A stretch of DNA of 64,000 nt from Acidimicrobiia bacterium. Its GTDB lineage: Bacteria; Actinomycetota; Acidimicrobiia; Spongiisociales; UBA5794. The stretch spans positions 6,785 to 70,784 of the forward strand of contig JALSQW010000019.1 of NCBI GenBank assembly GCA_026985095.1, given 5' to 3'. This document shows, one piece after another, positions 1 through 64,000 of the stretch (positions are counted from its first letter, which is position 1; each line of letters begins with the position of its first letter). A program made the position numbers and the translations under genes. Under the pieces are notes generated by a model that saw only the letters and a list, made by a program, of their open reading frames with translations, was not told the DNA's origin and made no database searches.

Positions 1-2001
1 CGCCCAGTACTCGAGGATCTCGACGTTGCCCGTGTCGGGATCGACCTCCACGAGGGCCAGATGGCTCCCGAAGGGCCAGGTGGCGTTCCCGGGGCTGAAG
101 ACGGCCGTCGATTCGAGACCGCCTTCCATGCCGTCTGGGAGCGTGTGCGGCTGATAGGCCGACGTCGCGATCTCGGGCCAGGACACGGTCTTGTCCGGCG
201 AGCCGGCCACATGGGCTCCTCCGTCGGCGAACCGGATGTCCTCCGGGGCCGCCTCGAGGAGATGTGCCGCGATGGCCGCCGCCTTGTCCTTCACCCTGGC
301 GGATGCCTCGTAGGTGGCGGTGCCGTCGACCGCCAGCGAGCGGCTCCCGAAGGTGCCCACCCCGAAGGGAGACTCGGCGGTGTCCCCGTGGAGGACCTCG
401 ATCTGGTCGAGCTCGATGCCGAGCTGGTCGGAGACGATCTGTGCCCAGGTCGTCTCGTGACCCTGCCCGCTCGGGCCGGTGCCGATGATCACGGTGCAGG
501 AACCGTCCGGGTTGACCCGAACCACCCCCGAACCGTTGAACGCCGCGGGTTGCCCGTATTCGGACCACGAGAAACCGAGTCCGGCCAACGCCGAAGGCCC
601 GAAACCACAGACCTCGACGTAGGAGCTGAGCCCGATCCCCACGAGACGGCCTTCGGCCCTCGCCGCGTCACGACGAGCCTTCAGCCCCTCGTAGTCGACC
701 TTCTCGAGCAGTGCGTCGAGGTTCGCCGCGTAGTTCCCCGAGTCCATCGTCAGGCCGACGGCGGTCGTCGCCGGGAACTGGTCCGGCTGCCAGAAGTTCT
801 TCTTGCGCACCTCGGCGGGATCCATGCCGATCTCCCTGGCGTAGCGGTCGATGATCCGCTCCAGGTAGTAGGCGGCCTCCGGCCGCCCGGCGCCCCGGTA
901 GGCGTCGGTCGTCGGGGTGTTCGTCACCACGCAGGTGAGGGTGTACGCCGTCGGGATGTCGTACTGGCCGGGAGCGACGAACAGCCCGAGCAGCGGGATC
1001 GCCACGGTGAAGTTCTGGCTGTAGGCGCCCATGTCGCAGATGGCGTCCAGCTCGTATCCGAGGATCCGGCCGTCTCGGGTCCCGACGATGGTCGCCGTCC
1101 CGACCCATCCTCGTCCTTGGATCGACGAGGCCGGCGCCTCCCGTCGGGTCTCGGTCCAGCGCACCGGTCTGCCGAGCTCCTTGGAGGCGAAGCAACACAG
1201 GATCTCGTCGGGGTAGATGTTGAGCTTCAGCCCGAAGCCGCCCCCGACCTCGGGAGCGACGACCCGGACCTTGTTGGACGGCAGTCCGAAGATCTTGGCG
1301 ATCGCCCCGGCGAGCGCATGGGGGATCTGCGTCGAACTCCACAGCTCGAACGAGCCGTACCCGGCATGCCAGTTGGCCAGCACCGCCCGGGGTTCGATGG
1401 CCGTCGGGATGAGGCGCTGGTTCACCATCTCCAGCGACACCGTCACCGTGTCATCGCGGGCCTTCGCCTCCTCGATCGCCGGCTTGGCATCGGGAAGCTC
1501 GTCGGTGACCCCGGGCCACCAGTCCTGGCCGCTCCATGCGAGGAGAACGTTCGATACGCCCTCGTGGGCTTGGATCTCGTCGGCTGCGGCCGCTTTCAGA
1601 TCGACCACCGCAGGCAGCGGGTCGTAGTCGACGAAGATGGCGTCGACCGCGTCCTGGGCGATGTACCGATCGTCGGCGACCACCATCGCCACGGCCTCAC
1701 CGATGTGATGGACCGCGCCATCGGCCAACGGCGGACGCAGCGTCCCGACCGCGACCTGAGCGAGGACGGGACCGAGGTGCCGCACGTCGTCCGCGGTGTA
1801 CACGGCGTGGACGCCGTCCATGGCGATCGCCGCCGAGACGTCGATCGACGAGATGCGGGCATGGGCGAACGGACTTCTCACGAACGCCGCAGCCAGCTCC
1901 CCAGGGAGTTTGATGTCGTCGACGTACAGGCCTTCGCCACGGATCAAGGCCGGATCTTCCTTGCGGCGGACGACGCCGCCGAGAACGCTCGTCGTGCTCA
2001 T
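1..2001 (-). CDS. coxL: Xanthine dehydrogenase/aerobic CO dehydrogenase family large molybdopterin subunit (CoxL-like). Partial: C-terminus lies beyond the window edge.
   Basis: Hand translation from ATG at 2001 on the minus strand gives [72 protein letters not shown], a typical N-terminus of molybdopterin-binding CoxL/XdhA large subunits. The frame stays open to position 1. The start overlaps the coxS stop (ATGA). The track did not list it because no stop falls inside the window. Confidence 0.8.
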
Positions 2002-2498
2002 GACGGCACCTCCCAGTCCGGGGCGGGGGGTTCCTCGCCACGCATCTTGGCCGCCGCGTACTCGACGGCCCGGACGATGTTGTGATAGCCGGTGCACCGG
2101 CACAGGTTGCCTTCGATGGCGTGCCGGATCTCGCCTTCACCGGGCGCGGGGTTCTGCTCGAGCAGGGCCACCGAGGACATGATCATGCCCGGGGTGCAGA
2201 AGCCGCATTGGAGACCGTGACGCTCCCAGAACCCCTCCTGGACCGGATGCAGCGTCCCGTCGACGGCGACCCCTTCGACCGTGCGGACGTCGGCCCCGTC
2301 GGCGGCGACGGCGAGGTACGTGCACGACTTGACCGACCGACCATCCACGATCACGGTGCAGGCGCCGCAGTAGCTGGTGTCGCACCCGACGTGGGTCCCG
2401 GTGAGTCCGAGCTCTTCCCGGAGGAAATGGACCAACAAGGTTCTCGGTTCCACGTCCCTGTCGTATCTGGTGCCGTTGACCGTCATGGAAACGTTCAA
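1998..2498 (-). CDS. coxS: (2Fe-2S)-binding small subunit of a CO dehydrogenase/xanthine dehydrogenase family enzyme (CoxS-like)
   Basis: 166 aa with plant-ferredoxin-type and second 2Fe-2S cysteine motifs (CGACTV, CGFCTPG, CRCTGY) and the [13 protein letters not shown] motif typical of CoxS/XdhC small subunits. Confidence 0.9.
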
Positions 2499-2655
2499 GG
2501 ACCGCCTCCCTCCATGTGCTGGGCTCCGCGGGCGCGTGCACCCGCCTCTCTCGGGTCCAACCTACGCGCCTCACGGGTCGGGAGGGCGCGGAAAACGAGG
2601 GTTGCTTTTCGCGTTCTCGGCGGTCCCGGCCGCGGCCACGACGGCCCGGGGAGGG

Positions 2656-3219
2656 TCAGGAGCGGCCGAGGAGACGCCGCAACCACCCGACCACGGTGGC
2701 CCACAGGCTGGACAGGAACAGCGAGATGCCGCGGACTTCGGCCGCGGCCACGGCAGCCGCCTCGGCGGGCGTCTCGGCGGCCAGCTTCGCCTCGAGGCAG
2801 TGGACGAACTCGTCGATGAGCCGGCGGGACATCTCCTTGATCAGCCCCGTTCGCCCGAACTGGGCGGCGGCACCCGACAGCGCCACGTCGGCGACCACGT
2901 CGACGCGGGCGCCGCCGTCGACCGGGACGATGGTGTAGGTCATCTGCACCCTGCCCTGGCTCCCGCCGCGCCGATCGACGCCCTTGCCGCTGACGGTCCC
3001 GGTGCGCGACTCGTCGTCGGTCTCGACGATCGCCTCCCCCTCGAAGGTCGCCGACATCGGACCGAGCTTGGCGGTCACCTTCCCGCGATAGGCTCCCGTC
3101 TCGGTCGTCCCGAGGAGCTCCGCCCCCGGCAGGCATGCCGCCAACCCGGGGACGTCCTCGAACGCCTGCCACACCGCATCGACGTCCTGGCCGACGGTGA
3201 AGGACTCTTCGATCTTCAT
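2656..3219 (-). CDS. coxG: CoxG-like SRPBCC (carbon monoxide dehydrogenase subunit G) family protein
   Basis: The region MKIEESFTVGQDVDAVWQAFEDVPGLAACLPGAEL...GKVTAKLGPM...GEA matches the CoxG/SRPBCC family. I chose the internal ATG at 3219, which sits behind a GAGGAGGG Shine-Dalgarno, rather than the 5' extension in the track. Confidence 0.8.
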   Translation of the reverse strand: MKIEESFTVGQDVDAVWQAFEDVPGLAACLPGAELLGTTETGAYRGKVTAKLGPMSATFEGEAIVETDDESRTGTVSGKGVDRRGGSQGRVQMTYTIVPVDGGARVDVVADVALSGAAAQFGRTGLIKEMSRRLIDEFVHCLEAKLAAETPAEAAAVAAAEVRGISLFLSSLWATVVGWLRRLLGRS

Positions 3220-3232
3220 GCAACCGCCCTCC

Positions 3233-4021
3233 TCATTCGGTCCCCGCCTCCTCCCCGCGCTGGCGATGGATCCTCCCTTCCACGCCGCGCAGCGGCTCAC
3301 CGGTCCCGTGCCCGTACCTGACCTTGATCATCTCGGCGAGGATCGCGATGGCGGTCTCGGCAGGGGTCTCAGCTCCGATGTCGATCCCGATCGGTCCGTG
3401 GATCCGCTCGAGCTGTTCCTCGGACCATCCTCGACCGCGAAGCCGCTCCAGGCGGGCTCGGTGGGTCCGTCGCGATCCCATCGCGCCGATGTAGCGCACC
3501 GGGACGTCCCGGATCGCGGCGAAGACGGGTTCTTCGAAGCGGGCGTCGTGGCTCAGCAGGGCGACGTAGGTCCTCCGATCCGGCGGGAAGGCCTCGAGGA
3601 CGACGTCGGGCCAACCGACGATGAGGTGGTCCACCTCCGGGAACCGCTCGGCGGTGGCCCACGCCGCCCGGGCGTCTCCGACCACGACCCTGAACCCGGC
3701 CTCCTTGGCCATCCGTGACAGCGGTTGCGTGATGTGACCGGCACCGAACGCCAGCAGCACGGGGGGCGGAGCGACCGTCTCGATGAACACCCGGGTGTCG
3801 CCGTAGTCGAGGGCCCGGGACCGCTCGTGGTCCATGAGCTCGCCCGCATCGGCCAGAACGTCGTCGGCGATGTCCGCCGGCAGCTTCCCAGCGACGACCC
3901 CCGCGTCGGCATCCACGACCGCCTTGGTCCCGGTATCGGGACCGGCGATGACGGTGACCAGGGCGCCGAGGCGCTCATCGTCGGCGAGACGACGGACGGC
4001 ATCGAGGATCGGGTTCACCAT
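3233..4021 (-). CDS. XdhC/CoxI-family molybdoenzyme maturation accessory protein (both N and Rossmann C domains present)
   Basis: 262 aa. The N-terminal [20 protein letters not shown]...[13 protein letters not shown] and C-terminal [29 protein letters not shown]...[10 protein letters not shown] regions match the XdhC_CoxI and XdhC_C domains. Confidence 0.8.
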
Positions 4022-4323
4022 CGCTCGATGTAGATCTCGATGGTCCCACCGCAGGTGAGGCCGACCTCGAAGGCCTCGTCGTCGGCGATGCCGTAGGTGA
4101 CGAGCCGGGGCTCGTCGTCGGCGAGGACGGCCTCGGCGTGGAGGGCGACGTCGTTCTCGACGCAGCCGCCGCTCACCGATCCCTCCATCTCACCGGCGGA
4201 CGAGACGAGCAGCTTGGAGCCTTCGGGGCGGGGCGCGGATCCCTTGACCGACACGACGGTGGCCACCGCCACGTCCTTGCCCTCGCTCCGCCACCGGTCG
4301 TAGATCTCGAGCACGTCCCTCAT
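4015..4323 (-). CDS. XdhC/CoxI N-terminal-domain-only protein (small accessory protein)
   Basis: [60 protein letters not shown] matches the XdhC_CoxI N-domain. I used the internal ATG at 4323. Its stop overlaps the downstream XdhC start (ATGGTGA). Confidence 0.65.
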
Positions 4324-4390
4324 GTCCCAGACTCTAGTTCTCACCCGCCGCCGCCGCCCACGGTGGCACCACCGCCGAACCGTGGGCCGG

Positions 4391-4538
4391 CCACACCCCT
4401 CCAGGGGGTTCCCCAACCCAGGGTTCACCACACCCCTCCAGGGGGTTCCCCAACCCAGGGTTCACCACACCCCTCCAGGGGGTTCTCCAACCCAGGGTTC
4501 ACCACACCCCTTCAGGGGGGTCCCCAACCCAGGGTTCG
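4391..4538. repeat. Four tandem copies of a 37-bp unit (CCACACCCCTCCAGGGGGTTCCCCAACCCAGGGTTCA). Each unit contains two short palindromes (CCCCT-CC-AGGGG and AACCC-A-GGGTT).
   Basis: Direct reading: units at 4391-4427, 4428-4464, 4465-4501 (one C to T change) and 4502-4538 (degenerate). The array lies in the divergent intergenic region between the XdhC-N gene and the membrane protein gene at 4627. Confidence 0.85.
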
Positions 4539-4626
4539 CGGAGACGGTGCGGCGGTGGGGAACCGACTCGCCGTCGGCGGCGAGGCGGTTCATCATGCAG
4601 GAACCCGATCACACGAGGAGCCTGAC

Positions 4627-5355
4627 GTGAGCCGCGATCTCGTTCACTTCCTTCCGCTCGTCACCACGACGCTGTCCGTCCTGTTCGGCATCGTCCTGTT
4701 CCGCCACTGGCGGCGCAAGCCCCAGGCGACCTACCTGATGTGGTGGACCCTCGGGGTCGTCGTCTACGGGCTCGGCACCCTCAGCGAGAGCCTCACCTCG
4801 ATCAACGGCTGGAGCGAACCGGTCTTCCGGATGTGGTACATCACCGGTGCGCTGATGGGTGGCGTGTTCCTCGCCCAAGGAACCGTCTACCTCCTCCTCC
4901 GGCGCGCGACCGCCGACCGGTGGTCCAAGATCCTGGTCGCCTACCTCACCGTCGCCTCCGTGATGGTGCTGCTGACCCCGATCGACATGAGTGCGGTCGA
5001 GCCCTTCCGCCTCTCCGGCAAGGTCATGGAATGGCAGTGGGTACGGCTGTTCTCACCCTTCGTCAACACCTACGCCCTCTTCTGGCTCGTCGGTGGCGCC
5101 ATCTGGTCGGCCATCCGGTACTTCCGCCGCAGCACCGGAACGGCCCGACGGGTCTGGGGCAACGCGATCATCGCCGTCGGAGCGCTCCTCCCAGGCATCG
5201 GCGGGTCGTTCGCCAGGTTCGGTCGCGTCGAGGTGCTCTACGTCACCGAGCTGATCGGTCTCGCCCTGATCTGGGCCGGCTACCGCATGATCGTCACCGA
5301 CCGTACCCCCAGCATCCACGAAGCGCAGGTGTCAGCCGGCGAGATCACCGGCTGA
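4627..5355 (+). CDS. Hypothetical polytopic membrane protein (about 6 predicted TM helices)
   Basis: GTG start behind a GGAGG Shine-Dalgarno. The protein is rich in hydrophobic segments (LVTTTLSVLFGIVLF, MWWTLGVVVYGLGTL, WYITGALMGGVFLAQG and others). I recognised no family. The upstream 5' part of the track ORF is a shadow frame. Confidence 0.55.
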   Translation: MSRDLVHFLPLVTTTLSVLFGIVLFRHWRRKPQATYLMWWTLGVVVYGLGTLSESLTSINGWSEPVFRMWYITGALMGGVFLAQGTVYLLLRRATADRWSKILVAYLTVASVMVLLTPIDMSAVEPFRLSGKVMEWQWVRLFSPFVNTYALFWLVGGAIWSAIRYFRRSTGTARRVWGNAIIAVGALLPGIGGSFARFGRVEVLYVTELIGLALIWAGYRMIVTDRTPSIHEAQVSAGEITG

Positions 5356-5364
5356 CCTCGATCC

Positions 5365-6537
5365 TCAACGCCCGACCGCTCCTCGACGGGCCGGAACCGA
5401 CTCGAGGAGCCGGACGACCGTTCGCAGGTCCTGGACCGACGCCGCGGCCAGGAGATCGTCGACATGAGGAAGCACCGCCCGCATCCCCCGGGTCTCCGGT
5501 GCGTAGCCGGCGCGCCCCGCCAGCGGATTCAGCCAGATCACCCGATGCACGGACCGGGCGAACCGAGCCATCTCCGTGGCGAGCAGCTCCGGATCGCCGG
5601 TATCCCACCCGTCGGAGATCACCAGACCGATCGCGCCACCACGGGTGACCCGGCGCGACCATTCCCAGTTGAAGGTCCGCAGCGCCTCCCCGATCCTGGT
5701 CCCGCCCGACCAGTCCTCCACCGCCAACGACGCCTCCGAGATCGCCTCGGCCGGGCTCCTGCGCCGCATCTGCCTGGTGATCCGCGTCAGGCGCGTCGCG
5801 AACACGAAGGACTCCAGCCGACCCAGCCGTCCCTGAGCGGCATGGACGAAATGGAGGAACATCTCGGTGTAGCGCTCCATCGACCCGGAGATGTCGGCGA
5901 GGACCACCAACGGCCTCCGCCGGACCCGCGGGGCCCGGTACGACAGCTGCATCAGATCGCCCGACGGCCCGGCCAGGTTGCGAAGCGTCCGCCGAAGATC
6001 GGGACGGGATCCGTCCCGGGCGCCTCGCCACCGTCGGGATCGGGCATCGGCCGGGCGCCACACCATGCGAGCGATCAGGGCGCGGACCTCCTGCGCCTCC
6101 TCGTCGTCGAGGTCACCGAAATCCCGACCCGCGAGACGCTCCATGTACGAGCCTCCCACGATCTCCTCGATCATCGTCACGTCCCCGGCGACGTCCCCGA
6201 CGCCCTTGGACAGCACCGGCAGGGTCACGCGGACCGGATCTCCGTCGCCGGGAAGCGCCACCGTCTCGACGTCCCTCCGATCGACGACCGAACCTTCTCC
6301 GAAGAACCGATCGAAGACCTCGTCGAAGATCGGTCGTTCCGCCGGACGAACGACCGTCACCGCCCGGAACGCCGACCGCAGATCCTCACGATCGACCAGC
6401 CCGACGGCATCGACCGCGTCCGCCAAGGTGGCGGCCGTCCCCGGCCCGACCGCCATCCCTCGACCGCGCAGGGCTCGGACGAAACGCACCAGGTTCCGAC
6501 TCGCCACCGCGCCGTCGAGCGGACCGCCCTCGATCAC
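5365..6537 (-). CDS. coxE: VWA-domain protein of the CoxE family (CO dehydrogenase maturation)
   Basis: 390 aa. C-terminal von Willebrand A domain with a MIDAS-like motif (VVLADISGSM...VISDGWDTGD). The CoxE-like N-terminus pairs with the adjacent MoxR ATPase. Confidence 0.85.
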   Translation of the reverse strand: MIEGGPLDGAVASRNLVRFVRALRGRGMAVGPGTAATLADAVDAVGLVDREDLRSAFRAVTVVRPAERPIFDEVFDRFFGEGSVVDRRDVETVALPGDGDPVRVTLPVLSKGVGDVAGDVTMIEEIVGGSYMERLAGRDFGDLDDEEAQEVRALIARMVWRPADARSRRWRGARDGSRPDLRRTLRNLAGPSGDLMQLSYRAPRVRRRPLVVLADISGSMERYTEMFLHFVHAAQGRLGRLESFVFATRLTRITRQMRRRSPAEAISEASLAVEDWSGGTRIGEALRTFNWEWSRRVTRGGAIGLVISDGWDTGDPELLATEMARFARSVHRVIWLNPLAGRAGYAPETRGMRAVLPHVDDLLAAASVQDLRTVVRLLESVPARRGAVGR

Positions 6538-7445
6538 GACCAGAGCTCGTCGAGCCCCGCCGCGCGCACCCGTTCGACGTCCTCCTGGTACTTGAGCACG
6601 ACCCCGAGGGTCTCATCGACCACGTCGGCATCCAACTCGTGGACCCCCAAGATCCGCAGGGCGCCGGCCCAATCCAGCGTCTCGGCCACCCCAGGCGGCT
6701 TGAACAGGTCCATGTTCCGCAGGACCGTCATCGCCGACGAGAGCTGCCCAGCCAGCTCCTCATCGACCTCGGGAGCCTTCTGACGCAGGATCGCCATCTC
6801 CCGCTCGAAATCCGGGTAGTCGATCCAGTGGTAGATACATCGACGCTTCAGGGCGTCGTGGATCTCCCTCGTCCGGTTCGACGTGATCACCACGACCGGA
6901 GGGACCACCGCCTTGACGGTCTCCACCTCGGGGATCGTCACCTGGAAGTCCGATAGCAGCTCCAGGAGGTACGCCTCGAACTCCTCGTCCGCCCGGTCCA
7001 ACTCGTCGATCAGCAGCACCGGTCTGCGTCCCTGCGCCGCCAACTCGATGGCCTTGAGCAGCGGCCGGGCCACGAGGAACTCCCGCGACATGATGTCGGT
7101 GACCTCGGCGTGATCACCGCCGGATTCGAGCAGCCGGATCGCCAGCATCTGACGGGCGTAGTCCCATTCGTACAGCGCATGGGCCACATCGAGACCCTCG
7201 TAGCATTGGAGCCGGATCAGCTCCTCGTCGAGCATGGAGGCCAGCACCTTGGCGACCTCGGTCTTGCCGACCCCGGCTTCCCCCTCCAGGAACAGCGGCC
7301 GGCCCATCTGCAGAGCCAGGTGGATCGCCACCGCCAGGTTCCGGTCCGCGACGTACCGCTGCGCGACGAGCGCCTCCTGAACCGCGTCGACCGTCTCGGG
7401 GATCACGGACACGAGGGTATCAGCGTCCGCCGGTGCGCGACACAC
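6534..7445 (-). CDS. coxD: MoxR-like AAA+ ATPase (CoxD family)
   Basis: Walker A GEAGVGKTE and Walker B LLIDELDRA. This is a typical MoxR/CoxD family protein. The true start may be a few codons internal to the track start. Confidence 0.88.
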   Translation of the reverse strand: MCRAPADADTLVSVIPETVDAVQEALVAQRYVADRNLAVAIHLALQMGRPLFLEGEAGVGKTEVAKVLASMLDEELIRLQCYEGLDVAHALYEWDYARQMLAIRLLESGGDHAEVTDIMSREFLVARPLLKAIELAAQGRRPVLLIDELDRADEEFEAYLLELLSDFQVTIPEVETVKAVVPPVVVITSNRTREIHDALKRRCIYHWIDYPDFEREMAILRQKAPEVDEELAGQLSSAMTVLRNMDLFKPPGVAETLDWAGALRILGVHELDADVVDETLGVVLKYQEDVERVRAAGLDELWS

Positions 7446-7509
7446 ATCCGGGCACCGACGCGGGCGACCCGCCCGTGGACCATCGTCGGTCCGGTCCCCC
7501 CGGGGCGCC

Positions 7510-9216
7510 TCACACCGCGGCAGGCCGATAGGGCAGGTACGCCGGCATCCACATCGCCGCGTCGATCGCTCCCTCCAGGTCGTCCGGTTCGTCCGCCAAG
7601 CCCTCGGCGACCGCCTCCCGGGCCACGGCCACCGCCACCGCTCGAGAGACCGCTCGAACCGACGAGATGTCCGGATAGATCTGACCCTGGTCGATCAGGT
7701 CCGCAGAGACCGACGCCGCCAACACCTTGGCCGCGGCGAGGAACATCCGGTCACTCACCTTCCTGGCTCGGACCGTCAAGACGCCCAGACCCATGCCGGG
7801 GAAGATGAACACGTTGTTGGCCTGGCCGATCCGATGCGTCCGCCCGCCGTAGACCACCGGAGGAAACGGGCTCCCCGTCGCGACGATCGCTCGACCCTCC
7901 GACCATCTGAGGGCGTTCTCCGGGGTCACCTCCGTGTGGCTCGTCGGGTTCGACAAGGGCAGCACGATGGGCCGCTCGGTGTGCGCGGCCAGCTCCCTGA
8001 TCACGTCCTCGGTGAACAAACCGCTCTGGCCGCTCACCCCGACGAGAACCGTGGCCTTCGTGTTCCTCACCACGTCGAGGAGGTTCGGCGGGTCCTGCTC
8101 CACGGTCCACCCGTCGGTGACCTCGGCCGGGATCGCGAGCTCCTGCTTGATCGGACTGAGGTTCCCCCGCCCTTCGGTGACCAGTCCGCGACTGTCGAGC
8201 ACGAAGATGCGCCGTTCCGCCTCGGAGGAAGCGGTTCCCTCGTCCACCATGGCAGACAGGATCTGCTCGCGGATCCCGTGGCCCGCCGAACCCGCCCCCG
8301 CGATGACGATCGTCTGAGCACCCAGACGCTCCCCGATGTGCGCGGTGGCGGCGAGCAGGCCCGCGACCACCATCGCGGCGGTTCCCTGGATGTCGTCGTT
8401 GAACGACGGCAACACGTCGCGGTACGTGCGGAGGTTCGTGAAGCTCGTCCGGTTCGAGAAATCCTCCCACTGCAAGAGGGCGTCGGGGAACACCTCCTTG
8501 ACCGCCATCACGAACTCGGCGATGAGCGAATCGTACGCCTCCCCCCTCAGGCGCGGCTCGCGGAACCCCAGGTACAACGGATCGGCCAGCAGCTCCGCGT
8601 TGTTCGTCCCGACGTCCAACGAGATCGGGATGCAGCGGGTCGGGTGGATGCCCGCCGCCGCCGTGTACAGGGCGAGCTTGCCGATCGGGATCCCCATCCC
8701 ACCCGCCCCCTGGTCCCCGATCCCCAAGATGCGCTCGTTGTCGGTCACGACGATGACGGGCGTCTCCTCCACCGGGCGGGCGAGCAGCACCTCGGCGATG
8801 CGGCCGCGATCTCTCGGGGTGATGTAGATCCCGTGCGCGGTCCGGTAGATCCGGCTCCAGTACCGGCACGCCTTGGCGACGGTCGGCGTGTAGATGATCG
8901 GCACCGTCTCTTCGAGATGTTCGAGCACGAAGCGGTAGAAGAGGGTCTCGTTGCGATCCATGAGGCCATTCAGGTAGATGTTGCGCTCCAGATCCGTGCT
9001 CTTCTGGTCGATCTGGGAAGCCACGCGCATGAGCTGCTCCTCGATCGTCGCCACATGGTCGGGGAGGAGCCCACGCAAGCCGAACAGGTCCCGTTCCTCC
9101 CGAGTGAACGCGGCCCCCTTGTTCAAGAAGGGGTCGTGGAGCAGATCGTCTCCGCGGGTCGACACCGCGAGGTACGGCTCCCCGGTGACATGATCGACGA
9201 GCGAGCGGAAGTTCAT
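7510..9216 (-). CDS. NAD(P)-dependent malic enzyme
   Basis: 568 aa. The motifs FNDDIQGTAAMVVAGLLAA, IVIAGAGSAGHGI and NNVFIFPGMGLG are characteristic of malic enzymes. Confidence 0.9.
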   Translation of the reverse strand: MNFRSLVDHVTGEPYLAVSTRGDDLLHDPFLNKGAAFTREERDLFGLRGLLPDHVATIEEQLMRVASQIDQKSTDLERNIYLNGLMDRNETLFYRFVLEHLEETVPIIYTPTVAKACRYWSRIYRTAHGIYITPRDRGRIAEVLLARPVEETPVIVVTDNERILGIGDQGAGGMGIPIGKLALYTAAAGIHPTRCIPISLDVGTNNAELLADPLYLGFREPRLRGEAYDSLIAEFVMAVKEVFPDALLQWEDFSNRTSFTNLRTYRDVLPSFNDDIQGTAAMVVAGLLAATAHIGERLGAQTIVIAGAGSAGHGIREQILSAMVDEGTASSEAERRIFVLDSRGLVTEGRGNLSPIKQELAIPAEVTDGWTVEQDPPNLLDVVRNTKATVLVGVSGQSGLFTEDVIRELAAHTERPIVLPLSNPTSHTEVTPENALRWSEGRAIVATGSPFPPVVYGGRTHRIGQANNVFIFPGMGLGVLTVRARKVSDRMFLAAAKVLAASVSADLIDQGQIYPDISSVRAVSRAVAVAVAREAVAEGLADEPDDLEGAIDAAMWMPAYLPYRPAAV

Positions 9217-9348
9217 GACGATCTCCTGGTGACATGCGAGGTTGCAACGGTCAGGTTATCTCCCCGTCGGGTCGCGACCAGAGTCGAAGGGACATGTTCG
9301 TCCGTCGGATCGTGTCGTCGACCACACCGGAGCGGTACCTTGCGCTCC

Positions 9349-10587
9349 ATGGACGACCGCACCTTCCGGGTCTCGGAGCTGGCGACGGCCATCGGTGTCG
9401 CGCTCGAGCGTGCCTTCCCCGAGCCGGTCTGGGTGCGGGGAGAGATCCGGAACCTGACCCGCGCCGCCTCCGGCCACGTCTACTTCTCCCTCGTCGATCC
9501 CGACGCCGACGCCCGGCTCGACGTCACCTTGTTCTCCGGCGACAAGGTGGCGGTGAACCGGCTCCTCGTCCGCACCGGAGCGGTGCGCATGGCCGACGGG
9601 GTCGAGATCCGCATCCGCGGGACCGTGACCCACTACGCGCGGCGAGGCTCGACGCAGCTGCGGATGACCTGGATCGACCCCGAGTTCACCCTCGGGAAGC
9701 TCGCCGCGGAGCGCGAACGCGCCATCGCCGCCCTGCGGAGCGCCGGACTGCTCGACCGTCAACGGCACCTCCACCTCCCCGCGGTTCCCCGGCGCGTCGC
9801 GCTCGTCACCAGCGCCGGGAGTGCCGCGCAGGCCGACTTCGTCCACGAGCTGCAGCGCTCGGGCTTCTCATGGCAGGTGGCGCTCGTCGACTCACGGGTG
9901 CAGGGGCCCAACGCCGTGACCTCGCTCGTCGCCGCACTCGAGCAGGCACGGCGCTGGCGACCCGATGTGATCGCCCTGGTCCGAGGCGGAGGAGCCCGCA
10001 GCGACCTGGCCGTGTTCGACGACATCGAGCTGGCCAAAGCCGTCGCCGAGCTCCCGATCCCGGTGATCACCGGGATCGGCCACGAGATCGACACGTCGGT
10101 CGCGGATCTCGTCGCGCATCGGGCAGAGAAGACCCCCACAGCCTGCGCGGCGGCGCTCGTCACGGCCGTCACCGAGTTCCTGCTGCGCCTCGACAGAGCC
10201 GAGCGAGCGCTCCGGACGGCGACCCGCCGGCGACTCGACGATCTCGACGGGACCATCGAACGAGCCGCGACGCGCCTGGCGGCCGCCAGCCGCCGACAGC
10301 TCGCCACAGCGACCGCATCTGTCGACGCTTTGGATCGGCGCACCCGGCTCGCCGCCCGCGGCAGGCTCCGGTCGGCCGCCATCGCGATCGACCATCTGGC
10401 GGCGCGGGTCGATGCCGCCGACCCGCGCCGGCTCCTCCAGCGAGGGTTCTCCATCACCCGCACCGCACAGGGCGAGCTGGTGCGTTCGGCCGACGTCGAC
10501 GTGGGCACCGACCTGCGGACGACCACCGCGGCCGGCACCATCCGCTCGATCGTCGATGAACCTCCCCCACACGAAGGAGCGCCATGA
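9349..10587 (+). CDS. xseA: Exodeoxyribonuclease VII large subunit
   Basis: VSELATAIGVALERAFPEPVWVRGEIRNLTRAASGHVYFSL matches the OB-fold N-terminus, followed by ALVTSAGSAAQADF...ITGIGHEIDTSVADLVA and a coiled-coil C-terminus. This is only the in-frame C-terminal part of the 917-aa track ORF. The 5' rest of that ORF is antisense to the malic enzyme gene. Confidence 0.85.
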   Translation: MDDRTFRVSELATAIGVALERAFPEPVWVRGEIRNLTRAASGHVYFSLVDPDADARLDVTLFSGDKVAVNRLLVRTGAVRMADGVEIRIRGTVTHYARRGSTQLRMTWIDPEFTLGKLAAERERAIAALRSAGLLDRQRHLHLPAVPRRVALVTSAGSAAQADFVHELQRSGFSWQVALVDSRVQGPNAVTSLVAALEQARRWRPDVIALVRGGGARSDLAVFDDIELAKAVAELPIPVITGIGHEIDTSVADLVAHRAEKTPTACAAALVTAVTEFLLRLDRAERALRTATRRRLDDLDGTIERAATRLAAASRRQLATATASVDALDRRTRLAARGRLRSAAIAIDHLAARVDAADPRRLLQRGFSITRTAQGELVRSADVDVGTDLRTTTAAGTIRSIVDEPPPHEGAP

Positions 10588-10826
10588 ACGACCACCCGGA
10601 AGGTTTCCAGGATGCCGTGGACCGTTTGGAGACCATCGTCGCCCGACTCGAATCCGACGACGCCGATCTCGATGTCATGGCCGCCGACGTAGCGGCGGCC
10701 AGCGAGCTCATCCGCTCGCTGCGAGCACGGATCACCGCGACCGAGATGCAGCTCGAAGAACTGCTCGGCACCCTCGACGCTCCCGCCGACGACGGCACGG
10801 ACGAGGACCACCCTCCGGTCGGGTAG
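10584..10826 (+). CDS. xseB: Exodeoxyribonuclease VII small subunit
   Basis: 80 aa. FQDAVDRLETIVARLESDDADLD is a typical XseB sequence. ATGA overlap with xseA. Confidence 0.85.
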   Translation: MNDHPEGFQDAVDRLETIVARLESDDADLDVMAADVAAASELIRSLRARITATEMQLEELLGTLDAPADDGTDEDHPPVG

Positions 10827-10835
10827 CGTTCGCCC

Positions 10836-12881
10836 GTGCACGACATGTGGCTGTGGATCCTCGACAGACTCCGATCCCGCGGCACCGCCGCGTTCTTGTT
10901 CGCGTCGGTCGTGCTCGGCGTCCTCGTCGGTCTGGGCGCGGCGACCCTCGTCGTCTCCATCGAGGCCGTGCGTCGAGGCGTCGAATGGTTCGACCGGGTG
11001 TCCCCGATCGACGGCGTCTGGGTCTTCCTCATCACCGTCCCGATCGGCATGCTCGTGTCGTGGCTCCTCGACCGGAAGTTCGGTCCCGGTGTCGCCGGCG
11101 GCGGCGTGACCGAGGTGATGATGGGGCTCACCGTCGAATCCGGATACATCCCCACACGACTGACCTTCTCCAAGATCGCAGCCACCGCCGCCACCCTCGG
11201 CACCGGCGGCTCGGGAGGTCGGGAGGGCCCGATCGTCCTGATCGGCGGCGCCATCGGATCGTCGTTCGCCCGCTACACCCGATTCGGCCAGGATCAGATC
11301 CGCAGCCTGGTGGCCGCCGGCGCCGGCGCCGGCATCGGCGCCAGCTTCAATGCCCCGATCGCCGGGATGCTGTTCGCCATGGAGGTCATCCTCCAACAGT
11401 TCGCCGTCCGCCACCTCAACGCCGTCGTCATCGTGTCGGTCGCCGCGTCCGTGACGGCCCAACAGCTCGTCGGCGACGAGCCCTTCCTCCGGGCGCCTCC
11501 GCACCGCCTCGAGGATCCTCGTCAGCTCCTGCTGTTCGCCCTGCTCGGGCTCCTCGCCGTCGCCTTCGGCTATCTGTTCCTGCGGGTCCTGCACTACACC
11601 GAAACCAGCCGTCTCCCACCGCGGTTCCCGGCGCTGGCTCGCCCGCTCCTCGCCGGCGTCGTCGTTGCCGCCATCGGGCTCGGGTACGACCAGACCCTCG
11701 GCACGAGCCAGGACTTCCTCGCCGGCCTGCTCCGGCTCGAGAAGCCCGGCGACCTGGTCTGGTGGGCGTTGTTCGTCATCGCCGCCGCCAAAGCGGTGTC
11801 GGCGGCCATCACCCACGCCAGCGGCGGCAGCGTCGGGTCCTTCATGCCGTCGATGGTCGTCGGCGGTGCGATGGGGGCCGGGTTCGCCCAGGCCGTGCAG
11901 CCCTTCTGGCACCTGTCGGAGATCAACGTCGGGGCGTTCGCCGTCGTCGGCATGGCCGCCACCTTGGCGGTCGTCGCCCGCGCCCCGCTGACCTCCATCC
12001 TGCTCGTCTTCGAGATCACGAACAACTACGAGCTCGTCCTCCCCCTCATGCTGGCCGCCGTCGCCGCCACGGTCCTGGCCGACCGGGTCCATCCCGACAA
12101 CGCCTATCAGATGTCGCTGAAGGACCGCGGTGTTCATCTCCCCAAGAGCGAGGACATCGACCTCCTCGACACCGTGTTGGTCGAAGACGTCATGTCGCAG
12201 GTCCCGGCGGTGCCACCCTCAATGACCCTCGCAGAGCTCGCCAAGGTCCTCGAAGAGGGACACCACCATGGGCTCCCCGTCGTCGACGGCGGCAAGCTCG
12301 TCGGCATCGTGACCCTGACCGACATCGAACGGTTCGGCGGGCCGCGGAAGGACACCACGGTCGGTCAGGCGATGACCCCCAAGCCGATCACGGTCACCCC
12401 ATCGATGCCGGTGTCGTCGGCATTGGCTCGCATGGCCGCCCTCGGCATCGGAAGGATGCCGGTCGTCGATGAACACGATCCGAACAGGCTGCTCGGCATG
12501 TTCCGACGCGAATCGGTGGTGAAGGCGTACCACCACGCGCTCGGGACGACGACCGGACGAGAGCTGTACCGGGAACGGGTCCGTCTCCGACGCCAACCCG
12601 GAACCACCTTCTTCGAGATCCCCATCCTGCGCAACTCACCGCTGGCCGGACGAGCCGTCCGCGACCTCCGATGGCCCGAAGGCGCCACCTTGGTGTCGGT
12701 CCGCCGCGGCTCGTCGGTCATCATCCCCCATGGCAGCACGATGCTGCATGTCGGCGACGTCCTGACCCTGTTCGGCACCGGCGAGGCGCGCGAACAGATC
12801 GCGGCGCTGATGGAACCCACGGCCGATCGCACCGGGGAGTGGTTCCTCGGGAACGAAGGCACCGGCGGCGAACGTCCCTGA
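10836..12881 (+). CDS. ClC-family voltage-gated chloride channel/transporter with C-terminal CBS pair and TrkA-C-like domain
   Basis: GSGGREGPIV and GASFNAPIAGMLFAMEV are ClC selectivity motifs. The C-terminal half has two CBS motifs and a regulatory domain. Confidence 0.9.
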   Translation: MHDMWLWILDRLRSRGTAAFLFASVVLGVLVGLGAATLVVSIEAVRRGVEWFDRVSPIDGVWVFLITVPIGMLVSWLLDRKFGPGVAGGGVTEVMMGLTVESGYIPTRLTFSKIAATAATLGTGGSGGREGPIVLIGGAIGSSFARYTRFGQDQIRSLVAAGAGAGIGASFNAPIAGMLFAMEVILQQFAVRHLNAVVIVSVAASVTAQQLVGDEPFLRAPPHRLEDPRQLLLFALLGLLAVAFGYLFLRVLHYTETSRLPPRFPALARPLLAGVVVAAIGLGYDQTLGTSQDFLAGLLRLEKPGDLVWWALFVIAAAKAVSAAITHASGGSVGSFMPSMVVGGAMGAGFAQAVQPFWHLSEINVGAFAVVGMAATLAVVARAPLTSILLVFEITNNYELVLPLMLAAVAATVLADRVHPDNAYQMSLKDRGVHLPKSEDIDLLDTVLVEDVMSQVPAVPPSMTLAELAKVLEEGHHHGLPVVDGGKLVGIVTLTDIERFGGPRKDTTVGQAMTPKPITVTPSMPVSSALARMAALGIGRMPVVDEHDPNRLLGMFRRESVVKAYHHALGTTTGRELYRERVRLRRQPGTTFFEIPILRNSPLAGRAVRDLRWPEGATLVSVRRGSSVIIPHGSTMLHVGDVLTLFGTGEAREQIAALMEPTADRTGEWFLGNEGTGGERP

Positions 12882-12906
12882 GACGTCCCCCTCCGCAGGG
12901 TTCGGG

Positions 12907-14136
12907 TCAGTCGGCGTCTCCAGCGATACGGGCCAGCGCCGACACCACCCGATCGACCTCGCCGAGCGTCGAGTAGTTGACGAAACCGATCCGTACCAGC
13001 CCGTCGTCGGCCTTGCCGAGCCGACGCATCACCTCCACCGCGTAGTAGTCCCCCGCCCACACGAAGATCCCCTCGGCGCCCAGCACCTCGGCCACCCGGC
13101 CGGGAGCGACGCCGGCCACCTCGACCGCGAACGTCGGGGTCCTCACCGCCATGTCGGGTTCGGGAACCCCGTGACAGGTCACGCCGTCGATCGAGGCGAT
13201 GCCCTCGAGGAAGCGGGCCGCGAGCCGCTCCTCGTGACGGGCCGTGCGCACGAAGGCGTCGTCGAGGCGGCTCCGGCGGTCCCCGCCGGCGCCGAGCGAG
13301 GCCAGATGATCGACGGCGGCAGCGACGCCCGCCATGGCCTCGAAGGAAGCGGTCCCCGTCTCCCACCGCTCCGGCGGCTCGTCCGGCGCAGGTCGGACCT
13401 TGTAGGCGGGGAGTTCGGCCAGCAGCTCGGCTCGGCCGAAGAGACAGCCGGCATGCGGCCCGAAGAACTTGTACGGAGACACGGCCAGCAGGTCGCAGCC
13501 GATGCCGGCCACGTCGATCCGTCGGTGAGGCGCCGCATGGACGGCATCGACGAAGACGACGGCGCCGACGCGGTGACCGATCTCGGTCACCGTCGCGACG
13601 TCCACGACGGTCCCGAGCGCGTTCGATGCGTGGGTGACGGCGATCAGCCGGGTGCGGTCGTCGACGGTCGCCGACAGCTCGGCCAGGTCCAGCTGCGTGG
13701 TCTCGAGATCGAACCCGACGAAACGGACCTCGACCCCGGCGTCGCGAGCGGCCAGCATCCACGGCGACACGTTGGCGTCGTGATCGAGGCGGGTGAGCAC
13801 GATGTTGTCCCCCGACGTCCATGTCCGCCCCATCGCCCTGCTCATCGCGAAGGTGAGGGTCGTCATGTTGGGCCCGAACACGACCTCGTCGGGGCGGCAC
13901 CCGAGCAGGTCGGCCATCGCCTGGCGGGCGGCCGCGACGGTCTGCTCGCTGTCGATGCTCGCCGCGAACCGGCCGTGGACGTTCGACGCACCGCGACGCA
14001 TCGGTCCCGTCATCGCCTCGATGACCGTCGCAGGGACCTGCGTCCCTCCCGGCCCGTCCAGATAGGCCACCGGCCGGTCCCCGACGGTCCTGGACAGGGC
14101 AGGGAAGCCGCGACGCACGGCCTCGACGTCGAACAT
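12907..14136 (-). CDS. Class V aminotransferase-fold PLP enzyme, cysteine desulfurase/selenocysteine lyase family
   Basis: AYLDGPGGTQVPATVIEAM...VDAVHAAPH...SPYKFFGPHAGCLFGR matches the cysteine desulfurase (SufS/Csd) family. I used the internal ATG at 14136, which sits behind a GAGGAG Shine-Dalgarno. Confidence 0.8.
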   Translation of the reverse strand: MFDVEAVRRGFPALSRTVGDRPVAYLDGPGGTQVPATVIEAMTGPMRRGASNVHGRFAASIDSEQTVAAARQAMADLLGCRPDEVVFGPNMTTLTFAMSRAMGRTWTSGDNIVLTRLDHDANVSPWMLAARDAGVEVRFVGFDLETTQLDLAELSATVDDRTRLIAVTHASNALGTVVDVATVTEIGHRVGAVVFVDAVHAAPHRRIDVAGIGCDLLAVSPYKFFGPHAGCLFGRAELLAELPAYKVRPAPDEPPERWETGTASFEAMAGVAAAVDHLASLGAGGDRRSRLDDAFVRTARHEERLAARFLEGIASIDGVTCHGVPEPDMAVRTPTFAVEVAGVAPGRVAEVLGAEGIFVWAGDYYAVEVMRRLGKADDGLVRIGFVNYSTLGEVDRVVSALARIAGDAD

Positions 14137-14208
14137 CTCGGTCTCCTCGCTCGGGCGGCGCAGGGTACCGGGCTTTGCGCGGCCCCCGCGAACCGATACA
14201 TTCGCGCC

Positions 14209-15648
14209 ATGGATCGACATCGCACGGTCACCCCGGTGGTGCTCTCTGGAGGGTTCGGCACCCGACTGTGGCCCGCCTCACGGCGGCACCACCCCAAGCA
14301 ACTCCTCCCGCTCGTCGACGACCGGACCATGTTCCGCTCGACGATCGAACGCGTCTCCGGCCCGATGTTCGACCCACCGGTGGTCGTCTGCAACGACGAC
14401 CACCGCCTCGGCATCCAACGCGAGCTCCGCCGCGCCGGCATCGACGACGGACGGCTCATCCTGGAGCCCGTCGGGCGGAACACGGCGCCCGCCGCCGCGG
14501 CCGCCGCCGTCGACGCCCTCTGCCGCGGCGACGACCCGCTCCTGCTGATCCTCCCCGCCGACCACGTCATCGGCGACCTCGACGCCTTCCTCGACGCCGT
14601 CGAGGTGGCCGCCGACCTGGCGACACGGGGTCTGCTCATGACCTTCGGGGCCTCCCCGACCTACCCGGAGACCGGGTACGGGTACATCCGTTTCGGTGAG
14701 CCCGTCGGCGACGGACCGGCTCGCCGGGTCCTCGCCTTCAAGGAGAAGCCGGACCGGGAGACCGCCGAGCGGTACCTGGCGGAAGGTTCGTACCTGTGGA
14801 ACTCCGGCATGTTCGTCTTCCGCTCCTCGACGTACCTCGAGGAGCTCGAGCGGTTCCAGCCCGAGATCGTGACCGCGGTCCGCCGATCGCTCGACCTCGG
14901 ATCGCACCGCGACGTCGGACTCGAGCTCGAACCCGACGCCTTCGCCGCGTCTCCGTCGATCTCGATCGACTACGCCGTCATGGAACACACCGACCGAGCC
15001 GGCGTCGTACCGCTGGTCGCCGGATGGAGCGACGTCGGCTCCTGGTCCGCCCTGTGGGACCTCGAAGCACGCGACGACGATGGCAACGTCCTGGTCGGCG
15101 ACGTCGAGGCCCTCGACACGACCAACAGCTACATCCGGGCCGGAAGCCGCCTCGTGGCGACCGTCGGAGTCGAAGACGCGATCATCGTCGACACACCCGA
15201 CGCCCTGCTGGTGACGACCCGCGACCACGCCCAGGACGTCAAGACGCTGGTCGACCGCCTGACCGACGCCAAACGTTCCGAGGTCGAGACCGATGGTAGC
15301 GAGGACCGCCCGTGGGGCCGTTTCGTGACCCTGAAGAAGGGGCCCGGGTTCCGGGTCCTCCGGATGTGGCTCGATCCGGGCGGCAAGACATCGCTTCAGA
15401 CCCACGAGCATCGATCCGAATACTGGATCGTGGTGCGCGGCGTGGCGCGTGTCCGTACCGGGGACACGACCCGCCTGGTGCCGGCCCGGGAGTCCGTGTT
15501 CATCCCCGCCGGGGAGATCCACCGGCTGGAGAACCCGGAGGACGACGAGATGCTCGAGGTGATCGAAGTGGACGTGGGGACCTACGTCGGGGAGGACGAC
15601 ATCCGCCGCTTCGCCGACGTGTACGGACGCGGGGAGCGTCTGGGATGA
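14209..15648 (+). CDS. manC: Mannose-1-phosphate guanylyltransferase / mannose-6-phosphate isomerase (bifunctional, cupin C-terminus)
   Basis: N-terminal VVLSGGFGTRLWPASR nucleotidyltransferase motif, a cupin domain at the C-terminus (VIEVDVGTYVGEDDIRRF) and the SGMFVF motif. Only the C-terminal 479 aa of the 825-aa track ORF is used. Confidence 0.85.
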   Translation: MDRHRTVTPVVLSGGFGTRLWPASRRHHPKQLLPLVDDRTMFRSTIERVSGPMFDPPVVVCNDDHRLGIQRELRRAGIDDGRLILEPVGRNTAPAAAAAAVDALCRGDDPLLLILPADHVIGDLDAFLDAVEVAADLATRGLLMTFGASPTYPETGYGYIRFGEPVGDGPARRVLAFKEKPDRETAERYLAEGSYLWNSGMFVFRSSTYLEELERFQPEIVTAVRRSLDLGSHRDVGLELEPDAFAASPSISIDYAVMEHTDRAGVVPLVAGWSDVGSWSALWDLEARDDDGNVLVGDVEALDTTNSYIRAGSRLVATVGVEDAIIVDTPDALLVTTRDHAQDVKTLVDRLTDAKRSEVETDGSEDRPWGRFVTLKKGPGFRVLRMWLDPGGKTSLQTHEHRSEYWIVVRGVARVRTGDTTRLVPARESVFIPAGEIHRLENPEDDEMLEVIEVDVGTYVGEDDIRRFADVYGRGERLG

Positions 15649-16046
15649 CGACCGCCGTCGTGTTGATCATCCTCGCGTTCTTCGTGGTCCTGTTCGTCAT
15701 CAGTCGAGGCATGTCGCGGCGCAAGGAAGCCGCCAAACAGGACCTCCAGAAGGAACTGGAACGCATCAAGGAACGCGACATCATGGAGCTCGTCAAAGAG
15801 GAGGCGGCCGCCACGGGTGCCGACCGCATCCCCGGCGCCGAGCACGTCGACATCGTCGTCCGGCTCAAGGTCTTCCACCGCGACGCGGCGGTGAGGGAGG
15901 CATGCCCGGACCTCGACCGCCTCCGGTTCGTCGTCGCCGACGACGCACCCGGCGAGCCCGACGTGGAGCACGTCAGGTTGACGTTCGATCAGGAGGCGCC
16001 CGGATCGGCTTCGGGGACCTCCGGCGACGACCCCGACGCCAACTGA
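15645..16046 (+). CDS. Hypothetical small membrane-anchored protein (N-terminal TM helix, then a charged coiled-coil segment)
   Basis: ATGA coupling to the manC stop. MTTAVVLIILAFFVVLFVISRG is the TM helix. The 3' end overlaps the convergent ptrB gene by about 57 bp, so the C-terminus is doubtful. Confidence 0.45.
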   Translation: MTTAVVLIILAFFVVLFVISRGMSRRKEAAKQDLQKELERIKERDIMELVKEEAAATGADRIPGAEHVDIVVRLKVFHRDAAVREACPDLDRLRFVVADDAPGEPDVEHVRLTFDQEAPGSASGTSGDDPDAN

Positions 16047-18061
16047 TCGAGCATGAACGCCAACACGAACGCCTCGTCCTCCCACATCTCGTAGCGTCCC
16101 GAGCGGGCGAAATGGCCCGCGCCCATCTCCATCTTCAGCACGATGGGTCGCTTCCCCGTCGTCCGGTCACGGAGTCGAGCGACCCACTTGGCCGGTTCCC
16201 AGTAGCCGACCCTCGGATCGTTGAGGCCACCGGTGGCCAGGATCGCCGGGTGCTCGACGGCCGCCACGTTCTCGTACGGCGCGTACGCCGCCATCCATGC
16301 GTACTGCTCGGGGATCGACGGATCGCCCCATTCCTCCCATTCGACGATCGTCAGCGGCAGGCTCTCGTCGAGCATGGTGTTGATCACGTCGACGAACGGC
16401 ACCTCGGCCACGACGACCCGGAACATCGACGGGGCCAGGTTCACGACGGCCCCCATCGTCAAACCCCCGGCGCTGGCCCCACGCGCACCCACCCGATCTC
16501 GGGCCCCGTATCCGGACCCGACGAGATGCTCGGTGACCGCGACGAGATCCGTGAAGGTGTTCATCTTGTCGGCCATCCGTCCCCGACGGTGCCATCGTTT
16601 GCCCATCTCCCCACCGCCTCGAACGTGGGCGATGGCGTACACGACCCCGCGGTCGAGGAGGCTCAGCCGCGGGATCGAGAACCTCGGTGGGATGGAGATC
16701 CCGTAGGCGCCGTAGGCGTAGACGACCAGCGCCGCCGTGCCGTCGAGCGGGGTGTCGACGTGATGGACGACGCTGATGGGGATGCGACTCCCGTCGGGAG
16801 CGTCGGCCCACTCTCGGACCGCTCGATAGGACCCCAGATCCACGCCACCGAGAACCGGCGTGCGCTTCAGCAAGGTGCGTTCCCCCGTCACGACGTCCAC
16901 GTCGTAGACCGACGGCGGGATCACCGGCGATTCGAAGCCGACACGAACGACATCGGTGTCGAACTCGAGGTTGCGGCCGGGATCGAGCTGATACACCTCC
17001 TCGTCGAAGACCAGCGCCCGCGGCGGAACACCGTCGCGGACCACGAAGGCGGCAGACCGTCCGTCCTGACGTCCCCACACCATCACATGACCGGCGAAAC
17101 AGTCGGGAGCGACGAGGCGGCGCCCTTCGACGTGAGCCATCACCTCCACCGGTTCGCCGCCGTTCACCGGAACACGAACCAGCCGGCCGTCGAGGGCGTC
17201 GTGTTCGGTCACGATCCAGAACTCGTCGCCGCGGTGATCGACGCGGTACTCGATCCCGTCGACCCGTCCCGCCACCGAGCGCGGCTCGGCCGCCGGATCG
17301 TCGGCGTCGACGGCGAGCACCTCACTGGTCGTCGCCGATCCCGCCGCGATGAGCACATAGCCGCCGCTCCTCGTCCTCGACACGTCGAGGGAGAACCGCT
17401 CGTCGTCCTCTTGGTACACCAGCACGTCGCCACCGGGGTCGGTGCCCAGCCGATGCCGCCATACCTGCCACGGACGCATCGCGGCGTCGGGAACGGTGTA
17501 GAACAGATGCCGCCCGTCGCTGCTCCACGCGGCGGAGGAGGAGGCGAGAGGAACCTCGTCGGGAAGATCGCCGTCGCTTCCGGCCTCCCGGAACCGCACG
17601 ACGAAACGTTCCGACCCGTCGACGTCGACCGCGTAGGCGACGACCGCGTCGGTGGGATCCACCAGCAGATAGCCGAGACGGAAGTAGGCGTGCCCCGCCG
17701 CGGCCGCGTTCTCGTCGAGAAGGACCTGCTCGGGGCCGTCGGGCCCACCTTCCCGGCGGATCCAGATCCGGTACCCCTTGCCCTCCTCGGTCCGCGTCGC
17801 GTACCACCAGTCTCCCCGCCGAGCCGGAACCGACAGGTCCGTCTCGAGGGTGCGGGCCTCGAACTCGTCGTAGAGCTCCCGGCGGAGACCGGCCAGCTGC
17901 CCCGTCACGGCCGACGTGTAGCGGTTCTCCCGTTCGAGGTGCTCGAGGACGCCAGGGTCCTCCCGGTCCTTCATCCAGGCGTACTCGTCGACGACGGTGA
18001 CCCCGTGCAGGGTGCGCTCGACCGGTCTGCGGGCAGGGGTGGGGGCGTTCATCGCGACCAC
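15989..18061 (-). CDS. ptrB: Oligopeptidase B (S9A prolyl oligopeptidase family)
   Basis: 690 aa. N-terminal beta-propeller region and C-terminal catalytic domain with a GASAGGL serine motif. WWYATRTEEGKGY is typical of oligopeptidase B. Confidence 0.9.
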   Translation of the reverse strand: MVAMNAPTPARRPVERTLHGVTVVDEYAWMKDREDPGVLEHLERENRYTSAVTGQLAGLRRELYDEFEARTLETDLSVPARRGDWWYATRTEEGKGYRIWIRREGGPDGPEQVLLDENAAAAGHAYFRLGYLLVDPTDAVVAYAVDVDGSERFVVRFREAGSDGDLPDEVPLASSSAAWSSDGRHLFYTVPDAAMRPWQVWRHRLGTDPGGDVLVYQEDDERFSLDVSRTRSGGYVLIAAGSATTSEVLAVDADDPAAEPRSVAGRVDGIEYRVDHRGDEFWIVTEHDALDGRLVRVPVNGGEPVEVMAHVEGRRLVAPDCFAGHVMVWGRQDGRSAAFVVRDGVPPRALVFDEEVYQLDPGRNLEFDTDVVRVGFESPVIPPSVYDVDVVTGERTLLKRTPVLGGVDLGSYRAVREWADAPDGSRIPISVVHHVDTPLDGTAALVVYAYGAYGISIPPRFSIPRLSLLDRGVVYAIAHVRGGGEMGKRWHRRGRMADKMNTFTDLVAVTEHLVGSGYGARDRVGARGASAGGLTMGAVVNLAPSMFRVVVAEVPFVDVINTMLDESLPLTIVEWEEWGDPSIPEQYAWMAAYAPYENVAAVEHPAILATGGLNDPRVGYWEPAKWVARLRDRTTGKRPIVLKMEMGAGHFARSGRYEMWEDEAFVLAFMLDQLASGSSPEVPEADPGAS

Positions 18062-18096
18062 GCTACCGAGCCCGAGGAAGGTAGCGTGACCGCCGC

Positions 18097-18723
18097 ATGC
18101 CCGAGTTCGCCATCACCGCCGTCCTGTCGTTCCTCGTGATCATGGATCCGGTGGGCCTGGCGCCGTTGTTCATCTCGATCGCCGGCGACCGCGACCGTGC
18201 GCAGCGGCGCCGGATCGCCACCAGGGCGGTCCTCACCGCCGGCATCATCATCCTGACCTTCGGCGCCCTCGGGGCACCGCTGTTGGAGTACCTCGGTGTC
18301 ACCATCGACGCCCTCCGGATCGCCGGGGGGATCCTGTTGTTCAAGCTGGCGTTCGACATGATCCTCGCCCATCGGGTCCGTACCACCGCCGACGAGGTCG
18401 ACGAAGCCCACACCCGCACCGACGTCACGGTGTTCCCGTTGGCGATCCCGCTCCTGGCCGGGCCCGGTGCGTTCGCGACGATCCTCGTGCTGCTCGCCCA
18501 AGCCGCCGGCCGACCGGCGTACGTGGCGATCGTCTACGCCGGCGTCGTCGCGGTGCTGGTCGTCGCCTGGGTGATGCTCCGGATCGCCGACCGCGTGACC
18601 GACCGGCTCGGACACACCGGCATCAACGTCATCACCCGGGTCCTGGGGATCATCCTCGCCGCCCTCGCCGTGCAGCTCGTCGCAGACGGAGTGGTCGGCA
18701 TCTGGCGAGGATCAACCGCGTGA
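18097..18723 (+). CDS. marC: MarC-family integral membrane protein (UPF0056)
   Basis: 208 aa, six hydrophobic helices. The AITAVLSFLVIMDPVGLAPLFISI N-terminus is typical of MarC. Confidence 0.85.
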   Translation: MPEFAITAVLSFLVIMDPVGLAPLFISIAGDRDRAQRRRIATRAVLTAGIIILTFGALGAPLLEYLGVTIDALRIAGGILLFKLAFDMILAHRVRTTADEVDEAHTRTDVTVFPLAIPLLAGPGAFATILVLLAQAAGRPAYVAIVYAGVVAVLVVAWVMLRIADRVTDRLGHTGINVITRVLGIILAALAVQLVADGVVGIWRGSTA

Positions 18724-18742
18724 GACGGGTAGCCTCCAGCCG

Positions 18743-19282
18743 GTGGGGAAGATCATCGCCGTGTTCGGAGCGTCCCGGGTGGAACGGGACAGTGAGCTCT
18801 TCAAAGAGGGCGTCCTCTGCGGCCGCCTCCTTGCCGAGCGCGGCTACGCGGTGGCCACGGGAGGGTACGGCGGGTTGATGGAAGCCGTGTCGGCCGGTTG
18901 CCGGGACGCCGGGGGTGACGTCATCGGCGTGACCGCACCCAGCGTCTTCCCCGACCGGGACGGACCCAACGAGTGGGTCACCGAGGAGCGAAGGGCCAAC
19001 TCCCTGATCGAACGGATCCACGAGATGGTCGAGCTGTCCGCCGCCGCGATCGCTCTCCCCGGCAGCCTCGGCACCGCCACCGAACTCCTCGCCGCCTGGA
19101 ACCTGGCCTTCGTGGCGCGGTTCTCGGGTCTCCGACCCAAGCCGGTCGTCGCCGTCGGCCGAACCTGGGGGGCGGTCATCCCGGACCTCGCCGAGCGGCT
19201 CCGCACCGACGGGAGGCTCGTGACGCTCGTCGACGACGCGCGAGCGGCGGTCGACGAGATCGACCGCCGCCTCCAGACCTGA
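18743..19282 (+). CDS. LOG-family (TIGR00730) Rossmann-fold nucleotide-binding protein
   Basis: IAVFGASR...YAVATGGYGGLMEAVSAGCRDAGGDVIGVT...PGSLGTATEL matches the LOG/lysine-decarboxylase-like family. GTG start. Confidence 0.8.
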   Translation: MGKIIAVFGASRVERDSELFKEGVLCGRLLAERGYAVATGGYGGLMEAVSAGCRDAGGDVIGVTAPSVFPDRDGPNEWVTEERRANSLIERIHEMVELSAAAIALPGSLGTATELLAAWNLAFVARFSGLRPKPVVAVGRTWGAVIPDLAERLRTDGRLVTLVDDARAAVDEIDRRLQT

Positions 19283-19332
19283 TCGGCTTGGCCCGCAACA
19301 TCCCCGGCCCGAGCCCTCGACCCGGCCGCACC

Positions 19333-19788
19333 CTACGTGGAACGCAGCGCGCGGAGGATCTTGGACATGATCGAATCGAGCTGGAGGGTCTCGTCTCGGT
19401 CGATCACGTCGGCGAAGTGCCGCCGGATCCCGGCGAGGTGGACCGGTGCAGCTGCGGCGAACGCCGCCCGTCCCCGCGGGGTCAACGTGACGTTCGTCCC
19501 CCGCCCGTCCTTCGTGCAGGGGACCCGTTCGACGAGCCCCGCCCGCTCCATCCGATCGACGAAGCGGGTGGCTGCGCTGCGCGACAACAGCAGCGATTCG
19601 GCGAGCTGATGCATGCGGAGCCGCTCGTCGGGAGCCTCCACCAGGTAGAGCAGCACCTCGTACCAGTTCAGCGGCAGGCCCGTCGCCGACTCCATCTCCT
19701 TGCCCAGGCGGTCGATCAACTCCGCATGGGCCGTCAGCATCTTGCGCCATGCGGCCAGGGAGACCGGATCCACCCTCGTCGTCACCAT
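19333..19788 (-). CDS. MarR-family transcriptional regulator
   Basis: The winged-HTH region LPLNWYEVLLYLVEAPDERLRMHQLAESLLLSRSAATRFVDRMERAGLVER matches MarR. I used the internal ATG at 19788. The gene is divergent from the opuC-like operon. Confidence 0.85.
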   Translation of the reverse strand: MVTTRVDPVSLAAWRKMLTAHAELIDRLGKEMESATGLPLNWYEVLLYLVEAPDERLRMHQLAESLLLSRSAATRFVDRMERAGLVERVPCTKDGRGTNVTLTPRGRAAFAAAAPVHLAGIRRHFADVIDRDETLQLDSIMSKILRALRST

Positions 19789-19859
19789 GGCCCCAGGGTA
19801 GGGAGCTGCCGGCGGTGCGCGCCACATGCCGCCCACGCGTGCGCGAGACTCCAGAGCCG

Positions 19860-20951
19860 ATGATCGAGCTCACCGAGGTCACGAAACGGTTCCGAGGAAC
19901 CCGCGCGCCCGCGGTCGATCATCTCACCTTGACGATCACCGACGGCGAGGTCGTCGTGCTCGTCGGGCCGTCGGGATGCGGCAAGACCACGACGTTGAAG
20001 ATGATCAACCGCCTCATCGAACCCACCTCCGGCACCATCTCGATCGACGGTGTCGACGTGACCGGTCTCGAACCCCACGAGCTTCGCCGCGGCATCGGCT
20101 ACGTCATCCAGCAGATCGGGCTCTTCCCCCACCGGACGGTACGGGAGAACATCGCCACCGTCCCTCGCCTGCTCGGATGGGAGCAGGCCCGGGTCGAACG
20201 ACGGGTTCGGGAGCTCGCCGAGATCACCGACCTCGGCGCCGACATGCTCGATCGGTACCCGAGCGAGCTGTCCGGCGGCCAGCGTCAACGCGTCGGCGTC
20301 GCTCGCGCCCTCGCCGCGGATCCTCCGATCCTCCTCATGGACGAACCCTTCGGCGCCGTCGATCCCATCGTCCGGGCCAAGCTCCAAGACGAGCTCCTCG
20401 AACTGCAGCGGCGACTCCACAAGACGATCGTCCTGGTCACCCACGACATCGACGAAGCCATCCGGCTCGGCGACCGGGTGGCGATCCTGAGCGTCGGCGG
20501 CCATCTCGAGCAGTACGCCCCTCCCGAAGAGCTCCTGCGCGCCCCGGCCAACGACTTCGTCGCCGACTTCCTCGGCTCCGACCGGGGCATCAAGCGACTC
20601 TCACTCATCCGGATCGCCGACATCGACCTCGAACCCGGACCGGTCGTCCCACCGGGAACCGACGTCGAACGCGCCCGTGCGGTGATGGCCGAATACGACA
20701 CCGACTGGGTCGCCGTCGTCGAGGGCGACCGCATGCTCGGATGGGTCACCGACGACCGCCTCGACGGACGATCCACCATCGACGGCGTCGACCTCGAACC
20801 GTTCCTCACCCGCCTCACCCCGGACGACACCTTGGAGGAAGCCCTCGACGCCGCGATCTCGTCGCACACCGCCATCGCCGCCGTCTTCGACGACGAACGC
20901 TTCTTGGGCATGATCACCGTCGAGCGGATCAGCCGGGAGATCGTCCGATGA
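19860..20951 (+). CDS. Glycine betaine/choline/proline-type ABC transporter ATP-binding protein with C-terminal CBS pair (OpuCA/ProV-like)
   Basis: Walker A GPSGCGKTT, signature LSGGQRQRV, Walker B ILLMDEPFGAVD. The C-terminal tandem CBS domains are typical of osmoprotectant uptake ATPases. Confidence 0.9.
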   Translation: MIELTEVTKRFRGTRAPAVDHLTLTITDGEVVVLVGPSGCGKTTTLKMINRLIEPTSGTISIDGVDVTGLEPHELRRGIGYVIQQIGLFPHRTVRENIATVPRLLGWEQARVERRVRELAEITDLGADMLDRYPSELSGGQRQRVGVARALAADPPILLMDEPFGAVDPIVRAKLQDELLELQRRLHKTIVLVTHDIDEAIRLGDRVAILSVGGHLEQYAPPEELLRAPANDFVADFLGSDRGIKRLSLIRIADIDLEPGPVVPPGTDVERARAVMAEYDTDWVAVVEGDRMLGWVTDDRLDGRSTIDGVDLEPFLTRLTPDDTLEEALDAAISSHTAIAAVFDDERFLGMITVERISREIVR

Positions 20952-21628
20952 TCGCCCAGGTCGCCGACCAGCCGTTCGTCCGCTGGGACTGGATCGTCGA
21001 CCACGTCGACGACATCTGGGCCGCGACGTGGGAGCACATCGTGTTGACGGCGATCGCCGTCGGCGTGGGGTTCGTCATCTCCCTCGCCCTGTCGATGCTG
21101 GCGCTCCGCCACCGCCGGACCTACGGACCGATCACCTGGGTGACGGGCATCTTGTACACCATCCCGAGCCTGGCCCTGTTCGCCTTCCTCGTGCCGATCA
21201 CCGGCCTCACGACGCTCACTGCCGAGATCGGCCTCGTCTCGTACACCCTGCTCATCCTGATCCGCAACATCGTCGCCGGCATCGACGGGGTCCCCGCCTC
21301 GGTCCGCGAATCCGCCGTCGGGATGGGCTACACCCGACGGCGCCTGTTCCTCGAGATCGAGCTACCCCTGGCGCTGCCGGTCATCGTCGCCGGGATCCGC
21401 ATCGCCGCGGTGACGACCATCGGTCTGGTGACCATCACCGCGCTCATCGGCAAGGGCGGGCTCGGGTTCCTCATCCTCCGCGGCCTCAACCTGTTCTACT
21501 CGCCGGTGGGAACGACCCAGATCGTCGTCGGCACCGTCATGTCGGTGCTCTTGGCCGTCGCCGTGGACCTGTCCCTCGTCGGGGCGGAACGGGCGATGAC
21601 CCCGTGGGCGCGGAGTCGGCACCGATGA
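20948..21628 (+). CDS. ABC transporter permease (OpuCB/ProW-like)
   Basis: ATGA overlap with the ATPase gene. Polytopic protein with an EAA-like loop (ESAVGMGYTRRRLFLEIELPLALP). Confidence 0.85.
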   Translation: MIAQVADQPFVRWDWIVDHVDDIWAATWEHIVLTAIAVGVGFVISLALSMLALRHRRTYGPITWVTGILYTIPSLALFAFLVPITGLTTLTAEIGLVSYTLLILIRNIVAGIDGVPASVRESAVGMGYTRRRLFLEIELPLALPVIVAGIRIAAVTTIGLVTITALIGKGGLGFLILRGLNLFYSPVGTTQIVVGTVMSVLLAVAVDLSLVGAERAMTPWARSRHR

Positions 21629-22356
21629 TCGACTTCCTCGGCGACGTCGTCGCATGGTTCCTCGATCCAGCCCACTGGCTCGGCAGCGGCGGCATCCTCG
21701 GCCGGACCTGGGAACACGTCCAGATCTCGGCGTTCTCGACGGTCGCAGCGGCCCTCGTCGCGCTCCCCCCGGCGATCTGGATGGGTCACCGGCGTCGCGG
21801 CGGGATCGTCGCCGTCGCCGTGGTCAACATCGGCCGCGCGATCCCGTCGTTCGCGATCATCGCCCTGGCCCTCCCGATCAGCATCCGCCTCGGCCTCGGC
21901 CTCGGGTTCTGGCCCACGTTCCTGGCCCTGTTCGCCCTCGCGCTCCCCCCCATGTTCACGAACACCTACACCGGGATCGCCGAGGTCGACCCTGCGCTCG
22001 TCGAAGCGGCCCGCGGGATGGGCATGACCGAATCCCAGATCACCACCCGCGTCGAGATCCCCGTCGCGGCACCCGTGATCGTGACCGCCATCCGGGTCTC
22101 CGCCGTCCAGGTCGTGGCCACCGCCACCCTCGCCGCGCTCGTCGCCTGGGGTGGCCTCGGTCGGTTCATCATCGACGGCTTCGCCATCCAGGACAACGTC
22201 ATGGTCTTCGCCGGCGGACTCCTCGTCGCCGGACTCGCGATCGCCACCGAACTCGGTTTCGCCGCCTTCGAACGGCGCTTCGTTCCCTCGACGGCCAGCC
22301 GATCCACGAGCGAGGATCTCCTCGCCGACGTCACCGTCGCGCCTCAACACGGCTAG
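21625..22356 (+). CDS. ABC transporter permease (OpuCD-like, second membrane subunit)
   Basis: ATGA overlap with the previous permease. EAARGMGMTESQITTRVEIPVAAPVI is the EAA motif. Confidence 0.85.
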   Translation: MIDFLGDVVAWFLDPAHWLGSGGILGRTWEHVQISAFSTVAAALVALPPAIWMGHRRRGGIVAVAVVNIGRAIPSFAIIALALPISIRLGLGLGFWPTFLALFALALPPMFTNTYTGIAEVDPALVEAARGMGMTESQITTRVEIPVAAPVIVTAIRVSAVQVVATATLAALVAWGGLGRFIIDGFAIQDNVMVFAGGLLVAGLAIATELGFAAFERRFVPSTASRSTSEDLLADVTVAPQHG

Positions 22357-22415
22357 GTTGCACCTCTCGGCCCCTTCATGGGGCGATCCATCCCGCGATA
22401 GGAAGGGGAATACCC

Positions 22416-23327
22416 ATGCGGAACTACCTCCGCAAGAGCGCCATCGGGGCGGTCCTCCTGTCCGTGGCCCTCGTGGCTGCGGCATGTGGATCGGGTGATG
22501 GCGCAGGAGCCAAGGAAGGCCCGACGATCACGGTCGGTTCGGCCAACTTCTCGGAGAATGCGCTGTTGGCCGAGATCTACGCCCAAGCCCTCGAGAACGC
22601 CGGCTATCGGGTGCAGCGGAACCTGAACGTGGGCAACCGCGAGGTGTACTTCGCGGCGCTCGAGAGCGGTGACCTGTCCCTGGTCCCCGAGTACGTCGGG
22701 ACCGTCACGACGTTCCTCGGCGGTTCGGCGTCCTCCGACAGCGACGCGACGTATCAGACGCTCCTCGGCCTGCTCGGCGACAAGGGTCTGACCGCGGCCT
22801 CCTACGCCTCGGCGCAGGACAAGAACGGCATCGTCGTCCGCAAGGACACCGCCGACGAGTTCGGTCTGTCCAAGGTCTCCGATCTGGCACAGTACAACGG
22901 CCAGTTCATCTTCGGCGGGCCTCCCGAATGCCCGAACCGAGAGTTCTGTCTCATCGGCCTCCAGGACGTCTACGGCCTGCAGTTCGCCGACTTCAAACCC
23001 CTCGACGTCGGGGGACCGCTCACGGTCGCCGCCCTCGAAGGCGACGAGATCCAGGTCGCGCTGCTCTTCACGTCCGACGGCGTGATCGCCGCCAAGGGGT
23101 TCGTGCTGCTCGACGATGACAAGGGCCTGCAACCGGCCGAGAACGTGACACCGGTGCTCCGCAAGGACATCGTCGACGCCTACGGGGACGATCTCATCGC
23201 CGTGCTCGACGCCGTCAGCGCCAAGATGACCACCGAGGAACTCACCGCACTCAACAAGCGGGTGGGATTCGACGGTGAGGACCCCGATGCGGTGGCGACC
23301 GACTGGCTCGCCGCGAACGTCGGCTGA
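22416..23327 (+). CDS. Glycine betaine/osmoprotectant ABC transporter substrate-binding lipoprotein (OpuCC-like)
   Basis: Lipobox LVAAACGS, AGGAAGGGG Shine-Dalgarno. TVGSANFSENALLAEIYAQALENAGY is a typical OpuAC/OpuCC fold sequence. Confidence 0.85.
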   Translation: MRNYLRKSAIGAVLLSVALVAAACGSGDGAGAKEGPTITVGSANFSENALLAEIYAQALENAGYRVQRNLNVGNREVYFAALESGDLSLVPEYVGTVTTFLGGSASSDSDATYQTLLGLLGDKGLTAASYASAQDKNGIVVRKDTADEFGLSKVSDLAQYNGQFIFGGPPECPNREFCLIGLQDVYGLQFADFKPLDVGGPLTVAALEGDEIQVALLFTSDGVIAAKGFVLLDDDKGLQPAENVTPVLRKDIVDAYGDDLIAVLDAVSAKMTTEELTALNKRVGFDGEDPDAVATDWLAANVG

Positions 23328-23340
23328 ACCCACCGACCGA

Positions 23341-24204
23341 TCACGACGATGGAGGAGGGCGAACGCCCTCCTCCATCGCGTCCGACGTCCGCATCGCCAA
23401 CGCCACGCCGACCACCGCCACGATCCCTCCCGCCGCGATCTCGGCCAGGCTCCACCTCCGCAGCGGCGCGACGAGGCGCCCGACGAGCATCAGCGCGACC
23501 TCCTGGCGGCCGCCGTCGCCCAATCCGGCGACGGCGGAACCGCCGATCCGGCCCGAGACCGCCAGCGCAACGAGCCCGCTTCCCAAGATCCCTACGCCCA
23601 CGGCCGCCACGGCCGCCGATGGGGACCGCCGCACCACGGAACCCACGACCACGACCGCGGCGACGAGGCCGACCCACGCGACGACGACCAGGCCCACCAG
23701 GTCCGGCGGTCGGGGCAGCCGGTTGGCCTCCACCAGCACCACCGGAGCGAACACTGCATCGGGGACGGCATCGGCGAGTTCGGGAGCCACCGCTTCGAGC
23801 GGCGCCAGGATGTCGTCTCGCCACGGTGCCAGTTCGATCACCACCGGGGCGCCGTCGGCCTCCAGCAGCACCCGATGCAACGACCGCGCGGAGAACTCCG
23901 CCAGCGGCTCGAACACCGGCGAGGCCAGCACCCCGGCGATCGCGGATTCCGCAGGTGCCCGCACGATCGCGAAGGCCGGTTCGGCCGCGACGATCCGATC
24001 GACGATCTCGCTCGCCAGGTTCCTCCGGGACGGCTCCGAGCGCAGCACGTCGCTCGCCTCAACCACGAATCGGTCCTCGTCGAGGACCATGGTCGCGTAC
24101 CACCGCCCGACGGTGACCACGGCCCCGAACACGACGAGCAGCACGACCACGGCGACACTCGGGCCGACGACGCGGCGGCTCTGCGGGGACGGTGACTGAC
24201 GCAT
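23341..24204 (-). CDS. Hypothetical membrane protein
   Basis: N-terminal TM helix (VAVVVLLVVFGAVVTV) and a C-terminal hydrophobic cluster. No recognisable family. Divergent from the ATPase gene at 24390. Confidence 0.5.
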   Translation of the reverse strand: MRQSPSPQSRRVVGPSVAVVVLLVVFGAVVTVGRWYATMVLDEDRFVVEASDVLRSEPSRRNLASEIVDRIVAAEPAFAIVRAPAESAIAGVLASPVFEPLAEFSARSLHRVLLEADGAPVVIELAPWRDDILAPLEAVAPELADAVPDAVFAPVVLVEANRLPRPPDLVGLVVVAWVGLVAAVVVVGSVVRRSPSAAVAAVGVGILGSGLVALAVSGRIGGSAVAGLGDGGRQEVALMLVGRLVAPLRRWSLAEIAAGGIVAVVGVALAMRTSDAMEEGVRPPPSS

Positions 24205-24389
24205 CGCCGCCGACCCTACATCGCTCCTCGGGAGGCATCGCCCTCGGCGCTCGTTCCCCGGCCGGCGAGGTCGACCATCTCGCCTCGTGCCACCGGCGCA
24301 CCGGCGACGACACCCATCACGACCGAGCTACCGTGTAGCCGGCCGCCGACCGCGGTCGTGGCACGACGGATCATCAGGGGGCACAGCGC

Positions 24390-26759
24390 ATGCCAGACCT
24401 CTTCCTCGGAGGGCCGGTCGACCCCACGACGGGCGACCGGATCGACAACGAACGACTCCTCTACGACGCCTCGGACCTGACGACCCACGGGGTGATCGTC
24501 GGGATGACCGGATCGGGCAAGACCGGCCTCGGGGTGATCTTCCTCGAGGAGGCGCTGAGGGCCGGCATCCCCACCCTCGTCCTCGATCCCAAAGGTGACA
24601 TGACGAACCTGGCGCTGCGGTTCCCCTCCCTGGCTCCCGAGGACTTCGAGCCGTGGATCGATCCCGCGGTCACCGCCGACGCGGGCACCACCGTGGTGGA
24701 ACTGGCGACCGAGACGGCCCGACGCTGGCGCGACGGTCTCGCCTCGTGGGGGCTGTCGGAGGACGACATCGCCGAGCTCGACCGCTCCTCGGAGGTGACG
24801 ATCTACACGCCCGGATCGTCCGCCGGCGTTCCGCTCGACATCGTCGGTAGGCTCGACGTCCCCGACCTCGACTGGGAGACCGACGGAGAGACGATCCGCG
24901 ACGAGATCCAGGGGTTCGCCTCCGGCCTTCTCGGGCTCATCGGGATCGACGCGGACCCGGTCACGTCCCGGGAGCACATCTTGATCTCGAACCTGGTCGA
25001 GCGTGCGTGGAGAGACGGCCGGTCCCTCGATATGGCCACGCTGTTGGGATGGATCCAGCGTCCGCCGATGCGCAAGCTCGGCGTGTTCGACGTCGATGCG
25101 TTCTTCCCTCCCGACGATCGGATGGAGCTCGCCATGCGCCTCAACGGCCTCCTCGCCTCACCGGGCTTCGCCACCTGGATGGAAGGCGAACCGCTCGACA
25201 TCCAACGGCTCTTGTGGGACGGCGAGGGACGACCCAAGGCAGCCGTCGTCTACCTCGCCCACCTGACCGAGGAGGAGCGTCAGTTCGTCGTCACCTCGGT
25301 CCTGACCAAGGTCGTCACCTGGATGCGTTCCCAAAGCGGCACCGGCGAGCTGCGAGCTCTCGTGTACATGGACGAGGTGTTCGGGTTCGTCCCTCCGACG
25401 GCGATGCCGCCGGCCAAGAAGCCCATCCTGACGCTCCTCAAGCAAGCACGTGCCTTCGGGGTGGGCCTGTTGCTGTCCACCCAGAACCCCGTCGACCTCG
25501 ACTACAAGGCCATGTCCAACGCCGGCACCTGGGCCATCGGGAGGCTGCAGACCGAACGTGACAAGGCCCGGATCCTCGAGGCGCTCCGTTCGGCCGGCGG
25601 CGACGTCGATGTCGAGGAACTCGACGCGCAGATCACGGGTCTCGGGAAGCGACGGTTCCTCCTCCACGACGTCCACGAACCCGCGCCCGTCCCGTTCACG
25701 ACCCGCTGGGCGATGTCGTACCTCCGAGGGCCGCTGACGAAGGATCAGATCGAGACGCTCACGGCCCGTCGTCGGCCATCGAACGACGCGGGGCGTCGAA
25801 CGCCGCGACGAACCCAGCCCGCGACCTCGACGCTGCCCGACGACGTCGTCCCCGCCATGCCCCCGATCGCCGACGGGATCCCGGTCGCCTTCGTCGACGC
25901 GGCCGCGCCCTGGGCACAAGAACTCGGTGCCGATCCGACCTCCCACGTCTGGGAGGCGGGACTGGCGGCACGGGTGACCGTCCGCTACGACGAACGACGA
26001 GCCGACATCGATCACGTCGAGGAATGGGAGGCCATCTACTTCCCCGCCCCCGAGCCGTTCGACGCCTCGTCCGGCATCGAGGTGGACTACGACGAACGGG
26101 ATCTCCAGAAGGAGGCGCCGCCCGAGGCCGGCTACCGACTGCCTGCCGCCCCCGTCGACGATCCCTCGTACTTCCGAGACGCGAAGAAGGCCATCGCCGC
26201 GTTCCTCCGGCGGGAATCCACCCTCGAGATCCTCCACAACGCCGCGCTCAAGCTCTGGTCCCGACCGGGGGAGGATCTCACCGGCTTCCAGGCACGGTGC
26301 GTCGCGGTGGCCGAGGACCGGATCGACGAGGAGCTCGCCAAGCTCAGAGACCGGTACGCGACGAAGGTCAAGACCTTGCAGCGGAGGCTCCGGCGCGCCC
26401 AACAGCGTGCCGCCACCGCCGAGGAAGCGGCGGAGGCTTCCCGTCAGGAGGAGCTGATGGGCCAGGCCGGAGCCGTCGTCGACCTCCTGCTGGGTCGTCG
26501 GCCCCGCCGGTCGGTGGCCGCCCGCTCGCGCAGCCGTCGCAGCGCCATCGCTCGCGCCGAAGCAGCCCAGGAGAAGGTCCTCGACGTTCAGGAGGACCTG
26601 GCCGATCTGGAGGCCGATCTGGCCGACGACGTCGAAGAGATCACCGACCGGTGGATGGCACGAGCAGCCGAGATCGAATCGGTGGACATCGGACTGGAGT
26701 CCGATGACATCGACGTCCGAGAGCTCCGGGTCGTCTGGGTTCCGGTCCCGGTGGATTGA
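24390..26759 (+). CDS. FtsK/HerA-superfamily P-loop ATPase (DUF87/HerA-like central domain) with long coiled-coil C-terminal region
   Basis: Walker A GMTGSGKTG, Walker B LVYMDEVFGF, and an LLSTQNPVDLD motif that resembles the ATQRP motif of HerA/FtsK/VirB4 ATPases. The C-terminal third is Ala/Glu/Arg-rich and predicted coiled-coil. Confidence 0.7.
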   Translation: MPDLFLGGPVDPTTGDRIDNERLLYDASDLTTHGVIVGMTGSGKTGLGVIFLEEALRAGIPTLVLDPKGDMTNLALRFPSLAPEDFEPWIDPAVTADAGTTVVELATETARRWRDGLASWGLSEDDIAELDRSSEVTIYTPGSSAGVPLDIVGRLDVPDLDWETDGETIRDEIQGFASGLLGLIGIDADPVTSREHILISNLVERAWRDGRSLDMATLLGWIQRPPMRKLGVFDVDAFFPPDDRMELAMRLNGLLASPGFATWMEGEPLDIQRLLWDGEGRPKAAVVYLAHLTEEERQFVVTSVLTKVVTWMRSQSGTGELRALVYMDEVFGFVPPTAMPPAKKPILTLLKQARAFGVGLLLSTQNPVDLDYKAMSNAGTWAIGRLQTERDKARILEALRSAGGDVDVEELDAQITGLGKRRFLLHDVHEPAPVPFTTRWAMSYLRGPLTKDQIETLTARRRPSNDAGRRTPRRTQPATSTLPDDVVPAMPPIADGIPVAFVDAAAPWAQELGADPTSHVWEAGLAARVTVRYDERRADIDHVEEWEAIYFPAPEPFDASSGIEVDYDERDLQKEAPPEAGYRLPAAPVDDPSYFRDAKKAIAAFLRRESTLEILHNAALKLWSRPGEDLTGFQARCVAVAEDRIDEELAKLRDRYATKVKTLQRRLRRAQQRAATAEEAAEASRQEELMGQAGAVVDLLLGRRPRRSVAARSRSRRSAIARAEAAQEKVLDVQEDLADLEADLADDVEEITDRWMARAAEIESVDIGLESDDIDVRELRVVWVPVPVD

Positions 26760-26796
26760 CCGGCACCGCGCCCCGGCGCGCGGTAGCCTGCCGCTC

Positions 26797-27180
26797 ATGA
26801 ACGACAGGCCGGCGATCGTCAGCATCCAAGGCAGCGAGGTCGACGGTGACACCGTGGTCACCGTCACGCTGAGCTGGCAGGACGAGGAGTGCACCGGCGA
26901 AGCGGTCGGCCCGACGGACCCGACGACCCTCCCTCGGCTCGTCGGCGAAGCGACCCTCCGAGCCGTCGAGCGGGTCGCTCACGGGAACATCCGCCTCGAC
27001 CTGACGGCCGTCGCGACCACGCAGCTCGGCGACGCCCAGGTGGCGATGGCGCAAGTCGAGATGGAGGGAGACGAGGGACGTTTCGTCGGCAGCGCGATCC
27101 TCGATGGCACCGACTCGGCGGCAGCGACCGTCAAGGCGGTTCTCGATGCGATCAATCGTCGACTGGAACGGATCCTCTGA
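26797..27180 (+). CDS. Tandem DUF1876-like (Rv2632c-like) small protein
   Basis: Two repeats resemble the DUF1876 pattern (L.W...G...VG.G.A.LDP...A...A...): VTVTLSWQDEECTGEAVGPTDPTTLPRLVGEATLRAVERV and AQVEMEGDEGRFVGSAILDGTDSAAATVKAVLDAINRRL. This is a recollection-based family call. Start at the internal ATG 26797. Confidence 0.5.
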   Translation: MNDRPAIVSIQGSEVDGDTVVTVTLSWQDEECTGEAVGPTDPTTLPRLVGEATLRAVERVAHGNIRLDLTAVATTQLGDAQVAMAQVEMEGDEGRFVGSAILDGTDSAAATVKAVLDAINRRLERIL

Positions 27181-27228
27181 GTCGGCCGGCGGCGATCGAA
27201 GACCGCCCGACGAGGCGCGGGCCCGCCT

Positions 27229-27603
27229 TCAGGACCCGTTGGTCAACGCCCAGAGGAGATCTCGGACGTCGACGATCCCGAGGAGTTCATCGGCGGTCAT
27301 CACCGGAAGATGCCGGTAGCCCGCTTCGAGCATCCACTGGGCGGCCTCGGCAACGCGCACGTCGGGTGCCATGACGTCGGGCGCCTCGCTCATCCAATCC
27401 TGAACCATCTCTCCGGAGGCGTCGTCGGCTTCGGCCAGGGCCCGGGTCAGATCGCGGTCGGTGAGGATGCCGACCATCTCGCGGTCGGCGACCACGGCGA
27501 CGGCCGAGACGTCGCGATCGAGCATGAGCGCGGCCGCGTCCGCCAGGCAGGTCTCGGGACCGACCACCTCCGTGGCGCCGCCGACCAGCGATTCCAACCT
27601 CAC
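27229..27603 (-). CDS. CBS-domain pair protein
   Basis: 124 aa with two CBS motifs (VSAVAVVADREMVGILTDRDL and HLPVMTADELLGIVDVRDLL). Confidence 0.8.
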   Translation of the reverse strand: MRLESLVGGATEVVGPETCLADAAALMLDRDVSAVAVVADREMVGILTDRDLTRALAEADDASGEMVQDWMSEAPDVMAPDVRVAEAAQWMLEAGYRHLPVMTADELLGIVDVRDLLWALTNGS

Positions 27604-27669
27604 CTCACACCTCCCAACAGCAGGCTACCCGCCCCGCACGACCTCGGACCAGGGGCCGAAGGTCCCGCC

Positions 27670-27745
27670 CACCCGCCGTGACCCGCCAACCCAGGGTTCG
27701 CCACCCCCCTAAAGGGGGTTCTGCAACCCAGGGTTCGGGGATCGC
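27670..27745. repeat. Dispersed copy (about 1.5 units) of the same double-palindrome element seen at 4391-4538
   Basis: AACCCAGGGTTCGCCACCCCCCTAAAGGGGGTTCTGCAACCCAGGGTTCGGGG shares the AACCCAGGGTTC and CCCCYYMAGGGGGTTC modules and their order with the 37-bp unit. It lies between the sigma factor 3' end and the CBS gene start. Confidence 0.7.
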
Positions 27746-27746
27746 C

Positions 27747-28796
27747 TCAGACGAGGTCCTGTTCGCGGATGCCGAAGCTCGGATGGCGGAGACGGCACAA
27801 CGCGAGCTTCTCGAGCTGACGGATCCGTTCCCGCGTGAGGTTGAACTCCTCGCCGATCTCCTCGAGCGTCCTCGGCACCCCGTCGTAGAACCCGTACCGC
27901 AGCGCCAGGATCCGACCCTCCCGCTCGGGAAGCCGCTCGATCGAGATGCGGAGGCTGTTGGCGATGTCCATCTCCTCGGTCACCTTGACCGGATCGACCG
28001 CGTCCTCGTCCTCGATGAAATCACCGAGCTGGGCACCATCCTCACCGATCGGCTGCTCCAACGACACGGTGTCGGCCACACCGAGGGCGAGCTCCACCTT
28101 GGCCACCTCGACGCCCGCCTCCTCGGCGATCTCCTCCGGCTTGGGATCGCGACCGAGTTCCGCCTTGAGACTGGCCTGAGCAGCTCGCACCGCCGCCAGC
28201 GTGTCGTGGAGATGCACGGGGATGCGAACGGTCCGGGACTTGTCGGCGATGGCCCGAGTGATCGCCTGACGGATCCACCACGTGGCGTACGTCGAGAACT
28301 TGAACCCCTTGCGCCAATCGAACTTCTCGACCGCCCGGATCAACCCCAGGTTCCCCTCCTGGATGAGATCGAGGAAATCGATCCCGGAGGTGTTGGCGTA
28401 ACGACGAGCATTGGCCACCACGAGGCGCAGGTTGGCGGTGAGGAAGGCATCCTTCGCCTCCTGGCCACGCCTGACCTGGCGGCGCAGGGCGATCTCCTCC
28501 GCCTTGCCCTGGTACTCGCCCGCATCGAGCTTCTCCTGGGCACGTTGACCGCCCTCGATCTTCTGGGCGTACTCGACCTCCTTCTCGGCGGTCAGCAGCT
28601 CGTACTCGCCGATCGCCGTCAGGTACTGGCTGACCAGGTCGGTGGTGAGCCTGCCACGGTCGTCGGTGAGCTTGTTGCGGTCCCGATCACGTCGGGTCCG
28701 GGTCAGCGTGTCCCGCTCGATCCGTTCCTTGGCTTCCTCCCGTTCGCGCTGCGCGCGAGTCACCACCGCCTTGCGCGGCTTTCCCACTGACGCCAT
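27747..28796 (-). CDS. RNA polymerase sigma-70 factor, group 1/2 (RpoD/SigA-SigB-like)
   Basis: Regions 1.2 to 4 are present: region 2 [30 protein letters not shown] and region 4 [25 protein letters not shown] used the internal ATG at 28796 behind a GGAGG Shine-Dalgarno. Confidence 0.85.
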
Positions 28797-29024
28797 GTAC
28801 GAGTCCTCCAGCGAAGGTTTCCGAACCACCAGCCCCCGATCCCGTACGGGGCGGGACACGAGCGCACCCCACTATCACATACGACGGGCCGTTTGTGAAC
28901 CCCCTGATTTCCCAGGAGGCAGCGAGGTCGCCAGCCTATCGGCGGGAACCAGGTAGCCGCAGCCGACCACCACACCGCCACACATCCACTCAACCGGCCG
29001 AGATCCCCGACCGATGAGCATCGG

Positions 29025-30461
29025 ATGACGGCGCCACGGCCCCTCGAACGCGTCTCGGACGATCTCCACGGCTACATCGAGCGTCTCCCCGTGGGGGTGT
29101 TCCAGACGACCCCCGACGGGCGGATCGTGATGGGCAATCCGGCCCTGGCCGAGCTCCTCGGTGCCCCTGACGTCGCCACCCTCCTCGACCTGTCCGTCAG
29201 GGACCTGTACGTCGAGCCCGAGATCCGCGACGGGTTCTTCGCCTCGTCGATCGACCGACCCATCCAACGGGACATCCAACTCGAGACCCTCGACGGTCGG
29301 ACCATCTGGGCCCGTTCGACCTGCCGTCCCATCTCGGGCCCCGACGGCGAGACCGTCCTCCTCGAAGGCATCCTCGAAGACGTCACCGACCGATACGAAA
29401 CCCAACGGCGTCTCGCCGACTCCGAACGCCTGTTCCGCACCGCCTTCCTCGACGCCCCCATCGGGATGATCATCAACTCCCCCGACCTGTCGGTCGTCCG
29501 CGCCAACCCCGCCTTCCTCGCCATGGTCGGGCTCCCTCCCGGAGCGGACCGGCTCCAGATCCGAGCGCTCGTCGACCGTAACGACATCGACGACATCCAG
29601 CGACGCCACGCCGCCATGACCGGCGGGACCCTCGACACCTACACCACCGATCGTCGCCTCCGCCGCACCGACGGAACGACCATCCCGGTGCGACTCCACG
29701 TCTCGGCCATCCGCTCGGCCGACAGAACCCTCCAATCGATCCTCACCCAGGTCGTCGACCAGTCCGACGCCGTCCGCTCCGAACGCGAGCTTCGCGAACT
29801 CGCCCGCTCGAAGGACGATCTCGTCCGGTCCGTCAGTCACGAGCTCCGGACCCCGCTGACGACCATCGTCGGCCTCGCCGCCGAACTCCACGAGCGTGCC
29901 GGTGACTTCTCCGACGCCGAACGCACCGAGCTCACCCGTCTGCTGGCGACGCAAGCCGACGAGATGGCCGACCTCGTCGACGACCTCCTCGCCGCCGCCC
30001 GCAGCGACGTCCTCGCCCTCGAGCTCAGGCTTCGGCCGACCGACATCGCCGCCGAGGTGCGGACCGTCACCGAGGCGTGGCGTCAGGGTGATCCCGAGCT
30101 GGCGCTGCCGGGGTCGCCCTGCATGGCGACGGTCGATCCGTTCCGGCTTCGCCAGATCATCCGCAACCTCCTCTCCAACGCCCACAAGTACGGCTCGGAA
30201 CCGATCACCGTCACCGTCGAGCACGACCACCCCGGCTGGTGTGCCATCCACGTCGCCGACGCCGGACAAGGGCTCCCCGAGAGCGAATGGGAAGCGATCT
30301 TCGAGCGGTACTACCGGGTGACCGATCTCCCCGGACTGCCCGGGTCGCTGGGCCTCGGCCTGGCCCTCGGGCGCCAACTCGCCCGCATGATGTCGGGCGA
30401 TCTCCGCTATCGCGTCGTCGACGGTCGCTCCGTGTTCACCCTCACCCTCCCCGCCGCCTGA
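29025..30461 (+). CDS. Soluble sensor histidine kinase with tandem PAS domains (HisKA + HATPase_c)
   Basis: H-box RSVSHELRTPLTTIVGLA, N/G boxes IRNLLSNAHKYG and GLGLGLALGRQLA, two PAS-like segments upstream, and no TM helices. No response regulator gene is adjacent. Confidence 0.85.
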   Translation: MTAPRPLERVSDDLHGYIERLPVGVFQTTPDGRIVMGNPALAELLGAPDVATLLDLSVRDLYVEPEIRDGFFASSIDRPIQRDIQLETLDGRTIWARSTCRPISGPDGETVLLEGILEDVTDRYETQRRLADSERLFRTAFLDAPIGMIINSPDLSVVRANPAFLAMVGLPPGADRLQIRALVDRNDIDDIQRRHAAMTGGTLDTYTTDRRLRRTDGTTIPVRLHVSAIRSADRTLQSILTQVVDQSDAVRSERELRELARSKDDLVRSVSHELRTPLTTIVGLAAELHERAGDFSDAERTELTRLLATQADEMADLVDDLLAAARSDVLALELRLRPTDIAAEVRTVTEAWRQGDPELALPGSPCMATVDPFRLRQIIRNLLSNAHKYGSEPITVTVEHDHPGWCAIHVADAGQGLPESEWEAIFERYYRVTDLPGLPGSLGLGLALGRQLARMMSGDLRYRVVDGRSVFTLTLPAA

Positions 30462-30519
30462 CCGCACCCGCAAGCGCCTCACTACCATCGGTCCCCGTTC
30501 CGTCCGACGGAGGTGGCCG

Positions 30520-31761
30520 GTGAGCGAGGTCGAGTTCGGGAAGGCCCTGGCCGAGATCGCCCTCCTCCTCGGGATCGGCTTCGCCCTCGGCACCGCCTTC
30601 GATCGGGTCCGCGTCCCCCGCATCCTCGCTTCCCTGTTCGTCGGCATGGGCGCTCACCTCGTCATCGGCAACCCCGATCCCTCCAGCCCCGTCGGATCCA
30701 TCCTCGGCCTCCTCGGGCAACTCGGCGTCCTGTGGCTGCTTCTCCTTATCGGCCTGGAGGTCGATCTGAAGGAGATGTCGCGCATGGGCGGCGACATCAT
30801 CCTCCTGACGGTTCTCAACACGACGGTGCCCTTCCTGCTCGGATTCGGGTTCATGGTGTCCCTGGGATACGGCGTGTTCCTGTCGTTGTTCATCGGCATG
30901 ACCCGGATGCCGACCGCCGAAGCCGTCGTCGTCCCCATCCTCGACGAGTTCGGCATGGTCAACACCCGGGTCGGTCGGTTCATCGTCGGCGCCGGCGTCC
31001 TCGACGACGTCATCGAGGTCATCTTGGTCGTCGTCACCTCGGTGTGGATCGGGACCGTGGCTGCCGGGAACCAGGGTCCGATCTCGGCCACGATCGAACA
31101 CGACATCTCCGACGTCCTGATCGGCGGTGTCGCCTTCGCCGTCGCCGCCTACACCGCCTACCGGTGGCTCCTGCCCTTCCTGGCGTCATGGACCCATCGG
31201 AAACCCCGCGAGCTCCTGCTGTTGAGCTCCGTGACGCTGTTCGCCCTCGGCGGCCTCGCCCAGTACGTCGGCCTCGGGCTCGTGGTCGGCGCCCTCATCA
31301 CCGGTGTCGTCCTACGACCGACCGTCGATGGGGATCGGCCCGAGCGAAGCGCCGTGCGTAACGCCATCGATCTGGGGGCCTACGGCTTCTTCGGCCCGAT
31401 CTTCTTCCTCTGGGTGGGCCTCTCGGTCGACCTGAGCGGCATGCTGAAAGCGCCCTGGTTGGCGGTCGGTCTGTTCTCGGCAGCGTTCTTCGGCAAGTTG
31501 ATCGGCGCCTGGCTGCTGGTTCCCTTCGGGCGAGCCACCAAGAGAGAGGCCCTCGCCACCGGCGTCGGGCTCAACGCCCGTCTCACGACCGAGATCATCG
31601 TCGCCCAGCTCCTCCTCACCGCCGGGATCATCAACGACCAGCTCTTCACCGCCCTCGTCGCCGCCTCAGGACTGTCGACGCTGCTCGTGCCGCCGCTGTT
31701 CGCCATCATGCTCGACCGCTGGGGACCCTCCCTCCGACCCGCCGAAACCGCCGCCGGATGA
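30520..31761 (+). CDS. Cation:proton antiporter (Na+/H+ exchanger, CPA family)
   Basis: 413 aa, about 12 TM helices. GTG start. ATGA overlap with the downstream P-type ATPase. Confidence 0.78.
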   Translation: MSEVEFGKALAEIALLLGIGFALGTAFDRVRVPRILASLFVGMGAHLVIGNPDPSSPVGSILGLLGQLGVLWLLLLIGLEVDLKEMSRMGGDIILLTVLNTTVPFLLGFGFMVSLGYGVFLSLFIGMTRMPTAEAVVVPILDEFGMVNTRVGRFIVGAGVLDDVIEVILVVVTSVWIGTVAAGNQGPISATIEHDISDVLIGGVAFAVAAYTAYRWLLPFLASWTHRKPRELLLLSSVTLFALGGLAQYVGLGLVVGALITGVVLRPTVDGDRPERSAVRNAIDLGAYGFFGPIFFLWVGLSVDLSGMLKAPWLAVGLFSAAFFGKLIGAWLLVPFGRATKREALATGVGLNARLTTEIIVAQLLLTAGIINDQLFTALVAASGLSTLLVPPLFAIMLDRWGPSLRPAETAAG

Positions 31762-34505
31762 GCGACCGCACCACCTCCACCGCCGCCAGCGCCGCCTCTG
31801 CGCCGACGTCATGGCATGCGATGCCCATCGATGACGTCGCCGGCGCCCTCGACACCGACATCGACCGCGGACTGACGTCGATCGACGCCGCCAAACGCCT
31901 CGACCGGTACGGGCCGAATCGGCTCGAGGAGGTGGGGAAGGAACCGTGGTGGAAGGCCCTCGCCCGACAGTTCCTCGATCCGCTGATCGGGATCCTCGCG
32001 GTCGCCGCCGTCATCTCGGTCGGCGTCGGCGACAGCGTCGACGCGATCGTCATCGTCGCCATCGTCGTCCTCAACGGACTGCTCGGCTTCGTCCAGGAGT
32101 ACCGGGCCGAGAAGGCCCTCGAGGCGCTGAAGCGGATGCTGACGCCGACCTGCATCGTGATCAGAGACGGCACGGAGCGGACGGTCTCCGCCGAGAGCCT
32201 CGTCCCCGGCGACGTCGTCGTGCTCGAGGTCGGCGACCAGGTTCCCGCCGACCTGCGTCTCGGTACCTCCCTCAACCTCCGGATCGACGAGTCGGCCCTG
32301 ACCGGCGAATCGGTCCCCGTCGCGAAGTCCACCGAACCGGTACCTCCCGACGCCCCCTTGGCGGAACGATCCGACATGGCCTTCATGGGGACGGTCGTCG
32401 TCAACGGTCGCGGCACCGGGATCGTGGTCGCCACCGCCATGGCCACCGAGTTCGGGCACATCGCCCGTCTGTCCCAAGAGCTCGGCACCGAGGAGACGCC
32501 GCTCCAGCGGCGGCTCGAGGGTCTCGGCAGACGCCTCGGTGCTTTGGTCGTCGTCATCGGCGTCATCGTGTTCGTCGGCGGTGTCCTCGCCGGCAAGCCC
32601 CCGCTCGAGATGTTCCTCACCGGCGTGTCGCTGGCGGTGGCCGCCGTCCCCGAGGGCCTCCCCGCGGTGGTGACGATCACCCTCGGCCTCGGGGTCCGCA
32701 ACATGGTGCGACGCAACGCGCTCATCCGCCGCCTACGGTCGGCCGAGACCCTGGGATCAGCGGACGTCATCTGCACCGACAAGACCGGCACCCTCACCGA
32801 GAACGAGATGACCGTCACCGAGATCTGGTTACCCGCCGGACCGGTCGTCGTCACCGGCACCGGCTACGACCCCGCAGGTCACTTCGAGGAACCCGGCCAT
32901 CTCGCCCACGGGAATCCCAGGCACAACCGCCGGGTGGACTACAAGCGGCGACCCGACCTGCGGGCACTGCTCGAGACCGGCCTGTACTGCAACCACGCGG
33001 CGCTCCAGCGAGATGAGCGCGGATGGCACGCGATCGGCGATCCGACCGAGGTGGCGCTCATCGTGGCCGCCTACAAGGCGTGGCTCAGTCCCAACGACCG
33101 AGACGAGCCGATCGCCGAGATCTCCTTCAACTCCCAGCGGAAACGCATGACCGTCGTCGTCCGCCACGATCACGGCCCGGTCGTCGCCCACATCAAGGGC
33201 GCCCCCGAGGTGATCCTCGAACGATGCACCAAGATCCTCGACGGCGATCACGAGCGGGCCATCACCGACGAGGACCGTGCGCGGGCGACTCGCGCCTTCC
33301 AGGAACTCGCCGAACGCGGCCTCCGCACGCTGGCGTTGGCTCGCCGACCGCTCGACCCCGACACGCCGATGGACGAAGCACACGTCGAGAACGACCTGAC
33401 GTTCCTCGGCATCGTCGGCATCATCGATCCGCCCCGTCCCGAGGTCCGTCCCGCCATCGAGGTCGCCAAGGGAGCCGGGATCCGCACCATCATGATCACC
33501 GGCGACGCCGCCGAGACCGCCCTCGCCGTCGCCCGGCGCATCGGCCTCCACGCCGATCGAGCCGTCATCGGTACCGACCTCGACGGCATGTCCGACGACG
33601 AGCTCGCCGAGGTCGTACGCGAGCCCGTGCTGTTCGCCCGCACCGCGCCCGAGCACAAACTCCGCATCGTCTCGGCCTTGCAACACCAAGGCGGCGTGGT
33701 CGCCATGACCGGTGACGGGGTCAACGACGCACCGGCCTTGAAGCAGGCCGACATCGGCGTGGCGATGGGTCGGCGCGGTACCGACGTCGCCAAGGCTGCC
33801 GCCGACATGGTCCTCACCGACGACAACTACGCCACGATCGTCGCCGCGGTCGAAGAGGGACGGCGCCTCTACGACAACATCCAGAAGTTCATCCGCTATC
33901 TGCTGTCATCGAACACCGGTGAGGTGCTGGCCATCTTCGCCAACATCCTCATCGGCGGCCCGCTCATCCTGCTCCCGGTGCAGATCCTGTGGATGAACCT
34001 GATCACCGACGGCATGACCGCCGTCGCGCTCGGGGTCGAACCGGCCGAACCCGACATCATGCGCCAGCCTCCCCGCGACCCGCGGGCCCCGATCCTGAGC
34101 CGGCATGCCATGACCCAGATCGGGCTCCTCGGCAGCTACGTCGGGATCGCCACCCTGGTCGTCTTCACGATCTACCTCGCCGGCAGCGACCTCCACGTCA
34201 CCAAGGCCCACACGATGGCCTTCACCGGCATCGTCATCTTCGAGAAACTGAACGTGTTCAACTTCCGCTCGCTTCGGTTGCCCCTGTACCGGATCGGGTT
34301 CCTGTCCAACCGATGGCTCCTGGCGGCGTGGGCGACCACGGTCTCGCTTCAGGTCCTCGCCGTGTACGCGCCGCCGCTGCAGCGGGCGCTCGGGACGGTG
34401 CCACTGCATGTGAACGACTGGCTCGTGATCTTCGCCGTGGGCGCCCCGATCTTCGTCATCACCGAGGGAGTGAAATGGTGGGGATCGCGGCGTGGGCGGC
34501 GCTAG
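31758..34505 (+). CDS. P2-type cation-translocating ATPase (calcium-transporting, SERCA/PMCA-like)
   Basis: 915 aa. DKTGTLTEN phosphorylation motif, TGDAAETA, GDGVNDAPALKQADIGVAMG, and N-terminal cation ATPase domain motifs (TGESVPV). Confidence 0.9.
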   Translation: MSDRTTSTAASAASAPTSWHAMPIDDVAGALDTDIDRGLTSIDAAKRLDRYGPNRLEEVGKEPWWKALARQFLDPLIGILAVAAVISVGVGDSVDAIVIVAIVVLNGLLGFVQEYRAEKALEALKRMLTPTCIVIRDGTERTVSAESLVPGDVVVLEVGDQVPADLRLGTSLNLRIDESALTGESVPVAKSTEPVPPDAPLAERSDMAFMGTVVVNGRGTGIVVATAMATEFGHIARLSQELGTEETPLQRRLEGLGRRLGALVVVIGVIVFVGGVLAGKPPLEMFLTGVSLAVAAVPEGLPAVVTITLGLGVRNMVRRNALIRRLRSAETLGSADVICTDKTGTLTENEMTVTEIWLPAGPVVVTGTGYDPAGHFEEPGHLAHGNPRHNRRVDYKRRPDLRALLETGLYCNHAALQRDERGWHAIGDPTEVALIVAAYKAWLSPNDRDEPIAEISFNSQRKRMTVVVRHDHGPVVAHIKGAPEVILERCTKILDGDHERAITDEDRARATRAFQELAERGLRTLALARRPLDPDTPMDEAHVENDLTFLGIVGIIDPPRPEVRPAIEVAKGAGIRTIMITGDAAETALAVARRIGLHADRAVIGTDLDGMSDDELAEVVREPVLFARTAPEHKLRIVSALQHQGGVVAMTGDGVNDAPALKQADIGVAMGRRGTDVAKAAADMVLTDDNYATIVAAVEEGRRLYDNIQKFIRYLLSSNTGEVLAIFANILIGGPLILLPVQILWMNLITDGMTAVALGVEPAEPDIMRQPPRDPRAPILSRHAMTQIGLLGSYVGIATLVVFTIYLAGSDLHVTKAHTMAFTGIVIFEKLNVFNFRSLRLPLYRIGFLSNRWLLAAWATTVSLQVLAVYAPPLQRALGTVPLHVNDWLVIFAVGAPIFVITEGVKWWGSRRGRR

Positions 34506-35440
34506 GCGGCGCCGGGGATCGTCGCTTCCAGTTCCAGCACCTCGGGTACGGTCGGCAGCGCGAGGCCGCGTTCGGACACCGAGCGAGCCGCCGCCGCGTT
34601 CGCGAACCTGACGGCTTCCGGCCAGCCCTCTCCGGTGGCCCGACGGACGGCGAGCGCGGCGATGAAGACGTCGCCGGCCCCGGTCTCGTCCACCGCCCGA
34701 ACGGGCGCGGTCGGGACGTGGCGGGTCCCCAGCGTGGTGTCCACCAGCAGGGAACCATGGGCCCCGAGCTTCACGACCGCCCGTTCGATCCCCAGGTCGA
34801 CCAGTTCGCGGGCCCCGAGCCATGGGGCCGCCTGGGTGGTGAGATCCCGACCGGTGAGCGCTGCCGCCTCCTCCCGATCAGGGGTGATGACCTCTGCCCG
34901 CTGCAATGCAGAGAGCGTGACCTGCTCGGGCGAGGCAGGATCCAGATAGACCGGGATGCCCTTCCCCGAGGCCCAGGTGAGGAGCCGATCCACCACGTCG
35001 GGAGGAACCTCCCCTTGGGTGAGCAGCACGTCGCGATCGGCGAGCTTCGCCAGCGCGGCCTCGACGTCGTTCCACGTGAGGTGGTTGTTGACGCCCGGTG
35101 AGAACACGAGTGAGACGTGATGGCCCTCGACGAGGCGGATCACGACGAAACCGGTCCGTTCGCCGGCGGTCACCGCGACGCCGTCGGCATCGACCCCGTC
35201 GCCCTCGACCGCGGCGACGCACAGATGGCCGAACTCGTCGTCGCCCACCCGTCCGACGAGAACGACGTCGGCGCCGAGCCTGGCTGCGGCCCGAGCCTGG
35301 TTGGCGCCCTTGCCTCCCGGTTCGATCAGGTAGTGGTCGGCGAGGTAGACGGCACCCACTCCCGGTTCCTCGACACCGAACAGGTGGATGTCCATGTTGA
35401 GGCCGCCGACGACGCCGATCCGGACCGGGTCGCCGTTCAC
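34502..35440 (-). CDS. Ribokinase/pfkB-family carbohydrate kinase
   Basis: VRIGVVGGLNMD N-terminus, GGKGANQA, and a C-terminal DTTGAGD-like motif (VDETGAGDVFIAALA). I chose the GTG at 35440, which overlaps the upstream stop (GTGA). The ATG at 35397 is an alternative start. Confidence 0.8.
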   Translation of the reverse strand: MNGDPVRIGVVGGLNMDIHLFGVEEPGVGAVYLADHYLIEPGGKGANQARAAARLGADVVLVGRVGDDEFGHLCVAAVEGDGVDADGVAVTAGERTGFVVIRLVEGHHVSLVFSPGVNNHLTWNDVEAALAKLADRDVLLTQGEVPPDVVDRLLTWASGKGIPVYLDPASPEQVTLSALQRAEVITPDREEAAALTGRDLTTQAAPWLGARELVDLGIERAVVKLGAHGSLLVDTTLGTRHVPTAPVRAVDETGAGDVFIAALAVRRATGEGWPEAVRFANAAAARSVSERGLALPTVPEVLELEATIPGAA

Positions 35441-36570
35441 GAGACCGCGACCCCCAGCAACGTGCCGATACCGAAGGTGACGGCGGCGGCAGCGAGCCCG
35501 AATCCCATCTGCCGGAACCCCGAGAACCAGACGTTGCGACCGGTCATCAGCGAGATCGCGGCACCGAGCCCGAAGAGTCCGAGGCCGCTGAGGACGATCG
35601 CCCCCCAGATCGCCGGAGCACCGGCGGACACGAGGAACGGGAACACCGGCAAGATCGCACCGGCGGAGAACAGGAAGAACGAGGCGAGGGCCGCCTCCCA
35701 CGGCGACCCACCGAGCTCGTCGGGATCGATCCCCAGCTCCTCACGGGCCATCGTGTCGAGTGCCTTCTCCTCGTCCTGCATCACCCGAGCCGCCAACTCC
35801 GCCGCCTGATCGGCCGGCATCCCCTTCGACTCGTAGATCAGCGCCAGCTCCTCGGCCTCCTCCTCGGGGATCTCGCGGATCTCACGTCGTTCGATCTCGA
35901 TCTGTCGTTCGTACAGCTCGCGCGACGACTGGACCGAGATCCATTCCCCCAGGGCCATCGAGATGGCTCCCGCGAGGAGACCCGCGACGCCGGCGATGAC
36001 GATGGAGCTGTTGGCGTCGGTGGCGCCGGCGACGCCCATGACCAGCGACATGTTCGACACGAGGCCGTCGTTGGCTCCCAGCACCGCCGCCCTGAGGGCG
36101 TTACCTCCGACGGCCGAATGGCGGCCCTCGATACGGGCGAGGACGGGACCGGTGATCGTCTTGGGCCCTTCGCCGGCCAGCTGGGCCAGGATCCGGGCAT
36201 GGGACCGCTCATCGGCGGGAAGGCTCGTGCCCTGCGTCTCGGGCTGGTCGTCGTACATGAACTGCCCGGCCTTCTCCTCGGCAGCCATGGTCGTGACCAG
36301 GACGTTGGTGCCGAGGCGCTTGGCCAGCCAGATGAGGATCTTGGCGCGCCGGGAAGGTTCGGGTTCGCCGAGTTCGACGCCGCCGGCGGCGAGCTTGTCG
36401 CGCCAGAACGCGGCGTGCCGCTCCTCGGTGGTGGCGAGCTTCCGGTAGAGCTCCTGCAGTGCCGGGTCCGACTCCATGTCGGCCAGCGCCCGGTACATCG
36501 CCGCGCCGTCGATCTCGTCCTGGTAGTTCTCTCGGTACCGTGCGATGTCCTCGGCGGTCGCCATGTCCAC
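35437..36570 (-). CDS. Ferritin-like (rubrerythrin/erythrin-type) domain fused to VIT1/CCC1-family iron/manganese transporter
   Basis: N-terminal ferritin-like four-helix segment (AAMYRALADMES...TTEERHAAFWRDK) followed by a VIT1 membrane domain (GANDGLVSNMSLVMGVAG...). Confidence 0.85.
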   Translation of the reverse strand: MDMATAEDIARYRENYQDEIDGAAMYRALADMESDPALQELYRKLATTEERHAAFWRDKLAAGGVELGEPEPSRRAKILIWLAKRLGTNVLVTTMAAEEKAGQFMYDDQPETQGTSLPADERSHARILAQLAGEGPKTITGPVLARIEGRHSAVGGNALRAAVLGANDGLVSNMSLVMGVAGATDANSSIVIAGVAGLLAGAISMALGEWISVQSSRELYERQIEIERREIREIPEEEAEELALIYESKGMPADQAAELAARVMQDEEKALDTMAREELGIDPDELGGSPWEAALASFFLFSAGAILPVFPFLVSAGAPAIWGAIVLSGLGLFGLGAAISLMTGRNVWFSGFRQMGFGLAAAAVTFGIGTLLGVAVS

Positions 36571-36636
36571 ACCCTTTCGCGAAGCACCTGCAGACTACCG
36601 GAGGCACCGAGCCCAGCCGGGCGCCCGCGACGCATG

Positions 36637-36662
36637 CCCACCCCGGGTGGGGTGGTATACTC
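36637..36662 (+). promoter_or_regulatory. GC-rich inverted repeat CCACCCC-GGGT-GGGGTGG directly abutting a TATACT -10-like hexamer, upstream of the cytochrome c/copper-ATPase pair. It resembles CsoR-type copper-repressor operators.
   Basis: Read directly: 7-bp perfect arms with a 4-nt spacer at 36638-36655, then TATACT at 36656-36661, about 80 bp upstream of the cytochrome c ATG. Confidence 0.4.
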
Positions 36663-36738
36663 CCGGGTGCCCCGCCCCCGATGGCGTCGACGCCGTCGGG
36701 TCGATGGTCCCATCCCGAACCCCACCGAAGGTCCCTCG

Positions 36739-37122
36739 ATGCGCCGCATGATCATCGGAGTCACGATCGCCGCCATCGCGCTGATCGCTCTCGCCTTCGC
36801 CCTCGGCGACGGCGACGGCGACGGATCCGGCGCCCTGCCGGCCGGCGACCCGGTGCGAGGCCAGACGCTCTTCGAGCAACGATGTGCCGCCTGCCACGGC
36901 ACCGACGCCGAGGGGACGACCCAGGGGCCGCCACTGGTCCATCCCTTCTACCGGCCCGGCCACCACGCCGACGGCGCGTTCCTGATCGCCGTTCGACGAG
37001 GCGTGACCCCGCACCATTGGAACTTCGGACCGATGCCCGCCATCCCGGATCTCTCCGAACAGGCCATCGCCGACATCACCCGCTACGTCCGCGGCCTGCA
37101 GGAGGCCGCCGGAATCCGCTGA
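36739..37122 (+). CDS. Class I c-type cytochrome (monoheme, secreted/membrane-anchored)
   Basis: Signal/anchor MRRMIIGVTIAAIALIALAFA, heme-binding CAACHG, downstream Met ligand region. Only the last 127 aa of the 334-aa track ORF is used. The stop lies 12 bp before the ATPase start, which has a GAGGAG Shine-Dalgarno. Confidence 0.8.
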   Translation: MRRMIIGVTIAAIALIALAFALGDGDGDGSGALPAGDPVRGQTLFEQRCAACHGTDAEGTTQGPPLVHPFYRPGHHADGAFLIAVRRGVTPHHWNFGPMPAIPDLSEQAIADITRYVRGLQEAAGIR

Positions 37123-37136
37123 CGAGGAGATCGACC

Positions 37137-39194
37137 ATGCACGACCACACCGACCACGACCGACCCGCGGCGACCGGCACCGGCTCGCCCCCCGCCGAAC
37201 GCGACCAGCACGCAGACCACGGCGGCCACGACAAGCACGAGGGTCACTCACCCGAGATGTTCCGCGACCTGCTCGCGATCAGCATCGCCCTCACCCTGCC
37301 GATCCTGTACTTCTCGCCGCAGATCCAGACGTGGTTCGGATACGAAGCGATCACGTTCCCCGGGTCGTGGCTCATCACCCCGGTCCTGGCAACGATCCTG
37401 TACTTCTACGGCGGTCGGCCGTTCCTCGTCGGCGCCCGCCGCGAGCTGCGTGCCCGCATGCCCGGCATGATGACCCTGATCACGGTCGCCATCACCGTCG
37501 CGTACGCCTACAGCATCGCCGTCACGTTCGGGTTCCCCGGCGAACCGTTCTACTGGGAACTGTCGACGCTGATCGTCGTCATGCTCCTCGGCCACTGGAT
37601 CGAGATGCGGTCGGTCCAGAGCGCCTCTCGCGCCCTCGACGAGCTCGCCAAGCTCCTCCCCACCGAGGCGCATCGCCTCGACCCCGACGGGTCGATCGTG
37701 GACGTTCCGATCGACCAGCTCCAGATCGGTGACCGGATCCTCGTCCGTCCGGGCGAGCAGATCCCCGCCGACGGGTTCGTACAAGAGGGCCGTTCGTCGG
37801 TCAACGAGGCGTTCCTGACCGGCGAGTCGCGGCCCGTCACCAAACAGGAAGGCGACGAGGTCGTCGCCGGCGCGATCAACGGCGAGGGAGCGCTCACCAT
37901 CGAGGTGTCCCGCGTCGGCGGCGACACCACGCTGTCGCAGATCATGCGGCTCGTCGAGGAGGCTCAGCGATCCCGATCGCGGTTCCAGGTCCTGGCCGAC
38001 CGGGCAGCGTTCTGGCTCACGGTGATCGCCCTCGGCGTCGCCGCTCCCACCTTCCTGATCTGGTTCGGCGTCGGCGCAGGGGTGACCTTCGCGGTCACCC
38101 GGATGGTCACCGTCCTCGTCATCGCCTGCCCTCACGCCCTCGGCCTGGCCATCCCCCTGGTCACGGCCAACGCCACCTCGATGGCCGCATCCCACGGCGT
38201 GCTCGTCCGCAACCGAGAAGCCTTCGAGCGCGGCTATGCCGTCGACGTCGTGGCCCTCGACAAGACCGGCACCCTCACCGAGGGTCGGTTCGCCGTCTCC
38301 GCGATCGGCACCGACCGCATCGACGCCGACCGAGCCCTGGCCCTGGCCGCCGCCATCGAACGATCCTCCGAGCACCCCCTCGCCTCGGCCATCGTCGACG
38401 CCGCCACCGAACGCGGCGTCGACGTCCCCACCGCGACCGACGTCGCCGCGGTCCCCGGACGCGGCATCCAGGCCCGCATCGACGGCATCGCCTACGCCGT
38501 CGGAGCACCCGAATGGGCGGCGGAACTCGACGCCACCGTCCCACCGGCGGTGCGAGAGGAGCTCGCCGAAGCCGACCGCCGCGGCGAATCGGCCGTCGTG
38601 GTCATGTCCGAAGGGAAGGCCATCGCCGCGATCCGACTGGCCGACAGGATCCGGCCCACCGCGGCGGCCGCCATCCGGGCGCTCCGCGAGATGGGTGTCG
38701 AACCGGTCATGATCACCGGCGACGCCGAAGCCGTGGCCCGCACCGTGGCCGGAGAGCTCGGCATCGAGCGCTACTTCGCCAGGGTCCTGCCCCAGGACAA
38801 GGCCCGCATCGTCGCCGACCTGAAGAAGACCGGGAAGGTGGCCTTCGTCGGAGACGGCATCAACGACGCACCCGCCCTGGTCAACGCCGACCTGGGCATC
38901 GCCATCGGGGCAGGCACGAACGTGGCCATCGAATCGGCCGACCTCGTGCTGGTCGAAGACGACCCCCGCGGCGTCCCCCGGGCCCTTCGATTGGCACGTC
39001 TCACCCGCCGCAAGATGGTGCAGAACCTGGCGTGGGCTACGGGCTACAACGTCATCGCCATCCCCCTCGCCGCCGGGGTCGCCTACACCGCCGGGCTCGT
39101 CCTCTCTCCCGCGGTCGGCGCGTTGTTCATGTCGCTGTCGACGGTGATCGTGGCGGTCAACGCCATGGCGATGCGCCGCGTCGATCTGACGTGA
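37137..39194 (+). CDS. Heavy-metal (copper) translocating P1B-type ATPase, CopB-like (P1B-3: His-rich N-terminus, CPH motif)
   Basis: His-rich N-terminus (HTDHDRP...HADHGGHDKHEGH), TM6 CPHALG, DKTGTLTEG, GDGINDAPAL, HPLASAI. The CPH motif plus the His-rich tail are characteristic of P1B-3/CopB pumps. Confidence 0.88.
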   Translation: MHDHTDHDRPAATGTGSPPAERDQHADHGGHDKHEGHSPEMFRDLLAISIALTLPILYFSPQIQTWFGYEAITFPGSWLITPVLATILYFYGGRPFLVGARRELRARMPGMMTLITVAITVAYAYSIAVTFGFPGEPFYWELSTLIVVMLLGHWIEMRSVQSASRALDELAKLLPTEAHRLDPDGSIVDVPIDQLQIGDRILVRPGEQIPADGFVQEGRSSVNEAFLTGESRPVTKQEGDEVVAGAINGEGALTIEVSRVGGDTTLSQIMRLVEEAQRSRSRFQVLADRAAFWLTVIALGVAAPTFLIWFGVGAGVTFAVTRMVTVLVIACPHALGLAIPLVTANATSMAASHGVLVRNREAFERGYAVDVVALDKTGTLTEGRFAVSAIGTDRIDADRALALAAAIERSSEHPLASAIVDAATERGVDVPTATDVAAVPGRGIQARIDGIAYAVGAPEWAAELDATVPPAVREELAEADRRGESAVVVMSEGKAIAAIRLADRIRPTAAAAIRALREMGVEPVMITGDAEAVARTVAGELGIERYFARVLPQDKARIVADLKKTGKVAFVGDGINDAPALVNADLGIAIGAGTNVAIESADLVLVEDDPRGVPRALRLARLTRRKMVQNLAWATGYNVIAIPLAAGVAYTAGLVLSPAVGALFMSLSTVIVAVNAMAMRRVDLT

Positions 39195-39252
39195 CGCTGC
39201 ATCGATAGCGACCCACCACGCGTAGGCTGCCCCCGATGGAGGAACGATCCCG

Positions 39253-39855
39253 ATGAGCAACGCACCGAAGAAGACCCGATCGAAGCGGCCGGCCGCCCAG
39301 CAGCGGCAGACCCCAACCACCCCTTCGCCGTGGCCCAAACGCATCCTCGTCGGCCTCGGCACGATCGTCGGCCTCGCGCTCGTCGTCATGATCGCGTTCC
39401 AGCCCCAACCCCTCCGCGGGGTACCCGACGGGACCGAGGAGGTCGCCGTGGCGTCCGGGCAACACGTCGACGCCGACATCTACGGCGCCGACGAGGTCCC
39501 CGCCGGCGGGCCGCACTCGTCCATCTGGCAGAACTGTGGGTTCTACGACCAGCCGATCGAAGCCGAGAACGCGACCCACTCTCTCGAACATGGCGCCGTC
39601 TGGGTGACCTACCGTCCCGGCGACGTGGACGGCTCGACCCTGAAGCGGTTCGTCGGTCGAGTCGACAAGGTGATCGTCAGTCCGGTGGCCGGTCAAGAAG
39701 CGCCGATCATGGCCACCGCCTGGGGTCATCGCCTCACGTTCGACGACCCCGACGACCCGAAGCTCGAGCAGTTCGTCAACGAGTTCAAGGGATCCAGCGA
39801 AGCTCCCGAGCCCGCAGGCGCCTGCAACGGTGGCGTGGGCCAGCCCAGCTTCTAG
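39253..39855 (+). CDS. DUF3105 domain-containing membrane-anchored protein
   Basis: N-terminal TM helix, then [35 protein letters not shown], which matches the DUF3105 family. This is a recollection-based call. Confidence 0.7.
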
Positions 39856-39941
39856 ACCGGCGTCCGACATCGCGACCGAACCACACGCCCCCTGGCGTGC
39901 ACGCGGACACCCGGCGGCGTCCATGGCGCATCCCTCGACGC

Positions 39942-39993
39942 CAGACACCGGTACCGTGGGACGATGACAGACACCGGTACCGTGGGACGATGA
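39942..39993 (+). repeat. Perfect 26-bp tandem duplication (CAGACACCGGTACCGTGGGACGATGA x2) overlapping the start codon of the downstream gene
   Basis: Read directly. Copy 2 contains the annotated ATG (39990). Copy 1 supplies an upstream ATG (39964) that opens a 9-codon uORF ending in TGA at 39991-39993, overlapping the main ATG (ATGA). Confidence 0.8.
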
Positions 39994-42062
39994 ACCGACT
40001 GGCCGATGCAGCATCTCCCTACCTGGCCCAGCATGCCGACAACCCGGTCGACTGGTACCCGTGGAGCGACGAGGCGTTCGCCGCGGCCCGGGACCGCGAT
40101 GTCCCCATCTTGCTGTCGGTCGGCTACTCAGCATGCCACTGGTGCCACGTCATGGCCCACGAGTCCTTCGAGGACCCCGAAACGGCCGACTACCTGAACG
40201 CCCACTACGTCAGCATCAAGGTCGACCGAGAGGAACGTCCCGACGTCGATCGCATCTACATGGACGCCGTCCAAGCCCTCACCGGCCGAGGTGGCTGGCC
40301 GATGACGGTCTTCCTCACTCCCGACGGCCGTCCGTTCTACGGTGGCACCTACTTCCCCAAGAGCCCGCGGCCGGGCATGGTGTCGTTCCGCCAGCTCCTC
40401 GAACGCATCCATGAGCTGTGGGAACGCGAGCGCCACGCCCTCGTCGACCAGGCCGACCGTCTGACCGCGGCGATCCGCGAGGCCGTGCCGCCGGCAGGCG
40501 ACACCCCGCACCGAGAAGCCCTCGACCAGGCCATCGACCGGATCTCGGCGACCTACGACGGCGAGCTCGGTGGGTTCGGGAACGCACCGAAGTTCCCGCA
40601 GCCCTCCACCCTCGAGTACCTGCTCCGCTACGCCGCCATCGGAGGCGATCCCGATCGGCGGGCCTTGGCCACCCGGATGGCGACCGTCACCCTCGACCAC
40701 ATGCAGCGAGGCGGCATCCACGATCAGCTCGGTGGGGGGTTCGCTCGCTATTCGGTCGACCGGCACTGGTTGGTGCCGCACTTCGAGAAGATGCTCTACG
40801 ACAACGCCCTCCTGGCGCGGGTCTACCTCCGGGCATGGCAGATCACCGCCGACACGACCTTCCTGGCCACGGCACGCTCGACATATGGGTATCTCCTGTC
40901 CGATATGTCCGATCCCCTCGGTGGATTCCACTCCGCCGAAGACGCCGACTCCGAGGGGACCGAGGGGCGCTACTACGTGTGGACCTGGGAGGAGCTCGGC
41001 GCCGCTGTCGGGGACCGTCGCGACATCGCCGCCCGTATCTACGGCGCCACCCCGGAAGGGAACTTCGACGGAGCCAACATCCTCCATCTCCCCCGGCCAC
41101 TGCCCGAGACCGCCCGGCTCCTCGGTGTCGACGCGGATCAACTCGCGATGGTGAAAGCGTCCATCGACGACGATCTGCGAGCCGCCCGATCCGCGCGGAC
41201 TCGTCCCGACCGGGACGACAAGCTCGTGACCGCCTGGAACGCGTTGGCGCTCCGTTCCTTCGCCGAGGCGGCTGCCATCTTGGACGACCCCGCCTACCTC
41301 GCCGCCGCCACCCGCATCGCCGAGTACCTGGTGGATGCCGCAGCCGAGCCCGACGGCCTCCGCCGGAGCCGCCGCGGGCACCAGCTCGGACCGCGCGCGT
41401 TCTGTGACGACCATGCGGCCTCGGCCATCGGCCTGTTCACGCTGTTCGGCGTCGACGGGAACGAACGGTGGTTCCGAGCCGCCGAGCAACACGTCGCCAC
41501 CCTCCTCGGGGACTTCGCCGATCCCGACGGCGGGTTCTTCGCCACCCGCGCCGACGGCGAGACCCTCATCGCTCGACCGAAGAACCTCCAGGACAGCCCG
41601 GTTCCCTCCGACAACGCGCTCGCGGCCGAGGCGCTCCTCATGCATCATGCACTCACCGGCGACGACGACGCCGTCGTGGCACTCGAAGCCACGGTCCGGG
41701 CCGCCGCCACCACCGCGATCGCGCATCCGACCTTCTCGGGTCACCTCCTCGCAACGTGGCTCACCTACACCGCCGGCATCGACGAGGTCGCCATCGTCGG
41801 AGACGCCGAACGTCGGCGACCCCTCGAGCGGGTCGTGTGGGAACGGTTCCGGCCCACCGCGATCGTCGCCGTCGGCGACGGCACCCCCACCGACGTCCCG
41901 CTCCTGGAGGACCGTCCGGGCGGGGCCACCGCTACCGCCCACGTCTGCCACGACCTGATCTGCGAGCTTCCCGTGTCCGATCCCGACGCGCTCCGCGTGC
42001 TGCTCGAGACCCGACCGACGACCTCGCCAGGTCACCGCCGAGATCCCGAAATCCTTGGCTAG
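39990..42062 (+). CDS. Thioredoxin-domain protein of the DUF255/YyaL family (N-acylglucosamine-2-epimerase-like six-hairpin C-terminal domain)
   Basis: [69 protein letters not shown] is the canonical DUF255 thioredoxin-like N-terminus. Only the 3' 690 aa of the 910-aa track ORF is used. Confidence 0.85.
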
Positions 42063-42089
42063 CCAGGATCGGTCCGTAAGCTCGACGCC

Positions 42090-43139
42090 ATGACGACATC
42101 GGTCGATCTCCCACTCTGCGTCTTCTGCGGCACCGCACGACCTGCCGACATCTCCCGCTGCCCCACCTGCGGCCGGACCTGGATCGACATCCGGGTCGGA
42201 GAAGCCGTCACCGTCGGCGTCGGTGTCGCCAACGGCACCGAACCCGCCCCCACCGTGAGACCGGTCGCCACTGCACCGACCGCCGAGGAACCCGACCACG
42301 TCACCGAGGAGATCCCGATCGTGGCTGCGCCGGTGGACGCCCCGGGCGACATCGACCCGTGGGAGCCACCCAAACGACAGCGTGACCTCTCGAAATGGGC
42401 GATCCCCGCCATCCTCGCGACCGCGGTTCTCGTCGTCTATGGGCTCATCGCCTCCGGCCTCCTCGACGGCGACGAACCGGCCGGGACCACGACCGCGTCG
42501 GTCGTGCCCGTCACCACGCTGCCCCCGGCACCCGAGACGACCGTACCGACCACGACCGAAGTACCCACCACCACCGAGGCCACGACCACGACGACCACCA
42601 CGATCCCCGCCCCCGGGCCGGACGCGTTCGCCGCCTCCGGCTCACCCATCGCGCCCTCGCAGCTCGATCTCAAGGCCGGAGGCATCGGACCTCTCGCCAT
42701 CGGCGCCCCGCTCGGAGAGGTCGCGGGCCGCCTCACCGCCAGTCTCGGCACCCCCGACGAGACCGGATACGCCACCGCCGAAACCGGCCTGTGTCCGGGC
42801 ACCGACGGCCTCTGGGTCCGGTGGGGCTCATTGACGGCGCTCTTCGCAGGCGATCTCGACACGGGAACGTTCGCCGGTTACCGCTACGAGCATCCCTCGA
42901 CCGGTCCGACGGACCAGGCGACGCTGGAAACGCTGTCCGGACTGACCCTCGGCGACACGGTGGCCGACCTCAATCGCATCTACTCGGCCTACCGGATCGT
43001 CTACGGTCCCGTCGACGGTCGCCTCGCGTTCGAGCTGTACGACGGCGACGAGCTGCTCCTGTGGGGTCCCGTCAGCTCCGCAGAGGACACGGGCACCGTC
43101 CTGGGCATCTACTCGCCGATGGTGTGCGCCGAGAACTGA
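42090..43139 (+). CDS. Hypothetical bitopic membrane protein: cytoplasmic C4 zinc-ribbon, one TM helix, Thr/Pro-rich linker, conserved extracytoplasmic two-Cys domain (paralog A)
   Basis: CVFCGT-x9-CPTCG N-terminal zinc ribbon. TM helix AIPAILATAVLVVYGLIASGLL. Linker TTTASVVPVTTLPPAPETTVPTTTEVPTTTEATTTTTTTIPAPGP. The C-terminal domain shares GRLTAS.G.P, G.C.G, ETLSGL..GDT, LLLWGPV and VLGI..P.VC with the protein at 45190. Confidence 0.6.
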   Translation: MTTSVDLPLCVFCGTARPADISRCPTCGRTWIDIRVGEAVTVGVGVANGTEPAPTVRPVATAPTAEEPDHVTEEIPIVAAPVDAPGDIDPWEPPKRQRDLSKWAIPAILATAVLVVYGLIASGLLDGDEPAGTTTASVVPVTTLPPAPETTVPTTTEVPTTTEATTTTTTTIPAPGPDAFAASGSPIAPSQLDLKAGGIGPLAIGAPLGEVAGRLTASLGTPDETGYATAETGLCPGTDGLWVRWGSLTALFAGDLDTGTFAGYRYEHPSTGPTDQATLETLSGLTLGDTVADLNRIYSAYRIVYGPVDGRLAFELYDGDELLLWGPVSSAEDTGTVLGIYSPMVCAEN

Positions 43140-43218
43140 GCGGCCATGATCCGGTTCGTCGACTCGGGACGTAACATCTGAGCGGCGATCGGGACGACCG
43201 AGGTACGAGGGGGATCCG

Positions 43219-45153
43219 ATGCCAGCGCACCGCAACCGATCTCGACTGCGCCGCATCTTCGCACCCGGCAACGTCCTCTCCGTCGCTGCCGGCACGATCG
43301 TCTTCGTCCTCGGGGTCGTCGGCTGGCCGACCAACCGTGGCGCGTTGATCTCCGCGATCGTCGCGGCGACGGTCTCCGGAGCGGTCTGGCTCGTCTGGTG
43401 GAGGACGTCGAGCCCCCCTCGGCTCGATCGACTCGTCTCGGCCGATGAGCTGGGATCCATCCCGACCGACGACTCCAGTCCCGCCCCGACCATCGCCGAC
43501 CCGACCTCCGGAAGCGCCGACTCGTACCGGCGGACCCTGTCGGCCCTCGAGAGCAGAACCCACGGCCAGGTCCTCCTCGTCACCTCGCCATCACCCGGGC
43601 AAGGAGCGACCACCGTCGCCATCAACCTCGCGGCCGCGGCGACCCAAGCCGGCCGTCGGGTGCTCCTCGTCGACGGAGACCCCGCCCGCGGAGGGGTGTC
43701 TCGGTTCCTCGGCACCGGCCCCGAACCGGGCCTGACCGACCTCGCGGAAGGAGCCGACCTGGGTGATGTCGCCCGGCTGTGGGAGGTCGGACCCGACGCG
43801 CTCCTGCCGGTGATCCCGTCGGGTTCCGCCTCCGACGATCCCGCCGAGGTGCTCTCGAACCCGCGGCTGGGCGAGATGATCGAACGGGTCGGAGAGCGAG
43901 CCGACCTGGTGCTCGTGGACTCGCCGCCGGTCCTGTGGAACGGAGCATCGGGACCCCTCGCGACCCATGCCGACGGGGCGCTCCTCGTCGTCTCCGAGCA
44001 CGCGCCGCGCGACGGGGTCTCCGAGACGGCCGAGCGTCTCGAGGCCGCCGGAGCGCCCGTCCTCGGGTACGTGGTGAACCGTGCGGACATGCGGAGTCGG
44101 TTCTGGCGGCACCCGCTGGTTCGGGCCGCCAAGCGGACCCTCGGCGCCTTCGTCGTCATCGTCACCTTGTACGCAACCTTCACCGGCGCCCAGCTCCTGC
44201 GGTCCTGGCAGGACGTCGACCGTGGCATCCTCAACGTCGACGCGGCACAGTCCCTGCTCCCCCTCCCCGAGATCGGCCCCGATCTCATCGAAGGTGACGG
44301 CGGCACCAACGAGGAGCTCGCCGGTTTCGTCGTCGGCACACCGGCGACCGGCGAGACCCAGGCCTTCCTGGTGATCGGCGGCGACCAGGTCGCCGGCGCT
44401 GCCGACGTGATCATGCTGATGGTCCTCCCCGGCGACGGGTCCAAGCCCTTCATGGTGTCGCTCCCCCGCGACCTGTACCTGCCGAATCGTTGTACCGGGG
44501 GCTACACGAGGATCAACGCCACCATCCACGGCTGCGACGACATCAGCGGACCGACGCTCCTCGCCTTGACCGTCGAGGATTTCACCGGGATCGAGGTCGA
44601 CCACTTCGCGATGTTCGACTTCGAGGGGTTCAAGCGGATCATCGACGGCGTAGGCGGAGTCGAGATCTGCGTCGAGTACCCGGTCCGGGACAGCAAGTCC
44701 GGCCTCGACCTTCCCGCCGGATGCACCAACGCCACCGGCGAGCAGGCCCTCGCCTGGGTTCGTTCGCGCCATACCCAGCAGAAGGTCGACGGCCGGTGGC
44801 GCTCGGTGCCCGGAGCCGGAGATCTTCTCCGCAACCAGCATCAGCAAGAGGTCATCTTGCAGTTGTTCTCGAAGCTCAAGACCTTCGACTCACCGTCGGA
44901 TCTGACCCGCAAGGTCGCCGAGCTCAGCGACAACTTCACGCTCGACGACCAGCTGGGCCTTACCGACGCCATCGCCCTCGCGTGGCAGCTCCGTGACCTC
45001 GACCTGAAGGACATCAACCGCCTGACGATCCCTGTCAGGCTCACCAGCAACAAGAAGGGCCAATCGATCCTCGTTCCGACGGCACCGTTCGCCGACGTCC
45101 TCGCCGAGGCCTACCCCGACCTCGCCGGATCTCCCTCGGCAGCCGCCAACTGA
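43219..45153 (+). CDS. Fusion protein: Wzz/CpsC-like TM hairpin + degenerate BY-kinase (CpsD/Wzc-like ParA/MinD-fold) domain + TM helix + extracytoplasmic LytR-CpsA-Psr (LCP) phosphotransferase domain
   Basis: Two N-terminal TM helices. The BY-kinase catalytic-domain pattern has K to A in Walker A (LLVTSPSPGQGATTVAINLAAAATQAG, nt 43597-43611 read as GGA GCG ACC), Walker A' RVLLVDGDPARG, Walker B DLVLVDSPPV, then LLVVSEHAPRD...VLGYVVNRAD. No C-terminal Tyr cluster. A third TM (LGAFVVIVTLYATFTG) precedes the LCP domain (FLVIGGD...VIMLMVLPGDGSKPFMVSLPRDLYLP...DHFAMFDFEGFKRIIDGVGGVEICVEYPV...GEQALAWVRSRH). Confidence 0.85.
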   Translation: MPAHRNRSRLRRIFAPGNVLSVAAGTIVFVLGVVGWPTNRGALISAIVAATVSGAVWLVWWRTSSPPRLDRLVSADELGSIPTDDSSPAPTIADPTSGSADSYRRTLSALESRTHGQVLLVTSPSPGQGATTVAINLAAAATQAGRRVLLVDGDPARGGVSRFLGTGPEPGLTDLAEGADLGDVARLWEVGPDALLPVIPSGSASDDPAEVLSNPRLGEMIERVGERADLVLVDSPPVLWNGASGPLATHADGALLVVSEHAPRDGVSETAERLEAAGAPVLGYVVNRADMRSRFWRHPLVRAAKRTLGAFVVIVTLYATFTGAQLLRSWQDVDRGILNVDAAQSLLPLPEIGPDLIEGDGGTNEELAGFVVGTPATGETQAFLVIGGDQVAGAADVIMLMVLPGDGSKPFMVSLPRDLYLPNRCTGGYTRINATIHGCDDISGPTLLALTVEDFTGIEVDHFAMFDFEGFKRIIDGVGGVEICVEYPVRDSKSGLDLPAGCTNATGEQALAWVRSRHTQQKVDGRWRSVPGAGDLLRNQHQQEVILQLFSKLKTFDSPSDLTRKVAELSDNFTLDDQLGLTDAIALAWQLRDLDLKDINRLTIPVRLTSNKKGQSILVPTAPFADVLAEAYPDLAGSPSAAAN

Positions 45154-45189
45154 CCGTACAATGGCCGCCGGACCTGGAGGACCCCGACC

Positions 45190-46104
45190 GTGAGCGATCC
45201 CCGCGAACCCTACGAACCGAATCCGCCCGGCTGGACCGATCCGTACGCCGACCTGGCGGATCTGACCGGCGACGAGCCCATGCCGCGACTCGAGGATCCC
45301 TCGGTACCCCCGGCCCAGCCGCCCGCGTCACCGCTGCTCACGGGACTCATCATCGGGCTCCTGCTGATCGCGCTGTCGGTGGCCGTCTTCCAGCTCCTCG
45401 GAAAGGACGCCACCGACGAAGCGACCGCCCCCGGCACCGCCACGACGGCGCCGGGCGTCACCGCACCGGGCGACGCCACGTCGACCACCGGCGGCACCGG
45501 CAGTTCCACCTCGACACCGGGCACCACCGTCACCACCCTTCCATCGACGCCGTACCCCCCGATCGAACCTGCCATCCCGGTGGATCGTCTGAAGCTGATG
45601 AGCAACGGGATCCGGGTCAACAAGAACGATGTCAAGGATTTCGTCTTCGGAACCCCCGCAGGGGACGTGATCGGTCGACTCACCGCCAGCTTCGGCAGCC
45701 CCAGCGAGGACACCGGATGGCAGGTGTCGACCGGCCGATGGGGGGTCTGCGAAGGCGACCAGGAACGGATCATCCGCTTCGGACCGTTCCATGCGATCAT
45801 CACCCAGCCCGGCGGCAAGGACACCTTCAACGGCTACCGGCAGGACATCACCGTCGGGGATCTCGACTCGCCCGCCAAGGACTTCGAGACCCTCAGCGGC
45901 CTCAAGGCCGGCGACACGATCAAGCAGCTCGAGGAGATCTACGCCAACCAGGACGTGACGTACTCGACCGATCCTCTCCTCGGCGACATCTTCGAGCTTC
46001 GGTCCAAGCAATCGAGCGAGCTGCTGCTGTGGGGTCCGGTCCGGGGGATCTCGGAGGACGATCAGGTCCTCGGCATCTTCGCTCCCGACGTCTGCGACCG
46101 CTGA
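45190..46104 (+). CDS. Hypothetical bitopic membrane protein with Pro-rich cytoplasmic N-terminus, one TM helix, Thr/Gly/Pro-rich linker and the same conserved extracytoplasmic two-Cys domain (paralog B)
   Basis: TM helix LLTGLIIGLLLIALSVAVFQLL. Linker ATAPGTATTAPGVTAPGDATSTTGGTGSSTSTPGTTVTTLPSTPYPP. The C-terminal domain aligns with paralog A (GRLTASFGSPSEDTG...GVCEG...FNGYR...ETLSGLKAGDT...LLLWGPV...VLGIFAPDVC). Confidence 0.6.
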   Translation: MSDPREPYEPNPPGWTDPYADLADLTGDEPMPRLEDPSVPPAQPPASPLLTGLIIGLLLIALSVAVFQLLGKDATDEATAPGTATTAPGVTAPGDATSTTGGTGSSTSTPGTTVTTLPSTPYPPIEPAIPVDRLKLMSNGIRVNKNDVKDFVFGTPAGDVIGRLTASFGSPSEDTGWQVSTGRWGVCEGDQERIIRFGPFHAIITQPGGKDTFNGYRQDITVGDLDSPAKDFETLSGLKAGDTIKQLEEIYANQDVTYSTDPLLGDIFELRSKQSSELLLWGPVRGISEDDQVLGIFAPDVCDR

Positions 46105-46145
46105 GGATCCGACGCGACCTGCGGGCCGACTAACATCGCCGCACC

Positions 46146-46874
46146 ATGGAGCGACACCCAGCTGCAGCCTTCATCAACGGCGCCGTGGCAGGCACCGTCA
46201 TCGCCCTCGGCCTGGCCGTCTGGTTCACGGCGTTCGTCGCGACCGAGACGGTCACCGCCGTCGAGCTCGCCCCTGGGGTGGCCCAACCGGTGTTCGTCGC
46301 CACCGCCACGTCGATGTGGCTCCTCGTGGTGGTCGTGTCGTTCCTCGGCGGTCTGGCGCTGACCGGGTTGGCGTACGGGATCGGCAGGATCCTCGAGCCC
46401 GAGGCACGGCGCTTCCCGCTCCGGTACCTGATCCCGATCGGCGTGATCTTGTCGATCGTCCTCGGGTTCGCAGCGACCGCGTTCTCCGTGACCGTTGCCG
46501 GCGACATCTCCATCGACGGGATCGTGACCATCCCGGTGGGGACGATGTTCATCATCGCCGGGATCGCCGGCCTAGTCGTCGGTACCATCACGGTACCCGT
46601 CGTCGACGCCCTGGCTCGACCCGCGGTGGTCGGCGGGAACGAGGCGTTGCCGGCATCCGCACGGGACGTGTGGACCGACATGGCCCGGGCCGTCGGGGTA
46701 CCCCTCATCGCCGTCATCATCATCGTGCTGCTGGCCGTCTCACTCGCCCAGGTGCTGTTGAACTCGCCATCGCCGACCGTGTCGGTCGCGGTGTTCGCCC
46801 TCGTGGCAACAGCCATCCTCGGAGGGACCACGGCCCTCGCGCTGCGCCCGTGGGATCGGAACGGAACGACCTGA
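46146..46874 (+). CDS. Hypothetical polytopic membrane protein (about 6 TM helices), last gene of the four-gene plus-strand module
   Basis: 242 aa, strongly hydrophobic, with no recognised family. 42 bp downstream of paralog B on the same strand. Confidence 0.5.
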   Translation: MERHPAAAFINGAVAGTVIALGLAVWFTAFVATETVTAVELAPGVAQPVFVATATSMWLLVVVVSFLGGLALTGLAYGIGRILEPEARRFPLRYLIPIGVILSIVLGFAATAFSVTVAGDISIDGIVTIPVGTMFIIAGIAGLVVGTITVPVVDALARPAVVGGNEALPASARDVWTDMARAVGVPLIAVIIIVLLAVSLAQVLLNSPSPTVSVAVFALVATAILGGTTALALRPWDRNGTT

Positions 46875-46882
46875 CCGCGCCG

Positions 46883-47206
46883 CTAGGAAGCGTCCTCGAT
46901 CGCGGTGGCCACGAATCGCCCGTCGGGCGCCTTCTCGTAGAAGACCCTGACCGGGTCGCCCGACACGACGTGGGACGTCAGATGACTCAGCGGCCCCCCA
47001 TCGAACGTGACCTCCTCGGCCGGGAAGAACCGCACCTGTGTGCCCTCCTCGGTGAGGAGGGTGAACGATCGGACGGTCGTCAGGTCCCCGTCCACCTCCA
47101 GCACGACCCCGACCGTCGATGGCCCCTTGCCGCCGCCGCATCCGGCGATCGTCGACGCCGCGATCAGCACCACCGCCACGAGGGAGGCGAGACGGATCAC
47201 CCTCAT
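46883..47206 (-). CDS. Small lipoprotein (hypothetical)
   Basis: Lipobox LIAASTIAGCGGG. 107 aa. Its start overlaps the ctaG stop (ATGA). Only the 3' part of the 279-aa track ORF is used. Confidence 0.55.
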   Translation of the reverse strand: MRVIRLASLVAVVLIAASTIAGCGGGKGPSTVGVVLEVDGDLTTVRSFTLLTEEGTQVRFFPAEEVTFDGGPLSHLTSHVVSGDPVRVFYEKAPDGRFVATAIEDAS

Positions 47207-48024
47207 CGTCGGGGACGTTGGAGAACCGCCGGCCCGCGCTCGAACCGTTGCTCCTCGTTGTACCACGAGAACCAGACCCACCCGATGAATCCCCACAGCC
47301 ACAGGGTGCCGCCGATCTTCATGATCAACCCGGCGAGGATCTGGTCGGTCATCACATCGATCCCCCACAGTCGCGGGAACGTCTCGTAGATCGGGTACAG
47401 CGGCGACGACCCGAGGGTCATGAACGCGGCGGGGATGTTCGGCACGATGCCCTGCAGGAACAGGTACCCCATCTTGCCCATCGGGGTCAACGTCCGGGTG
47501 TCCGGGATCGGCTCCATCACCGGCCACCACATCATGATGGCCGTCAGGAACAAGGTGGCATGGGCGAAGAAATGGAAGAAGCTGTTGGTGTCCATCGCCA
47601 CGACCACCGACGGCACATGGATGAACGCCAACCACACGTTGAACGCCAGCAACGCCACGATGGGCCGGGTGAGGACCTTCACGAGCGGCAGCACCGGGCG
47701 CACGATCGCACGCAGGAACCACCAGGGGATGCCGACCAGCAGCATCGGAGGAACCACGAAGGCGAACATCAGGTGCTCCACCATGTGGAACATGAACAGA
47801 CGCTGCTCCGCGATGTCGTGGAACGGCCAGATCGACACGATGACCAGCACCACCAACCCGCCGTGGAACAGCAGGCGTTGGCGCGCCGTGACGGGAGGTT
47901 CGTCGACCGGGCAGTAGCGGCCCGCGAGCCTACGGATGCCGTACTCGTAGCCCACCGCGAGCGCCCCGATCAGGCCGAGGACATCCAGGTGAAGGTGGAA
48001 CGGAGGAAGGCCGCCTGCACCCAT
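47203..48024 (-). CDS. ctaG: Caa3-type cytochrome c oxidase assembly factor CtaG-like membrane protein
   Basis: Polytopic His/Trp-rich membrane protein (HDIAEQRLFMFHMVEHLMFAFVVPPMLL, HFFAHATLFLTAIMMWWPV) matching the Caa3_CtaG family. I used the internal ATG at 48024. The upstream extension in the track ORF is an implausible W/C/S-rich sequence. Confidence 0.75.
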   Translation of the reverse strand: MGAGGLPPFHLHLDVLGLIGALAVGYEYGIRRLAGRYCPVDEPPVTARQRLLFHGGLVVLVIVSIWPFHDIAEQRLFMFHMVEHLMFAFVVPPMLLVGIPWWFLRAIVRPVLPLVKVLTRPIVALLAFNVWLAFIHVPSVVVAMDTNSFFHFFAHATLFLTAIMMWWPVMEPIPDTRTLTPMGKMGYLFLQGIVPNIPAAFMTLGSSPLYPIYETFPRLWGIDVMTDQILAGLIMKIGGTLWLWGFIGWVWFSWYNEEQRFERGPAVLQRPRR

Positions 48025-48025
48025 G

Positions 48026-48313
48026 TCAGAAGGCGCGGAAGCTCGCCAGGACCACGGCGAACACGACGGTCGCACCGGCCAGGCCGATGAGGAAATAGAA
48101 CCGATACGCCTTGAGGTCGTAGCGAAGGTGCATGAACACGGCCACCACCACCGCGAACTTGGCGGAACCAAGGAGGATCAGAAGGACGGCTCGGATCGGA
48201 TCGAGCGCATCGATGTACGGGACGGTGACCTCGATGGCGGTGACGATCCCGAGGAAGAGCGCGATCAGCCAGTAGGTCTTGGCCGTCGGATGGGCGTGGG
48301 TCGCGGTAGCCAT
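48026..48313 (-). CDS. Cytochrome c oxidase subunit IV (small prokaryotic/actinobacterial type)
   Basis: 95 aa with two TM helices. It sits directly downstream of ctaE in the oxidase operon, and HAHPTAKTYWLIALFLGIVTAIEV resembles bacterial subunit IV proteins. Confidence 0.7.
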   Translation of the reverse strand: MATATHAHPTAKTYWLIALFLGIVTAIEVTVPYIDALDPIRAVLLILLGSAKFAVVVAVFMHLRYDLKAYRFYFLIGLAGATVVFAVVLASFRAF

Positions 48314-48315
48314 GG

Positions 48316-48917
<602 letters not shown>

Positions 48918-48918
<1 letters not shown>

Positions 48919-50816
48919 CAGTGGGCCTCCTTGGTGATCGGTTCGCCCGCCCACCCCATGAACCCCCACAGGGAGACGATCGCGCCGAGGGCGAGGAGAC
49001 CGAACCCGATGGCGCCCGAGGAGATGAACACGAGGCCGGCTCCGAGGATGACCACACCAGCCGACGCGATGATCGGGAAGTAGGAGGGCGACGGCATGTG
49101 GATGTCGTGCGCATCTGCGTCGCCGTCTTCCCCTCCGGTGTCGGTGTCGACCGTCAACGCCCCGCCGCTCACCTCGGGCATCTTGACGGCTCGCCCGTCC
49201 TCGTCGATCCCGTACTTGCGGTACCAGAAGTCGTCGACGTGGTGAACGACGGGGACCTCGTCGAAGTTGTGCACCGGCGGCGGTGACGATGTGGTCCATT
49301 CCAGGGTCCGACCGTCCCACGGATCGTTGCCGGCCGGCTCGCCGTTGCGCCAACTCCGGATGATGTTCCAGATGAACACGAGGACGCCGACGGCGATCAG
49401 GTAGGACCCGATCGTCGACATCAAGTTCCATCCGTCCCATCCGAGCCCGGCGTCGTAGCGGTACGTGCGCCGAGGCATGCCGTCGAGGCCGAGGATGTGC
49501 TGTGGGGCGAAGGTGAGGTTGAACCCGATGAGCGTGATCCAGAAGTGCCATTTCCCGATCGTCTCGCTCAGCATCTTGCCGGTCCACTTCGGGAACCAGT
49601 AGTAGGCGCCGGCCATGTAGCCCAGCACCGCCCCACCGAACAACACGTAGTGGAAGTGGGCGACGATGTAGTAGCTGTCGTGCTGTTGGGTGTCGGCGGG
49701 CACGATCGAGTGGGTGACACCCGACAGGCCACCGATGACGAACATGGAGATGAACCCGAGGGAGAACAGCATGGGGGTGGTGAGCTTCAATCGCCCACCC
49801 CACGTCGTGCCGATCCAGTTGAAGATCTTCACCCCGGTGGGGATGGCGATGAGCATCGTGGCGAGACCGAACCCGGCTTCGGCGACCGGGCCGAGCCCCG
49901 CGGTGAACATGTGGTGCGCCCAGACACCGAACCCGAGGAAGCCGATGGCGATCCCCGAGAAGACGACGAACGCGTACCCGAACAGCGGCTTGCGGCTCAT
50001 GACCGGCAGGATCTCCGAGACGATGCCCATGGCCGGCAGGATCAGCACGTACACCTCGGGATGCCCGAAGATCCAGAACAGGTGTTGCCACAGGAGCGGA
50101 TCGCCTTGCGCCTGGGCGGCGTAGAACAACGTTCCGAAGTTGCGGTCGAACAGCAACTGCCAGAGGCCGACGCCGATGACCGGCAACGAGAGGATCAGCA
50201 GGAACGAGGTGACGACCGTCATCCACACGAAGACGGGCATCCGCATCAGGCTCATCCCCGGTGCCCGCATCGTGAAGATCGTGGCGATGAAGTTGATGGA
50301 ACCCGCCAGCGACGCCACACCGAGGAGCTGCGCGCCGACCGAGTAGTAGTCCATCCTGACGTACTCGGTGAGCTGGGTCGACAGCGGCGCGTAGCCGACC
50401 CAGGCGCCGTCGGGGGCGCCTCCGAACAGGAAGGACGTGTAGAGGAACAGGGCGCTGAAGAAGAACAGCCAGAAGGCGAAGGCGTTGATGCGAGGGAACG
50501 CCACGTCCCTGGCTCCGATCTGGAGCGGGACGAAGTAGTTCTGGAAGGCGGCGGCGATCGGCATGATCACGGCGAACACCATGGTCAGGCCGTGCATGGT
50601 GAAGATCTGGTTGTACGCCTCGGCCGACAGCACCGTCCCGTTGGGGCCGGCGAGCTGCGTCCGGATCAACAGCGCTTCGAAGCCGCCGACCAGGAAGAAG
50701 ATGAAGGCGGCGACGGCGTACATGATGCCGATCCGCTTGTGGTCGACGGTGGTGATCCAACTCCACACGCCCCGGTCGGCCGCGGCCGGTGCCTGCTCTC
50801 TCGTCGCTACCGCCAT
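48918..50816 (-). CDS. ctaD: Cytochrome c oxidase subunit I (heme-copper oxidase catalytic subunit) with about 60-aa C-terminal hydrophobic extension
   Basis: 632 aa. WITTVDHKRIGIMY, WFFGHPEVYVLILPAMG, HHMFT, HFHYVLFGG. The C-terminal tail PSPSYFPIIASAGVVILGAGLVFISS...LWGFMGWAGEPITKEAH adds two extra TM-like segments. Confidence 0.95.
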
Positions 50817-50841
50817 CGTTCACCTCGTTGGGTCATCGTCG

Positions 50842-51915
50842 TCACTTCCAGGACTCCAGCAGCTCGACGAGCTCGGTGATCTGGTCCGGGTCGAGCCCGT
50901 AGTCGGGCATCCCGAGGACCCGTCCCCGGTCGAGGTCGTTCAGTTCGGGGGCCATGGGCTTGAGGGAGGACGGATCGTCGATCCAGGCGGCGAGATGCTC
51001 GGCGGTGTTCTCGAGGATGCCCGCACCGAAGGTGTCGCGACTCCCGAAGTGGGTCAGATCGGGACCGACCGCGTTCCCGATCGTCTCGACGGTCCCGTCG
51101 GGTCGACGCACATTGGCCTGATGACAGGTGGTGCACACCCCCGAGAACGTCTCGAAGCCCGCGGCGGCGGCACCAGCCGTGGGCATCGGTGCAGGTTCGA
51201 GCTGGCCCGCCGTCCACGCCTCGAAGTCGGCGGGGGCATCGACGTGGACCTTGACCCGCATGTCGGCGTGACCGAGCCAACAGTACTCGGCGCACTGGCC
51301 GGGGATCACCTCGCCGGCAGCCGACTCCAGCGGCGTGATCTTGATGTAGGTCGTCAGACCGGGGACGAGATCCCGTTTCCCCGCCAAGGGCGGTACCCAG
51401 AACGAATGGATGACGTCGGCGGAGGTCATCTCGAGCTCGGTGGTCTTACCGGCGGGGATGTGGAGCTCGTTGGCGGTGATCAGGGGGCGACCGTCCGGTC
51501 CGACGATGTCGGGGTACTCGAACTCCCACCACCATTGGTGGCCGGTCACCTTGACGCGGAGCACGTCGCCGGTTGCGGGGGCCCGCAGCTCGAACAACGT
51601 CCGCAGGGTCGGAACTGCGATGACGGCGAGGATGACCGCGGGGATGATCGTCCACACGATCTCGAGGCGGGTGTTGCCGTGGGTCTGTTTCGGCTCCGAG
51701 TCGTCCCCGGGACGCCGGCGCCAGCGGATGATCGAAACGATCAACGCGATCTGCACGGCGAAGAAGATGACCGTGGCGATCGAGAACACGAGGATCCACA
51801 GGCCGTCGATCTTCTGGGCCTCCACCGACTTGGGGTTGAGCGACGACTGGGGAAGGTTGCTCGAGCACGATGCCAGGACGAGCCCGAGCGCGACGATCGA
51901 CACGATCCGGCGCAT
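50842..51915 (-). CDS. ctaC: Cytochrome c oxidase subunit II with fused C-terminal cytochrome c domain (caa3-type)
   Basis: Lipoprotein-like signal LVLASCSS, two TM helices, a CuA site (HSFWVPPLAGKRD...CAEYCWLGHADM) and C-terminal heme c CTTCHQ. I used the internal ATG at 51915. Confidence 0.9.
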   Translation of the reverse strand: MRRIVSIVALGLVLASCSSNLPQSSLNPKSVEAQKIDGLWILVFSIATVIFFAVQIALIVSIIRWRRRPGDDSEPKQTHGNTRLEIVWTIIPAVILAVIAVPTLRTLFELRAPATGDVLRVKVTGHQWWWEFEYPDIVGPDGRPLITANELHIPAGKTTELEMTSADVIHSFWVPPLAGKRDLVPGLTTYIKITPLESAAGEVIPGQCAEYCWLGHADMRVKVHVDAPADFEAWTAGQLEPAPMPTAGAAAAGFETFSGVCTTCHQANVRRPDGTVETIGNAVGPDLTHFGSRDTFGAGILENTAEHLAAWIDDPSSLKPMAPELNDLDRGRVLGMPDYGLDPDQITELVELLESWK

Positions 51916-52047
51916 CGTCGTCGCGGACCTACGGGCGGGGGTCGTCTGGTTCGATCGGATCACGCTGGCGGGTTCCTGTGGGTGTTCGGCTGGCTGGGAT
52001 GGTAAACGCTGCGGGCGGCGACACAAACCGCGGCCCACGCCGGGTCG

Positions 52048-52890
52048 TCAGCTCAGGGCGGCGTCGAGTTCCCCGGGCCCGAGGGCACCCTCGAAGCGGG
52101 CTCGTACGGTCCCGTCGCCGTCGACGACGAACACCCATGGTTCGGTGGGCAGGTTCCAGGCCAGGACCGCCGGAGCGAGGTGGGCGGTGTCGGGTGCGAA
52201 CCCTGGCTCGCGGAAGCCCTCGTAGACCTCGACGTGCACGAAATCGACGTTCGGATGATCGTCGATGGCCGCCTTGACCTGATCGAGCATCGGGCCGCAC
52301 GCCGCCGTCTGACAGAACGCCGGAGTGGCGAACACCACCACCGTGGGCGTGCCGTTGCCGATCGCATCGGCCAATGACATGCCGTAGAGGCGTTCGTCGG
52401 GGTCGGGATCGGTCGTCAAGCGGTCGAGGGGCAGATCGTCGAGCGTCGGCGAGCCCACGACGGGGGCCGGTTCCCCGACCGCGACCGTGAAGGGTCGGTC
52501 ACGCACGTCGACGACAGTGGGACGGACCGTCGAGCCGTCCTCGGGCGCGAGTCCCACCGTCCATGCCCCGACCTCGTCGAAGTCGACGACCGCCGCGTAG
52601 AGGCCGGACACGCCTGGAACGACCGGGACCCAGAAGGCGTCGTACGAACGCAGGTCGGTCGGATCCGACGGCGGCGCCACCTCGATCTCGACGGGGTCGG
52701 TCTCGGAGCCGAGCCTGGTCCCATCGGGGAGCGAAGCCCCGAGAAGGAGCCGCTGGCGTCCGACGGCGAGGTCGGACGAGGCCCGGACGGTGACGGCGCC
52801 GTGCGGGAACGCCAGATCCCCGCTGGGATCCGCCGACGAGCAGGCGGCAGCCACGAGGGCGAGGACGGTGAGCCAGGCGAGCGACTTCAT
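52048..52890 (-). CDS. Thioredoxin-like-fold lipoprotein, putative oxidase-assembly/Sco-TlpA-like redox protein (function uncertain)
   Basis: Lipobox LVAAACSS. C-terminal domain has TVVVFATPAFCQTAACGPMLDQV (CxxxxC in a thioredoxin-like beta-alpha context). It is the first gene of the oxidase operon. The family assignment is tentative. Confidence 0.5.
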   Translation of the reverse strand: MKSLAWLTVLALVAAACSSADPSGDLAFPHGAVTVRASSDLAVGRQRLLLGASLPDGTRLGSETDPVEIEVAPPSDPTDLRSYDAFWVPVVPGVSGLYAAVVDFDEVGAWTVGLAPEDGSTVRPTVVDVRDRPFTVAVGEPAPVVGSPTLDDLPLDRLTTDPDPDERLYGMSLADAIGNGTPTVVVFATPAFCQTAACGPMLDQVKAAIDDHPNVDFVHVEVYEGFREPGFAPDTAHLAPAVLAWNLPTEPWVFVVDGDGTVRARFEGALGPGELDAALS

Positions 52891-52940
52891 GGTCGGCCAC
52901 GGTAGCGTTGTCCGCTCGCTCTGGTTGCGAGGTTCCCTCC

Positions 52941-53660
52941 ATGCCGATCATCGCCTGGGTCGCCGCCATCGTCGTCACCGCGTTCGCCGCCGCCGTGCAG
53001 GGCTCGGTCGGGATCGGGTTCGCGATCATCTCGGTCCCGATCCTGTCGCTGATCGATCCGTCCCTGGCCCCGGTTCCCCAGATGCTGGTGACCATGTTCC
53101 TGACGATCCCGATGGCATGGCGGGAGCGGAGCCACATCGAGCTCGACGGCATCGCGTGGATCTTGGCAGGACGGGTACCAGGCGCGCTGGTCGGCCTGGG
53201 CCTCCTGCTCGTGGCCACCCAGCGGACCTTGGATGTGGCGACCGCCGCGCTGGTCCTGGTGGCGGTGGCCATCATCGCCTCGGGCTCCCACCTCCGACGG
53301 ACTGCAGCGACCGAGTTCGCGGCAGGCGTGTTCTCGGGGGCAGCCGCCCTGGTCTCGTCGATCGGGGGCCCGCCCCTGGCCCTCTTGTACACCGACGAAG
53401 AGCGTGCCGGCACGGTGCGGGCCAGCCTCGCCGCCGTGTTCACGATCGGGATCACGATCTCGATCGTGACCAGGGCGCTGGGTGGCTTCATCGGCGCCAA
53501 CGACATCCGTGTCGCCGTGATCATCTTCCCGGCCATGCTCGTCGGCTACGCCCTGAGCGGCTCCCTCAAGGAACGAGTCGGGCCGCGCCAGCTCCGGTTC
53601 GCGATCCTGACCTTGTCGTCCGTCGCGGCGCTGGGTCTCCTGCTTCGGGCGTTCAGCTGA
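52941..53660 (+). CDS. TSUP-family (TauE/SafE) anion exporter
   Basis: Repeated 4-TM modules with GIGFAIISVPIL and GGPPLALLYT motifs. I used the internal ATG at 52941. Confidence 0.8.
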   Translation: MPIIAWVAAIVVTAFAAAVQGSVGIGFAIISVPILSLIDPSLAPVPQMLVTMFLTIPMAWRERSHIELDGIAWILAGRVPGALVGLGLLLVATQRTLDVATAALVLVAVAIIASGSHLRRTAATEFAAGVFSGAAALVSSIGGPPLALLYTDEERAGTVRASLAAVFTIGITISIVTRALGGFIGANDIRVAVIIFPAMLVGYALSGSLKERVGPRQLRFAILTLSSVAALGLLLRAFS

Positions 53661-54294
53661 CGAGTCGCTGGGCGAAGGCGGAGACGTCGTCGGGGTTCTT
53701 CTTGAACGTATCGACGAAGTCGCCGAGCGCGGCGCCGAGTTCCCCGAGGGCCCACAGCAGGATCCACGCCATCACGACGAAAGCGACGACGGTGAGGGCG
53801 CCCCGCAGGTAGCCGAGCCACGGTTCGTCGGGGTCGAACAGGATCGAGCGGTAGCGGGCGAGACGATCGAGGGGTCCGGCGGGCACGGCAGCCAGTTCGC
53901 CCGTCTGGGGTGTGACCGCAGCAGTGACCGGCGCGGCCGTGCCGACCGGCATCGGCGGAACGGCCATCGCCTCGGTGGGCCCGTCGAGGAAGGGATCGGG
54001 AGGACCCGGCTGGTCGGGATGGTCCGAAGTGGCGGGAGGAACGATCGAAGCCGTCACCGGCTCGGAGGCCTCGTTCCCTTCGGCGAGCCGGTGGAGCAGA
54101 GTCGCGTCGAGGCCGAGGGCCTCGGCGAGTCGTTCCCGGACCTCGTCCGACGGCATCGACTCGTCACGCTCCCACCGGCGCACCGACGCCGCCGTCCGGC
54201 CGACTTCACCGGCGAGCTGGCCGAGCGAGAGCCGGCGAGCGATCCGGGCGTCACGGACGACGCTGCCGAAGGTGCGGTCGGTTCCGGTGGTCAC
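53653..54294 (-). CDS. XRE-family helix-turn-helix protein with Pro-rich linker and C-terminal TM helix (RodZ-like architecture)
   Basis: N-terminal HTH FGSVVRDARIARRLSLGQLAGEVGRTAASVRRWERDESMP, a Pro-rich middle, and TM helix ALTVVAFVVMAWILLWALG near the C-terminus. Confidence 0.65.
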   Translation of the reverse strand: MTTGTDRTFGSVVRDARIARRLSLGQLAGEVGRTAASVRRWERDESMPSDEVRERLAEALGLDATLLHRLAEGNEASEPVTASIVPPATSDHPDQPGPPDPFLDGPTEAMAVPPMPVGTAAPVTAAVTPQTGELAAVPAGPLDRLARYRSILFDPDEPWLGYLRGALTVVAFVVMAWILLWALGELGAALGDFVDTFKKNPDDVSAFAQRLVS

Positions 54295-54451
54295 ATCGTG
54301 AGGTTATCGGGTCGTGGGAGATGTCCAAGGAGGCCTCTGCCCCCCGGCTCGCGCCATCCCGTCGTCCCGCCGAGGCCCCGAGGACACCGACGAGGGAACG
54401 CACCGGTGGCCGGTTGGTAGCCTGGGCGTCACGATCGACAAGGAGCAGTGC

Positions 54452-56233
54452 ATGGCGGCGACCGATCTGGCGACCCTGCAACGGCAGGCGTGTGACCGCT
54501 ACGGCGACAACCCGCTGTTCGGGACCCGCGCCGAGGACGGGACGTGGAGCTGGTTGACCTACCGCGACTTCGGCGCCATGGTCGAGCGCGCCCGGTCGGG
54601 TCTCGCCCACCTCGGTGTGGGCAAGGGCGACCGGGTAGCCACCATCTCGGACAATCGCGTCGAATGGGCCGTCGGCGCCTACGCCACCTACGGGCTCGGG
54701 GCGGCCTGGGTGCCGATGTACGAGAAGCAGCATCCCTCCGAGTGGCACTACATCTTGTCCGATTGCGGTGCCCGTATCGTGTTCGTCGGCGACGACAAGA
54801 TCCGGATGCGACTCCACGAGCTCCGCGACGACCTCCCGATCGAACATGTCGTCGTCATGGAAGGTCCGGCCGGTGAGGGCGCCATCGGCTTCGAGGAGTT
54901 CCTGACCCTCGGCGGCCCACCGCCCGATCTGGTGCCCGACTCCGACGACCTCGCCGGCTTGATCTACACCTCGGGCACCACGGGTAACCCGAAGGGCGTG
55001 ATGCTGTCTCACGGCAACATCACCAGCAACATCAACGCCCTCAACGAGGTGTTCCCGCTCGAGGAATCCGACCGGTCGGCGTCGTTCCTGCCCTGGGCAC
55101 ACTCGTTCGGTCAGACCGTCGAGCTGCACACGCTGTTCTCTCAGGGGGCATCGACCGGCCTGACATCCGCCAAGACCCTGCTGCGCGACCTGCCGGAGAT
55201 CCGACCGACGATCCTCGTTTCGGTCCCCGCGGTCTTCAACCGCATCTACGACGCCCTCCTCAAACGCATGAGCGACGAGAGCGGCGTGACCCGTGCGATC
55301 TTCAACGCCGCGTTGGCCAACGAGAACCGACGCCGAGAGCTCCACGAGCAGGGCAAGACGACCCGCTGGGTCGAGATGAAGCACGATCTGTTCGACAAAC
55401 TCGTGTTCTCGAAGGTCAGGGACGGTTTCGGGGGGCGCCTCAGGTACGCGTTCTCGGGCGGCGCGGCGATCTCGGGCGAGGTCGCTCGCCTCATCGATTC
55501 GCTCGGGATCCTCGTGTACGAGGGCTACGGCCTGACCGAGACGTCACCGGTGGTGACCGCCAACACCCGCGACGCTCGCAAGCTCGGCAGCGTCGGCCGA
55601 CCCCTCCCGGGGGTTCGGGTCGACATCGACACGGACGCCACGGGCGATCCGTCGGTGGGTGAGATCGTCGTTCACGGACCGAACGTGATGATGGGCTACT
55701 TCGGGCTTCCGGAGGAGAACGCCAAGGTCTTCACCGACGACGGCGGGTTCCGGACCGGGGATCTGGGACATCTCGACGACGAGGGATTCCTGTTCATCCG
55801 AGGGAGGATCAAGGAGCAGTACAAGCTGGAGAACGGCAAGTACGTGGTGCCGTCGCCGATCGAGGAGCAGCTGACCCTGTCGGGCTTCATCAGTCAGGCG
55901 ATGGTCTACGGCGAGCAACGGCCGTTCAACGTGGCGGTGATCGTGCCCGACACCGAGGCCGTGCGGAAGTGGGCCGACGCCGAGGGGATCACGACCCACG
56001 ACCTAGGAGAACTGCTGGAACATCCCAAGGTGCGCGAGCTGTTCGAAGACGAGATCTCCAAGGCGTCCACCAAGATCAAGGGATACGAGCGCGTGAAGCG
56101 GTTCGTGCTGGTGTCGGAGGAGTTCACTCCCGAGAACGGCCTCCTCACGCCGAGCTTGAAGGTGAAGCGTCGATCGGTCCTGTCGACCTACGGCGACGAC
56201 ATCGACCGCCTGTACGAAGACGCGATGCACTGA
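54452..56233 (+). CDS. Long-chain-fatty-acid--CoA ligase (AMP-dependent synthetase/ligase)
   Basis: AMP-binding motifs LIYTSGTTGNPKGVMLSH, YEGYGLTET, GDLGHLDDEGFLFIRGRIKE, plus a C-terminal lid region. AAGGAGCAG Shine-Dalgarno before the ATG at 54452. Confidence 0.9.
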   Translation: MAATDLATLQRQACDRYGDNPLFGTRAEDGTWSWLTYRDFGAMVERARSGLAHLGVGKGDRVATISDNRVEWAVGAYATYGLGAAWVPMYEKQHPSEWHYILSDCGARIVFVGDDKIRMRLHELRDDLPIEHVVVMEGPAGEGAIGFEEFLTLGGPPPDLVPDSDDLAGLIYTSGTTGNPKGVMLSHGNITSNINALNEVFPLEESDRSASFLPWAHSFGQTVELHTLFSQGASTGLTSAKTLLRDLPEIRPTILVSVPAVFNRIYDALLKRMSDESGVTRAIFNAALANENRRRELHEQGKTTRWVEMKHDLFDKLVFSKVRDGFGGRLRYAFSGGAAISGEVARLIDSLGILVYEGYGLTETSPVVTANTRDARKLGSVGRPLPGVRVDIDTDATGDPSVGEIVVHGPNVMMGYFGLPEENAKVFTDDGGFRTGDLGHLDDEGFLFIRGRIKEQYKLENGKYVVPSPIEEQLTLSGFISQAMVYGEQRPFNVAVIVPDTEAVRKWADAEGITTHDLGELLEHPKVRELFEDEISKASTKIKGYERVKRFVLVSEEFTPENGLLTPSLKVKRRSVLSTYGDDIDRLYEDAMH

Positions 56234-56315
56234 GCCGGAGTACCGCCAGGCGCCGGGCCGGAATACCGCCGGGCCTCGATGCGGTTGTCTCGGCGACCGG
56301 AGGGTGGAGGACCAC

Positions 56316-57626
56316 ATGCACGACCGCAAGGCGGCGCTCCTACGCGAGCTCGAGGAACGACGGGCCAGGAGCCATGAGCTGCTGGCGGTCCTCGACGACG
56401 AGACCCTGCACCGACAGTTCGATCCGATCATGTCGCCGCTGGTATGGGATGTCGGACACATCGGCAACTTCGAGGAGATCTGGCTGCTTCGCCGCCTGGG
56501 CGGTCATGCGCCCCACGACCTGCGCTACGACGAGCTGTACAACCCCTTCGACAATCCCCGATGGGTGCGTGGGGATCTCCCGCTGCTCGATCGGGCCGCG
56601 GCCACCGCCTACGCGGCGGAGGTCAGGGGTGAAGCCCGCCACCTCCTCTCACGCCTGGAGTTCGACCCCACCGATCCGCTCCTCCGCGACGGGTACGTCG
56701 TCGGCATGGTCGCCCAGCACGAAGCGCAGCATCAAGAGACCATGCTCCAAGCCCTCGATCTGGCGCCGGACCTCGGACCGTATGCCCTCGCCGCCCGTCC
56801 CCTGCGTCGCCGTGCCCGCGCGGCGGACGACACCGAGCGGGTCACGGTCGACGGCGGGCCTTTCGATCTGGGGACCGACGATACGGCAACCACGTACGAC
56901 AACGAACGGCCTCGACATCGGGTCGAGCTGGCCGGCTTCCAGATCGACCGGTTCCCGGTCACCAACCGCCGCTACGGTCGGTTCGTCGCCGAGGGCGGCT
57001 ACCGGCGCCGGGAGCTGTGGAGTGACGACGGTTGGGCGTGGCGCCAGCAGGTCGATCACGACGCTCCACAGGGATGGATCCCGGAACCGGACGGTTCCTG
57101 GTCGGTCCGTCGCCTCGGTTGGCGCCGACCGTTGGATCCCGCCGAACCGGTGATGCACGTCTCGTGGTTCGAAGCCGAGGCGTTCGCCCGGTTCGAAGGC
57201 GGGCGCCTACCGACCGAAGCCGAGTGGGAGAAGGCGGCGACATGGGGCCCCCGAGCGAATCGGCCGCGACGCTACCCGTGGGGCGATGCTCCGCCGACAC
57301 CCGATCGGGCCAATCTCGGTCACCACGGTTGGGGTCCGGCGCCGGTGGGCTCGTATCCCGCCGGGGCCTCCGCCTACGGGGTCGAGCAGCTCGTCGGCGA
57401 CGTCTACGAATGGACGGCTTCCCGGTTCCTCCCCTACCCCGGCTACCGCACGTTCCCGTACCCGGAGTACTCCGAGGTCTTCTTCGACGATCCCGAGTTC
57501 CGGGTCCTGCGCGGCGCGTCGTGGGCGACGTCGCCGAACGTGGCCCGAGCGACCTTCCGCAACTGGGACTACCGGAAGCGCCGCCAGATCATGTCCGGGA
57601 TCCGACTCGCGTGGGACCTGCGGTGA
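56316..57626 (+). CDS. egtB: Ergothioneine biosynthesis sulfoxide synthase EgtB (DinB_2 + FGE-sulfatase domains)
   Basis: N-terminal DinB_2 (WDVGHIGNFEEIWLL, VAQHEAQHQETM) and a C-terminal FGE-sulfatase-like domain (NERPRHRVELAGFQIDRFPVTNRRY...MHVSWFEAEAFARFEGGRLPTEAEWE...LRGASW). GTGA overlap with egtD. GGAGG Shine-Dalgarno before the ATG at 56316. Confidence 0.85.
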   Translation: MHDRKAALLRELEERRARSHELLAVLDDETLHRQFDPIMSPLVWDVGHIGNFEEIWLLRRLGGHAPHDLRYDELYNPFDNPRWVRGDLPLLDRAAATAYAAEVRGEARHLLSRLEFDPTDPLLRDGYVVGMVAQHEAQHQETMLQALDLAPDLGPYALAARPLRRRARAADDTERVTVDGGPFDLGTDDTATTYDNERPRHRVELAGFQIDRFPVTNRRYGRFVAEGGYRRRELWSDDGWAWRQQVDHDAPQGWIPEPDGSWSVRRLGWRRPLDPAEPVMHVSWFEAEAFARFEGGRLPTEAEWEKAATWGPRANRPRRYPWGDAPPTPDRANLGHHGWGPAPVGSYPAGASAYGVEQLVGDVYEWTASRFLPYPGYRTFPYPEYSEVFFDDPEFRVLRGASWATSPNVARATFRNWDYRKRRQIMSGIRLAWDLR

Positions 57627-58585
57627 GCTTCGAGCTGATCCGCCTCTCCGATCCCGTCGACCATCGGGCCGAGCTGGCCGTCGATGTGAGACACGGGCTG
57701 GGTCGTCGCCCGAAGCGGCTGCCTTCCAAGTGGTTCTACGACGATCGCGGTTCGGCGTTGTTCGAGCAGATCACCGAGCTCCCCGAGTACTACCTGACCC
57801 GCGCCGAGACCGAGATCCTCCGGGCTCGGGCCGATGAGATCGTCGCGACGGTGGCACCGGACGAGATCGTGGAGCTGGGTTCCGGCTCGTCGACGAAGAC
57901 CCGGATGCTGCTCGAGGCGATGCGCCGGACCGGCACCGGGTGTCGCTACGCCGCCATCGACGTGTCCGAGGGAGCGCTGAAGGATGCCGGCTCGAGCCTG
58001 GTCGACGACTACCCGTGGCTCGAGGTCGAAGGCGTGCTGGGCGATCTCGGGAGGGATCTTCCACGGGTTCCGCGCCACGGCCGCCGGCTGGTGATCTTCC
58101 TCGGCTCCACCGTCGGCAATCTCGCGCCGAGGGACCGGCCGGCGTTCTTCCGCACGATCCGGGAGGGTCTCGAGGCCGATGACGCCTTCCTGCTCGGGGT
58201 CGACCTCGTCAAGGACGAGGCCACGATGGTGGCGGCCTACGACGACGCGGCCGGGGTGAGCGCGGCGTTCAACCGCAACGTCCTGGTGGTGATCAACCGG
58301 ACCCTGGACGCCGACCTGCCCATCGACGCCTTCGAGCACGTGACCCGTTGGGTTCCGGGTGCCTCCGCGATGGTCCAGAGCCTCCGTGCCACTCGCCGGG
58401 TCACCGCCAGGATCGGGGCGCTCGATCTCGAGGTGTCCCTTGCCGAGGGCGAGGAGATCCACACCGAGTGGTCCTGCAAGTTCACCGAGGAGCATCTGGC
58501 CGACGAACTCGATGACGCGGGCCTCACTATCGAGCGCTGGTGGACCGACGTGGGGGACCGTTTCGGGTTGGCCCTGATCCGCTGA
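57623..58585 (+). CDS. egtD: L-histidine N-alpha-methyltransferase EgtD
   Basis: LPSKWFYDDRGSALFEQITELPEYYLTRAE...ELGSGSSTKTRMLLEA...FLGSTVGNL are canonical EgtD motifs. Only the 3' 320 aa of the 517-aa track ORF is used. GTG start. Confidence 0.9.
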   Translation: MSFELIRLSDPVDHRAELAVDVRHGLGRRPKRLPSKWFYDDRGSALFEQITELPEYYLTRAETEILRARADEIVATVAPDEIVELGSGSSTKTRMLLEAMRRTGTGCRYAAIDVSEGALKDAGSSLVDDYPWLEVEGVLGDLGRDLPRVPRHGRRLVIFLGSTVGNLAPRDRPAFFRTIREGLEADDAFLLGVDLVKDEATMVAAYDDAAGVSAAFNRNVLVVINRTLDADLPIDAFEHVTRWVPGASAMVQSLRATRRVTARIGALDLEVSLAEGEEIHTEWSCKFTEEHLADELDDAGLTIERWWTDVGDRFGLALIR

Positions 58586-58603
58586 TCGCAGGATCGAGCG
58601 ACG

Positions 58604-59236
58604 TCAGACCGACAGCGTGACCGAGCCGAAGTCGGGGATCTGGACCAGCTCGATGTCTGCGTCGACGGCGAGGCCCATCCCGGCGATGGTGTAGGTCATC
58701 TCCCGACCCGGGCCACTCAGCGGCCAGTCGTGGATCGGGACGACGTACCGGGGGCGAACCAGACGCACCCGGTCCACCGCCGCGGTGACCGAGCCCCAGG
58801 GAGCGACGAAGGGCATCGCCAGGATCGGCATCGTCTCGACGAAACCGTGGCTGTCCCCGGGATGCGACAGTGCCTCGGCGACGTGGAAGCCGGTGTTGTC
58901 GGGTCCGGGACCCATCGGGACGCGCTCGTGAGGTGCGGCGAACCGGGGGGTGCCTTCGGTGACCGCCGGGATCCCTGCCTCGGCGAGAACGCCGGCGAGG
59001 GCCCCGGTGGTCTCGACCACGGCACCGGGGGACCGCTCGAGGACGGCCGCGACCAGGTCGACGGCGACGTGGTCCGCGTGTTCGTGGGTGATGAGGATCC
59101 GATCGATCCCTTCGAGGTGTGCCAGGTCGAGGCGGTCGTCGTTCCACGTGAAGACCCCGGGGTCGAGGAGGAGTCGCGATCCGTCGACCTCGACGAGCAG
59201 GCAGGCATGGACGAGCTTGGTGATGGTGACCTCCAT
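58604..59236 (-). CDS. MBL-fold metallo-hydrolase
   Basis: HEHADHV (HxHxDH) motif and overall beta-lactamase-fold pattern. 210 aa. Confidence 0.8.
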   Translation of the reverse strand: MEVTITKLVHACLLVEVDGSRLLLDPGVFTWNDDRLDLAHLEGIDRILITHEHADHVAVDLVAAVLERSPGAVVETTGALAGVLAEAGIPAVTEGTPRFAAPHERVPMGPGPDNTGFHVAEALSHPGDSHGFVETMPILAMPFVAPWGSVTAAVDRVRLVRPRYVVPIHDWPLSGPGREMTYTIAGMGLAVDADIELVQIPDFGSVTLSV

Positions 59237-59317
59237 GCCCCGAATCTACCGCAGGACCTCGGGCGAACCGGCCGCGGGCCCGGTCGCTGCCTCACCAGGC
59301 GCGAAACGACGCCATGT

Positions 59318-59413
59318 CGCGGAGGTGGACGGGAATCGAACCCGCCAGGGCACATGCGCACCCTCACCGGTTTTGAAGACCGGGGGACCCACCAGGCGTC
59401 CGGACACCTCCGC
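59318..59413 (-). tRNA. selC: Candidate selenocysteine tRNA (tRNA-Sec, anticodon UCA), about 95 nt with long variable arm
   Basis: Hand fold of the minus strand: GCGGAGGTG...CACCTCCGC forms a perfect 8-9 bp acceptor stem. Anticodon stem CCGGT/ACCGG with loop CTTCAAA (U33, anticodon TCA, A37). 7-bp variable-arm hairpin AGGGTGC-GCAT-GTGCCCT. T-arm GGCGGG-TTCGATT-CCCGTC. Discriminator G, no encoded CCA. The D-arm folds only as a 4-bp stem by hand, so the call needs software confirmation. Confidence 0.6.
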
Positions 59414-59505
59414 CGCGAAGCGTAGCGGGGACCACGGCTCCCGACGCGGCCGTCACACTCGCCGCCATCGGGGACCCCGAAGGCAACGAGCGCTGCGTTC
59501 ACTGA

Positions 59506-59937
59506 TCAGGACGTGATGTACCGCTCGAGCTGGTCGATCAGATCCTGCTGCTCGGCGATGACGGCCTTGACGATGTCGCCGATCGACACGATCCCGACCA
59601 GCCGGTCGCCGTCCATGACCGGTAGGTGTCGGATCCGATGGTCGGTCATGAGCTGCATGCACTCCGAGACCGTCGTCTGCGGCGAGATCGTGAACACCTC
59701 CGACGTCATGATGTCCTCGACCCGGGTCTCCTTCGACCCCCGATCCATGAGGATCACCTTGCGGGCGTAGTCACGCTCGGACATGATGCCGACCAACCGA
59801 TCACCGTCGAGGACGACCACCGCCCCGATGTTGTGGTCCGCCATCCGCCGAAGCGCCTCGTACACGGTGTCGTCGGGTGCCACCCCGACGATCTCGGGGG
59901 GCTTGTCGCCGAGGATCCCGGCCACGGTTCGTTGCAT
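59506..59937 (-). CDS. CBS-domain pair protein
   Basis: 143 aa with two CBS motifs (IGAVVVLDGDRLVGIMSERD and HLPVMDGDRLVGIVSIGD). Confidence 0.8.
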   Translation of the reverse strand: MQRTVAGILGDKPPEIVGVAPDDTVYEALRRMADHNIGAVVVLDGDRLVGIMSERDYARKVILMDRGSKETRVEDIMTSEVFTISPQTTVSECMQLMTDHRIRHLPVMDGDRLVGIVSIGDIVKAVIAEQQDLIDQLERYITS

Positions 59938-59981
59938 CGCTCCTCCTTACGCCCCAATGTACCAATCGAGGAGGCCGCCTG

Positions 59982-61217
59982 TCAGGCCAGGACGGTCTTG
60001 TCCTCCATCGCCCGGGGTTCCCGGTCGACGGCGAAGAAGCTCATCGGCACGTCCGTGTCGTACTCGGCTCGCTCGCCGGTGAGGTACGCGGCGACCATGG
60101 CTCCGATCATGGGGCTCTCCTTGAAGCCGTGGCCGGAGAAGCCGTTGGCGACCACGAAGCCCTCCAGGTCGGTGGGACCCACCACCGGCAGGACGTCCTG
60201 GCGGTTGACGGTGTACAGGCCGGCCATCCCGCCGAGCCGCCCCCGGTGGGGAAGCGATGGGATCCGGTGATGGAGTGCGTGGATCTTGGTGTCGACGAAC
60301 GCCCGGTCGGCGTTCGTGTCGTAGGTGTCGGGATCCGTCGCCTCCCGCTCGTCCTCCTCGAGGATCGAGCCGGCGATGATCTGCTGGTCGCCCGCCTCGG
60401 GACGGAAGTAGATCCCTCCGGCGGCGTCGCCGACGACCGGGAGCGGTCGGGGAACCTCCGCGGGCAGGTCCCGGTACATGACCTGGACGCGGGTGGGGAC
60501 GAGGTCCCACCCCAGTTCGACGCCGGCCATCGCCGAGACCCGGTTGCACCATGGGCCGGCAGCGTTGACGATCGTCCCGGCCGACAGCCGGGTTCCGTCT
60601 GCCAGGGTCACCCCGGTGGCTCGACCTCGGGTCACGGTCACGTCGACGACCTCGCTGCGGAGCCGCACGTCCACTCCCTTCGCCCGGGCCGCCTCGGCCA
60701 GATCCTCGAGGGCGCCGGTGGCATCGAAGTACCCGGTGTCGCGTTCGAGGAGGAACGCCTCACCGTCGCGGCATTCGTGCGGGACCTCGCCGGTGAGGTC
60801 GAAGGGGACCATGCAGGTCGACAAGGCGGGGAACAGCTCATGAACGTCGGCCGCAGCGAGCACGGCCGCGTCGATGCCTTCGGCGGCGAGACGATCGCGA
60901 TCGGCGGCGACCACGGCAGGGTCGTCGTCGAGCATCCACAGGACCCCGATGGGATGGAACACGGCCCGGGGGGAGTCGAGGCCCGTGTACTCGGCCCAGT
61001 TCCGGAACACGACGTTGGCATCGCGGGCGATCCGCACGTTCTCGATGAGCGAGTACCGCTGTCGGGTGATCGCCGCCGACGCACCGGTGGACCCCTCACC
61101 GAGCCCGGCGCCCTTGTCGAGGACCACGACCGACAGGGCGCTGCGACGGGCGATCTGGTAGGCGATCGACATTCCGATGATGCCCCCACCGACGACGACG
61201 ACGTCCGCGGTCTCCAT
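59982..61217 (-). CDS. FAD-dependent oxidoreductase (DAO family; sarcosine/glycine oxidase beta-subunit-like)
   Basis: N-terminal dinucleotide-binding DVVVVGGGIIGMSIAYQIA and a C-terminal GHGFKESPMIG motif typical of the DAO family. Confidence 0.8.
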   Translation of the reverse strand: METADVVVVGGGIIGMSIAYQIARRSALSVVVLDKGAGLGEGSTGASAAITRQRYSLIENVRIARDANVVFRNWAEYTGLDSPRAVFHPIGVLWMLDDDPAVVAADRDRLAAEGIDAAVLAAADVHELFPALSTCMVPFDLTGEVPHECRDGEAFLLERDTGYFDATGALEDLAEAARAKGVDVRLRSEVVDVTVTRGRATGVTLADGTRLSAGTIVNAAGPWCNRVSAMAGVELGWDLVPTRVQVMYRDLPAEVPRPLPVVGDAAGGIYFRPEAGDQQIIAGSILEEDEREATDPDTYDTNADRAFVDTKIHALHHRIPSLPHRGRLGGMAGLYTVNRQDVLPVVGPTDLEGFVVANGFSGHGFKESPMIGAMVAAYLTGERAEYDTDVPMSFFAVDREPRAMEDKTVLA

Positions 61218-61222
61218 ACGGT

Positions 61223-61948
61223 TCAGTCGGCCTGACCGAGGTAGGCGCGTCGGAGATCCTCGTTGGCGAGGAGGTTCTCCGCGGTGTCCTCGAGCACGAT
61301 CTGGCCCGTCTGGAGCACGTAGCCGCGGTCGGCGATCGACAGCGCCATGTTGGCGTTCTGCTCCACCATGAAGACGGTCATCCCGGCGTCGTTGATCTGT
61401 TCGATGATGTCGAAGTTCTGCTGCACGAGGATCGGAGCCAACCCCATCGACGGTTCGTCCATGAGCAGCAACTTGGGCCGGGACATGAGCGCCCGACCGA
61501 CCGCGACCATCTGCTGCTCTCCTCCCGACAACGTGCCGGCCTTCTGCCCGAGCCGCTCCTTGACCCGAGGGAACATGTCGAAGACCTTCTCCATGTCCTC
61601 CTCCACGTCGTCGTCGTCCCGGAGGTAGGCGCCGATCTCGAGGTTCTCCTTGACGGTCATCCGCTTGAAGAGACGCCGGTTCTCCGGCACCATCGAGATG
61701 CCTCTCATCACGACGTCGGCGGTCGGCCGGCCGGTCATGACCTCGCCGTCGACGAGCACGTCACCGCTGGAGGGGACGACCATCCCGAGGATGGTCTTCA
61801 GCGTCGTGGTCTTGCCGGAGGCATTGCCACCGAGGAGGCACACGAGCTCCCCCGGGAAGATCTGCATCGAGACGTCCTTGAGGATGTGCACCGGACCGTA
61901 GTGGGTGTGGACGTTCCGGAACTCGAGGACGGGAACGCGGTCGCTCAT
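61223..61948 (-). CDS. livF: Branched-chain amino acid ABC transporter ATP-binding protein (LivF-like)
   Basis: Walker A GGNASGKTT, signature LSGGEQQMVAV, Walker B LLLMDEPSMGLAP. ATGA-type overlap with the upstream ATPase gene. Confidence 0.85.
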   Translation of the reverse strand: MSDRVPVLEFRNVHTHYGPVHILKDVSMQIFPGELVCLLGGNASGKTTTLKTILGMVVPSSGDVLVDGEVMTGRPTADVVMRGISMVPENRRLFKRMTVKENLEIGAYLRDDDDVEEDMEKVFDMFPRVKERLGQKAGTLSGGEQQMVAVGRALMSRPKLLLMDEPSMGLAPILVQQNFDIIEQINDAGMTVFMVEQNANMALSIADRGYVLQTGQIVLEDTAENLLANEDLRRAYLGQAD

Positions 61949-62730
61949 GCGCCCTCCTCGGCGGGACGGCCCAGGTACGCCTCGATCACGTCCGGGTTCG
62001 AAGAGACCTCGTCGTAGCTGCCTTCGGCGATCTTGACCCCATGGTCGAGGACGACGACGCGATCCGAGACGTCTCGGACGACCCGCATCTCATGTTCGAT
62101 GACGACGATGGTGAAGCCCTTCTCGTCGCGGAGCTTCCGGATGAGTCCGGTCAGCTCGGCGGTCTCCTTCGGGTTCATCCCCGCGGTGGGTTCGTCGAGG
62201 AGGAGAAGTCGAGGCATCGTCCCCATCGCCCTGGCGATCTCGAGGCGCCTCCGGTTGGCGTACGACAGCACGTAGGCCGGTTGGCGGAACCGGTAGCCGG
62301 TGAGGCGGGTCCCGAAGAACCCGAGGATGTCCTTCGCCCGCTCCTCGATGGCCCGCTCCTCGTTGCGGAACGTCGGCGTGTTGAACAGGGCCCCCCACAC
62401 CCCGGTCTCGGTGCGGCAATGCTGGGCGACCATGACGTTCTCGAGGATGGTCATGTCGGGGAACAGCCGCACGTTCTGGAAGGTTCGGGCGATACCGCGT
62501 TTGGTGATCTCGCTGGGTTCGAGGCCGGCGATGTCCTCGTCCTCAAAGACGATCCGTCCTTCGTCGGGGACGACGAGACCGGAGATGGTGTTGAAGAACG
62601 TGGTCTTCCCCGCTCCGTTCGGTCCGATGACCGAGACGATCTCGAGCTCGTCGATGTGGAAGTCGACGCCGCCGAGTGCTTGGAGTCCGCCGAAGGACTT
62701 GGTCAGACCGGTGATCTCGAGGAGATGCAT
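61945..62730 (-). CDS. livG: Branched-chain amino acid ABC transporter ATP-binding protein (LivG-like)
   Basis: Walker A GPNGAGKTT, signature YANRRRLEIARAM, Walker B LLLLDEPTAGMNP. Confidence 0.85.
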   Translation of the reverse strand: MHLLEITGLTKSFGGLQALGGVDFHIDELEIVSVIGPNGAGKTTFFNTISGLVVPDEGRIVFEDEDIAGLEPSEITKRGIARTFQNVRLFPDMTILENVMVAQHCRTETGVWGALFNTPTFRNEERAIEERAKDILGFFGTRLTGYRFRQPAYVLSYANRRRLEIARAMGTMPRLLLLDEPTAGMNPKETAELTGLIRKLRDEKGFTIVVIEHEMRVVRDVSDRVVVLDHGVKIAEGSYDEVSSNPDVIEAYLGRPAEEGA

Positions 62731-63959
62731 CAGCGCTCCCCCGCGGAGTCCGCGGCTGCTTCGGCCTTCAGCCAGGCATCCTGCAGGATCTCCTCTTGAT
62801 GGAGCTCACGCTGTCGCTGCACGCTCGGCCACAGTCCCTCGGGGCGACGCAGCATCATGAACACGAGCAAGGCCCCATAGATGAGGAGCTTGAACTCACC
62901 GAACTCGGCGAGGAGCCCTGGCTGGGTGGGACCTCCGAGGATCCCGATCAACACCAACGATCCGACGACGACCCCGGGGATGGAACCCATGCCGCCGACG
63001 ATGACGATGACCAGGACGATGATCGAGACGATGAGCTTGAAGCTCGATGGGAACACCGAGCCGACCTTCACCGCGAAGATCATCCCGCCGAACGACGCCA
63101 AGATGGCCCCGGTGATGAACGCGAGCAGTTTCATCTTGGTGGTCTCGACGCCCATCGCCTCGGCGACGTCCTCGTCCTCGCGGAGGGCAGCCCAGGCCCG
63201 ACCGATCCGGGAGTGGTAGAGACGCCAGGCGACGTAGACGGCGATGCCGACGAAGATGACGACGAGGTAGAAGATCGTCTGGGGTTTCGTTCCGTTGATC
63301 TCGGCGGGTCCGGCGACGGCAGCGGGGATGTTGCGGATCCCCTGGGCTCCTCCGAAGGCCGGAGCGAGCCAGTCGGAGAGGAACAGGATGCGAACGATCT
63401 CGCCGAAGCCGAGCGTGACGATCGCCAGGTAGTCGCCTCGCAGCCGGATGACGGGCGTCCCGACGACGAGTCCCGACAGGGCGGCGACGGCGACGACGAC
63501 GACCATCACCACCCAACCTTCGATCGAGAAGAAGTCGAGCGTCAGCATGGGCGTCCACTTCGGCGACAGCGGTGAGGTGAGGATGGCGGTGGTGTAGGCG
63601 CCGACGGCGAAGAACGCGACGTAGCCGAGATCGAGAAGTCCGGCGTACCCGACGACGAGGTTGAGGCCGAGCGCCATCAAGAGGAAGAGCCCGACGTTGG
63701 CGAGCAGTTCGTTGGTGAGCCCGCCCAGGACCATGGGAAGGACGACCGCCAGCACCAGGCCGACCGCCCCGGCGATGAGGTTGAACCGCTTCCTCTCGTC
63801 CCCTTCCATCGTGGCGTATCGGGTCCGGAACCGGACGACGGCGTCTCCCTCCGAGCGCACCGACGAGAGGGCTGCGAGAGCGCCGACGACGATGGCCCCG
63901 GCGATGGTGACCCCGCCGTTCTTGGCGTAGATCCAGTCGCTGATGACCGTCAGGCGCAA
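62730..63959 (-). CDS. livM: Branched-chain amino acid ABC transporter permease (LivM-like). The 5' boundary is uncertain.
   Basis: Polytopic permease. LLDLGYVAFFAVGAYTTAIL is typical of LivM. The track start is a TTG, and the reading frame stays open to the window edge (64000). The true start, or the end of an upstream livH, cannot be fixed from this window. Confidence 0.7.
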   Translation of the reverse strand: MRLTVISDWIYAKNGGVTIAGAIVVGALAALSSVRSEGDAVVRFRTRYATMEGDERKRFNLIAGAVGLVLAVVLPMVLGGLTNELLANVGLFLLMALGLNLVVGYAGLLDLGYVAFFAVGAYTTAILTSPLSPKWTPMLTLDFFSIEGWVVMVVVVAVAALSGLVVGTPVIRLRGDYLAIVTLGFGEIVRILFLSDWLAPAFGGAQGIRNIPAAVAGPAEINGTKPQTIFYLVVIFVGIAVYVAWRLYHSRIGRAWAALREDEDVAEAMGVETTKMKLLAFITGAILASFGGMIFAVKVGSVFPSSFKLIVSIIVLVIVIVGGMGSIPGVVVGSLVLIGILGGPTQPGLLAEFGEFKLLIYGALLVFMMLRRPEGLWPSVQRQRELHQEEILQDAWLKAEAAADSAGER

Positions 63960-64000
63960 CGATTCGAAGATGTCGACGACGGCGATCTCGACGAGCGCGA

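Follow-up and report, generated by a model that had tools for sequence, protein, structure and literature searches.

A tandem array of short palindromes belongs to a dispersed intergenic repeat family of Acidimicrobiia with a candidate nuclease partner

The array and its genomic setting

The window analysed in this study, a stretch of 64,000 nucleotides (64 kb) from an Acidimicrobiia genome, carries a tandem array of short palindromes between two divergently oriented genes, an XdhC_CoxI-type gene and a gene encoding a membrane protein. A second, shorter copy is located 23 kb away, at the 3' end of a sigma-70 gene and upstream of a CBS gene. This gene context is the same as that given in a preliminary description of the sequence. 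The features are, with A and B denoting the two alternating parts of the repeat:

4015..4323, minus strand: XdhC_CoxI-type gene (PF02625), the first of a cox/xdh-like operon; flanking, outside the element
4356..4366, plus strand: A* remnant (GCCCACGGTGG), inner-end variant of palindrome A, identified by sequence and inverted relative to 4378-4388
4377..4390, plus strand: A*rc (GAACCGTGGGCCGG), terminal variant motif that closes the array on its left side, one 37-nt period ahead of the first A
4391..4537, plus strand: four 37-nt units (B-A, four times), from Tandem Repeats Finder and motif counts
4415-4425, 4452-4462, 4489-4499 and 4526-4536, plus strand: palindrome A (AACCCAGGGTT) within the array
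4627..5355, plus strand: gene of a conserved 242-aa membrane protein (3969 homologs; P0001 identical); flanking, outside the element
27688..27735, plus strand: minimal element A-B-A, with A at 27688-27698 and 27725-27735 and B (CGCCACCCCCCTAAAGGGGGTTCTGC) at 27699-27724

For 4391-4537, Tandem Repeats Finder reported a period of 37, 4.0 copies, 96% matches and no indels (score 273). Its consensus, CCACACCCCTCCAGGGGGTTCCCCAACCCAGGGTTCA, is identical to the 37-bp unit described before; the four copies are arranged head to tail, and the fourth, previously called degenerate, differs by three substitutions (CCCCTTCAGGGGGGTCCCC). The two short palindromes reported for each unit were recovered by counting and are essentially limited to the two loci of the window. 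Palindrome A is present six times (starting at 4415, 4452, 4489, 4526, 27688 and 27725). When near-palindromic matches on the other strand are included, 12 matches to the A motif were obtained in the 64 kb against 0.35 expected, a number reached in none of 100 shuffles. The second palindrome, CCCCTNNAGGGGGTT, is restricted to the same two loci, save two weak matches. It lies in B, which reads CACCACACCCCTCCAGGGGGTTCCCC in the array and has the core hairpin ACCCC-TCCA-GGGGT. A repeat search of the window clustered both loci as one family (D2), so that the distant copy is indeed related to the array.

At 4378-4388 there is a diverged A palindrome (AACCGTGGGCC), which precedes the first A by exactly one 37-nt period, and the start of the element is therefore placed at about 4377 instead of 4391. 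In the RNA fold, this palindrome and the A* remnant at 4356-4366 form a 9-bp hairpin. A*rc also flanks arrays at the loci L004, L011, L102, L107, L134 and L135, and it is located beside the nuclease gene described below in several of the loci L145-L152. The distance from the array to the divergent start codons is 68 nt on the xdhC side and 90 nt on the side of the membrane protein gene. Downstream of the sigma-70 stop codon (27747-27749, minus strand), 11 nt precede the minimal element at 27688-27735, and on its other side 84 nt separate it from the start of the CBS gene (27603), upstream of which it lies; near a stop codon, it occupies a position typical of the family. In the assembly of a second sample (L002, SRR7968113), the same left end of the window array is present and the contig breaks within the array. 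With Rfam at gathering thresholds, the sole match in the whole window was tRNA-Sec (59321-59411), and a permissive Rfam search of 4250-4700 returned chance-level matches alone (E ≥ 0.089, with scores far below the gathering thresholds).

Anatomy, spread and evolution of the repeat family

The window array can be assigned with good support to a large family of small palindromic repeats, which occupy intergenic DNA in genomes throughout the Acidimicrobiia. In these repeats an 11-bp palindrome A (S-AACCCWGGGTT-S) alternates with a B of about 25 nt that contains a central short hairpin. Units are 36-37 nt long, the minimal element A-B-A is 47 nt, and arrays hold 2 to 7 A motifs, a range that arises as 36-37-nt units are gained and lost. 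The spacing from A to A is 36 nt in 152 cases, 37 nt in 93 and 35 nt in 20. A is flanked by C or G in every case, and the sequence logo around A shows just this S at -1 and +11. Because exact A motifs served as seeds for the census loci, A looks more invariant than it is, and the genomes of L146-L148 use variants of A with one mismatch. About a quarter of the arrays terminate in a variant motif, A* (AGCCCACGGTT), with the consensus C-AGCCCACGGTTCG derived from 43 array ends. The invariant 11-bp A looks like a putative protein-recognition site. Its centre is CCWGG, which is the Dcm/Vsr site in E. coli.

B varies in sequence and keeps its central hairpin. Among 202 distinct B sequences, positions 6-10 are Watson-Crick paired in 54-85% compared to 26% in shuffles. 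The notion that A-B-A forms a single long hairpin was rejected, as the outer six B positions are paired in 15-47%, near the shuffle level of 26%, and only the centre pairs. Each genome or subfamily has its own B sequence. The B type does not simply track host relatedness: the window shares its B type with the metagenome Ga0256841, yet JALVQZ is much closer to Ga0256841. A genome scan with GGGGGTTCNNCAACCCAGGGTTC gave no matches, this pattern being too specific to the B type of the window.

Among the matches listed, more than 102 genome-contig stretches show the A...A architecture with the A motifs 35-37 nt apart, and at least 100 of these are from at least 43 Actinomycetota MAGs, mostly Acidimicrobiia. 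Units of the window type are present at 35 metagenome loci, many of them as arrays of 2 to 5, and units 85-95% identical to those of the window occur at about 26 unlinked loci of Ga0256841 (1.56 Mb of contigs). Between the window and the Ga0256841 loci, the similarity is confined to the array and the flanks show no homology. About 38 non-seed arrays in 1.06 Mb lead to an estimate of approximately one per 28 kb; the window has two per 64 kb. The suggestion that the array represents a genome-wide family of small intergenic repeats of the REP/MITE type was thereby borne out. IMG/VR viral contigs contained a single match, and the family is therefore not phage-borne. Two candidates were left out of the family. 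L097, from a Rubritalea MAG, is AT-rich and repeats a 37-nt unit about 37 times; its match to the 11-mer pattern was attributed to chance. L080, from a Burkholderiales MAG, was omitted on its taxon label alone. The family is apparently previously undescribed; no prior description of the motif or of a REP-type family in Acidimicrobiia was found in the literature.

The arrays are not CRISPR-like, as stated before. The conserved motif is 11 nt long, the intervening 25-nt segments are copies of one another (96% alike within the window array) instead of unique spacers, and dozens of small arrays are found per genome.

Orthologous arrays could be compared in two related species. Their flanks are 88-91% identical, and the position as well as every A is kept; B is 63-75% alike at these orthologous sites, compared to 80-83% across different loci of one genome. 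The copy number at orthologous loci differs (3 vs 5, 3 vs 4). The family thus undergoes concerted evolution, in which units are homogenised within a genome, with B following each genome's own consensus and A invariant between genomes.

A nuclease gene flanked by the repeats

A gene encoding a fusion of an AbiEi-type wHTH module with a Vsr-like nuclease is bracketed by the repeats at all 11 loci examined. Seven of these were chosen independently, the homologs (45-74% identity) being selected solely on contig size and identity, and all seven carry A or one-mismatch A motifs on either side. In the seeded 1.06 Mb, the nuclease family has four members, three of which are among the just 8 out of 1059 genes with arrays on both sides. 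At most nuclease loci the upstream arm reads A-B-A* and the downstream arm A*rc-B-A, clearly so in L145, L147, L148, L149 and L152. The right-hand array of L135 is direct and L146 has no clear upstream A*, so that inverted arms are the usual but not the invariable arrangement. In B type, the arms agree with the genome's own arrays (the window type in L135, the JALVQZ type in L145). L135 and L145 are regarded as orthologous nuclease loci because they have flanking sequence in common; such a comparison of the flanks of the nuclease gene was possible in one species pair. The gene itself is found neither in the 64-kb window nor in L001.

The encoded protein contains the Pfam domains AbiEi_4 and DUF559/MTES_1575, and PADLOC assigned it to AbiEi (E = 1.6e-21). 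The residues D233, E244, D246 and H251 are shared without exception by 30 homologs, and the AF2 model of the nuclease reached a pLDDT of 92 with an alignment and 37 from a single sequence. Both the Vsr/DUF559/I-Bth0305I clade of PD-(D/E)xK nucleases and the AbiEi antitoxins have been described (PMC3424549, PMC3710099). The protein has the Vsr-type PD-(D/E)xK fold together with the conserved catalytic acidic and histidine residues of this clade. An AbiEii toxin or nucleotidyltransferase domain, as required for an AbiE type IV toxin-antitoxin pair, was not present in the neighbour genes of L145-L150 and L152. In very-short-patch repair, the Vsr nuclease is paired with Dcm, a CCWGG cytosine methyltransferase, and acts on T:G mismatches; no Dcm-type methyltransferase was found beside the nuclease in seven annotated loci. 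In L152, an unrelated methyltransferase of the small-molecule type is encoded two genes from the nuclease; in the other six of the seven loci no methyltransferase adjoins it. In the literature mentioning DUF559 or MTES_1575, no connection of the AbiEi-DUF559 fusion with dispersed repeats was found. Some nuclease homologs are on short contigs, and the idea that these reflect assembly breaks at flanking repeats was discarded, since an unrelated membrane protein has a similar share of contigs of about 1 kb.

Competing explanations and the proposed repeat-nuclease partnership

The position of the arrays relative to genes was determined with a gene caller trained on the annotated genes of L001, all 19 of which it reproduces. 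Of 169 arrays, 149 are outside gene calls. Of the gene pairs on either side of an array, 73 are co-directional, 43 convergent and 12 divergent, compared to 608, 150 and 132 background intergenic regions (odds ratio for convergent vs divergent 4.0, p = 3.6e-5). Arrays usually start 7-20 nt past a stop codon (median distance 17 nt, mode 7-15 nt), and in co-directional spacers they are closer to the upstream stop in 55 cases and to the downstream start in 17 (p = 8e-6). A mRNA-stabilising role has been proposed for the REPs of E. coli, and the arrays might accordingly be read as chiefly functional 3'-UTR structures, either terminators (factor-independent or factor-dependent) or 3' exonuclease barriers stabilising mRNA, which are selected by the host and only incidentally linked to the nuclease. 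The enrichment in convergent and co-directional spacers and the proximity to stop codons agree with this, as do the B hairpin kept despite sequence change and the persistence of arrays at orthologous sites across species. Either orientation occurs, as palindromes would allow, and no bias of the array orientation (A- vs T-centred) with respect to the direction of the upstream gene was observed (115 vs 132). However, just 2 of 72 co-directional arrays are followed by a T-rich tail (at least 5 T within the next 12 nt), whereas intrinsic terminators combine a G+C-rich hairpin with a U-tract, and no terminator-like site was detected in the window between 4200 and 4750. An RNA-specific signature is also missing from the pairing counts, with 34 G-U versus 27 A-C pairs in the transcribed orientation and thus no signal of selection at the RNA level, and the window array folds as RNA only 2.2 SD better than shuffles. 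Structure alone cannot explain the invariant 11-mer A, whose 1-nt centre cannot form a hairpin loop. Furthermore, the main window array and 11 others separate divergent genes and so have no 3' end next to them, and the nuclease bracketing would be left unexplained. As the principal explanation, a 3'-UTR function is considered unlikely; a secondary effect of this kind at the host level is compatible with the explanation preferred below.

Alternatively, the nuclease gene might be selfish and home in on pre-existing arrays, inserting between A* and A*rc, the arrays themselves having arisen and spread in another way. The gene is indeed located between A* and A*rc, and the window array has a gene-less junction (A*, 10 nt, A*rc) resembling an unoccupied site. 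The conserved syntenic positions of the gene in the pairs L135/L145, L147/L148 and L149/L150, however, point to vertical inheritance and not to frequent homing, and a single nuclease copy was seen per genome sampled. Arms carrying the genome-specific B type would be expected from long co-residence. Moreover, homing leaves the origin of the arrays and their homogenisation unexplained, and it is held to be improbable.

The preliminary description had also offered a reiterated operator for a dimeric DNA-binding protein. In its local form, a transcription factor of the divergent xdhC/cox operon, of the membrane protein gene or of both would bind the array, and the placement between two divergent start codons, the perfect short palindromes at fixed phase and the position of both window copies upstream of minus-strand genes, in the same orientation, are in favour of this. 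The closest syntenic ortholog, L140 (81% amino acid identity, identical synteny), has a spacer of 135 nt without any A, compared to 303 nt in the window; the 5' region of the XdhC_CoxI-type gene, CTAGAGTCTGGG, is common to both. Since the closest syntenic relative has no array, the window array is an insertion of approximately 200 nt and not an ancestral operator. The A motif is also absent from the more distant homolog loci L141-L144. In addition, the same units adjoin dozens of other, unrelated genes, usually on the 3' side, and no promoter-like consensus was detected in the region of the window array. A local operator is thus highly improbable. What may stand of the claim is a protein-recognition site in a broader sense, to which the invariant palindrome and the always flanked wHTH nuclease gene point. 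Finally, the array might have arisen by slipped-strand duplication at this site alone, the copy at 27.7 kb resembling it by chance. The near-identical head-to-tail units suggest such an origin, but it can be regarded as refuted by the excess of motif matches in the window and by the hundreds of related arrays in at least 43 MAGs (among the matches listed) and in metagenomes; the proviso that no further copies exist, on which it depended, does not hold for Acidimicrobiia.

No target-site duplication was detected around the arrays. The mean longest k-mer shared by the flanks of arrays is 3.42, compared to 3.38 ± 0.08 by chance, and the alignment of the window with the empty site of L140 shows no target duplication. 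As the outer A motifs are palindromic, the array ends are trivially inverted, and the combination of TIR and target-site duplication was not found.

The array is probably a gene-less copy of a REP/BIME-like dispersed palindromic family of Acidimicrobiia, the partner of which would be the AbiEi-Vsr nuclease instead of a RAYT. At the window locus itself, a tolerated insertion is the likeliest interpretation; it would separate the promoter-proximal region of xdhC from a conserved palindrome that lies upstream of the membrane protein gene. Close counterparts are the REP/REPIN elements and RAYT transposases ("REPtrons") of Proteobacteria (PMC3116915, PMC3733652, PMC5581495). Like these, the Acidimicrobiia repeats are short imperfect palindromes of high copy number, intergenic and often at gene 3' ends, which occur singly, paired and in arrays. 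They form populations homogenised within a genome and persisting at orthologous sites, and in both systems the repeats flank the gene of a partner enzyme that is apparently single-copy and syntenic in relatives. Short palindromes in tens to hundreds of copies per genome, nearly all extragenic, characterise REPs and were found here as well. REPs also carry a conserved GTAG (or CGTC) tetranucleotide at the palindrome end (PMC3733652). In the Acidimicrobiia units, GTAG is present in 44 of 270 (16%) and CGTC in 30 of 270 (11%), at no fixed position, so that this tag is missing. Unlike REPs, the units contain two palindromes in alternation, of which one is invariant in many species, and their hosts are Actinomycetota. 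The flanked gene encodes an AbiEi-wHTH protein with a Vsr-fold PD-(D/E)xK nuclease, whereas the REP partner is an HUH/Y1 transposase (RAYT). No RAYT/IS200-like ORF was detected by phmmer among six-frame ORFs of the 1.06 Mb around the arrays, with E. coli YafM and IS200 TnpA serving as approximate queries.

Several other repeats are built along similar lines. The BIMEs of E. coli consist of palindromic units and short linker motifs, are tandem-amplified, extragenic and located largely after stop codons, and are bound by the host proteins gyrase, IHF and Pol I. They resemble the Acidimicrobiia arrays as mosaics of palindromic units with variable tandem copy number, but their units alternate in orientation (Y/Z), whereas those of Acidimicrobiia are direct tandem repeats, and there is no sequence similarity. 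The closest architectural match are the NIMEs of Neisseria, in which RS units of 50-150 bp, heterogeneous within each array, are each bounded by the 20-bp palindrome dRS3, the site for an IS110/Piv-type recombinase of filamentous prophages. Here, the conserved dRS3 corresponds to A and the variable RS to B, and the dispersal is intergenic; the enzyme is an IS110/Piv-type recombinase in the one case and a Vsr-like nuclease in the other. The pneumococcal BOX elements (boxA-[boxB]n-boxC) contain a tandemly repeated internal module of about 40 nt. They share with the Acidimicrobiia arrays the variable copy number of this module, the terminal modules (cf. A*), the intergenic position and a strong folding potential. 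The ends of BOX differ from each other, there is no sequence relation, and we know of no partner enzyme for BOX.

Judging by its co-location with the repeats, the nuclease may maintain them. The system would behave like a REPIN/RAYT partnership with a different enzyme. The nuclease might bind the A/A* palindromes via its AbiEi module and nick or cut nearby, and repair of the break or recombination could copy units among arrays and, more rarely, to new sites. Such cut-and-repair copying would explain both homogenisation and dispersal. The complete scheme is proposed tentatively, as a serious possibility: a RAYT-independent partnership of repeat and enzyme, in which a resident AbiEi-wHTH/Vsr-fold endonuclease recognises the CCWGG-centred 11-bp palindrome and spreads and homogenises hundreds of A-B units via cleavage and repair, with its own gene residing between inverted A-B-A* arms.

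Few non-coding features of bacterial genomes are as abundant as REP-type repeats, which are understood almost wholly from Proteobacteria, with RAYT, a domesticated HUH transposase, as their partner, while Acidimicrobiia are known mostly from metagenomes. The arrays described here break short-read assemblies (L002 ends inside one), can land in promoter regions, as exemplified by the window array, and are potential strain markers owing to their copy-number variation between close relatives. If the AbiEi-Vsr nuclease is the partner, the REP lifestyle would have evolved at least twice with unrelated enzymes. In that case, the widespread actinobacterial AbiEi-DUF559 fusion proteins would gain a first, testable function, with the invariant AACCCWGGGTT as a defined biochemical substrate.

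Repeat arrays of the window and the cox/xdh locus

The main array of the window comprises 4.0 copies of a 37-nt unit at 4391-4537 (Tandem Repeats Finder: period 37, 96% matches, 0 indels, consensus CCACACCCCTCCAGGGGGTTCCCCAACCCAGGGTTCA), in line with the position and unit given in the preliminary description. The 11-bp palindrome AACCCAGGGTT (motif A) is located at 4415, 4452, 4489, 4526, 27688 and 27725 and at no other site in the 64 kb. Counted on both strands, these are 12 matches compared to 0.35 expected, and none of 100 shuffled sequences contained as many. The last two sites form the related dispersed copy that had been described, an A-B-A element at 27688-27735, with B as the hairpin-like segment of about 25 nt between A motifs. 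A diverged palindrome, AACCGTGGGCC (4378-4388), is found exactly one period left of the first AACCCAGGGTT and is A*, the variant terminal motif of arrays, in reverse orientation; it is preceded by an inverted partner, GCCCACGGTGG, at 4356-4366. The window belongs to a 179,672-bp metagenome contig (ENA ERZ27262647), and the assembly of a second sample contains the same left end of the array and breaks off within it. The main array is flanked by two divergent genes:

4323 (ATG), minus strand: XdhC_CoxI gene
4627 (GTG), plus strand: gene of a conserved 242-aa membrane protein

The A-B-A element begins 11 nt past the stop codon of a sigma-70 gene, and 84 nt separate its other end from a CBS-domain gene; the two genes are encoded on the minus strand.

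Among homologs of the membrane protein, P0002 (81% identity, locus L140) is the closest and has the same synteny as in the window, flanked by xdhC_N and, on the opposite side, by CoxE/VWA and AAA genes. The spacer of L140 is 135 nt long and contains no A motif, compared to 303 nt in the window. The two spacers have in common CCCAGACTCTAG by the xdhC start and, ahead of the membrane protein gene, the palindrome CCGACTCGCCGTCGG, while the approximately 200 nt between these anchors are present in the window only. The array is thus an insertion of about 200 nt that the syntenic L140 lacks. A motifs were also absent at the more distant homolog loci L141 to L144, which argues against an ancestral operator of the cox/xdh promoter, the second reading offered in the preliminary description; at this locus, the main array is most readily understood as an insertion that is tolerated. 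Neither a terminator nor a promoter consensus was found here, and the array matched no Rfam family.

The palindrome CCGACTCGCCGTCGG (4563-4577) is located about 50 nt upstream of the membrane protein start codon, with 18 identical nt in L140, and its form CCGACT-N5-GTCG(G) is found upstream of the homologous genes in L141 to L144 despite different neighbours; it may be an operator or leader element of the gene itself. On the minus strand, CCCAGACTCTAG (4326-4337, also in L140) reads CTAGAGTCTGGG, in which TAGAGT, similar to a -10 hexamer, precedes the xdhC_N ATG of the window by only 8 nt, suggesting a leaderless transcript or one with a very short leader. The repeat insertion starts directly upstream of CCCAGACTCTAG, therefore any -35 region would fall in inserted DNA. 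Elsewhere in the window, two 100% identical copies of a 26-bp sequence (CAGACACCGGTACCGTGGGACGATGA) stand in tandem at 39942-39993, at or just before an ORF start; this duplication could be either a real recent event or an assembly artefact. A tRNA-Sec gene (59321-59411, minus strand; Rfam RF01852, 73.6 bits) is present, which indicates that the organism uses selenocysteine.

Spread, anatomy and position of the repeat family

A scan for AACCCAGGGTT-N24-28-AACCCAGGGTT, with each GTDB species represented by a single genome, yielded at least 102 stretches; among the matches listed, 100 belong to 43 MAGs that carry the label Acidimicrobiia, Acidimicrobiaceae or Actinomycetota. Two of the matches listed were left out, a Burkholderiales contig solely because of its label and a contig binned as Rubritalea (L097), which was ruled out as an AT-rich satellite with a chance match to the 11-mer. 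The latter array (2995-4374) has no relationship to the Acidimicrobiia family. It consists of approximately 37 copies of a 37-nt unit containing AACCCAGGGTT, no gene was called in its surroundings, and it may represent contaminant satellite DNA. The window-type A-B junction was found at 35 loci in a metagenome scan, and the sample Ga0256841 alone harbors about 26 arrays (2-5 units, 37-nt spacing) on 15 contigs. When the window was compared to every fetched locus by BLASTN, 85-95% identity was confined to the array and the flanks were unrelated. The dispersed intergenic repeat family offered as the first reading in the preliminary description is borne out by these A-to-A stretches and metagenome loci.

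Motif A is invariant across the loci, which were seeded with exact A, and its neighbouring bases are always C or G. The spacing from A to A is mostly 36 nt (n = 152) or 37 nt (n = 93), less often 35 nt (n = 20), and arrays contain one to seven A motifs, most commonly two (57 arrays), three (41) or four (31). B is similar within one genome and different between genomes. Across 202 distinct B sequences, Watson-Crick pairing at the central positions 6-10 reaches 54-85% compared to 26% in shuffles, while the outer six positions are unpaired; since pairing is restricted to the centre, B is a short hairpin of changing sequence and A a fixed sequence. A* (consensus C-AGCCCACGGTTCG) closes about a quarter of the arrays, one B-length past the last A, and occupies 14% of array sides compared to 2.5% in the background. 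In compound units (L063 7131-7393, L009, L057, L060, L065 and L074), A*rc (GAACYGTGGGCTGG), the reverse complement of A*, is enclosed by an A motif on either side, and the base at the centre of A frequently changes there from A to T; the 108-nt unit of L063 is duplicated. These arrays look like nested insertions or two arrays joined head to head. A single A inside a longer G/C-run palindrome, GGGGGGGTGGG-AACCCAGGGTT-CCCCACCCCCC, was seen in metagenome contigs of differing composition (L108 5593, L132 12100, L139 2473, L105, L120, L122 and L136) and may belong to another type of hairpin or terminator with the same core 11-mer.

Genes were called with a codon model trained on the annotated genes of L001, of which it recovers 19 of 19. 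No gene call is overlapped by 149 of 169 arrays. Arrays lie between co-directional genes in 73 cases, between convergent genes in 43 and between divergent genes in 12, compared to 608, 150 and 132 background intergenic regions (convergent versus divergent: odds ratio 4.0, p = 3.6e-5). The first A follows a stop codon at a median of 17 nt (mode 7-15 nt), the distance from array to start codon having a median of 81 nt, and in co-directional spacers 55 arrays are closer to the upstream stop and 17 to the next start (p = 8e-6). The A-B-A element at 27688-27735 is typical of the family because of its stop-proximal position, while the main array belongs to the divergent-spacer class, a minority of 9%. 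The arrays might have a host-level role as 3'-end RNA structure, a less probable reading. They are oriented at random with respect to the upstream gene (115 versus 132), and an excess of G-U over A-C in the transcribed strand was not found (34 versus 27).

Orthologous arrays in different species were found by matching flanks. Between the JALVQZ MAG and the Ga0256841 organism (flanks 88-91% identical), four such arrays have kept their position and every A, one pair with the same central-base pattern as well. Orthologous sites vary in copy number (3 versus 5; 3 versus 4). B of orthologous arrays is 63-75% alike, compared to 80-83% between loci of one genome, hence units are homogenised within a genome while A stays constant between genomes, as in a sequence population under active maintenance. 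At the DNA level, window genes share only about 65-72% identity with these relatives, yet the window B is of the Ga0256841 type (83%, compared to 65% to the JALVQZ type).

A nuclease gene bracketed by repeats

Upon clustering of the 1059 proteins called in the fetched loci, one family of approximately 300 aa was found to adjoin arrays in all four members, three of which are among only eight genes with arrays on both sides. Independently, the protein database was searched with one member (593 matches), and the genomic context of seven homologs (45-74% identity), picked only by the length of their contigs, was fetched; all seven have A, or A with one mismatch, on both sides. In L145, L147, L148, L149 and L152 the layout is 5'-A-B-A*, 60-110 nt, ORF, A*rc-B'-A-3', in which one arm is an inverted copy of the other. 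Exceptions are L135, with a direct right-hand array, and L146, without a clear upstream A*. In L145, an IS element (rve integrase, HTH_32; 2301-3110) directly follows the right arm (A*rc-B), at the expected position of the outer A. In L152 (1545-2000 and 3031-3105), two A-B-A* modules upstream of the gene enclose tRNA-Leu and tRNA-Lys, and tRNA-Pro follows the right arm (ARAGORN), placing repeats and nuclease in a tRNA-rich region.

In B type, the arms match the host genome (window type in L135, JALVQZ type in L145). L135 and L145 are at an orthologous locus with common flanking sequence, and L147/L148 and L149/L150 are syntenic, which suggests vertical inheritance. In L149/L150 (1-4930) the gene lies between CBS and DUF87/HerA-like ATPase genes, just past the sigma-70/CBS pair. 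These three neighbours are also present in the window (24390-28859), where a small unrelated ORF (26797-27180) takes the place of the nuclease; here it is sigma-70 and CBS that have the A-B-A element between them.

The protein consists of two parts, an AbiEi-like winged helix and a Vsr-like domain (DUF559/MTES_1575), with D233, E244, D246 and H251 invariant in 30 homologs. Neither an AbiEii toxin gene nor a Dcm-type methylase gene was found beside it in the annotated homolog loci. The A centre, CCWGG, corresponds to the Vsr/Dcm site of E. coli, which serves as a lead only. Vsr, DUF559 and the homing endonuclease I-Bth0305I form one PD-(D/E)xK clade (PMC3424549), and MTES_1575 has been called a Vsr-type REase domain (PMC3710099). 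No paper on the motif in a bacterial context, on REPs in Acidimicrobiia or on a link of DUF559 or MTES_1575 proteins to repeats was found in full-text searches.

Comparison with known repeats and proposed mechanism

The arrays failed the tested defining features of MITEs (no target-site duplication was found), of intrinsic terminators (a U-tail follows only 2 of 72 arrays) and of CRISPR arrays, the last as already stated in the preliminary description. The family resembles REP and BIME elements in how it works and Neisseria NIME/dRS3 arrays in architecture. The GTAG/CGTC tag that defines REP-RAYT systems was not found in the units, and the partner is not a RAYT, the bracketed gene encoding a nuclease.

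The repeats and the nuclease most likely form a partnership of the REPIN/RAYT type with a different enzyme (PMC3116915, PMC5581495, PMC3733652). In this scheme, recognition of the invariant A or A* palindrome would fall to the AbiEi module, and the Vsr-like domain would nick or cut the DNA. Repair and recombination would then copy units among arrays, occasionally to new sites, and unequal exchange would alter copy number. The A*-10 nt-A*rc junction of the window followed by four B-A units has the appearance of a gene-bearing unit that lacks the gene. Reverse causality, with a homing-type nuclease gene exploiting existing arrays, seems rather improbable. A dispersed, homogenised, stop-codon-proximal palindromic repeat family is solidly established, and the partnership is well supported as an association, the nuclease gene always being bracketed by family repeats.

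Follow-up and report, generated by a model that had tools for sequence, protein, structure and literature searches.

The cytochrome c gene and the CopB-type ATPase gene described here, probably together with a DUF3105 gene, very likely form a copper-stress efflux operon under repression by a Cu(I)-sensing CsoR whose gene lies elsewhere in the genome. They lie in a stretch of 64,000 nucleotides from an Acidimicrobiia bacterium, which was analysed as a whole and is called the window below. The regulatory logic of the operon is ordinary, and MerR, ArsR or CsoR sensors in the cytoplasm are the usual regulators of Cu-export genes (PMC7558416). The cytochrome is small and outward-facing and regularly accompanies a CopB-type pump, and its family, which carries an invariant HH...HH arrangement and is partnered with CopB, is the one unusual and modestly novel element. 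The coordinates of all features are collected in Table 1.

Table 1 Features of the predicted copper operon and its surroundings in the window.
Feature	Position	Strand	Remarks
VIT1/CCC1-family transporter gene, divergent	35437-36570	-	ferritin-like N-domain
CsoR-type operator (predicted)	36637-36655	.	pseudo-palindrome with two G/C tracts
Inverted repeat CCACCCC/GGGGTGG	36638-36655		4-nt spacer
Alternative register CCCACCC/GGGTGGG	36637-36651
Extended -10, TGG-TATACT	36653-36661	+	called from sequence
TATACT hexamer	36656-36661
Presumed 5' untranslated leader	36662-36738	+
Palindrome in leader	36677-36700
Shine-Dalgarno GAAGG	36727-36731		in leader
Cytochrome c gene	36739-37122	+	mono-haem class I, membrane-anchored or secreted, 127 aa
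Haem site CAACH	36883-36897		residues 49-53
His pair H75-H76	36961-36966
His pair H92-H93	37012-37017
Axial Met99	37033-37035
Shine-Dalgarno GAGGAG	37124-37129		ATPase gene's own
CopB-type (P1B-3) P-type ATPase gene	37137-39194	+	685 aa, copper export predicted
His-rich N-terminus	37137-37247		contains GHDKHEGHS
Transmembrane CPH	38127-38135		residues 331-333
DUF3105 membrane protein gene	39253-39855	+	58 nt past the ATPase gene
Thioredoxin-like DsbH/DUF255 protein gene	39990-42062	+
caa3 oxidase operon with CtaG assembly factor	47203-52038	-	~8 kb downstream of the pair

The probable operator and its promoter

The operator reads CCCACCCC-GGGT-GGGGTGG, and its inverted repeat can be drawn in two registers. 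Binding sites of CsoR/RcnR proteins take the form of a pseudo-palindrome in which four or more G or C follow one another (PMC10318464), and two such runs are present in the window box. There is a single exact copy of CCACCCCNNNNGGGGTGG in the 64-kb window and none in 100 dinucleotide-preserving shuffles. Allowing 2 mismatches adds just two sites in the window, both inside coding sequence, which is chance level. The TATACT hexamer is located immediately 3' of the right operator arm, and this arm includes the TG of the extended -10. The earlier note had described a repeat abutting TATACT about 80 bp upstream of the cytochrome gene; the repeat is real, and the distance from the end of the -10 to the cytochrome ATG is 77 nt. 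No recognisable -35, and no canonical -35/-10 pair, was found upstream of the cytochrome gene; a canonical sigma-70 promoter was thus rejected, and the promoter call is that of an extended -10 alone. The stretch TGGTATA is invariant in the two closest loci, L003 and L004. The operator is predicted to overlap the promoter of copper-homeostasis genes, namely those of the cytochrome c and the copper ATPase. A palindrome in the presumed leader was considered as an RNA element or a second operator and was dropped: its folding energy is no better than that of shuffles (z = -1.23), it has no Rfam match, and it is poorly conserved, being partial in L003 and missing in L004.

CsoR operators of the ATACCCC-N-GGGGTAT type are canonical in Bacillus subtilis, Streptomyces and Corynebacterium. 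The window box has their ACCCC...GGGGT core and, like them, is situated at the promoter, but C/G flank the core in the window box where the canonical operators have T/A. This C/G-flanked flavour accompanies the Mycobacterium tuberculosis-like CsoR clade, not the B. subtilis-like clade. Comparison with the published and experimentally used M. tuberculosis CsoR operator GTAGCCCACCCCCAGTGGGGTGGGATAC (site from PMC10601412) gives 22 identical positions out of 28, which bears out the likeness to the mycobacterial CsoR box that had been named in the earlier note, and comparison with the Thermus thermophilus CsoR site gives 16 out of 22. The M. tuberculosis site overlaps promoter elements (PMC10318464). 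In the M. tuberculosis cso operon (csoR-Rv0968-ctpV) and in the window alike, the operator has the nearly identical form CCCACCCC-N4-GGGGTGG(G/T)ATAC, coincides in part with promoter elements, and has a copper-exporting P1B ATPase under its control, in the window by prediction. The two operons differ in three respects: the M. tuberculosis operon contains csoR, whereas the window operon does not and none is present within the 72 kb examined; the M. tuberculosis pump CtpV is of the CPC type, whereas the window pump is of the CPH type and His-rich (CopB); and the first gene of the window operon encodes a c-type cytochrome, which the cso operon does not have.

The box is conserved upstream of the orthologous ATPase genes in the two closest loci. 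In L003 (ATPase 94% identical), CCCACCCCGGGTGGGGTGGTATA is kept exactly while the flanks have diverged, and in L004 (ATPase 86% identical) the site reads ACCCCTCC-CCC-GGAGGGGT, with the GGGGTGGTATACT edge unchanged. A metagenome scan with CCCACCCCNNNNGGGGTGGTAT returned 45 loci, and in 15 of them (14 distinct) a csoR begins at most 52 nt past the end of the box (range -2 to +52). The products of these 15 csoR genes share 51-57% identity with Rv0967 and have its Cys-His-Cys ligands for Cu(I), and most of the genes have a copper ATPase next downstream. The window's exact 25-mer, including TATACT, was found in L093, L101 and L124. In L093, L083, L092 and others, a TATACT-type hexamer lies 9 nt 5' of the csoR start codon and may be the -10 of leaderless csoR transcripts. 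All named close homologues of the box-linked CsoR proteins come from Acidimicrobiia, the named ones being MAGs. In one Acidimicrobiia MAG (GCA_036398015.1), CCACCCCGGGTGGGGTG is located ~20 nt upstream of csoR-copZ-copA, and another assembly (GCA_013003395.1) carries a box variant like that of L004. We note that several low-GC matches in the metagenome scan resemble terminator hairpins.

No csoR was found in the 64-kb window by tblastn and phmmer in all six frames with three CsoR/RcnR queries (M. tuberculosis CsoR, B. subtilis CsoR and Escherichia coli RcnR), in agreement with the earlier note. The best match, a weak candidate ORF at 10584-10826 (E=0.064), is XseB by Pfam. The 8 kb past one window edge likewise contain no CsoR and hold CO-dehydrogenase genes instead. 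Since csoR is present neither in the window nor in these 8 kb, we infer that CsoR acts on the operon in trans. As judged from sequence, the assignment of the window box as a CsoR-type operator of mycobacterial flavour is strongly supported, and it is presumably the CsoR of this organism that binds it.

The cytochrome c-CopB pair

The cytochrome stop and the ATPase start are separated by 14 nt, instead of the 12 bp given before, and the ATPase gene has its own Shine-Dalgarno sequence, so that the description of the pair as translationally coupled was an overstatement. The two genes are probably co-transcribed. The DUF3105 gene is a probable third member of the transcription unit: no terminator is predicted between it and the ATPase gene, it is syntenic with the pair in five related loci (L003, L004, L007, L008 and L012), and in L010 it is located immediately 3' of the cytochrome gene. 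The DsbH/DUF255 gene, whose synteny is retained in L004 only, may also be co-transcribed with the operon. On the other side, the divergent VIT1 gene and the operon have a 168-bp intergenic region in common, and L003 and L004 show the same divergent arrangement. The VIT1 start codon is 66 nt away from the box, which may regulate VIT1 too, or instead.

The cytochrome has the features of a class I c-type cytochrome, including a CxxCH site (the CAACH named in the earlier note), a distal Met, an export signal and the class I fold. It matches PF00034 (E=2.9e-14), its N-terminal hydrophobic helix spans residues 5-22, and the FGPM99P motif around the axial Met is invariant across the family. The AF2 model of the domain has a pLDDT >90, and the top Foldseek matches are cytochromes c6, c552 and cL. 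These are generic class I cytochromes, and no known copper-binding cytochrome was found by the fold search. The fold itself is that of a generic electron carrier. The two His pairs, H75-H76 and H92-H93, are invariant in the family across phyla and are missing from the solved relatives. To our knowledge, no member of this cytochrome c family has been characterised.

The ATPase matches the copper P1B family TIGR01511 (E=8.5e-180) and TIGR01525 (E=1.3e-182), as well as PF00122 and PF00702, and contains the P-type core motifs TGE228, DKTGT375 and GDGIND572. Its transmembrane metal site is CPH, not CPC, within VIACPHALG, and 8 His residues are found among the first 60 residues. There is no HMA/CxxC domain in the protein, as neither a CxxC motif nor a PF00403 match was found. 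The TM7 signature NX5GYNX4P is present as NLAWATGYNVIAIP at 630, and the TM8 signature MSLSTX5N as PAVGALFMSLSTVIVAVN at 658; the P1B-3 signatures, NX5GYNX4P in TM7 and PX(n)MSxSTX5N in TM8, were reportedly defined by Arguello in 2003. The catalytic domains of Archaeoglobus fulgidus CopB (PDB 3skx) match the ATPase with E=1.2e-65. The assignment to the His-rich, CPH-type P1B-3/CopB pumps made in the earlier note is thus upheld.

CopB-type pumps are poorly understood, and the copper species that they transport was revised only recently. The CopB proteins of Enterococcus hirae and A. fulgidus, like the window ATPase, have the CPH site, NX5GYNX4P and MSxSTX5N, and a His-rich N-terminal extension that replaces the HMA domain. 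The window ATPase differs from the known CopB proteins in its pairing with an extracytoplasmic cytochrome c, in a conserved GHDKHEGHS just before the first membrane helix, and in its control, which is by CsoR (predicted) in the window and by CopY for the known CopB. We know of no extracytoplasmic partner of CopB-type pumps. P1B-3 pumps have been reclassified as exporters of Cu(I) (PMC7558416).

The pair in relatives and on plasmids

Conservation of the pair in relatives had been named in the earlier note as a point to check, and the pair is indeed conserved, with gaps of 9-57 nt and in either gene order. The ATPases directly adjoining the cytochrome are all CPH-type and His-rich. Among 80 related loci, the neighbours of the cytochrome gene include P1B ATPase (20), cupredoxin (9), SHOCT (8), CsoR (5), CopC-CopD (4) and DUF305 (4). 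The CopB-cytochrome pair is located downstream of csoR in cis in three loci (L068, L078 and L082). A canonical ATACCCC..GGGTAT operator precedes csoR-copB-cytochrome operons of other Acidimicrobiia, as checked in L078, and csoR is preceded by such an operator in L015 and L064 as well. In L011 and L058, a divergent merR gene with a MerR-type promoter precedes the pair.

Homologues of the cytochrome are encoded on 162 plasmids. In all four cases read, they lie in copper-resistance islands, which are on plasmids of cultured bacteria and are annotated as such. A CPH-pump pairing of these plasmid homologues was rejected: the plasmid ATPases belong to the CPC type, have CPMHPE/CPxCGM N-termini and do not directly adjoin the cytochrome homologue. 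Tight pairing of the cytochrome with CopB is essentially an Acidimicrobiia trait. In many loci of other phyla, the cytochrome family occurs without nearby copper genes (e.g. with RmuC, acyltransferase or ABC neighbours).

The closest parallels to the cytochrome are the cupredoxin CopI and CopJ of Rubrivivax gelatinosus and the multicopper oxidases CueO/PcoA. Like the cytochrome, they are extracytoplasmic proteins of a redox type encoded beside a copper ATPase. They are induced together with the ATPase, as is predicted for the window cytochrome, and the handling of exported Cu(I) is a proposed role common to all of them. On plasmids, the cytochrome homologues adjoin multicopper oxidases and cupredoxins. 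The window cytochrome differs in being a haem c protein and not a copper protein.

Proposed function and alternative explanations

In the proposed mechanism, apo-CsoR would occupy the G/C-tract pseudo-palindrome at low copper, possibly as two tetramers by analogy with M. tuberculosis, and would block RNA polymerase because the TG of the extended -10 falls within its site. With increasing Cu(I) in the cytoplasm, CsoR would bind the metal through its Cys-His-Cys site and leave the DNA, and the operon would be transcribed; the operon is thus expected to be copper-inducible. CopB, with its CPH site and His-rich N-terminus, would export copper from the cytoplasm. The cytochrome c, anchored at the outer face of the membrane, would then handle the exported copper or its redox consequences, and its invariant His pairs may serve as a copper-contact site. 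We note that this role of the cytochrome in copper handling is pure inference. The operator prediction would extend the well-understood CsoR system to a class of actinobacteria that is uncultured, and it can be tested without the genome by asking which genes follow the box wherever it occurs in public metagenomes.

A more specific reading of the cytochrome, which we put forward tentatively as a possibility that may well prove wrong, is that it is the functional partner of CopB, either a haem-based cuprous oxidase or a copper acceptor. Cu(I) would be bound at a site formed by H75-H76 and H92-H93 and oxidised to Cu(II), the electron would pass to the respiratory chain (e.g. to caa3), and the family would be a recurrent and so far unrecognised part of plasmid copper-resistance islands in marine Alphaproteobacteria. 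If so, detoxification would proceed without multicopper oxidases and would in effect be respiration on exported copper. The cytochrome is the more useful lead of the two, as it offers a testable idea for the fate of copper after export in bacteria without a periplasmic multicopper oxidase adjoining the pump. Members of the family are widespread on the conjugative plasmids that cultured bacteria of the Roseobacter group carry, and genetics is feasible in these hosts. Among cultured carriers are Tistlia consotensis, with copB and the cytochrome (L071), and Ruegeria pomeroyi DSS-3 and Phaeobacter inhibens with their plasmids.

With the same regulation, the cytochrome might take no direct part in copper chemistry and serve instead as a replacement electron carrier that sustains respiration under copper stress, when copper harms the normal supply of c-type cytochromes. 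This is unlikely in our view. Toxic copper in the periplasm has the assembly of c-type cytochromes as a key target (PMC4600104), the fold is that of a generic c6/c552-type carrier, and the occurrence of the family without nearby copper genes in several phyla would be consistent with such a role. However, a generic carrier leaves unexplained both the specific partnering with a CPH-type pump at short gaps in either gene order and the two cross-phylum invariant His pairs that are absent from the solved relatives.

The earlier note favoured dedicated copper delivery for the assembly of a cuproenzyme over simple detoxification. The pair would then be similar to CopA2/CcoI, with the cytochrome as a link to the nearby oxidase, and we consider this quite improbable. 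The caa3-type operon with CtaG is indeed present, ~8 kb downstream, 'CopB' is among the alternative names of the CopA2-type pumps that supply cuproenzymes (PMC7558416), and docking of a cytochrome c on caa3 is conceivable in principle. Nevertheless, six unrelated genes in the opposite strand orientation lie between the pair and the oxidase operon. Conserved linkage to cytochrome oxidase genes was rejected: homologues of CtaC, CtaD and CtaG are missing from the flanks of all 80 related loci, some of which extend 10 kb to either side. The neighbours in relatives are resistance genes (CopC-CopD, cupredoxin and DUF305) and not Sco or PCuAC chaperones, and the plasmid homologues belong to copper-resistance islands. 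Control by an excess-copper sensor, which is CsoR here and csoR or MerR in relatives, is a hallmark of detoxification (PMC7558416). The pair therefore shows neither the linkage to oxidase biogenesis nor the independence from excess-copper sensors that mark CopA2/CcoI-type pumps, and detoxification under CsoR is the reading that we retain.

The box might also be bound by another CsoR/RcnR paralogue (an RcnR/InrS-like Ni/Co sensor, a RicR-like protein, or a persulfide or aldehyde sensor), or might mainly control the VIT1 iron/manganese transporter. A single bacterium often has several members of the CsoR family that respond to different effectors (PMC10318464), but every regulator found behind the exact box type has the Cys-His-Cys ligands for Cu(I) and is encoded in a csoR-copZ-copA operon. 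As for VIT1, the short distance to its start codon and the conserved divergent arrangement suggest that it could be co-regulated by the box, whereas the overlap is with the -10 that faces the copper genes. We regard either version as highly improbable, next to a copper-sensing CsoR that acts on the cytochrome-CopB operon.

The idea that a G/C-rich palindrome arose here by chance, or that the box is an RNA hairpin without any part in regulation, might draw on the 68% G+C of the genome, in which short G/C palindromes are common, and on the terminator-like low-GC metagenome matches, but it is effectively refuted by the absence of the box from the shuffles, by its conservation against diverged flanks, by the massive association of the box with csoR starts, and by its position, 5' of the -10 in the region that separates the divergent genes, because of which it is neither part of the operon mRNA nor a terminator.

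Candidate operator and promoter of the cytochrome c operon

The 168-bp intergenic region between two divergent genes carries the box CCCACCCCGGGTGGGGTGG in a window of 68% G+C. A repeat finder resolves the box into CCACCCC and GGGGTGG, two perfect 7-nt arms separated by 4 nt; a second register is CCCACCC/GGGTGGG. The window has a single copy of CCACCCCNNNNGGGGTGG; among 100 dinucleotide-preserving shuffles there is none. Allowing two mismatches adds just two sites, both within coding regions, which is not above chance. The right arm directly adjoins TATACT, 77 nt upstream of the cytochrome c start, and TGG plus TATACT reads as an extended -10 (TGnTAnnnT) whose TG would be shared with the operator arm. 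No E. coli-type -35/-10 pair was detectable. A 24-nt near-perfect palindrome, CCCGATGGCGTCGACGCCGTCGGG, is also found within the presumed 5′ leader. It folds no more stably than shuffled sequence, and its conservation is only partial.

Features of the window (window coordinates)
Feature	Position	Strand	Description
CO-dehydrogenase / xanthine-dehydrogenase-type cluster	~1-5400		CoxG, Fer2 small subunit, molybdopterin large subunit, FAD subunit, XdhC, CoxE-type VWA
Ion-homeostasis run	29025-34505		PAS histidine kinase, Na+/H+ exchanger, 915-aa P2-type Ca2+-like ATPase
VIT1/CCC1 transporter	35437-36570	-	ferritin-like N-domain; divergent; start 66 nt from box
Box	36637-36655		candidate CsoR operator
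TATACT	36656-36661		putative -10
Leader palindrome	36677-36700		
Cytochrome c	36739-37122	+	127 aa; SD GAAGG; CAACH haem site; PF00034, E=2.9e-14
His pair H75-H76	36961-36966		
His pair H92-H93	37012-37017		
P1B ATPase	37137-39194	+	685 aa; own GAGGAG Shine-Dalgarno; TIGR01511 copper P1B, E=8.5e-180
DUF3105 membrane protein	39253-39855		follows ATPase; no predicted terminator
DsbH/DUF255 thioredoxin-like protein	39990-42062		follows DUF3105; no predicted terminator
caa3 operon	47203-52038	-	CtaC-cytochrome c fusion, CtaD, subunit IV, CtaG

The sites bound by CsoR/RcnR proteins are pseudo-palindromes having G or C runs of 4 or more; that of Mycobacterium tuberculosis CsoR overlaps promoter elements, and that of T. 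thermophilus CsoR is CCCCACCCCACCTGGGGTGGGG (PMC10318464). The M. tuberculosis operator, 5'-GTAGCCCACCCCCAGTGGGGTGGGATAC-3' (PMC10601412), is identical to window positions 36633-36660 at 22 of 28 positions, including both full arms and the trailing ATAC. The repeat finder and coordinates thus bear out the inverted repeat abutting TATACT that the earlier note had described upstream of the cytochrome/ATPase pair, and the likeness it had seen to the mycobacterial CsoR box holds.

Orthologous loci were collected by scanning species-representative genomes with the cytochrome family. A palindrome of this class is conserved in the two closest orthologous loci: in L003 (ATPase 94% identical) CCCACCCCGGGTGGGGTGGTATA is kept exactly with both flanks diverged, and in L004 (86%) the sequence differs, ACCCCTCC-CCC-GGAGGGGT, but shares the right edge, GGGGTGGTATACT. 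When public metagenome contigs were scanned for CCCACCCCNNNNGGGGTGGTAT, 45 loci in 39 distinct contexts came up. In 15 of them (14 distinct), csoR starts no more than 52 nt from the box end (-2 to +52); we roughly estimate the chance of a random position lying so near a csoR start at ~1e-5, so the association is not due to chance. These CsoRs are 51-57% identical to Rv0967, the M. tuberculosis CsoR, and contain the Cys-His-Cys Cu(I) ligands, and a copper ATPase usually lies ~0.7-0.9 kb after csoR. At three more metagenome loci the box precedes a copper-ATPase operon. The exact window sequence CCCACCCCGGGTGGGGTGGTATACT is present in contigs L093, L101, and L124, and the CsoR behind the identical box has >1000 close homologues, all named ones being Acidimicrobiia. 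The Acidimicrobiia MAG GCA_036398015.1 carries CCACCCCGGGTGGGGTG before csoR-copZ-copA, and GCA_013003395.1 carries CACCCCTCCCCGGGTGGGGTA, the L004-like variant, before the same genes; the two box variants before csoR therefore mirror the two before the cytochrome-CopB operon. Four independent lines of evidence (literature, footprint, csoR association, and taxonomy) identify the box, at the level of sequence, as a CsoR operator.

Three CsoR/RcnR queries found no homologue in the window, in agreement with the earlier note, and no PF02583 gene is present in the 8 kb past one window edge. The single weak match to these queries is XseB, not CsoR. Because the regulator was not found in these regions, we infer on good grounds, rather than demonstrate, that the box is regulated in trans by a CsoR encoded elsewhere.

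We note that operator flavours follow CsoR clades, with two flavours and two clades, both in Acidimicrobiia. Mtb-like CsoRs (L083-L124, L131) stand behind CCCACCCC..GGGGTGG boxes. Among the more B. subtilis-like ones (L015, L064, L068, L078, L082), the three with readable upstream sequence (L015, L064, L078) have ATACCCC..GGG(G)TAT boxes. In six metagenome loci (L083, L088, L089, L092, L093, L106) the csoR start codon is just 9 nt past the box GGTAT, which implies leaderless csoR transcripts starting directly after a TATACT-type -10. In five contigs of 28-33% G+C (L086, L094, L097, L104, L119), the 22-nt scan pattern appears as CCCACCCCTAAAGGGGTGGTAT plus a T run within identical flanks; these copies resemble a hairpin terminator, or a repeated element, with no relation to CsoR.

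The cytochrome c family and its CopB partner

By its sequence the pump is a regular CopB/P1B-3 ATPase, with CPH at residues 331-333 and eight His among the first 60 residues. It lacks a CxxC/HMA domain and carries NX5GYNX4P and MSLSTX5N, the TM7/TM8 signatures. Among solved structures, the closest matches are Legionella CopA (3rfu, E=1.9e-133) and the catalytic domains of A. fulgidus CopB. The cytochrome and ATPase genes are adjacent as previously noted, with a measured gap of 14 nt instead of 12 bp; the proposed translational coupling is unproven, given this gap and the separate ribosome-binding site.

Alignment of 48 cytochrome homologues (39-80% identity) shows that the haem site C49xxC52H53 and the axial-Met region FGPM99P are invariant, as are Y71, H75, H76, and D78 (PGHHAD) and H92, H93, and W94 (PHHW). 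Both His pairs are missing from the nearest solved cytochromes, which are CcoP-type domains, and the first pair, which lay outside the search pattern, is found in 79 of the 80 genomic loci. Together with Y71 and D78, the His pairs may form an extra metal site. The AlphaFold model of the cytochrome domain (pLDDT >90) matches ordinary class I carriers (cytochromes c6, c552, and cL). c-type cytochromes mature on the outer face of the membrane, and the hydrophobic N-terminal helix, followed in several homologues by a lipoprotein-like Cys (alignment, by eye), places this one there. The family with invariant PGHHAD and PHHW spans several phyla, and no characterised member was found in the literature searched.

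The pair recurs in relatives: a P1B ATPase is the commonest cytochrome neighbour (20/80 loci, always on the same strand). Wherever an ATPase directly adjoins the cytochrome, it is CPH-type, its N-terminus is His-rich, and it has a conserved GHDKHEGHS motif; the gaps are mostly 9-57 nt, and either gene order is seen. CPC-type pumps are found only at a distance, with L073 a partial exception. Tight pairing is mainly an Acidimicrobiia trait (13/33 loci, versus 1/16 in Nitriliruptoria and 1/31 in other phyla, this one from Tistlia consotensis). Cupredoxin (9 loci), SHOCT membrane protein (8), CsoR (5), CopC-CopD fusion (4), DUF305 (4), and DUF3105 also recur near the cytochrome. Several non-actinobacterial loci have RmuC, acyltransferase, or ABC neighbours and no copper genes nearby, so the family is not exclusively copper-linked. 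The mature cytochrome has homologues (53-60% identical, His pairs retained) on 162 plasmids of cultured Alphaproteobacteria. Each of the four contexts read is a copper-resistance island, with multicopper oxidases, plastocyanin/azurin-type proteins, outer-membrane CopB, YHS, SHOCT, DUF305, and heavy-metal ATPases.

The order csoR-copB-cytochrome is found in L068, L078, and L082, with a canonical ATACCCC..GGGTAT operator before csoR in L078; in L015 and L064, too, csoR has an operator of this type upstream. In the orthologous cytochrome-CopB operons of L011 (~3150-3290) and L058 (~9860-10000; ATPases 65-67% identical), a MerR gene, divergently oriented, and a long-spacer promoter of the MerR type, TTGAC(C/A)TTC.AGT.GACT.GAAGGT.TACGGT, stand in place of the CsoR box, so one copper-sensor family has taken over from another. 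In L058 the MerR frame is interrupted near the N-terminus, which reflects either an assembly error or a pseudogene. A further Acidimicrobiia subgroup (L008, L009, L012, L005, L006, L010) has, in this order, a LuxR-type response regulator, cupredoxin, small SHOCT membrane protein, cytochrome c, CopB, and DUF3105; this third regulatory setup is probably a two-component system.

Proposed role in copper handling

[quoted passage not shown] We propose that an apo-CsoR encoded elsewhere would sit on the box and occlude the extended -10, and that Cu(I) would take it off and allow transcription of the cytochrome gene and copB. DUF3105 would probably, and the DsbH-like gene perhaps, be co-transcribed, as no terminator is predicted through 43300. 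CopB would pump copper out, and the cytochrome would most plausibly accept an electron from exported Cu(I) and relay it to the respiratory chain, or alternatively bind the exported metal through its His pairs. We regard the regulatory half as probable, and the cytochrome half as an unlikely hypothesis. The main alternative is that the cytochrome is a mere electron carrier under copper stress, and cytochrome c maturation is indeed a target of copper toxicity (PMC4600104). The earlier note's reading, copper delivery for cuproenzyme assembly, drew on the caa3 operon, which does lie nearby with CtaG, but it is not supported, since orthologous pairs are under excess-copper sensors of different families (csoR, MerR), CtaC, CtaD, and CtaG homologues are absent from the flanks of all 80 loci, and plasmid homologues sit in resistance islands in the four contexts read. 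The comparison between loci favours a role in detoxification over one in oxidase assembly.

The M. tuberculosis cso operon and csoR-copZA operons generally share this regulatory logic. In contrast to described systems, csoR is unlinked here, the operon starts with a c-type cytochrome that is a conserved partner of a CPH-type pump, and that cytochrome belongs to a family with an invariant four-His signature. The nearest precedents are the cupredoxin CopI and CopJ of Rubrivivax gelatinosus, copper-induced periplasmic redox proteins beside copA (PMC4600104). There is nothing surprising in the CsoR operator; the cytochrome-CopB module offers a concrete lead that can be tested.

Neighbouring genes

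DUF3105 may be a third component of the module: it accompanies the pair in L003, L004, L007, L008, and L012, and in L010 it comes right after the cytochrome. On the divergent side, within 36571-36636, lies a block, AGACTACCG (TAGTCT on the minus strand, a possible -10), which L003 retains and L004 retains in part; co-regulation of the iron/manganese exporter with the copper genes is possible. Upstream of the focal region, the ion-homeostasis run is followed by a PfkB-family kinase on the opposite strand. The CO-dehydrogenase-type cluster takes in the window start and L128.

What the first reader, a model, noticed from the sequence alone, without database searches (positions are those of the whole stretch)
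43219..45153. Single polypeptide fusing a CpsC/CpsD-like BY-kinase module with a dead Walker A to an extracellular LCP (LytR-CpsA-Psr) domain
The protein has two N-terminal TM helices. A cytoplasmic domain then matches the bacterial tyrosine-kinase (Wzc/CpsD) catalytic fold motif by motif: Walker A context TSPSPGQGATTVAINLAAAATQAG, Walker A' RVLLVDGDPARG, Walker B LVLVDSPPV, and the LLVV...VLGYVVNRAD tail. The invariant Walker-A lysine is an alanine (codon GCG at 43606-43608), and no C-terminal tyrosine cluster is present. A third TM helix and a complete extracytoplasmic LCP domain replace the tail. The predicted topology (in, TM1, out-loop, TM2, cytoplasmic pseudo-ATPase, TM3, LCP outside) is self-consistent. 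CpsC, CpsD and CpsA are separate proteins in capsule loci. This fusion with a catalytically disabled kinase suggests the kinase domain was repurposed as a cytoplasmic nucleotide-sensing or scaffolding module for an LCP glycopolymer or protein glycosyl-phosphotransferase.
Basis: partly seen in the sequence, partly recalled or inferred. Interest (0 to 1): 0.82.

Follow-up and report, generated by a model that had tools for sequence, protein, structure and literature searches.

The report
Dead tyrosine-kinase domain fused to LCP ligase
One membrane protein of uncultivated Acidimicrobiia joins a catalytically dead copy of the bacterial tyrosine-kinase domain (inside the cell) to a cell-wall glycopolymer ligase (outside). 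The fusion is conserved in hundreds of species, which suggests the dead kinase is a built-in scaffold or control module for wall assembly.

Summary
Window 43219-45153 (+) is a 644-aa ORF. Its order is an N-terminal TM hairpin, a cytoplasmic BY-kinase-fold domain, a third TM helix and an extracytoplasmic LCP domain. PDB BY-kinases are the best sequence matches (E 8e-24), and PF03816 scores E 1.6e-32.

The Walker-A lysine is Ala130 (GCG 43606-43608). That position is never Lys or Arg in 68 aligned homologues, 83 genomic loci or any of the ~7 clusters at 50% identity. The Tyr cluster, the Wzc-Y569 equivalent and the EX2RX2R motif are also absent. Walker A' and B and the LCP catalytic arginines are kept. 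The dead domain is under purifying selection (dN/dS 0.11).

At least 449 species-level genomes carry a relative. The best 80 are all MAGs, almost all labelled Acidimicrobiia or Actinomycetota. Databases name the protein only "LCP family protein", and I found no paper describing the fusion.

- There is no CpsC/Wzz-like part; the hairpin loop is about 5 residues.
- The gene is not in a capsule locus. It sits in a conserved cassette between two paralogous bitopic proteins with poly-Thr stalks and a membrane protein, next to the cytochrome oxidase operon.

Best reading: a BY pseudokinase acting as a non-catalytic scaffold or regulator of an active LCP transferase. This is a new variant of known kinds.

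The parts
43219..45153 (+). Whole gene: 644-aa BY-pseudokinase-LCP fusion protein
   Evidence: ORF and translation. More than 120 full-length homologues and 80 genome loci. AF2 model mean pLDDT 87.4.
43264..43407 (+). TM hairpin (TM1 aa 16-35, ~5-residue loop W-D/P-T-N-R-G, TM2 aa 39-63); N-terminus is R-rich and cytoplasmic
   Evidence: Hydropathy and charge distribution. AF2 helices. Conserved W36, T38, G41 and invariant W57. No Wzz domain.
43408..43563 (+). Juxtamembrane linker (aa 64-115) with conserved L78-G-x-I-P82, P88-A-P90 and the A-Y103-R helix typical of the N-terminal lead-in of BY-kinase domains
   Evidence: Column counts. AF2 places a beta strand at 77-81 and a helix at 98-113. 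These align to Wzc 485-530 and BceF 34-80. The EX2RX2R motif is not conserved.
43564..44094 (+). BY-kinase-fold domain (aa 116-292), catalytically dead
   Evidence: NCBIfam TIGR01007 E 5.6e-24. PDB BY-kinases E 1e-24 to 1e-15. Foldseek 4jlv TM 0.87. dN/dS 0.114 against L004.
43585..43614 (+). Degenerate Walker A, S-P-S-P-G-Q-G-A130-T-T; Ala (GCG 43606-43608) replaces the catalytic Lys
   Evidence: Aligned to BceF PGIGKS and Wzc PSIG(K540M)T. The position is A56/T5/S5/P2 in 68 sequences and A70/T6/S3/P2/Q1 in 83 loci. It is S/A/T in all distant clusters.
43660..43680 (+). Walker A' (V-L-L-V-D152-G-D154), retained
   Evidence: D152 82/82 and D154 80/82.
43906..43929 (+). Walker B (L-V-L-V-D234-S-P-P), retained here; D->N in 11 of 82 relatives
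44113..44211 (+). TM3 (aa 299-331), which takes the place of the C-terminal Tyr-cluster tail of BY-kinases
   Evidence: AF2 helix 299-331. Hydropathy peak 308-327, with 6 K/R before it. 0 Tyr in aa 286-306 in 79 of 83 relatives.
44353..45126 (+). Extracytoplasmic LCP (LytR-CpsA-Psr) phosphotransferase domain (aa 379-636) with four invariant Cys (425, 439, 484, 502)
   Evidence: PF03816 E 1.6e-32. TIGR00350 scores 93 against a cut-off of 62. Best PDB match is A. oris LcpA 5v8c, E 4.4e-19; Foldseek E 2.9e-18. R417, R515, R517, R538, D389, D396 and D418 are invariant.
42090..43139 (+). Upstream co-conserved gene (349 aa): cytoplasmic CxxC...CxxC zinc ribbon, one TM, Pro/Thr-rich stalk, C-terminal ~165-aa domain
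   Evidence: Paralogue of the downstream gene (38% identity, E 2e-25). Present immediately upstream in 63 of 70 evaluable loci, 61 of them with the zinc ribbon. No Pfam or NCBIfam family.
45190..46104 (+). Downstream co-conserved gene (304 aa): highly conserved cytoplasmic N-terminal peptide (NPPGWTDPYADL...), one TM, poly-Thr stalk, C-terminal domain with the YfeY/DUF1131-like fold
46146..46874 (+). Fourth cassette gene: 242-aa polytopic membrane protein of unknown family
   Evidence: Found downstream in most loci with enough flank. No Pfam or NCBIfam hit.

Best explanation
The gene encodes a three-pass membrane protein in which two known modules are covalently joined.

Inside the cell, a Wzc-type chassis has lost its periplasmic domain. 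What remains is a TM hairpin, a juxtamembrane strand and a BY-kinase-fold domain. That domain cannot phosphorylate: it has no Walker-A Lys, no Tyr-cluster substrate tail, no Y569 equivalent and no EX2RX2R ring motif. It is therefore a BY pseudokinase.

Outside the cell, after TM3, sits an LCP phosphotransferase with its catalytic Arg and Asp set intact. I take this domain to do the chemistry: transfer of a polyprenyl-pyrophosphate-linked glycan-phosphate onto peptidoglycan or another envelope acceptor.

My commitment on mechanism is that the pseudokinase works as a non-catalytic assembly and control module, as proposed for EcpK and HfsB with their PCP-2 partners. It would set the oligomeric state or partner set of the LCP domain through protein-protein contacts at the cytoplasmic face. 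The most likely contacts are the conserved cytoplasmic tails of the two flanking bitopic proteins, which are always encoded beside it. Mg-nucleotide may still bind in most members and stabilise a closed conformation, but phosphotransfer is not involved.

Shown: the architecture, the topology prediction, the family-wide loss of kinase determinants, the retention of LCP catalytic residues, purifying selection, and the conserved cassette.

Inferred: LCP activity and its substrate, the scaffold role, and the interaction with the neighbours.
For: Architecture and homology.

Kinase-dead state across the family:
- Lys position never K or R in 68 sequences, 83 loci or the distant clusters P0121-P0127.
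- The nearest conventional kinases, P0135 and P0138, keep GK[TS] and Tyr clusters.
- The Y569 position is Gly, and 79 of 83 relatives have 0 Tyr between the kinase-like domain and TM3.
- The O-motif is not conserved.
- Mutating the Walker-A Lys abolishes or greatly reduces ATPase and kinase activity in ExoP, Wzc and VpsO (PMC9800525).

The domain is still functional: dN/dS is 0.114, mean pairwise identity is 0.51 against 0.58 for the LCP domain, and motif columns are more conserved than the domain average.

The LCP domain looks competent: R417 matches LcpA R149 (essential), R538 matches R265/R266, and R515, R517, D389, D396 and D418 are invariant.

Precedents: BY pseudokinases acting as scaffolds are described in PMC12004946. 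Functional cooperation between the BY-kinase activator CapA1 and the ligase LcpC is described in PMC6441080.

Conserved cassette with cytoplasmic motifs on both neighbours.
Against: - No interaction, oligomerisation or enzymatic data exist, and all members are from uncultivated organisms.
- The EX2RX2R ring motif is lost, so a Wzc-like octamer is not assured.
- 56 of 82 members keep an otherwise intact nucleotide site. That would also fit a true ligand-gated switch rather than a passive scaffold.
- No glycopolymer synthesis genes are linked, so the LCP donor and acceptor are unknown.
- The Arg equivalent to LcpA R128 is Ala in this protein, although R128A is active in LcpA.
Confidence: 0.5

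Rival explanations
1. Nucleotide-gated switch. The domain still binds ATP/ADP-Mg without hydrolysing it, and uses the bound state to report cytoplasmic energy or precursor status across the membrane, turning the LCP domain on or off.
For: G127, G129, [ST]131, T132, D152, D154 and D234 are all kept in the window protein and in 56 of 82 relatives. The P-loop columns are more conserved (0.76) than the domain mean (0.63). Wzc K540M still binds ADP or ATP-Mg and closes and oligomerises (3LA6; PMC9800525).
Against: 26 of 82 relatives carry further lesions: Walker B D->N in 11, T132->R in 10, and fully scrambled P-loops in L031, L037 and L050. The rest of the protein and the cassette are nonetheless conserved in them. 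Ala in place of Lys usually weakens nucleotide binding in P-loop proteins (general knowledge).
Confidence: 0.25
2. Trans-membrane substrate-recruitment receptor for protein glycosylation. The two flanking bitopic proteins are the LCP acceptors, glycosylated on their poly-Thr stalks as GspA is by A. oris LcpA. Their conserved cytoplasmic tails dock on the pseudokinase so that the stalks are presented to the LCP domain outside.
For: The closest solved LCP is A. oris LcpA, the protein-glycosylating member. The neighbours have mucin-like poly-Thr/Pro stalks and very conserved cytoplasmic N-termini, a zinc ribbon in one and NPPGWTDPY in the other. Gene order is conserved in nearly all loci.
Against: The similarity to LcpA may only reflect actinobacterial ancestry (29% identity). 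Thr/Pro linkers are common in actinobacterial secreted proteins and are usually Pmt substrates (general knowledge). There is no sortase signal or any other link to the GspA pathway. Nothing tests the docking.
Confidence: 0.15
3. Still an active kinase or ATPase that uses a non-canonical P-loop, with a basic residue supplied from elsewhere.
For: [quoted passage not shown]
Against: No K or R occurs at or next to the Lys position in any of about 150 sequences. There is no Tyr-cluster substrate, no Y569 equivalent and no O-motif. The active site has eroded independently in several subclades. Lys mutants of ExoP, Wzc and VpsO are inactive.
Confidence: 0.04
4. The cytoplasmic domain is a generic MinD/ParA-type positioning ATPase relative rather than a BY-kinase derivative, and it localises the LCP, for example to the septum.
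For: MinD, ParA and FleN are also hit, at E 1e-11 to 1e-8. Pfam assigns only CbiA and AAA_31.
Against: BY-kinase models and structures score 10-12 orders of magnitude better. The BY-specific N-terminal helix and juxtamembrane lead-in align. Neither lysine of the deviant Walker A KGGxxK[ST] is present. The domain is tethered to the membrane at both ends.
Confidence: 0.05
5. Assembly or sequencing artefact: a frameshift or chimeric contig fusing a kinase gene to an LCP gene.
For: None found.
Against: The same uninterrupted ORF is present in 80 independent species-level genomes and in more than 120 protein clusters from NCBI, JGI, ENA and Logan.
Confidence: 0.01

Closest known systems
BY pseudokinases EcpK (Myxococcus xanthus) and HfsB (Caulobacter), Blocher et al. 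2025, PMC12004946
   Same: BY-kinase fold without a catalytic Lys or a phosphorylatable Tyr tail. They are proposed to act through protein-protein contacts in envelope polysaccharide assembly.
   Different: EcpK lacks all Walker motifs, is a soluble stand-alone protein (or is fused to a PCP-2), and partners a PCP-2 co-polymerase in a Wzx/Wzy locus of Gram-negatives. Here only the Lys is lost (A' and B kept), the domain is membrane-tethered at both ends, the covalent partner is an LCP ligase, the host is a monoderm actinobacterial class, and no Wzx/Wzy locus is linked.
PCP-2a BY-kinases (E. coli Wzc/Etk, BceF, VpsO)
   Same: The order TM1, TM2, juxtamembrane lead-in, P-loop kinase domain. They are the best sequence and structure matches for residues ~95-292.
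   Different: No periplasmic Wzz/PCP domain (a 5-residue loop instead), no Walker-A Lys, no Y-cluster, no Y569, no EX2RX2R motif. The C-terminus continues into TM3 and an LCP domain.
CpsC/CpsD + CpsA (S. pneumoniae, S. agalactiae) and CapA1/CapB1 + LcpC (S. aureus)
   Same: The same two functional modules, a BY-kinase module and an LCP ligase, which are reported to cooperate (PMC6441080).
   Different: There they are separate proteins in a capsule operon with an active kinase and phosphatase. Here they form one polypeptide with a dead kinase, no CpsC-like loop and no capsule genes nearby.
Actinomyces oris LcpA (PDB 5V8C)
   Same: The closest solved LCP domain (E 4.4e-19, 29% identity). It is an actinobacterial, disulfide-containing, extracytoplasmic phosphotransferase, and its catalytic R149 and R266 equivalents are conserved here.
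   Different: LcpA has a single TM and a short cytoplasmic tail. Its C179-C365 disulfide is not conserved here, where two other Cys pairs are invariant. The R128 equivalent is Ala in the window protein.

Membership tests
BY-kinase (bacterial tyrosine autokinase, TIGR01007 / Wzc-CapB type) | Catalytic-domain homology (P-loop BY-kinase fold) | tested here: met
   TIGR01007 E 5.6e-24 over 178 of 204 model positions. BY-kinases are the best PDB matches. Foldseek 4jlv TM 0.87.
BY-kinase (bacterial tyrosine autokinase, TIGR01007 / Wzc-CapB type) | Score above the curated NCBIfam family cut-off | tested here: not met
   84.8 bits against a cut-off of 108.05 (TIGR01007). All other BY-kinase models are also far below their cut-offs.
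BY-kinase (bacterial tyrosine autokinase, TIGR01007 / Wzc-CapB type) | Walker A with catalytic Lys (GxxGxGK[ST]) | tested here: not met
   Ala130 in the window. Never K or R in 68 + 83 sequences.
BY-kinase (bacterial tyrosine autokinase, TIGR01007 / Wzc-CapB type) | Walker A' (hhhhDxDxR) and Walker B (hhhhD) | tested here: met
   D152 82/82, D154 80/82, D234 71/82.
BY-kinase (bacterial tyrosine autokinase, TIGR01007 / Wzc-CapB type) | C-terminal Tyr cluster (autophosphorylation substrate) | tested here: not met
   0 Tyr between the domain end and TM3 in 79 of 83 relatives. TM3 follows directly.
BY-kinase (bacterial tyrosine autokinase, TIGR01007 / Wzc-CapB type) | EX2RX2R oligomerisation motif on helix alpha2 | tested here: not met
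   The equivalent columns 98, 101 and 104 read E 7/68, R 9/68 and R 37/68.
BY-kinase (bacterial tyrosine autokinase, TIGR01007 / Wzc-CapB type) | Tyrosine autokinase activity | not testable with these tools
   Needs an in vitro kinase assay.
BY pseudokinase (sensu Blocher et al. 2025) | BY-kinase fold lacking catalytic residues and/or phosphorylated Tyr residues | tested here: met
   Definition taken from PMC12004946.
BY pseudokinase (sensu Blocher et al. 2025) | Works with a PCP-2 partner lacking its own kinase domain in a Wzx/Wzy pathway | tested here: not met
   No Wzz/PCP domain in the protein and none in the 64-kb window or the conserved cassette.
LCP (LytR-CpsA-Psr) phosphotransferase | PF03816 / TIGR00350 domain above the curated cut-off | tested here: met
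   113.2 bits against 24.6. 93.1 against 62.3.
LCP (LytR-CpsA-Psr) phosphotransferase | Conserved catalytic Arg residues (A. oris LcpA R149, R266; TagT R118, R219) and Asp residues | tested here: met
   R417 (PRD motif), R538, R515, R517, D389, D396 and D418 are invariant in 82-83 of 83 relatives. The R128 equivalent is absent in the window but is dispensable in LcpA.
LCP (LytR-CpsA-Psr) phosphotransferase | Extracytoplasmic location after a TM anchor | tested here: met
   The predicted topology places it outside. All 4 Cys of the protein lie in this domain and are invariant. This is a prediction only.
LCP (LytR-CpsA-Psr) phosphotransferase | Pyrophosphatase / phosphotransferase activity on polyprenyl-PP-glycan | not testable with these tools
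   Needs biochemistry.
PCP-2a / CpsC-type co-polymerase module | Large extracytoplasmic Wzz/PCP domain between TM1 and TM2 | tested here: not met
   No PF02706 hit at E<=1. The loop is about 5 residues.
MinD/ParA ATPases | Deviant Walker A KGGxxK[ST] with signature Lys | tested here: not met
   The sequence is SPSPGQGATT, with no Lys. MinD models score about 1e-12 against 1e-24 for BY-kinase models.

The most novel reading that the evidence does not exclude
The four-gene cassette is a previously unrecognised envelope machine that is core to Acidimicrobiia. The dead kinase domain would act as a cytoplasmic docking receptor that recruits two membrane proteins by their conserved tails, a zinc ribbon and an NPPGWTDPY peptide. 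The attached LCP domain would then phosphoglycosylate their poly-Thr stalks, or use them to place glycopolymer on the wall. That would be an LCP whose substrate choice is dictated from inside the cell by a pseudokinase.
Probability: 0.15. Interest if true: 0.8.

Novelty: new variant of a known kind. Interest (0 to 1): 0.56.

Why it matters
- **Link between the two modules.** How BY-kinase modules talk to the enzymes that attach capsule or wall polymers is unresolved. Cooperation between CapA1/CpsC and LCP ligases has only been inferred (PMC6441080). A natural covalent fusion is 'Rosetta-stone' evidence that the two modules act in one complex. It also gives a single-chain object for structural work.
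- **Wider scope for BY pseudokinases.** The concept (EcpK, HfsB) would extend from Gram-negative PCP-2 partners to a monoderm phylum and to a different partner enzyme.
- **Clue to Acidimicrobiia envelopes.** The gene and its three neighbours are syntenic in at least 80 species of a globally abundant, almost uncultured class, and at least 449 species genomes carry a relative of the fusion protein. The cassette is therefore probably central to an envelope whose composition is unknown.
- **Annotation.** Databases currently label the protein only 'LCP family protein', which hides half of it.

Tried and rejected
- **Capsule or EPS locus context.** I scanned about 45 ORFs of the window with Pfam. 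There is no glycosyltransferase, Wzx/Wzy, phosphatase or PCP, so this is rejected.
- **CpsC/Wzz domain in the N-terminus.** No hit.
- **Other BY-kinase-X fusions.** I checked the 150 best of 1.84 billion representatives, scanning ten long candidates. All are Wzz plus one or two kinase domains, none with an LCP domain.
- **A naturally split version.** P0132 is a 255-aa soluble, K-less kinase-like protein at the same syntenic slot, but its contig ends 268 nt downstream in repeat-like sequence. This is unresolved.
- **Promoter and terminator scan of the cassette.** Nothing above shuffles.
- **Literature.** Seven full-text searches found no description of an LCP-BY-kinase fusion. Subscription-only papers are not covered.
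- **Not possible with these tools.** I could not inspect model coordinates (P-loop geometry, Cys-Cys distances) or run multimer predictions.
Full report

Window 43219-45153 (+) is an uninterrupted ATG-initiated ORF of 644 codons. Its codon usage is typical of the genome (GC3 0.87). The codon at 43606-43608 is GCG, which is Ala130.

Hydropathy gives three membrane-spanning segments, at 12-38, 40-61 and 308-327. The charge distribution fits a cytoplasmic N-terminus: 5 Arg in the first 17 residues and 6 Lys/Arg just before TM3.

An AlphaFold2 model built on 68 homologues is confident, with mean pLDDT 87.4 and pTM 0.69. It shows helices at 16-35, 39-63 and 299-331.

**2. Identity of the two globular domains**

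*LCP domain.* Residues 395-554 match Pfam LytR_cpsA_psr at E 1.6e-32, with 113 bits against a gathering score of 24.6. They also match TIGR00350 above its cut-off.

*Cytoplasmic domain.* Residues ~104-292 match NCBIfam BY-kinase models: TIGR01007 at 5.6e-24, TIGR03018 at 7.8e-24, Wzc NF008568 at 2.7e-22 and EpsG at 1.2e-20. All are far below their curated cut-offs, which means the domain is divergent.

Against PDB sequences, the 15 best hits are all BY-kinases: BceF 7.9e-24, Wzc 4e-22, then CapA1B1, Etk and VpsO. MinD, ParA and FleN start at 1e-11. Foldseek agrees: Wzc cryo-EM chains score E ~1e-15, and CapA1B1-ADP-Mg (4jlv) gives TM 0.87 and rmsd 2.1 A over 224 columns.

The domain therefore belongs to the BY-kinase branch, not to generic MinD/ParA. 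Pfam itself sees only weak CbiA and AAA_31 hits.

*N-terminal half.* No Wzz (PF02706) hit exists even at E<=1. The N-terminal half is best described as a Wzc-type chassis whose periplasmic domain is missing.

**3. The kinase is dead, family-wide**

HMMER aligns PGQG-A130-TT to BceF PGIG-K-SF and to Wzc PSIG-(K540M)-TF. The Lys position reads as follows:

| Data set | Residues at the Lys position |
|---|---|
| 68 full-length homologues, 49-95% identity | A 56, T 5, S 5, P 2 |
| 83 genomic loci | A 70, T 6, S 3, P 2, Q 1 |
| Most distant fusion clusters (38-45% identity in the N-terminal half) | S, S, A, A, S, T |

The distant clusters came from an exhaustive HMMER search of 1.84 billion representatives. 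The nearest conventional kinases in that search, P0135 and P0138, keep GK[TS] and end in Tyr clusters.

Other kinase determinants are also missing:
- There is no Tyr between the last strand and TM3 in 79 of 83 relatives.
- The Wzc-Y569 position is Gly159 in 67 of 68.
- The EX2RX2R oligomerisation motif is not conserved; its three columns read E 7/68, R 9/68 and R 37/68.

According to the BY-kinase review, Walker-A Lys mutants of ExoP, Wzc and VpsO lose ATPase and kinase activity, yet Wzc K540M still binds ATP-Mg and oligomerises (PMC9800525).

Walker A' (D152 82/82, D154 80/82), Walker B (D234 71/82) and the P-loop Gly and Thr residues are retained in the window protein. They are all retained in 56 of 82 relatives. 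The other 26 have additional lesions: D234N in 11, T132R in 10, and wholly scrambled P-loops in L031, L037 and L050.

**4. Dead but not decaying**

Between the window gene and its 95%-identical relative L004, dN/dS is 0.114 for the kinase-like domain (39 synonymous and 13 non-synonymous differences). It is 0.039 for the LCP domain.

Across 83 loci, mean pairwise identity is 0.51 for the kinase-like domain and 0.58 for the LCP domain. The TM and stalk segments score about 0.30.

The most conserved element of the domain is a family-specific H250-A-D-G253, with a top-residue frequency of 0.96. Its role is unknown.

**5. The LCP domain looks catalytically competent**

The closest solved structure is Actinomyces oris LcpA (5V8C), with E 4.4e-19 by sequence and 2.9e-18 by Foldseek.

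I counted residues along the alignment. C179 falls at the published position, which confirms the numbering. LcpA R149 is essential, and it corresponds to R417 of the invariant S-x-P-R-D motif. R265/R266 corresponds to invariant R538. R128 corresponds to Ala394/395 in the window and is Arg in 27 of 83 relatives.

In LcpA, R149A and R266A abolish activity, whereas R128A does not (PMC6381275).

D389, D396, D418, R515 and R517 are invariant as well. All four cysteines of the protein (425, 439, 484, 502) lie in this domain and are invariant. That fits an oxidising, extracytoplasmic location, as described for actinobacterial LCPs.

**6. Distribution**

The word-indexed search returned 490 relatives. 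The best 120 are all 568-682 aa long, and none is split between the two domains. Where a source names them, the name is 'LCP family protein' or 'hypothetical'. The exact window protein is in NCBI, JGI and ENA without a name.

The best 80 are all MAGs. Almost all are labelled Acidimicrobiia, Acidimicrobiaceae or Actinomycetota, with a few evidently mis-binned.

At 50% clustering the fusion family is only about 7 clusters. After those the hit list goes straight to ordinary Wzz-kinase proteins. Ten long relatives that I scanned have no LCP domain.

The fusion is thus a single, old invention that so far appears confined to one class.

**7. Genomic context**

The 64-kb window holds no polysaccharide-synthesis, flippase, polymerase or phosphatase genes. 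Instead the gene sits in a conserved cassette on one strand, with gaps of 79, 36 and 41 nt:
- **42090-43139.** A 349-aa protein with a zinc ribbon, one TM, a Pro/Thr stalk and a ~165-aa C-terminal domain.
- **43219-45153.** The fusion gene.
- **45190-46104.** A 304-aa paralogue of the first gene (38% identity over the C-terminal domain, E 2e-25).
- **46146-46874.** A 242-aa polytopic membrane protein.

CtaG and the cytochrome c oxidase operon follow on the opposite strand.

The same order recurs in relatives down to 38% identity in the N-terminal half (L085). By tblastn it is found in nearly every locus with enough flank. By motif, the upstream paralogue is present in 63 of 70 evaluable loci, 61 of them with CxxC...CxxC. 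The downstream paralogue is present in 64 of 72.

**8. Mechanism**

*Shown:* the architecture, the predicted topology, the loss of all kinase determinants, the retention of LCP catalytic residues, purifying selection on both domains, and the conserved cassette.

*Inferred:* the LCP domain transfers a polyprenyl-PP-linked glycan-phosphate to an envelope acceptor. The pseudokinase acts non-catalytically from the cytoplasmic side, by self-association or by docking partners, to organise or gate that reaction.

Two published results make this plausible. First, BY pseudokinases (EcpK, HfsB) are proposed scaffolds for their PCP-2 partners (PMC12004946). Second, S. aureus CapA1 stimulates LcpC-dependent capsule attachment, and S. 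agalactiae CpsC is reported to modulate LCP-mediated attachment according to CpsD phosphorylation (PMC6441080).

I rank three versions of the mechanism:
- A ligand-independent or ligand-stabilised scaffold comes first, at 0.5.
- A true nucleotide-gated switch comes second, at 0.25. For it: two thirds of members keep the site. Against it: one third do not.
- A substrate-recruitment role for glycosylating the poly-Thr neighbours comes third, at 0.15.

Residual catalytic activity, a MinD-like identity and an assembly artefact are all unlikely.

**9. Comparison with known systems, and novelty**

The protein fails the membership tests for an active BY-kinase (Lys, Y-cluster, O-motif and curated score). 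It also fails those for PCP-2a/CpsC (no Wzz domain) and MinD/ParA.

It meets the LCP tests.

It meets the structural definition of a BY pseudokinase. It does not meet the contextual one, since it has no PCP-2 partner and no Wzx/Wzy locus.

I found no paper describing an LCP fused to a BY-kinase-like domain. The 2008 LCP survey notes only a small actinobacterial cluster with 2-4 TM segments, and the 2021 LCP review lists no cytoplasmic domain. Subscription-only literature is not covered by these searches.

Both modules and the pseudokinase concept are known. What is new is their covalent combination, the partner enzyme, the phylum and the cassette. I therefore rate this as a new variant of a known kind.

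Interest is moderate to good, at 0.56. The fusion is a clean, testable Rosetta-stone link between BY modules and LCP ligases, and it is a likely core envelope component of a major uncultured lineage. Against that, it rests entirely on sequence inference, and the mechanism is unproven.

Noticed in passing
[not shown]
   Followed up: partly
window 46146-46874: A 242-aa polytopic membrane protein with no Pfam or NCBIfam match is conserved as the fourth gene of the cassette in most loci.
   Followed up: partly
L084 5001-5768 (protein P0132): A 255-aa soluble, Lys-less kinase-like protein occupies the same syntenic slot (sigma70, DUF255, up349-like gene, then this gene). It has no TM hairpin and no LCP domain. 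The contig ends 268 nt later in repeat-like sequence, so it is unclear whether a separate LCP gene follows. P0136 (256 aa) is similar.
   Followed up: partly
protein P0130 (876 aa) and P0137, P0155, P0156, P0175: The nearest non-fusion relatives include Wzz-type proteins with two tandem kinase domains. In P0130 the first has Arg in place of the Walker-A Lys (GEGRST) and the second is canonical (GEGKTT). This is a possible intramolecular pseudokinase-kinase pair.
   Followed up: no
window 43966-43977 (aa 250-253, H-A-D-G): This is the most conserved element of the dead kinase domain (top-residue frequency 0.96, D and G invariant). It is not one of the classical Walker motifs, and nothing here explains its role.
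   Followed up: no
window 39330-42062: The longest ORF (910 aa) over-extends the DUF255/thioredoxin (YyaL-like) gene. The Pfam domain starts at residue 222, and the orthologues in L001, L084 and L085 are 672-677 aa. The real start is probably near 40.0 kb. The upstream part overlaps the separate DUF3105 gene at 39253-39855.
   Followed up: partly
window 59319-59411 (-): A selenocysteine tRNA (ARAGORN; Rfam RF01852, 73.6 bits) is the only RNA gene found in the window.
   Followed up: no
window 24390-26759, 27229-27603, 27747-28859: A HerA/DUF87-like 789-aa protein and a sigma-70 factor lie upstream of the cassette in the window. HerA/DUF87-like, sigma-70 and CBS-domain genes lie in the same relative position in L001 and L002, and the first two also in L085. 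The syntenic block therefore extends well beyond the cassette. The small ORF at 27229-27603 was not scanned.
   Followed up: no
window 1998-7445: This is a cluster of CO-dehydrogenase/xanthine-dehydrogenase-type accessory genes: a 2Fe-2S subunit, CoxG, XdhC, the VWA protein CoxE and a MoxR-like AAA protein.
   Followed up: no
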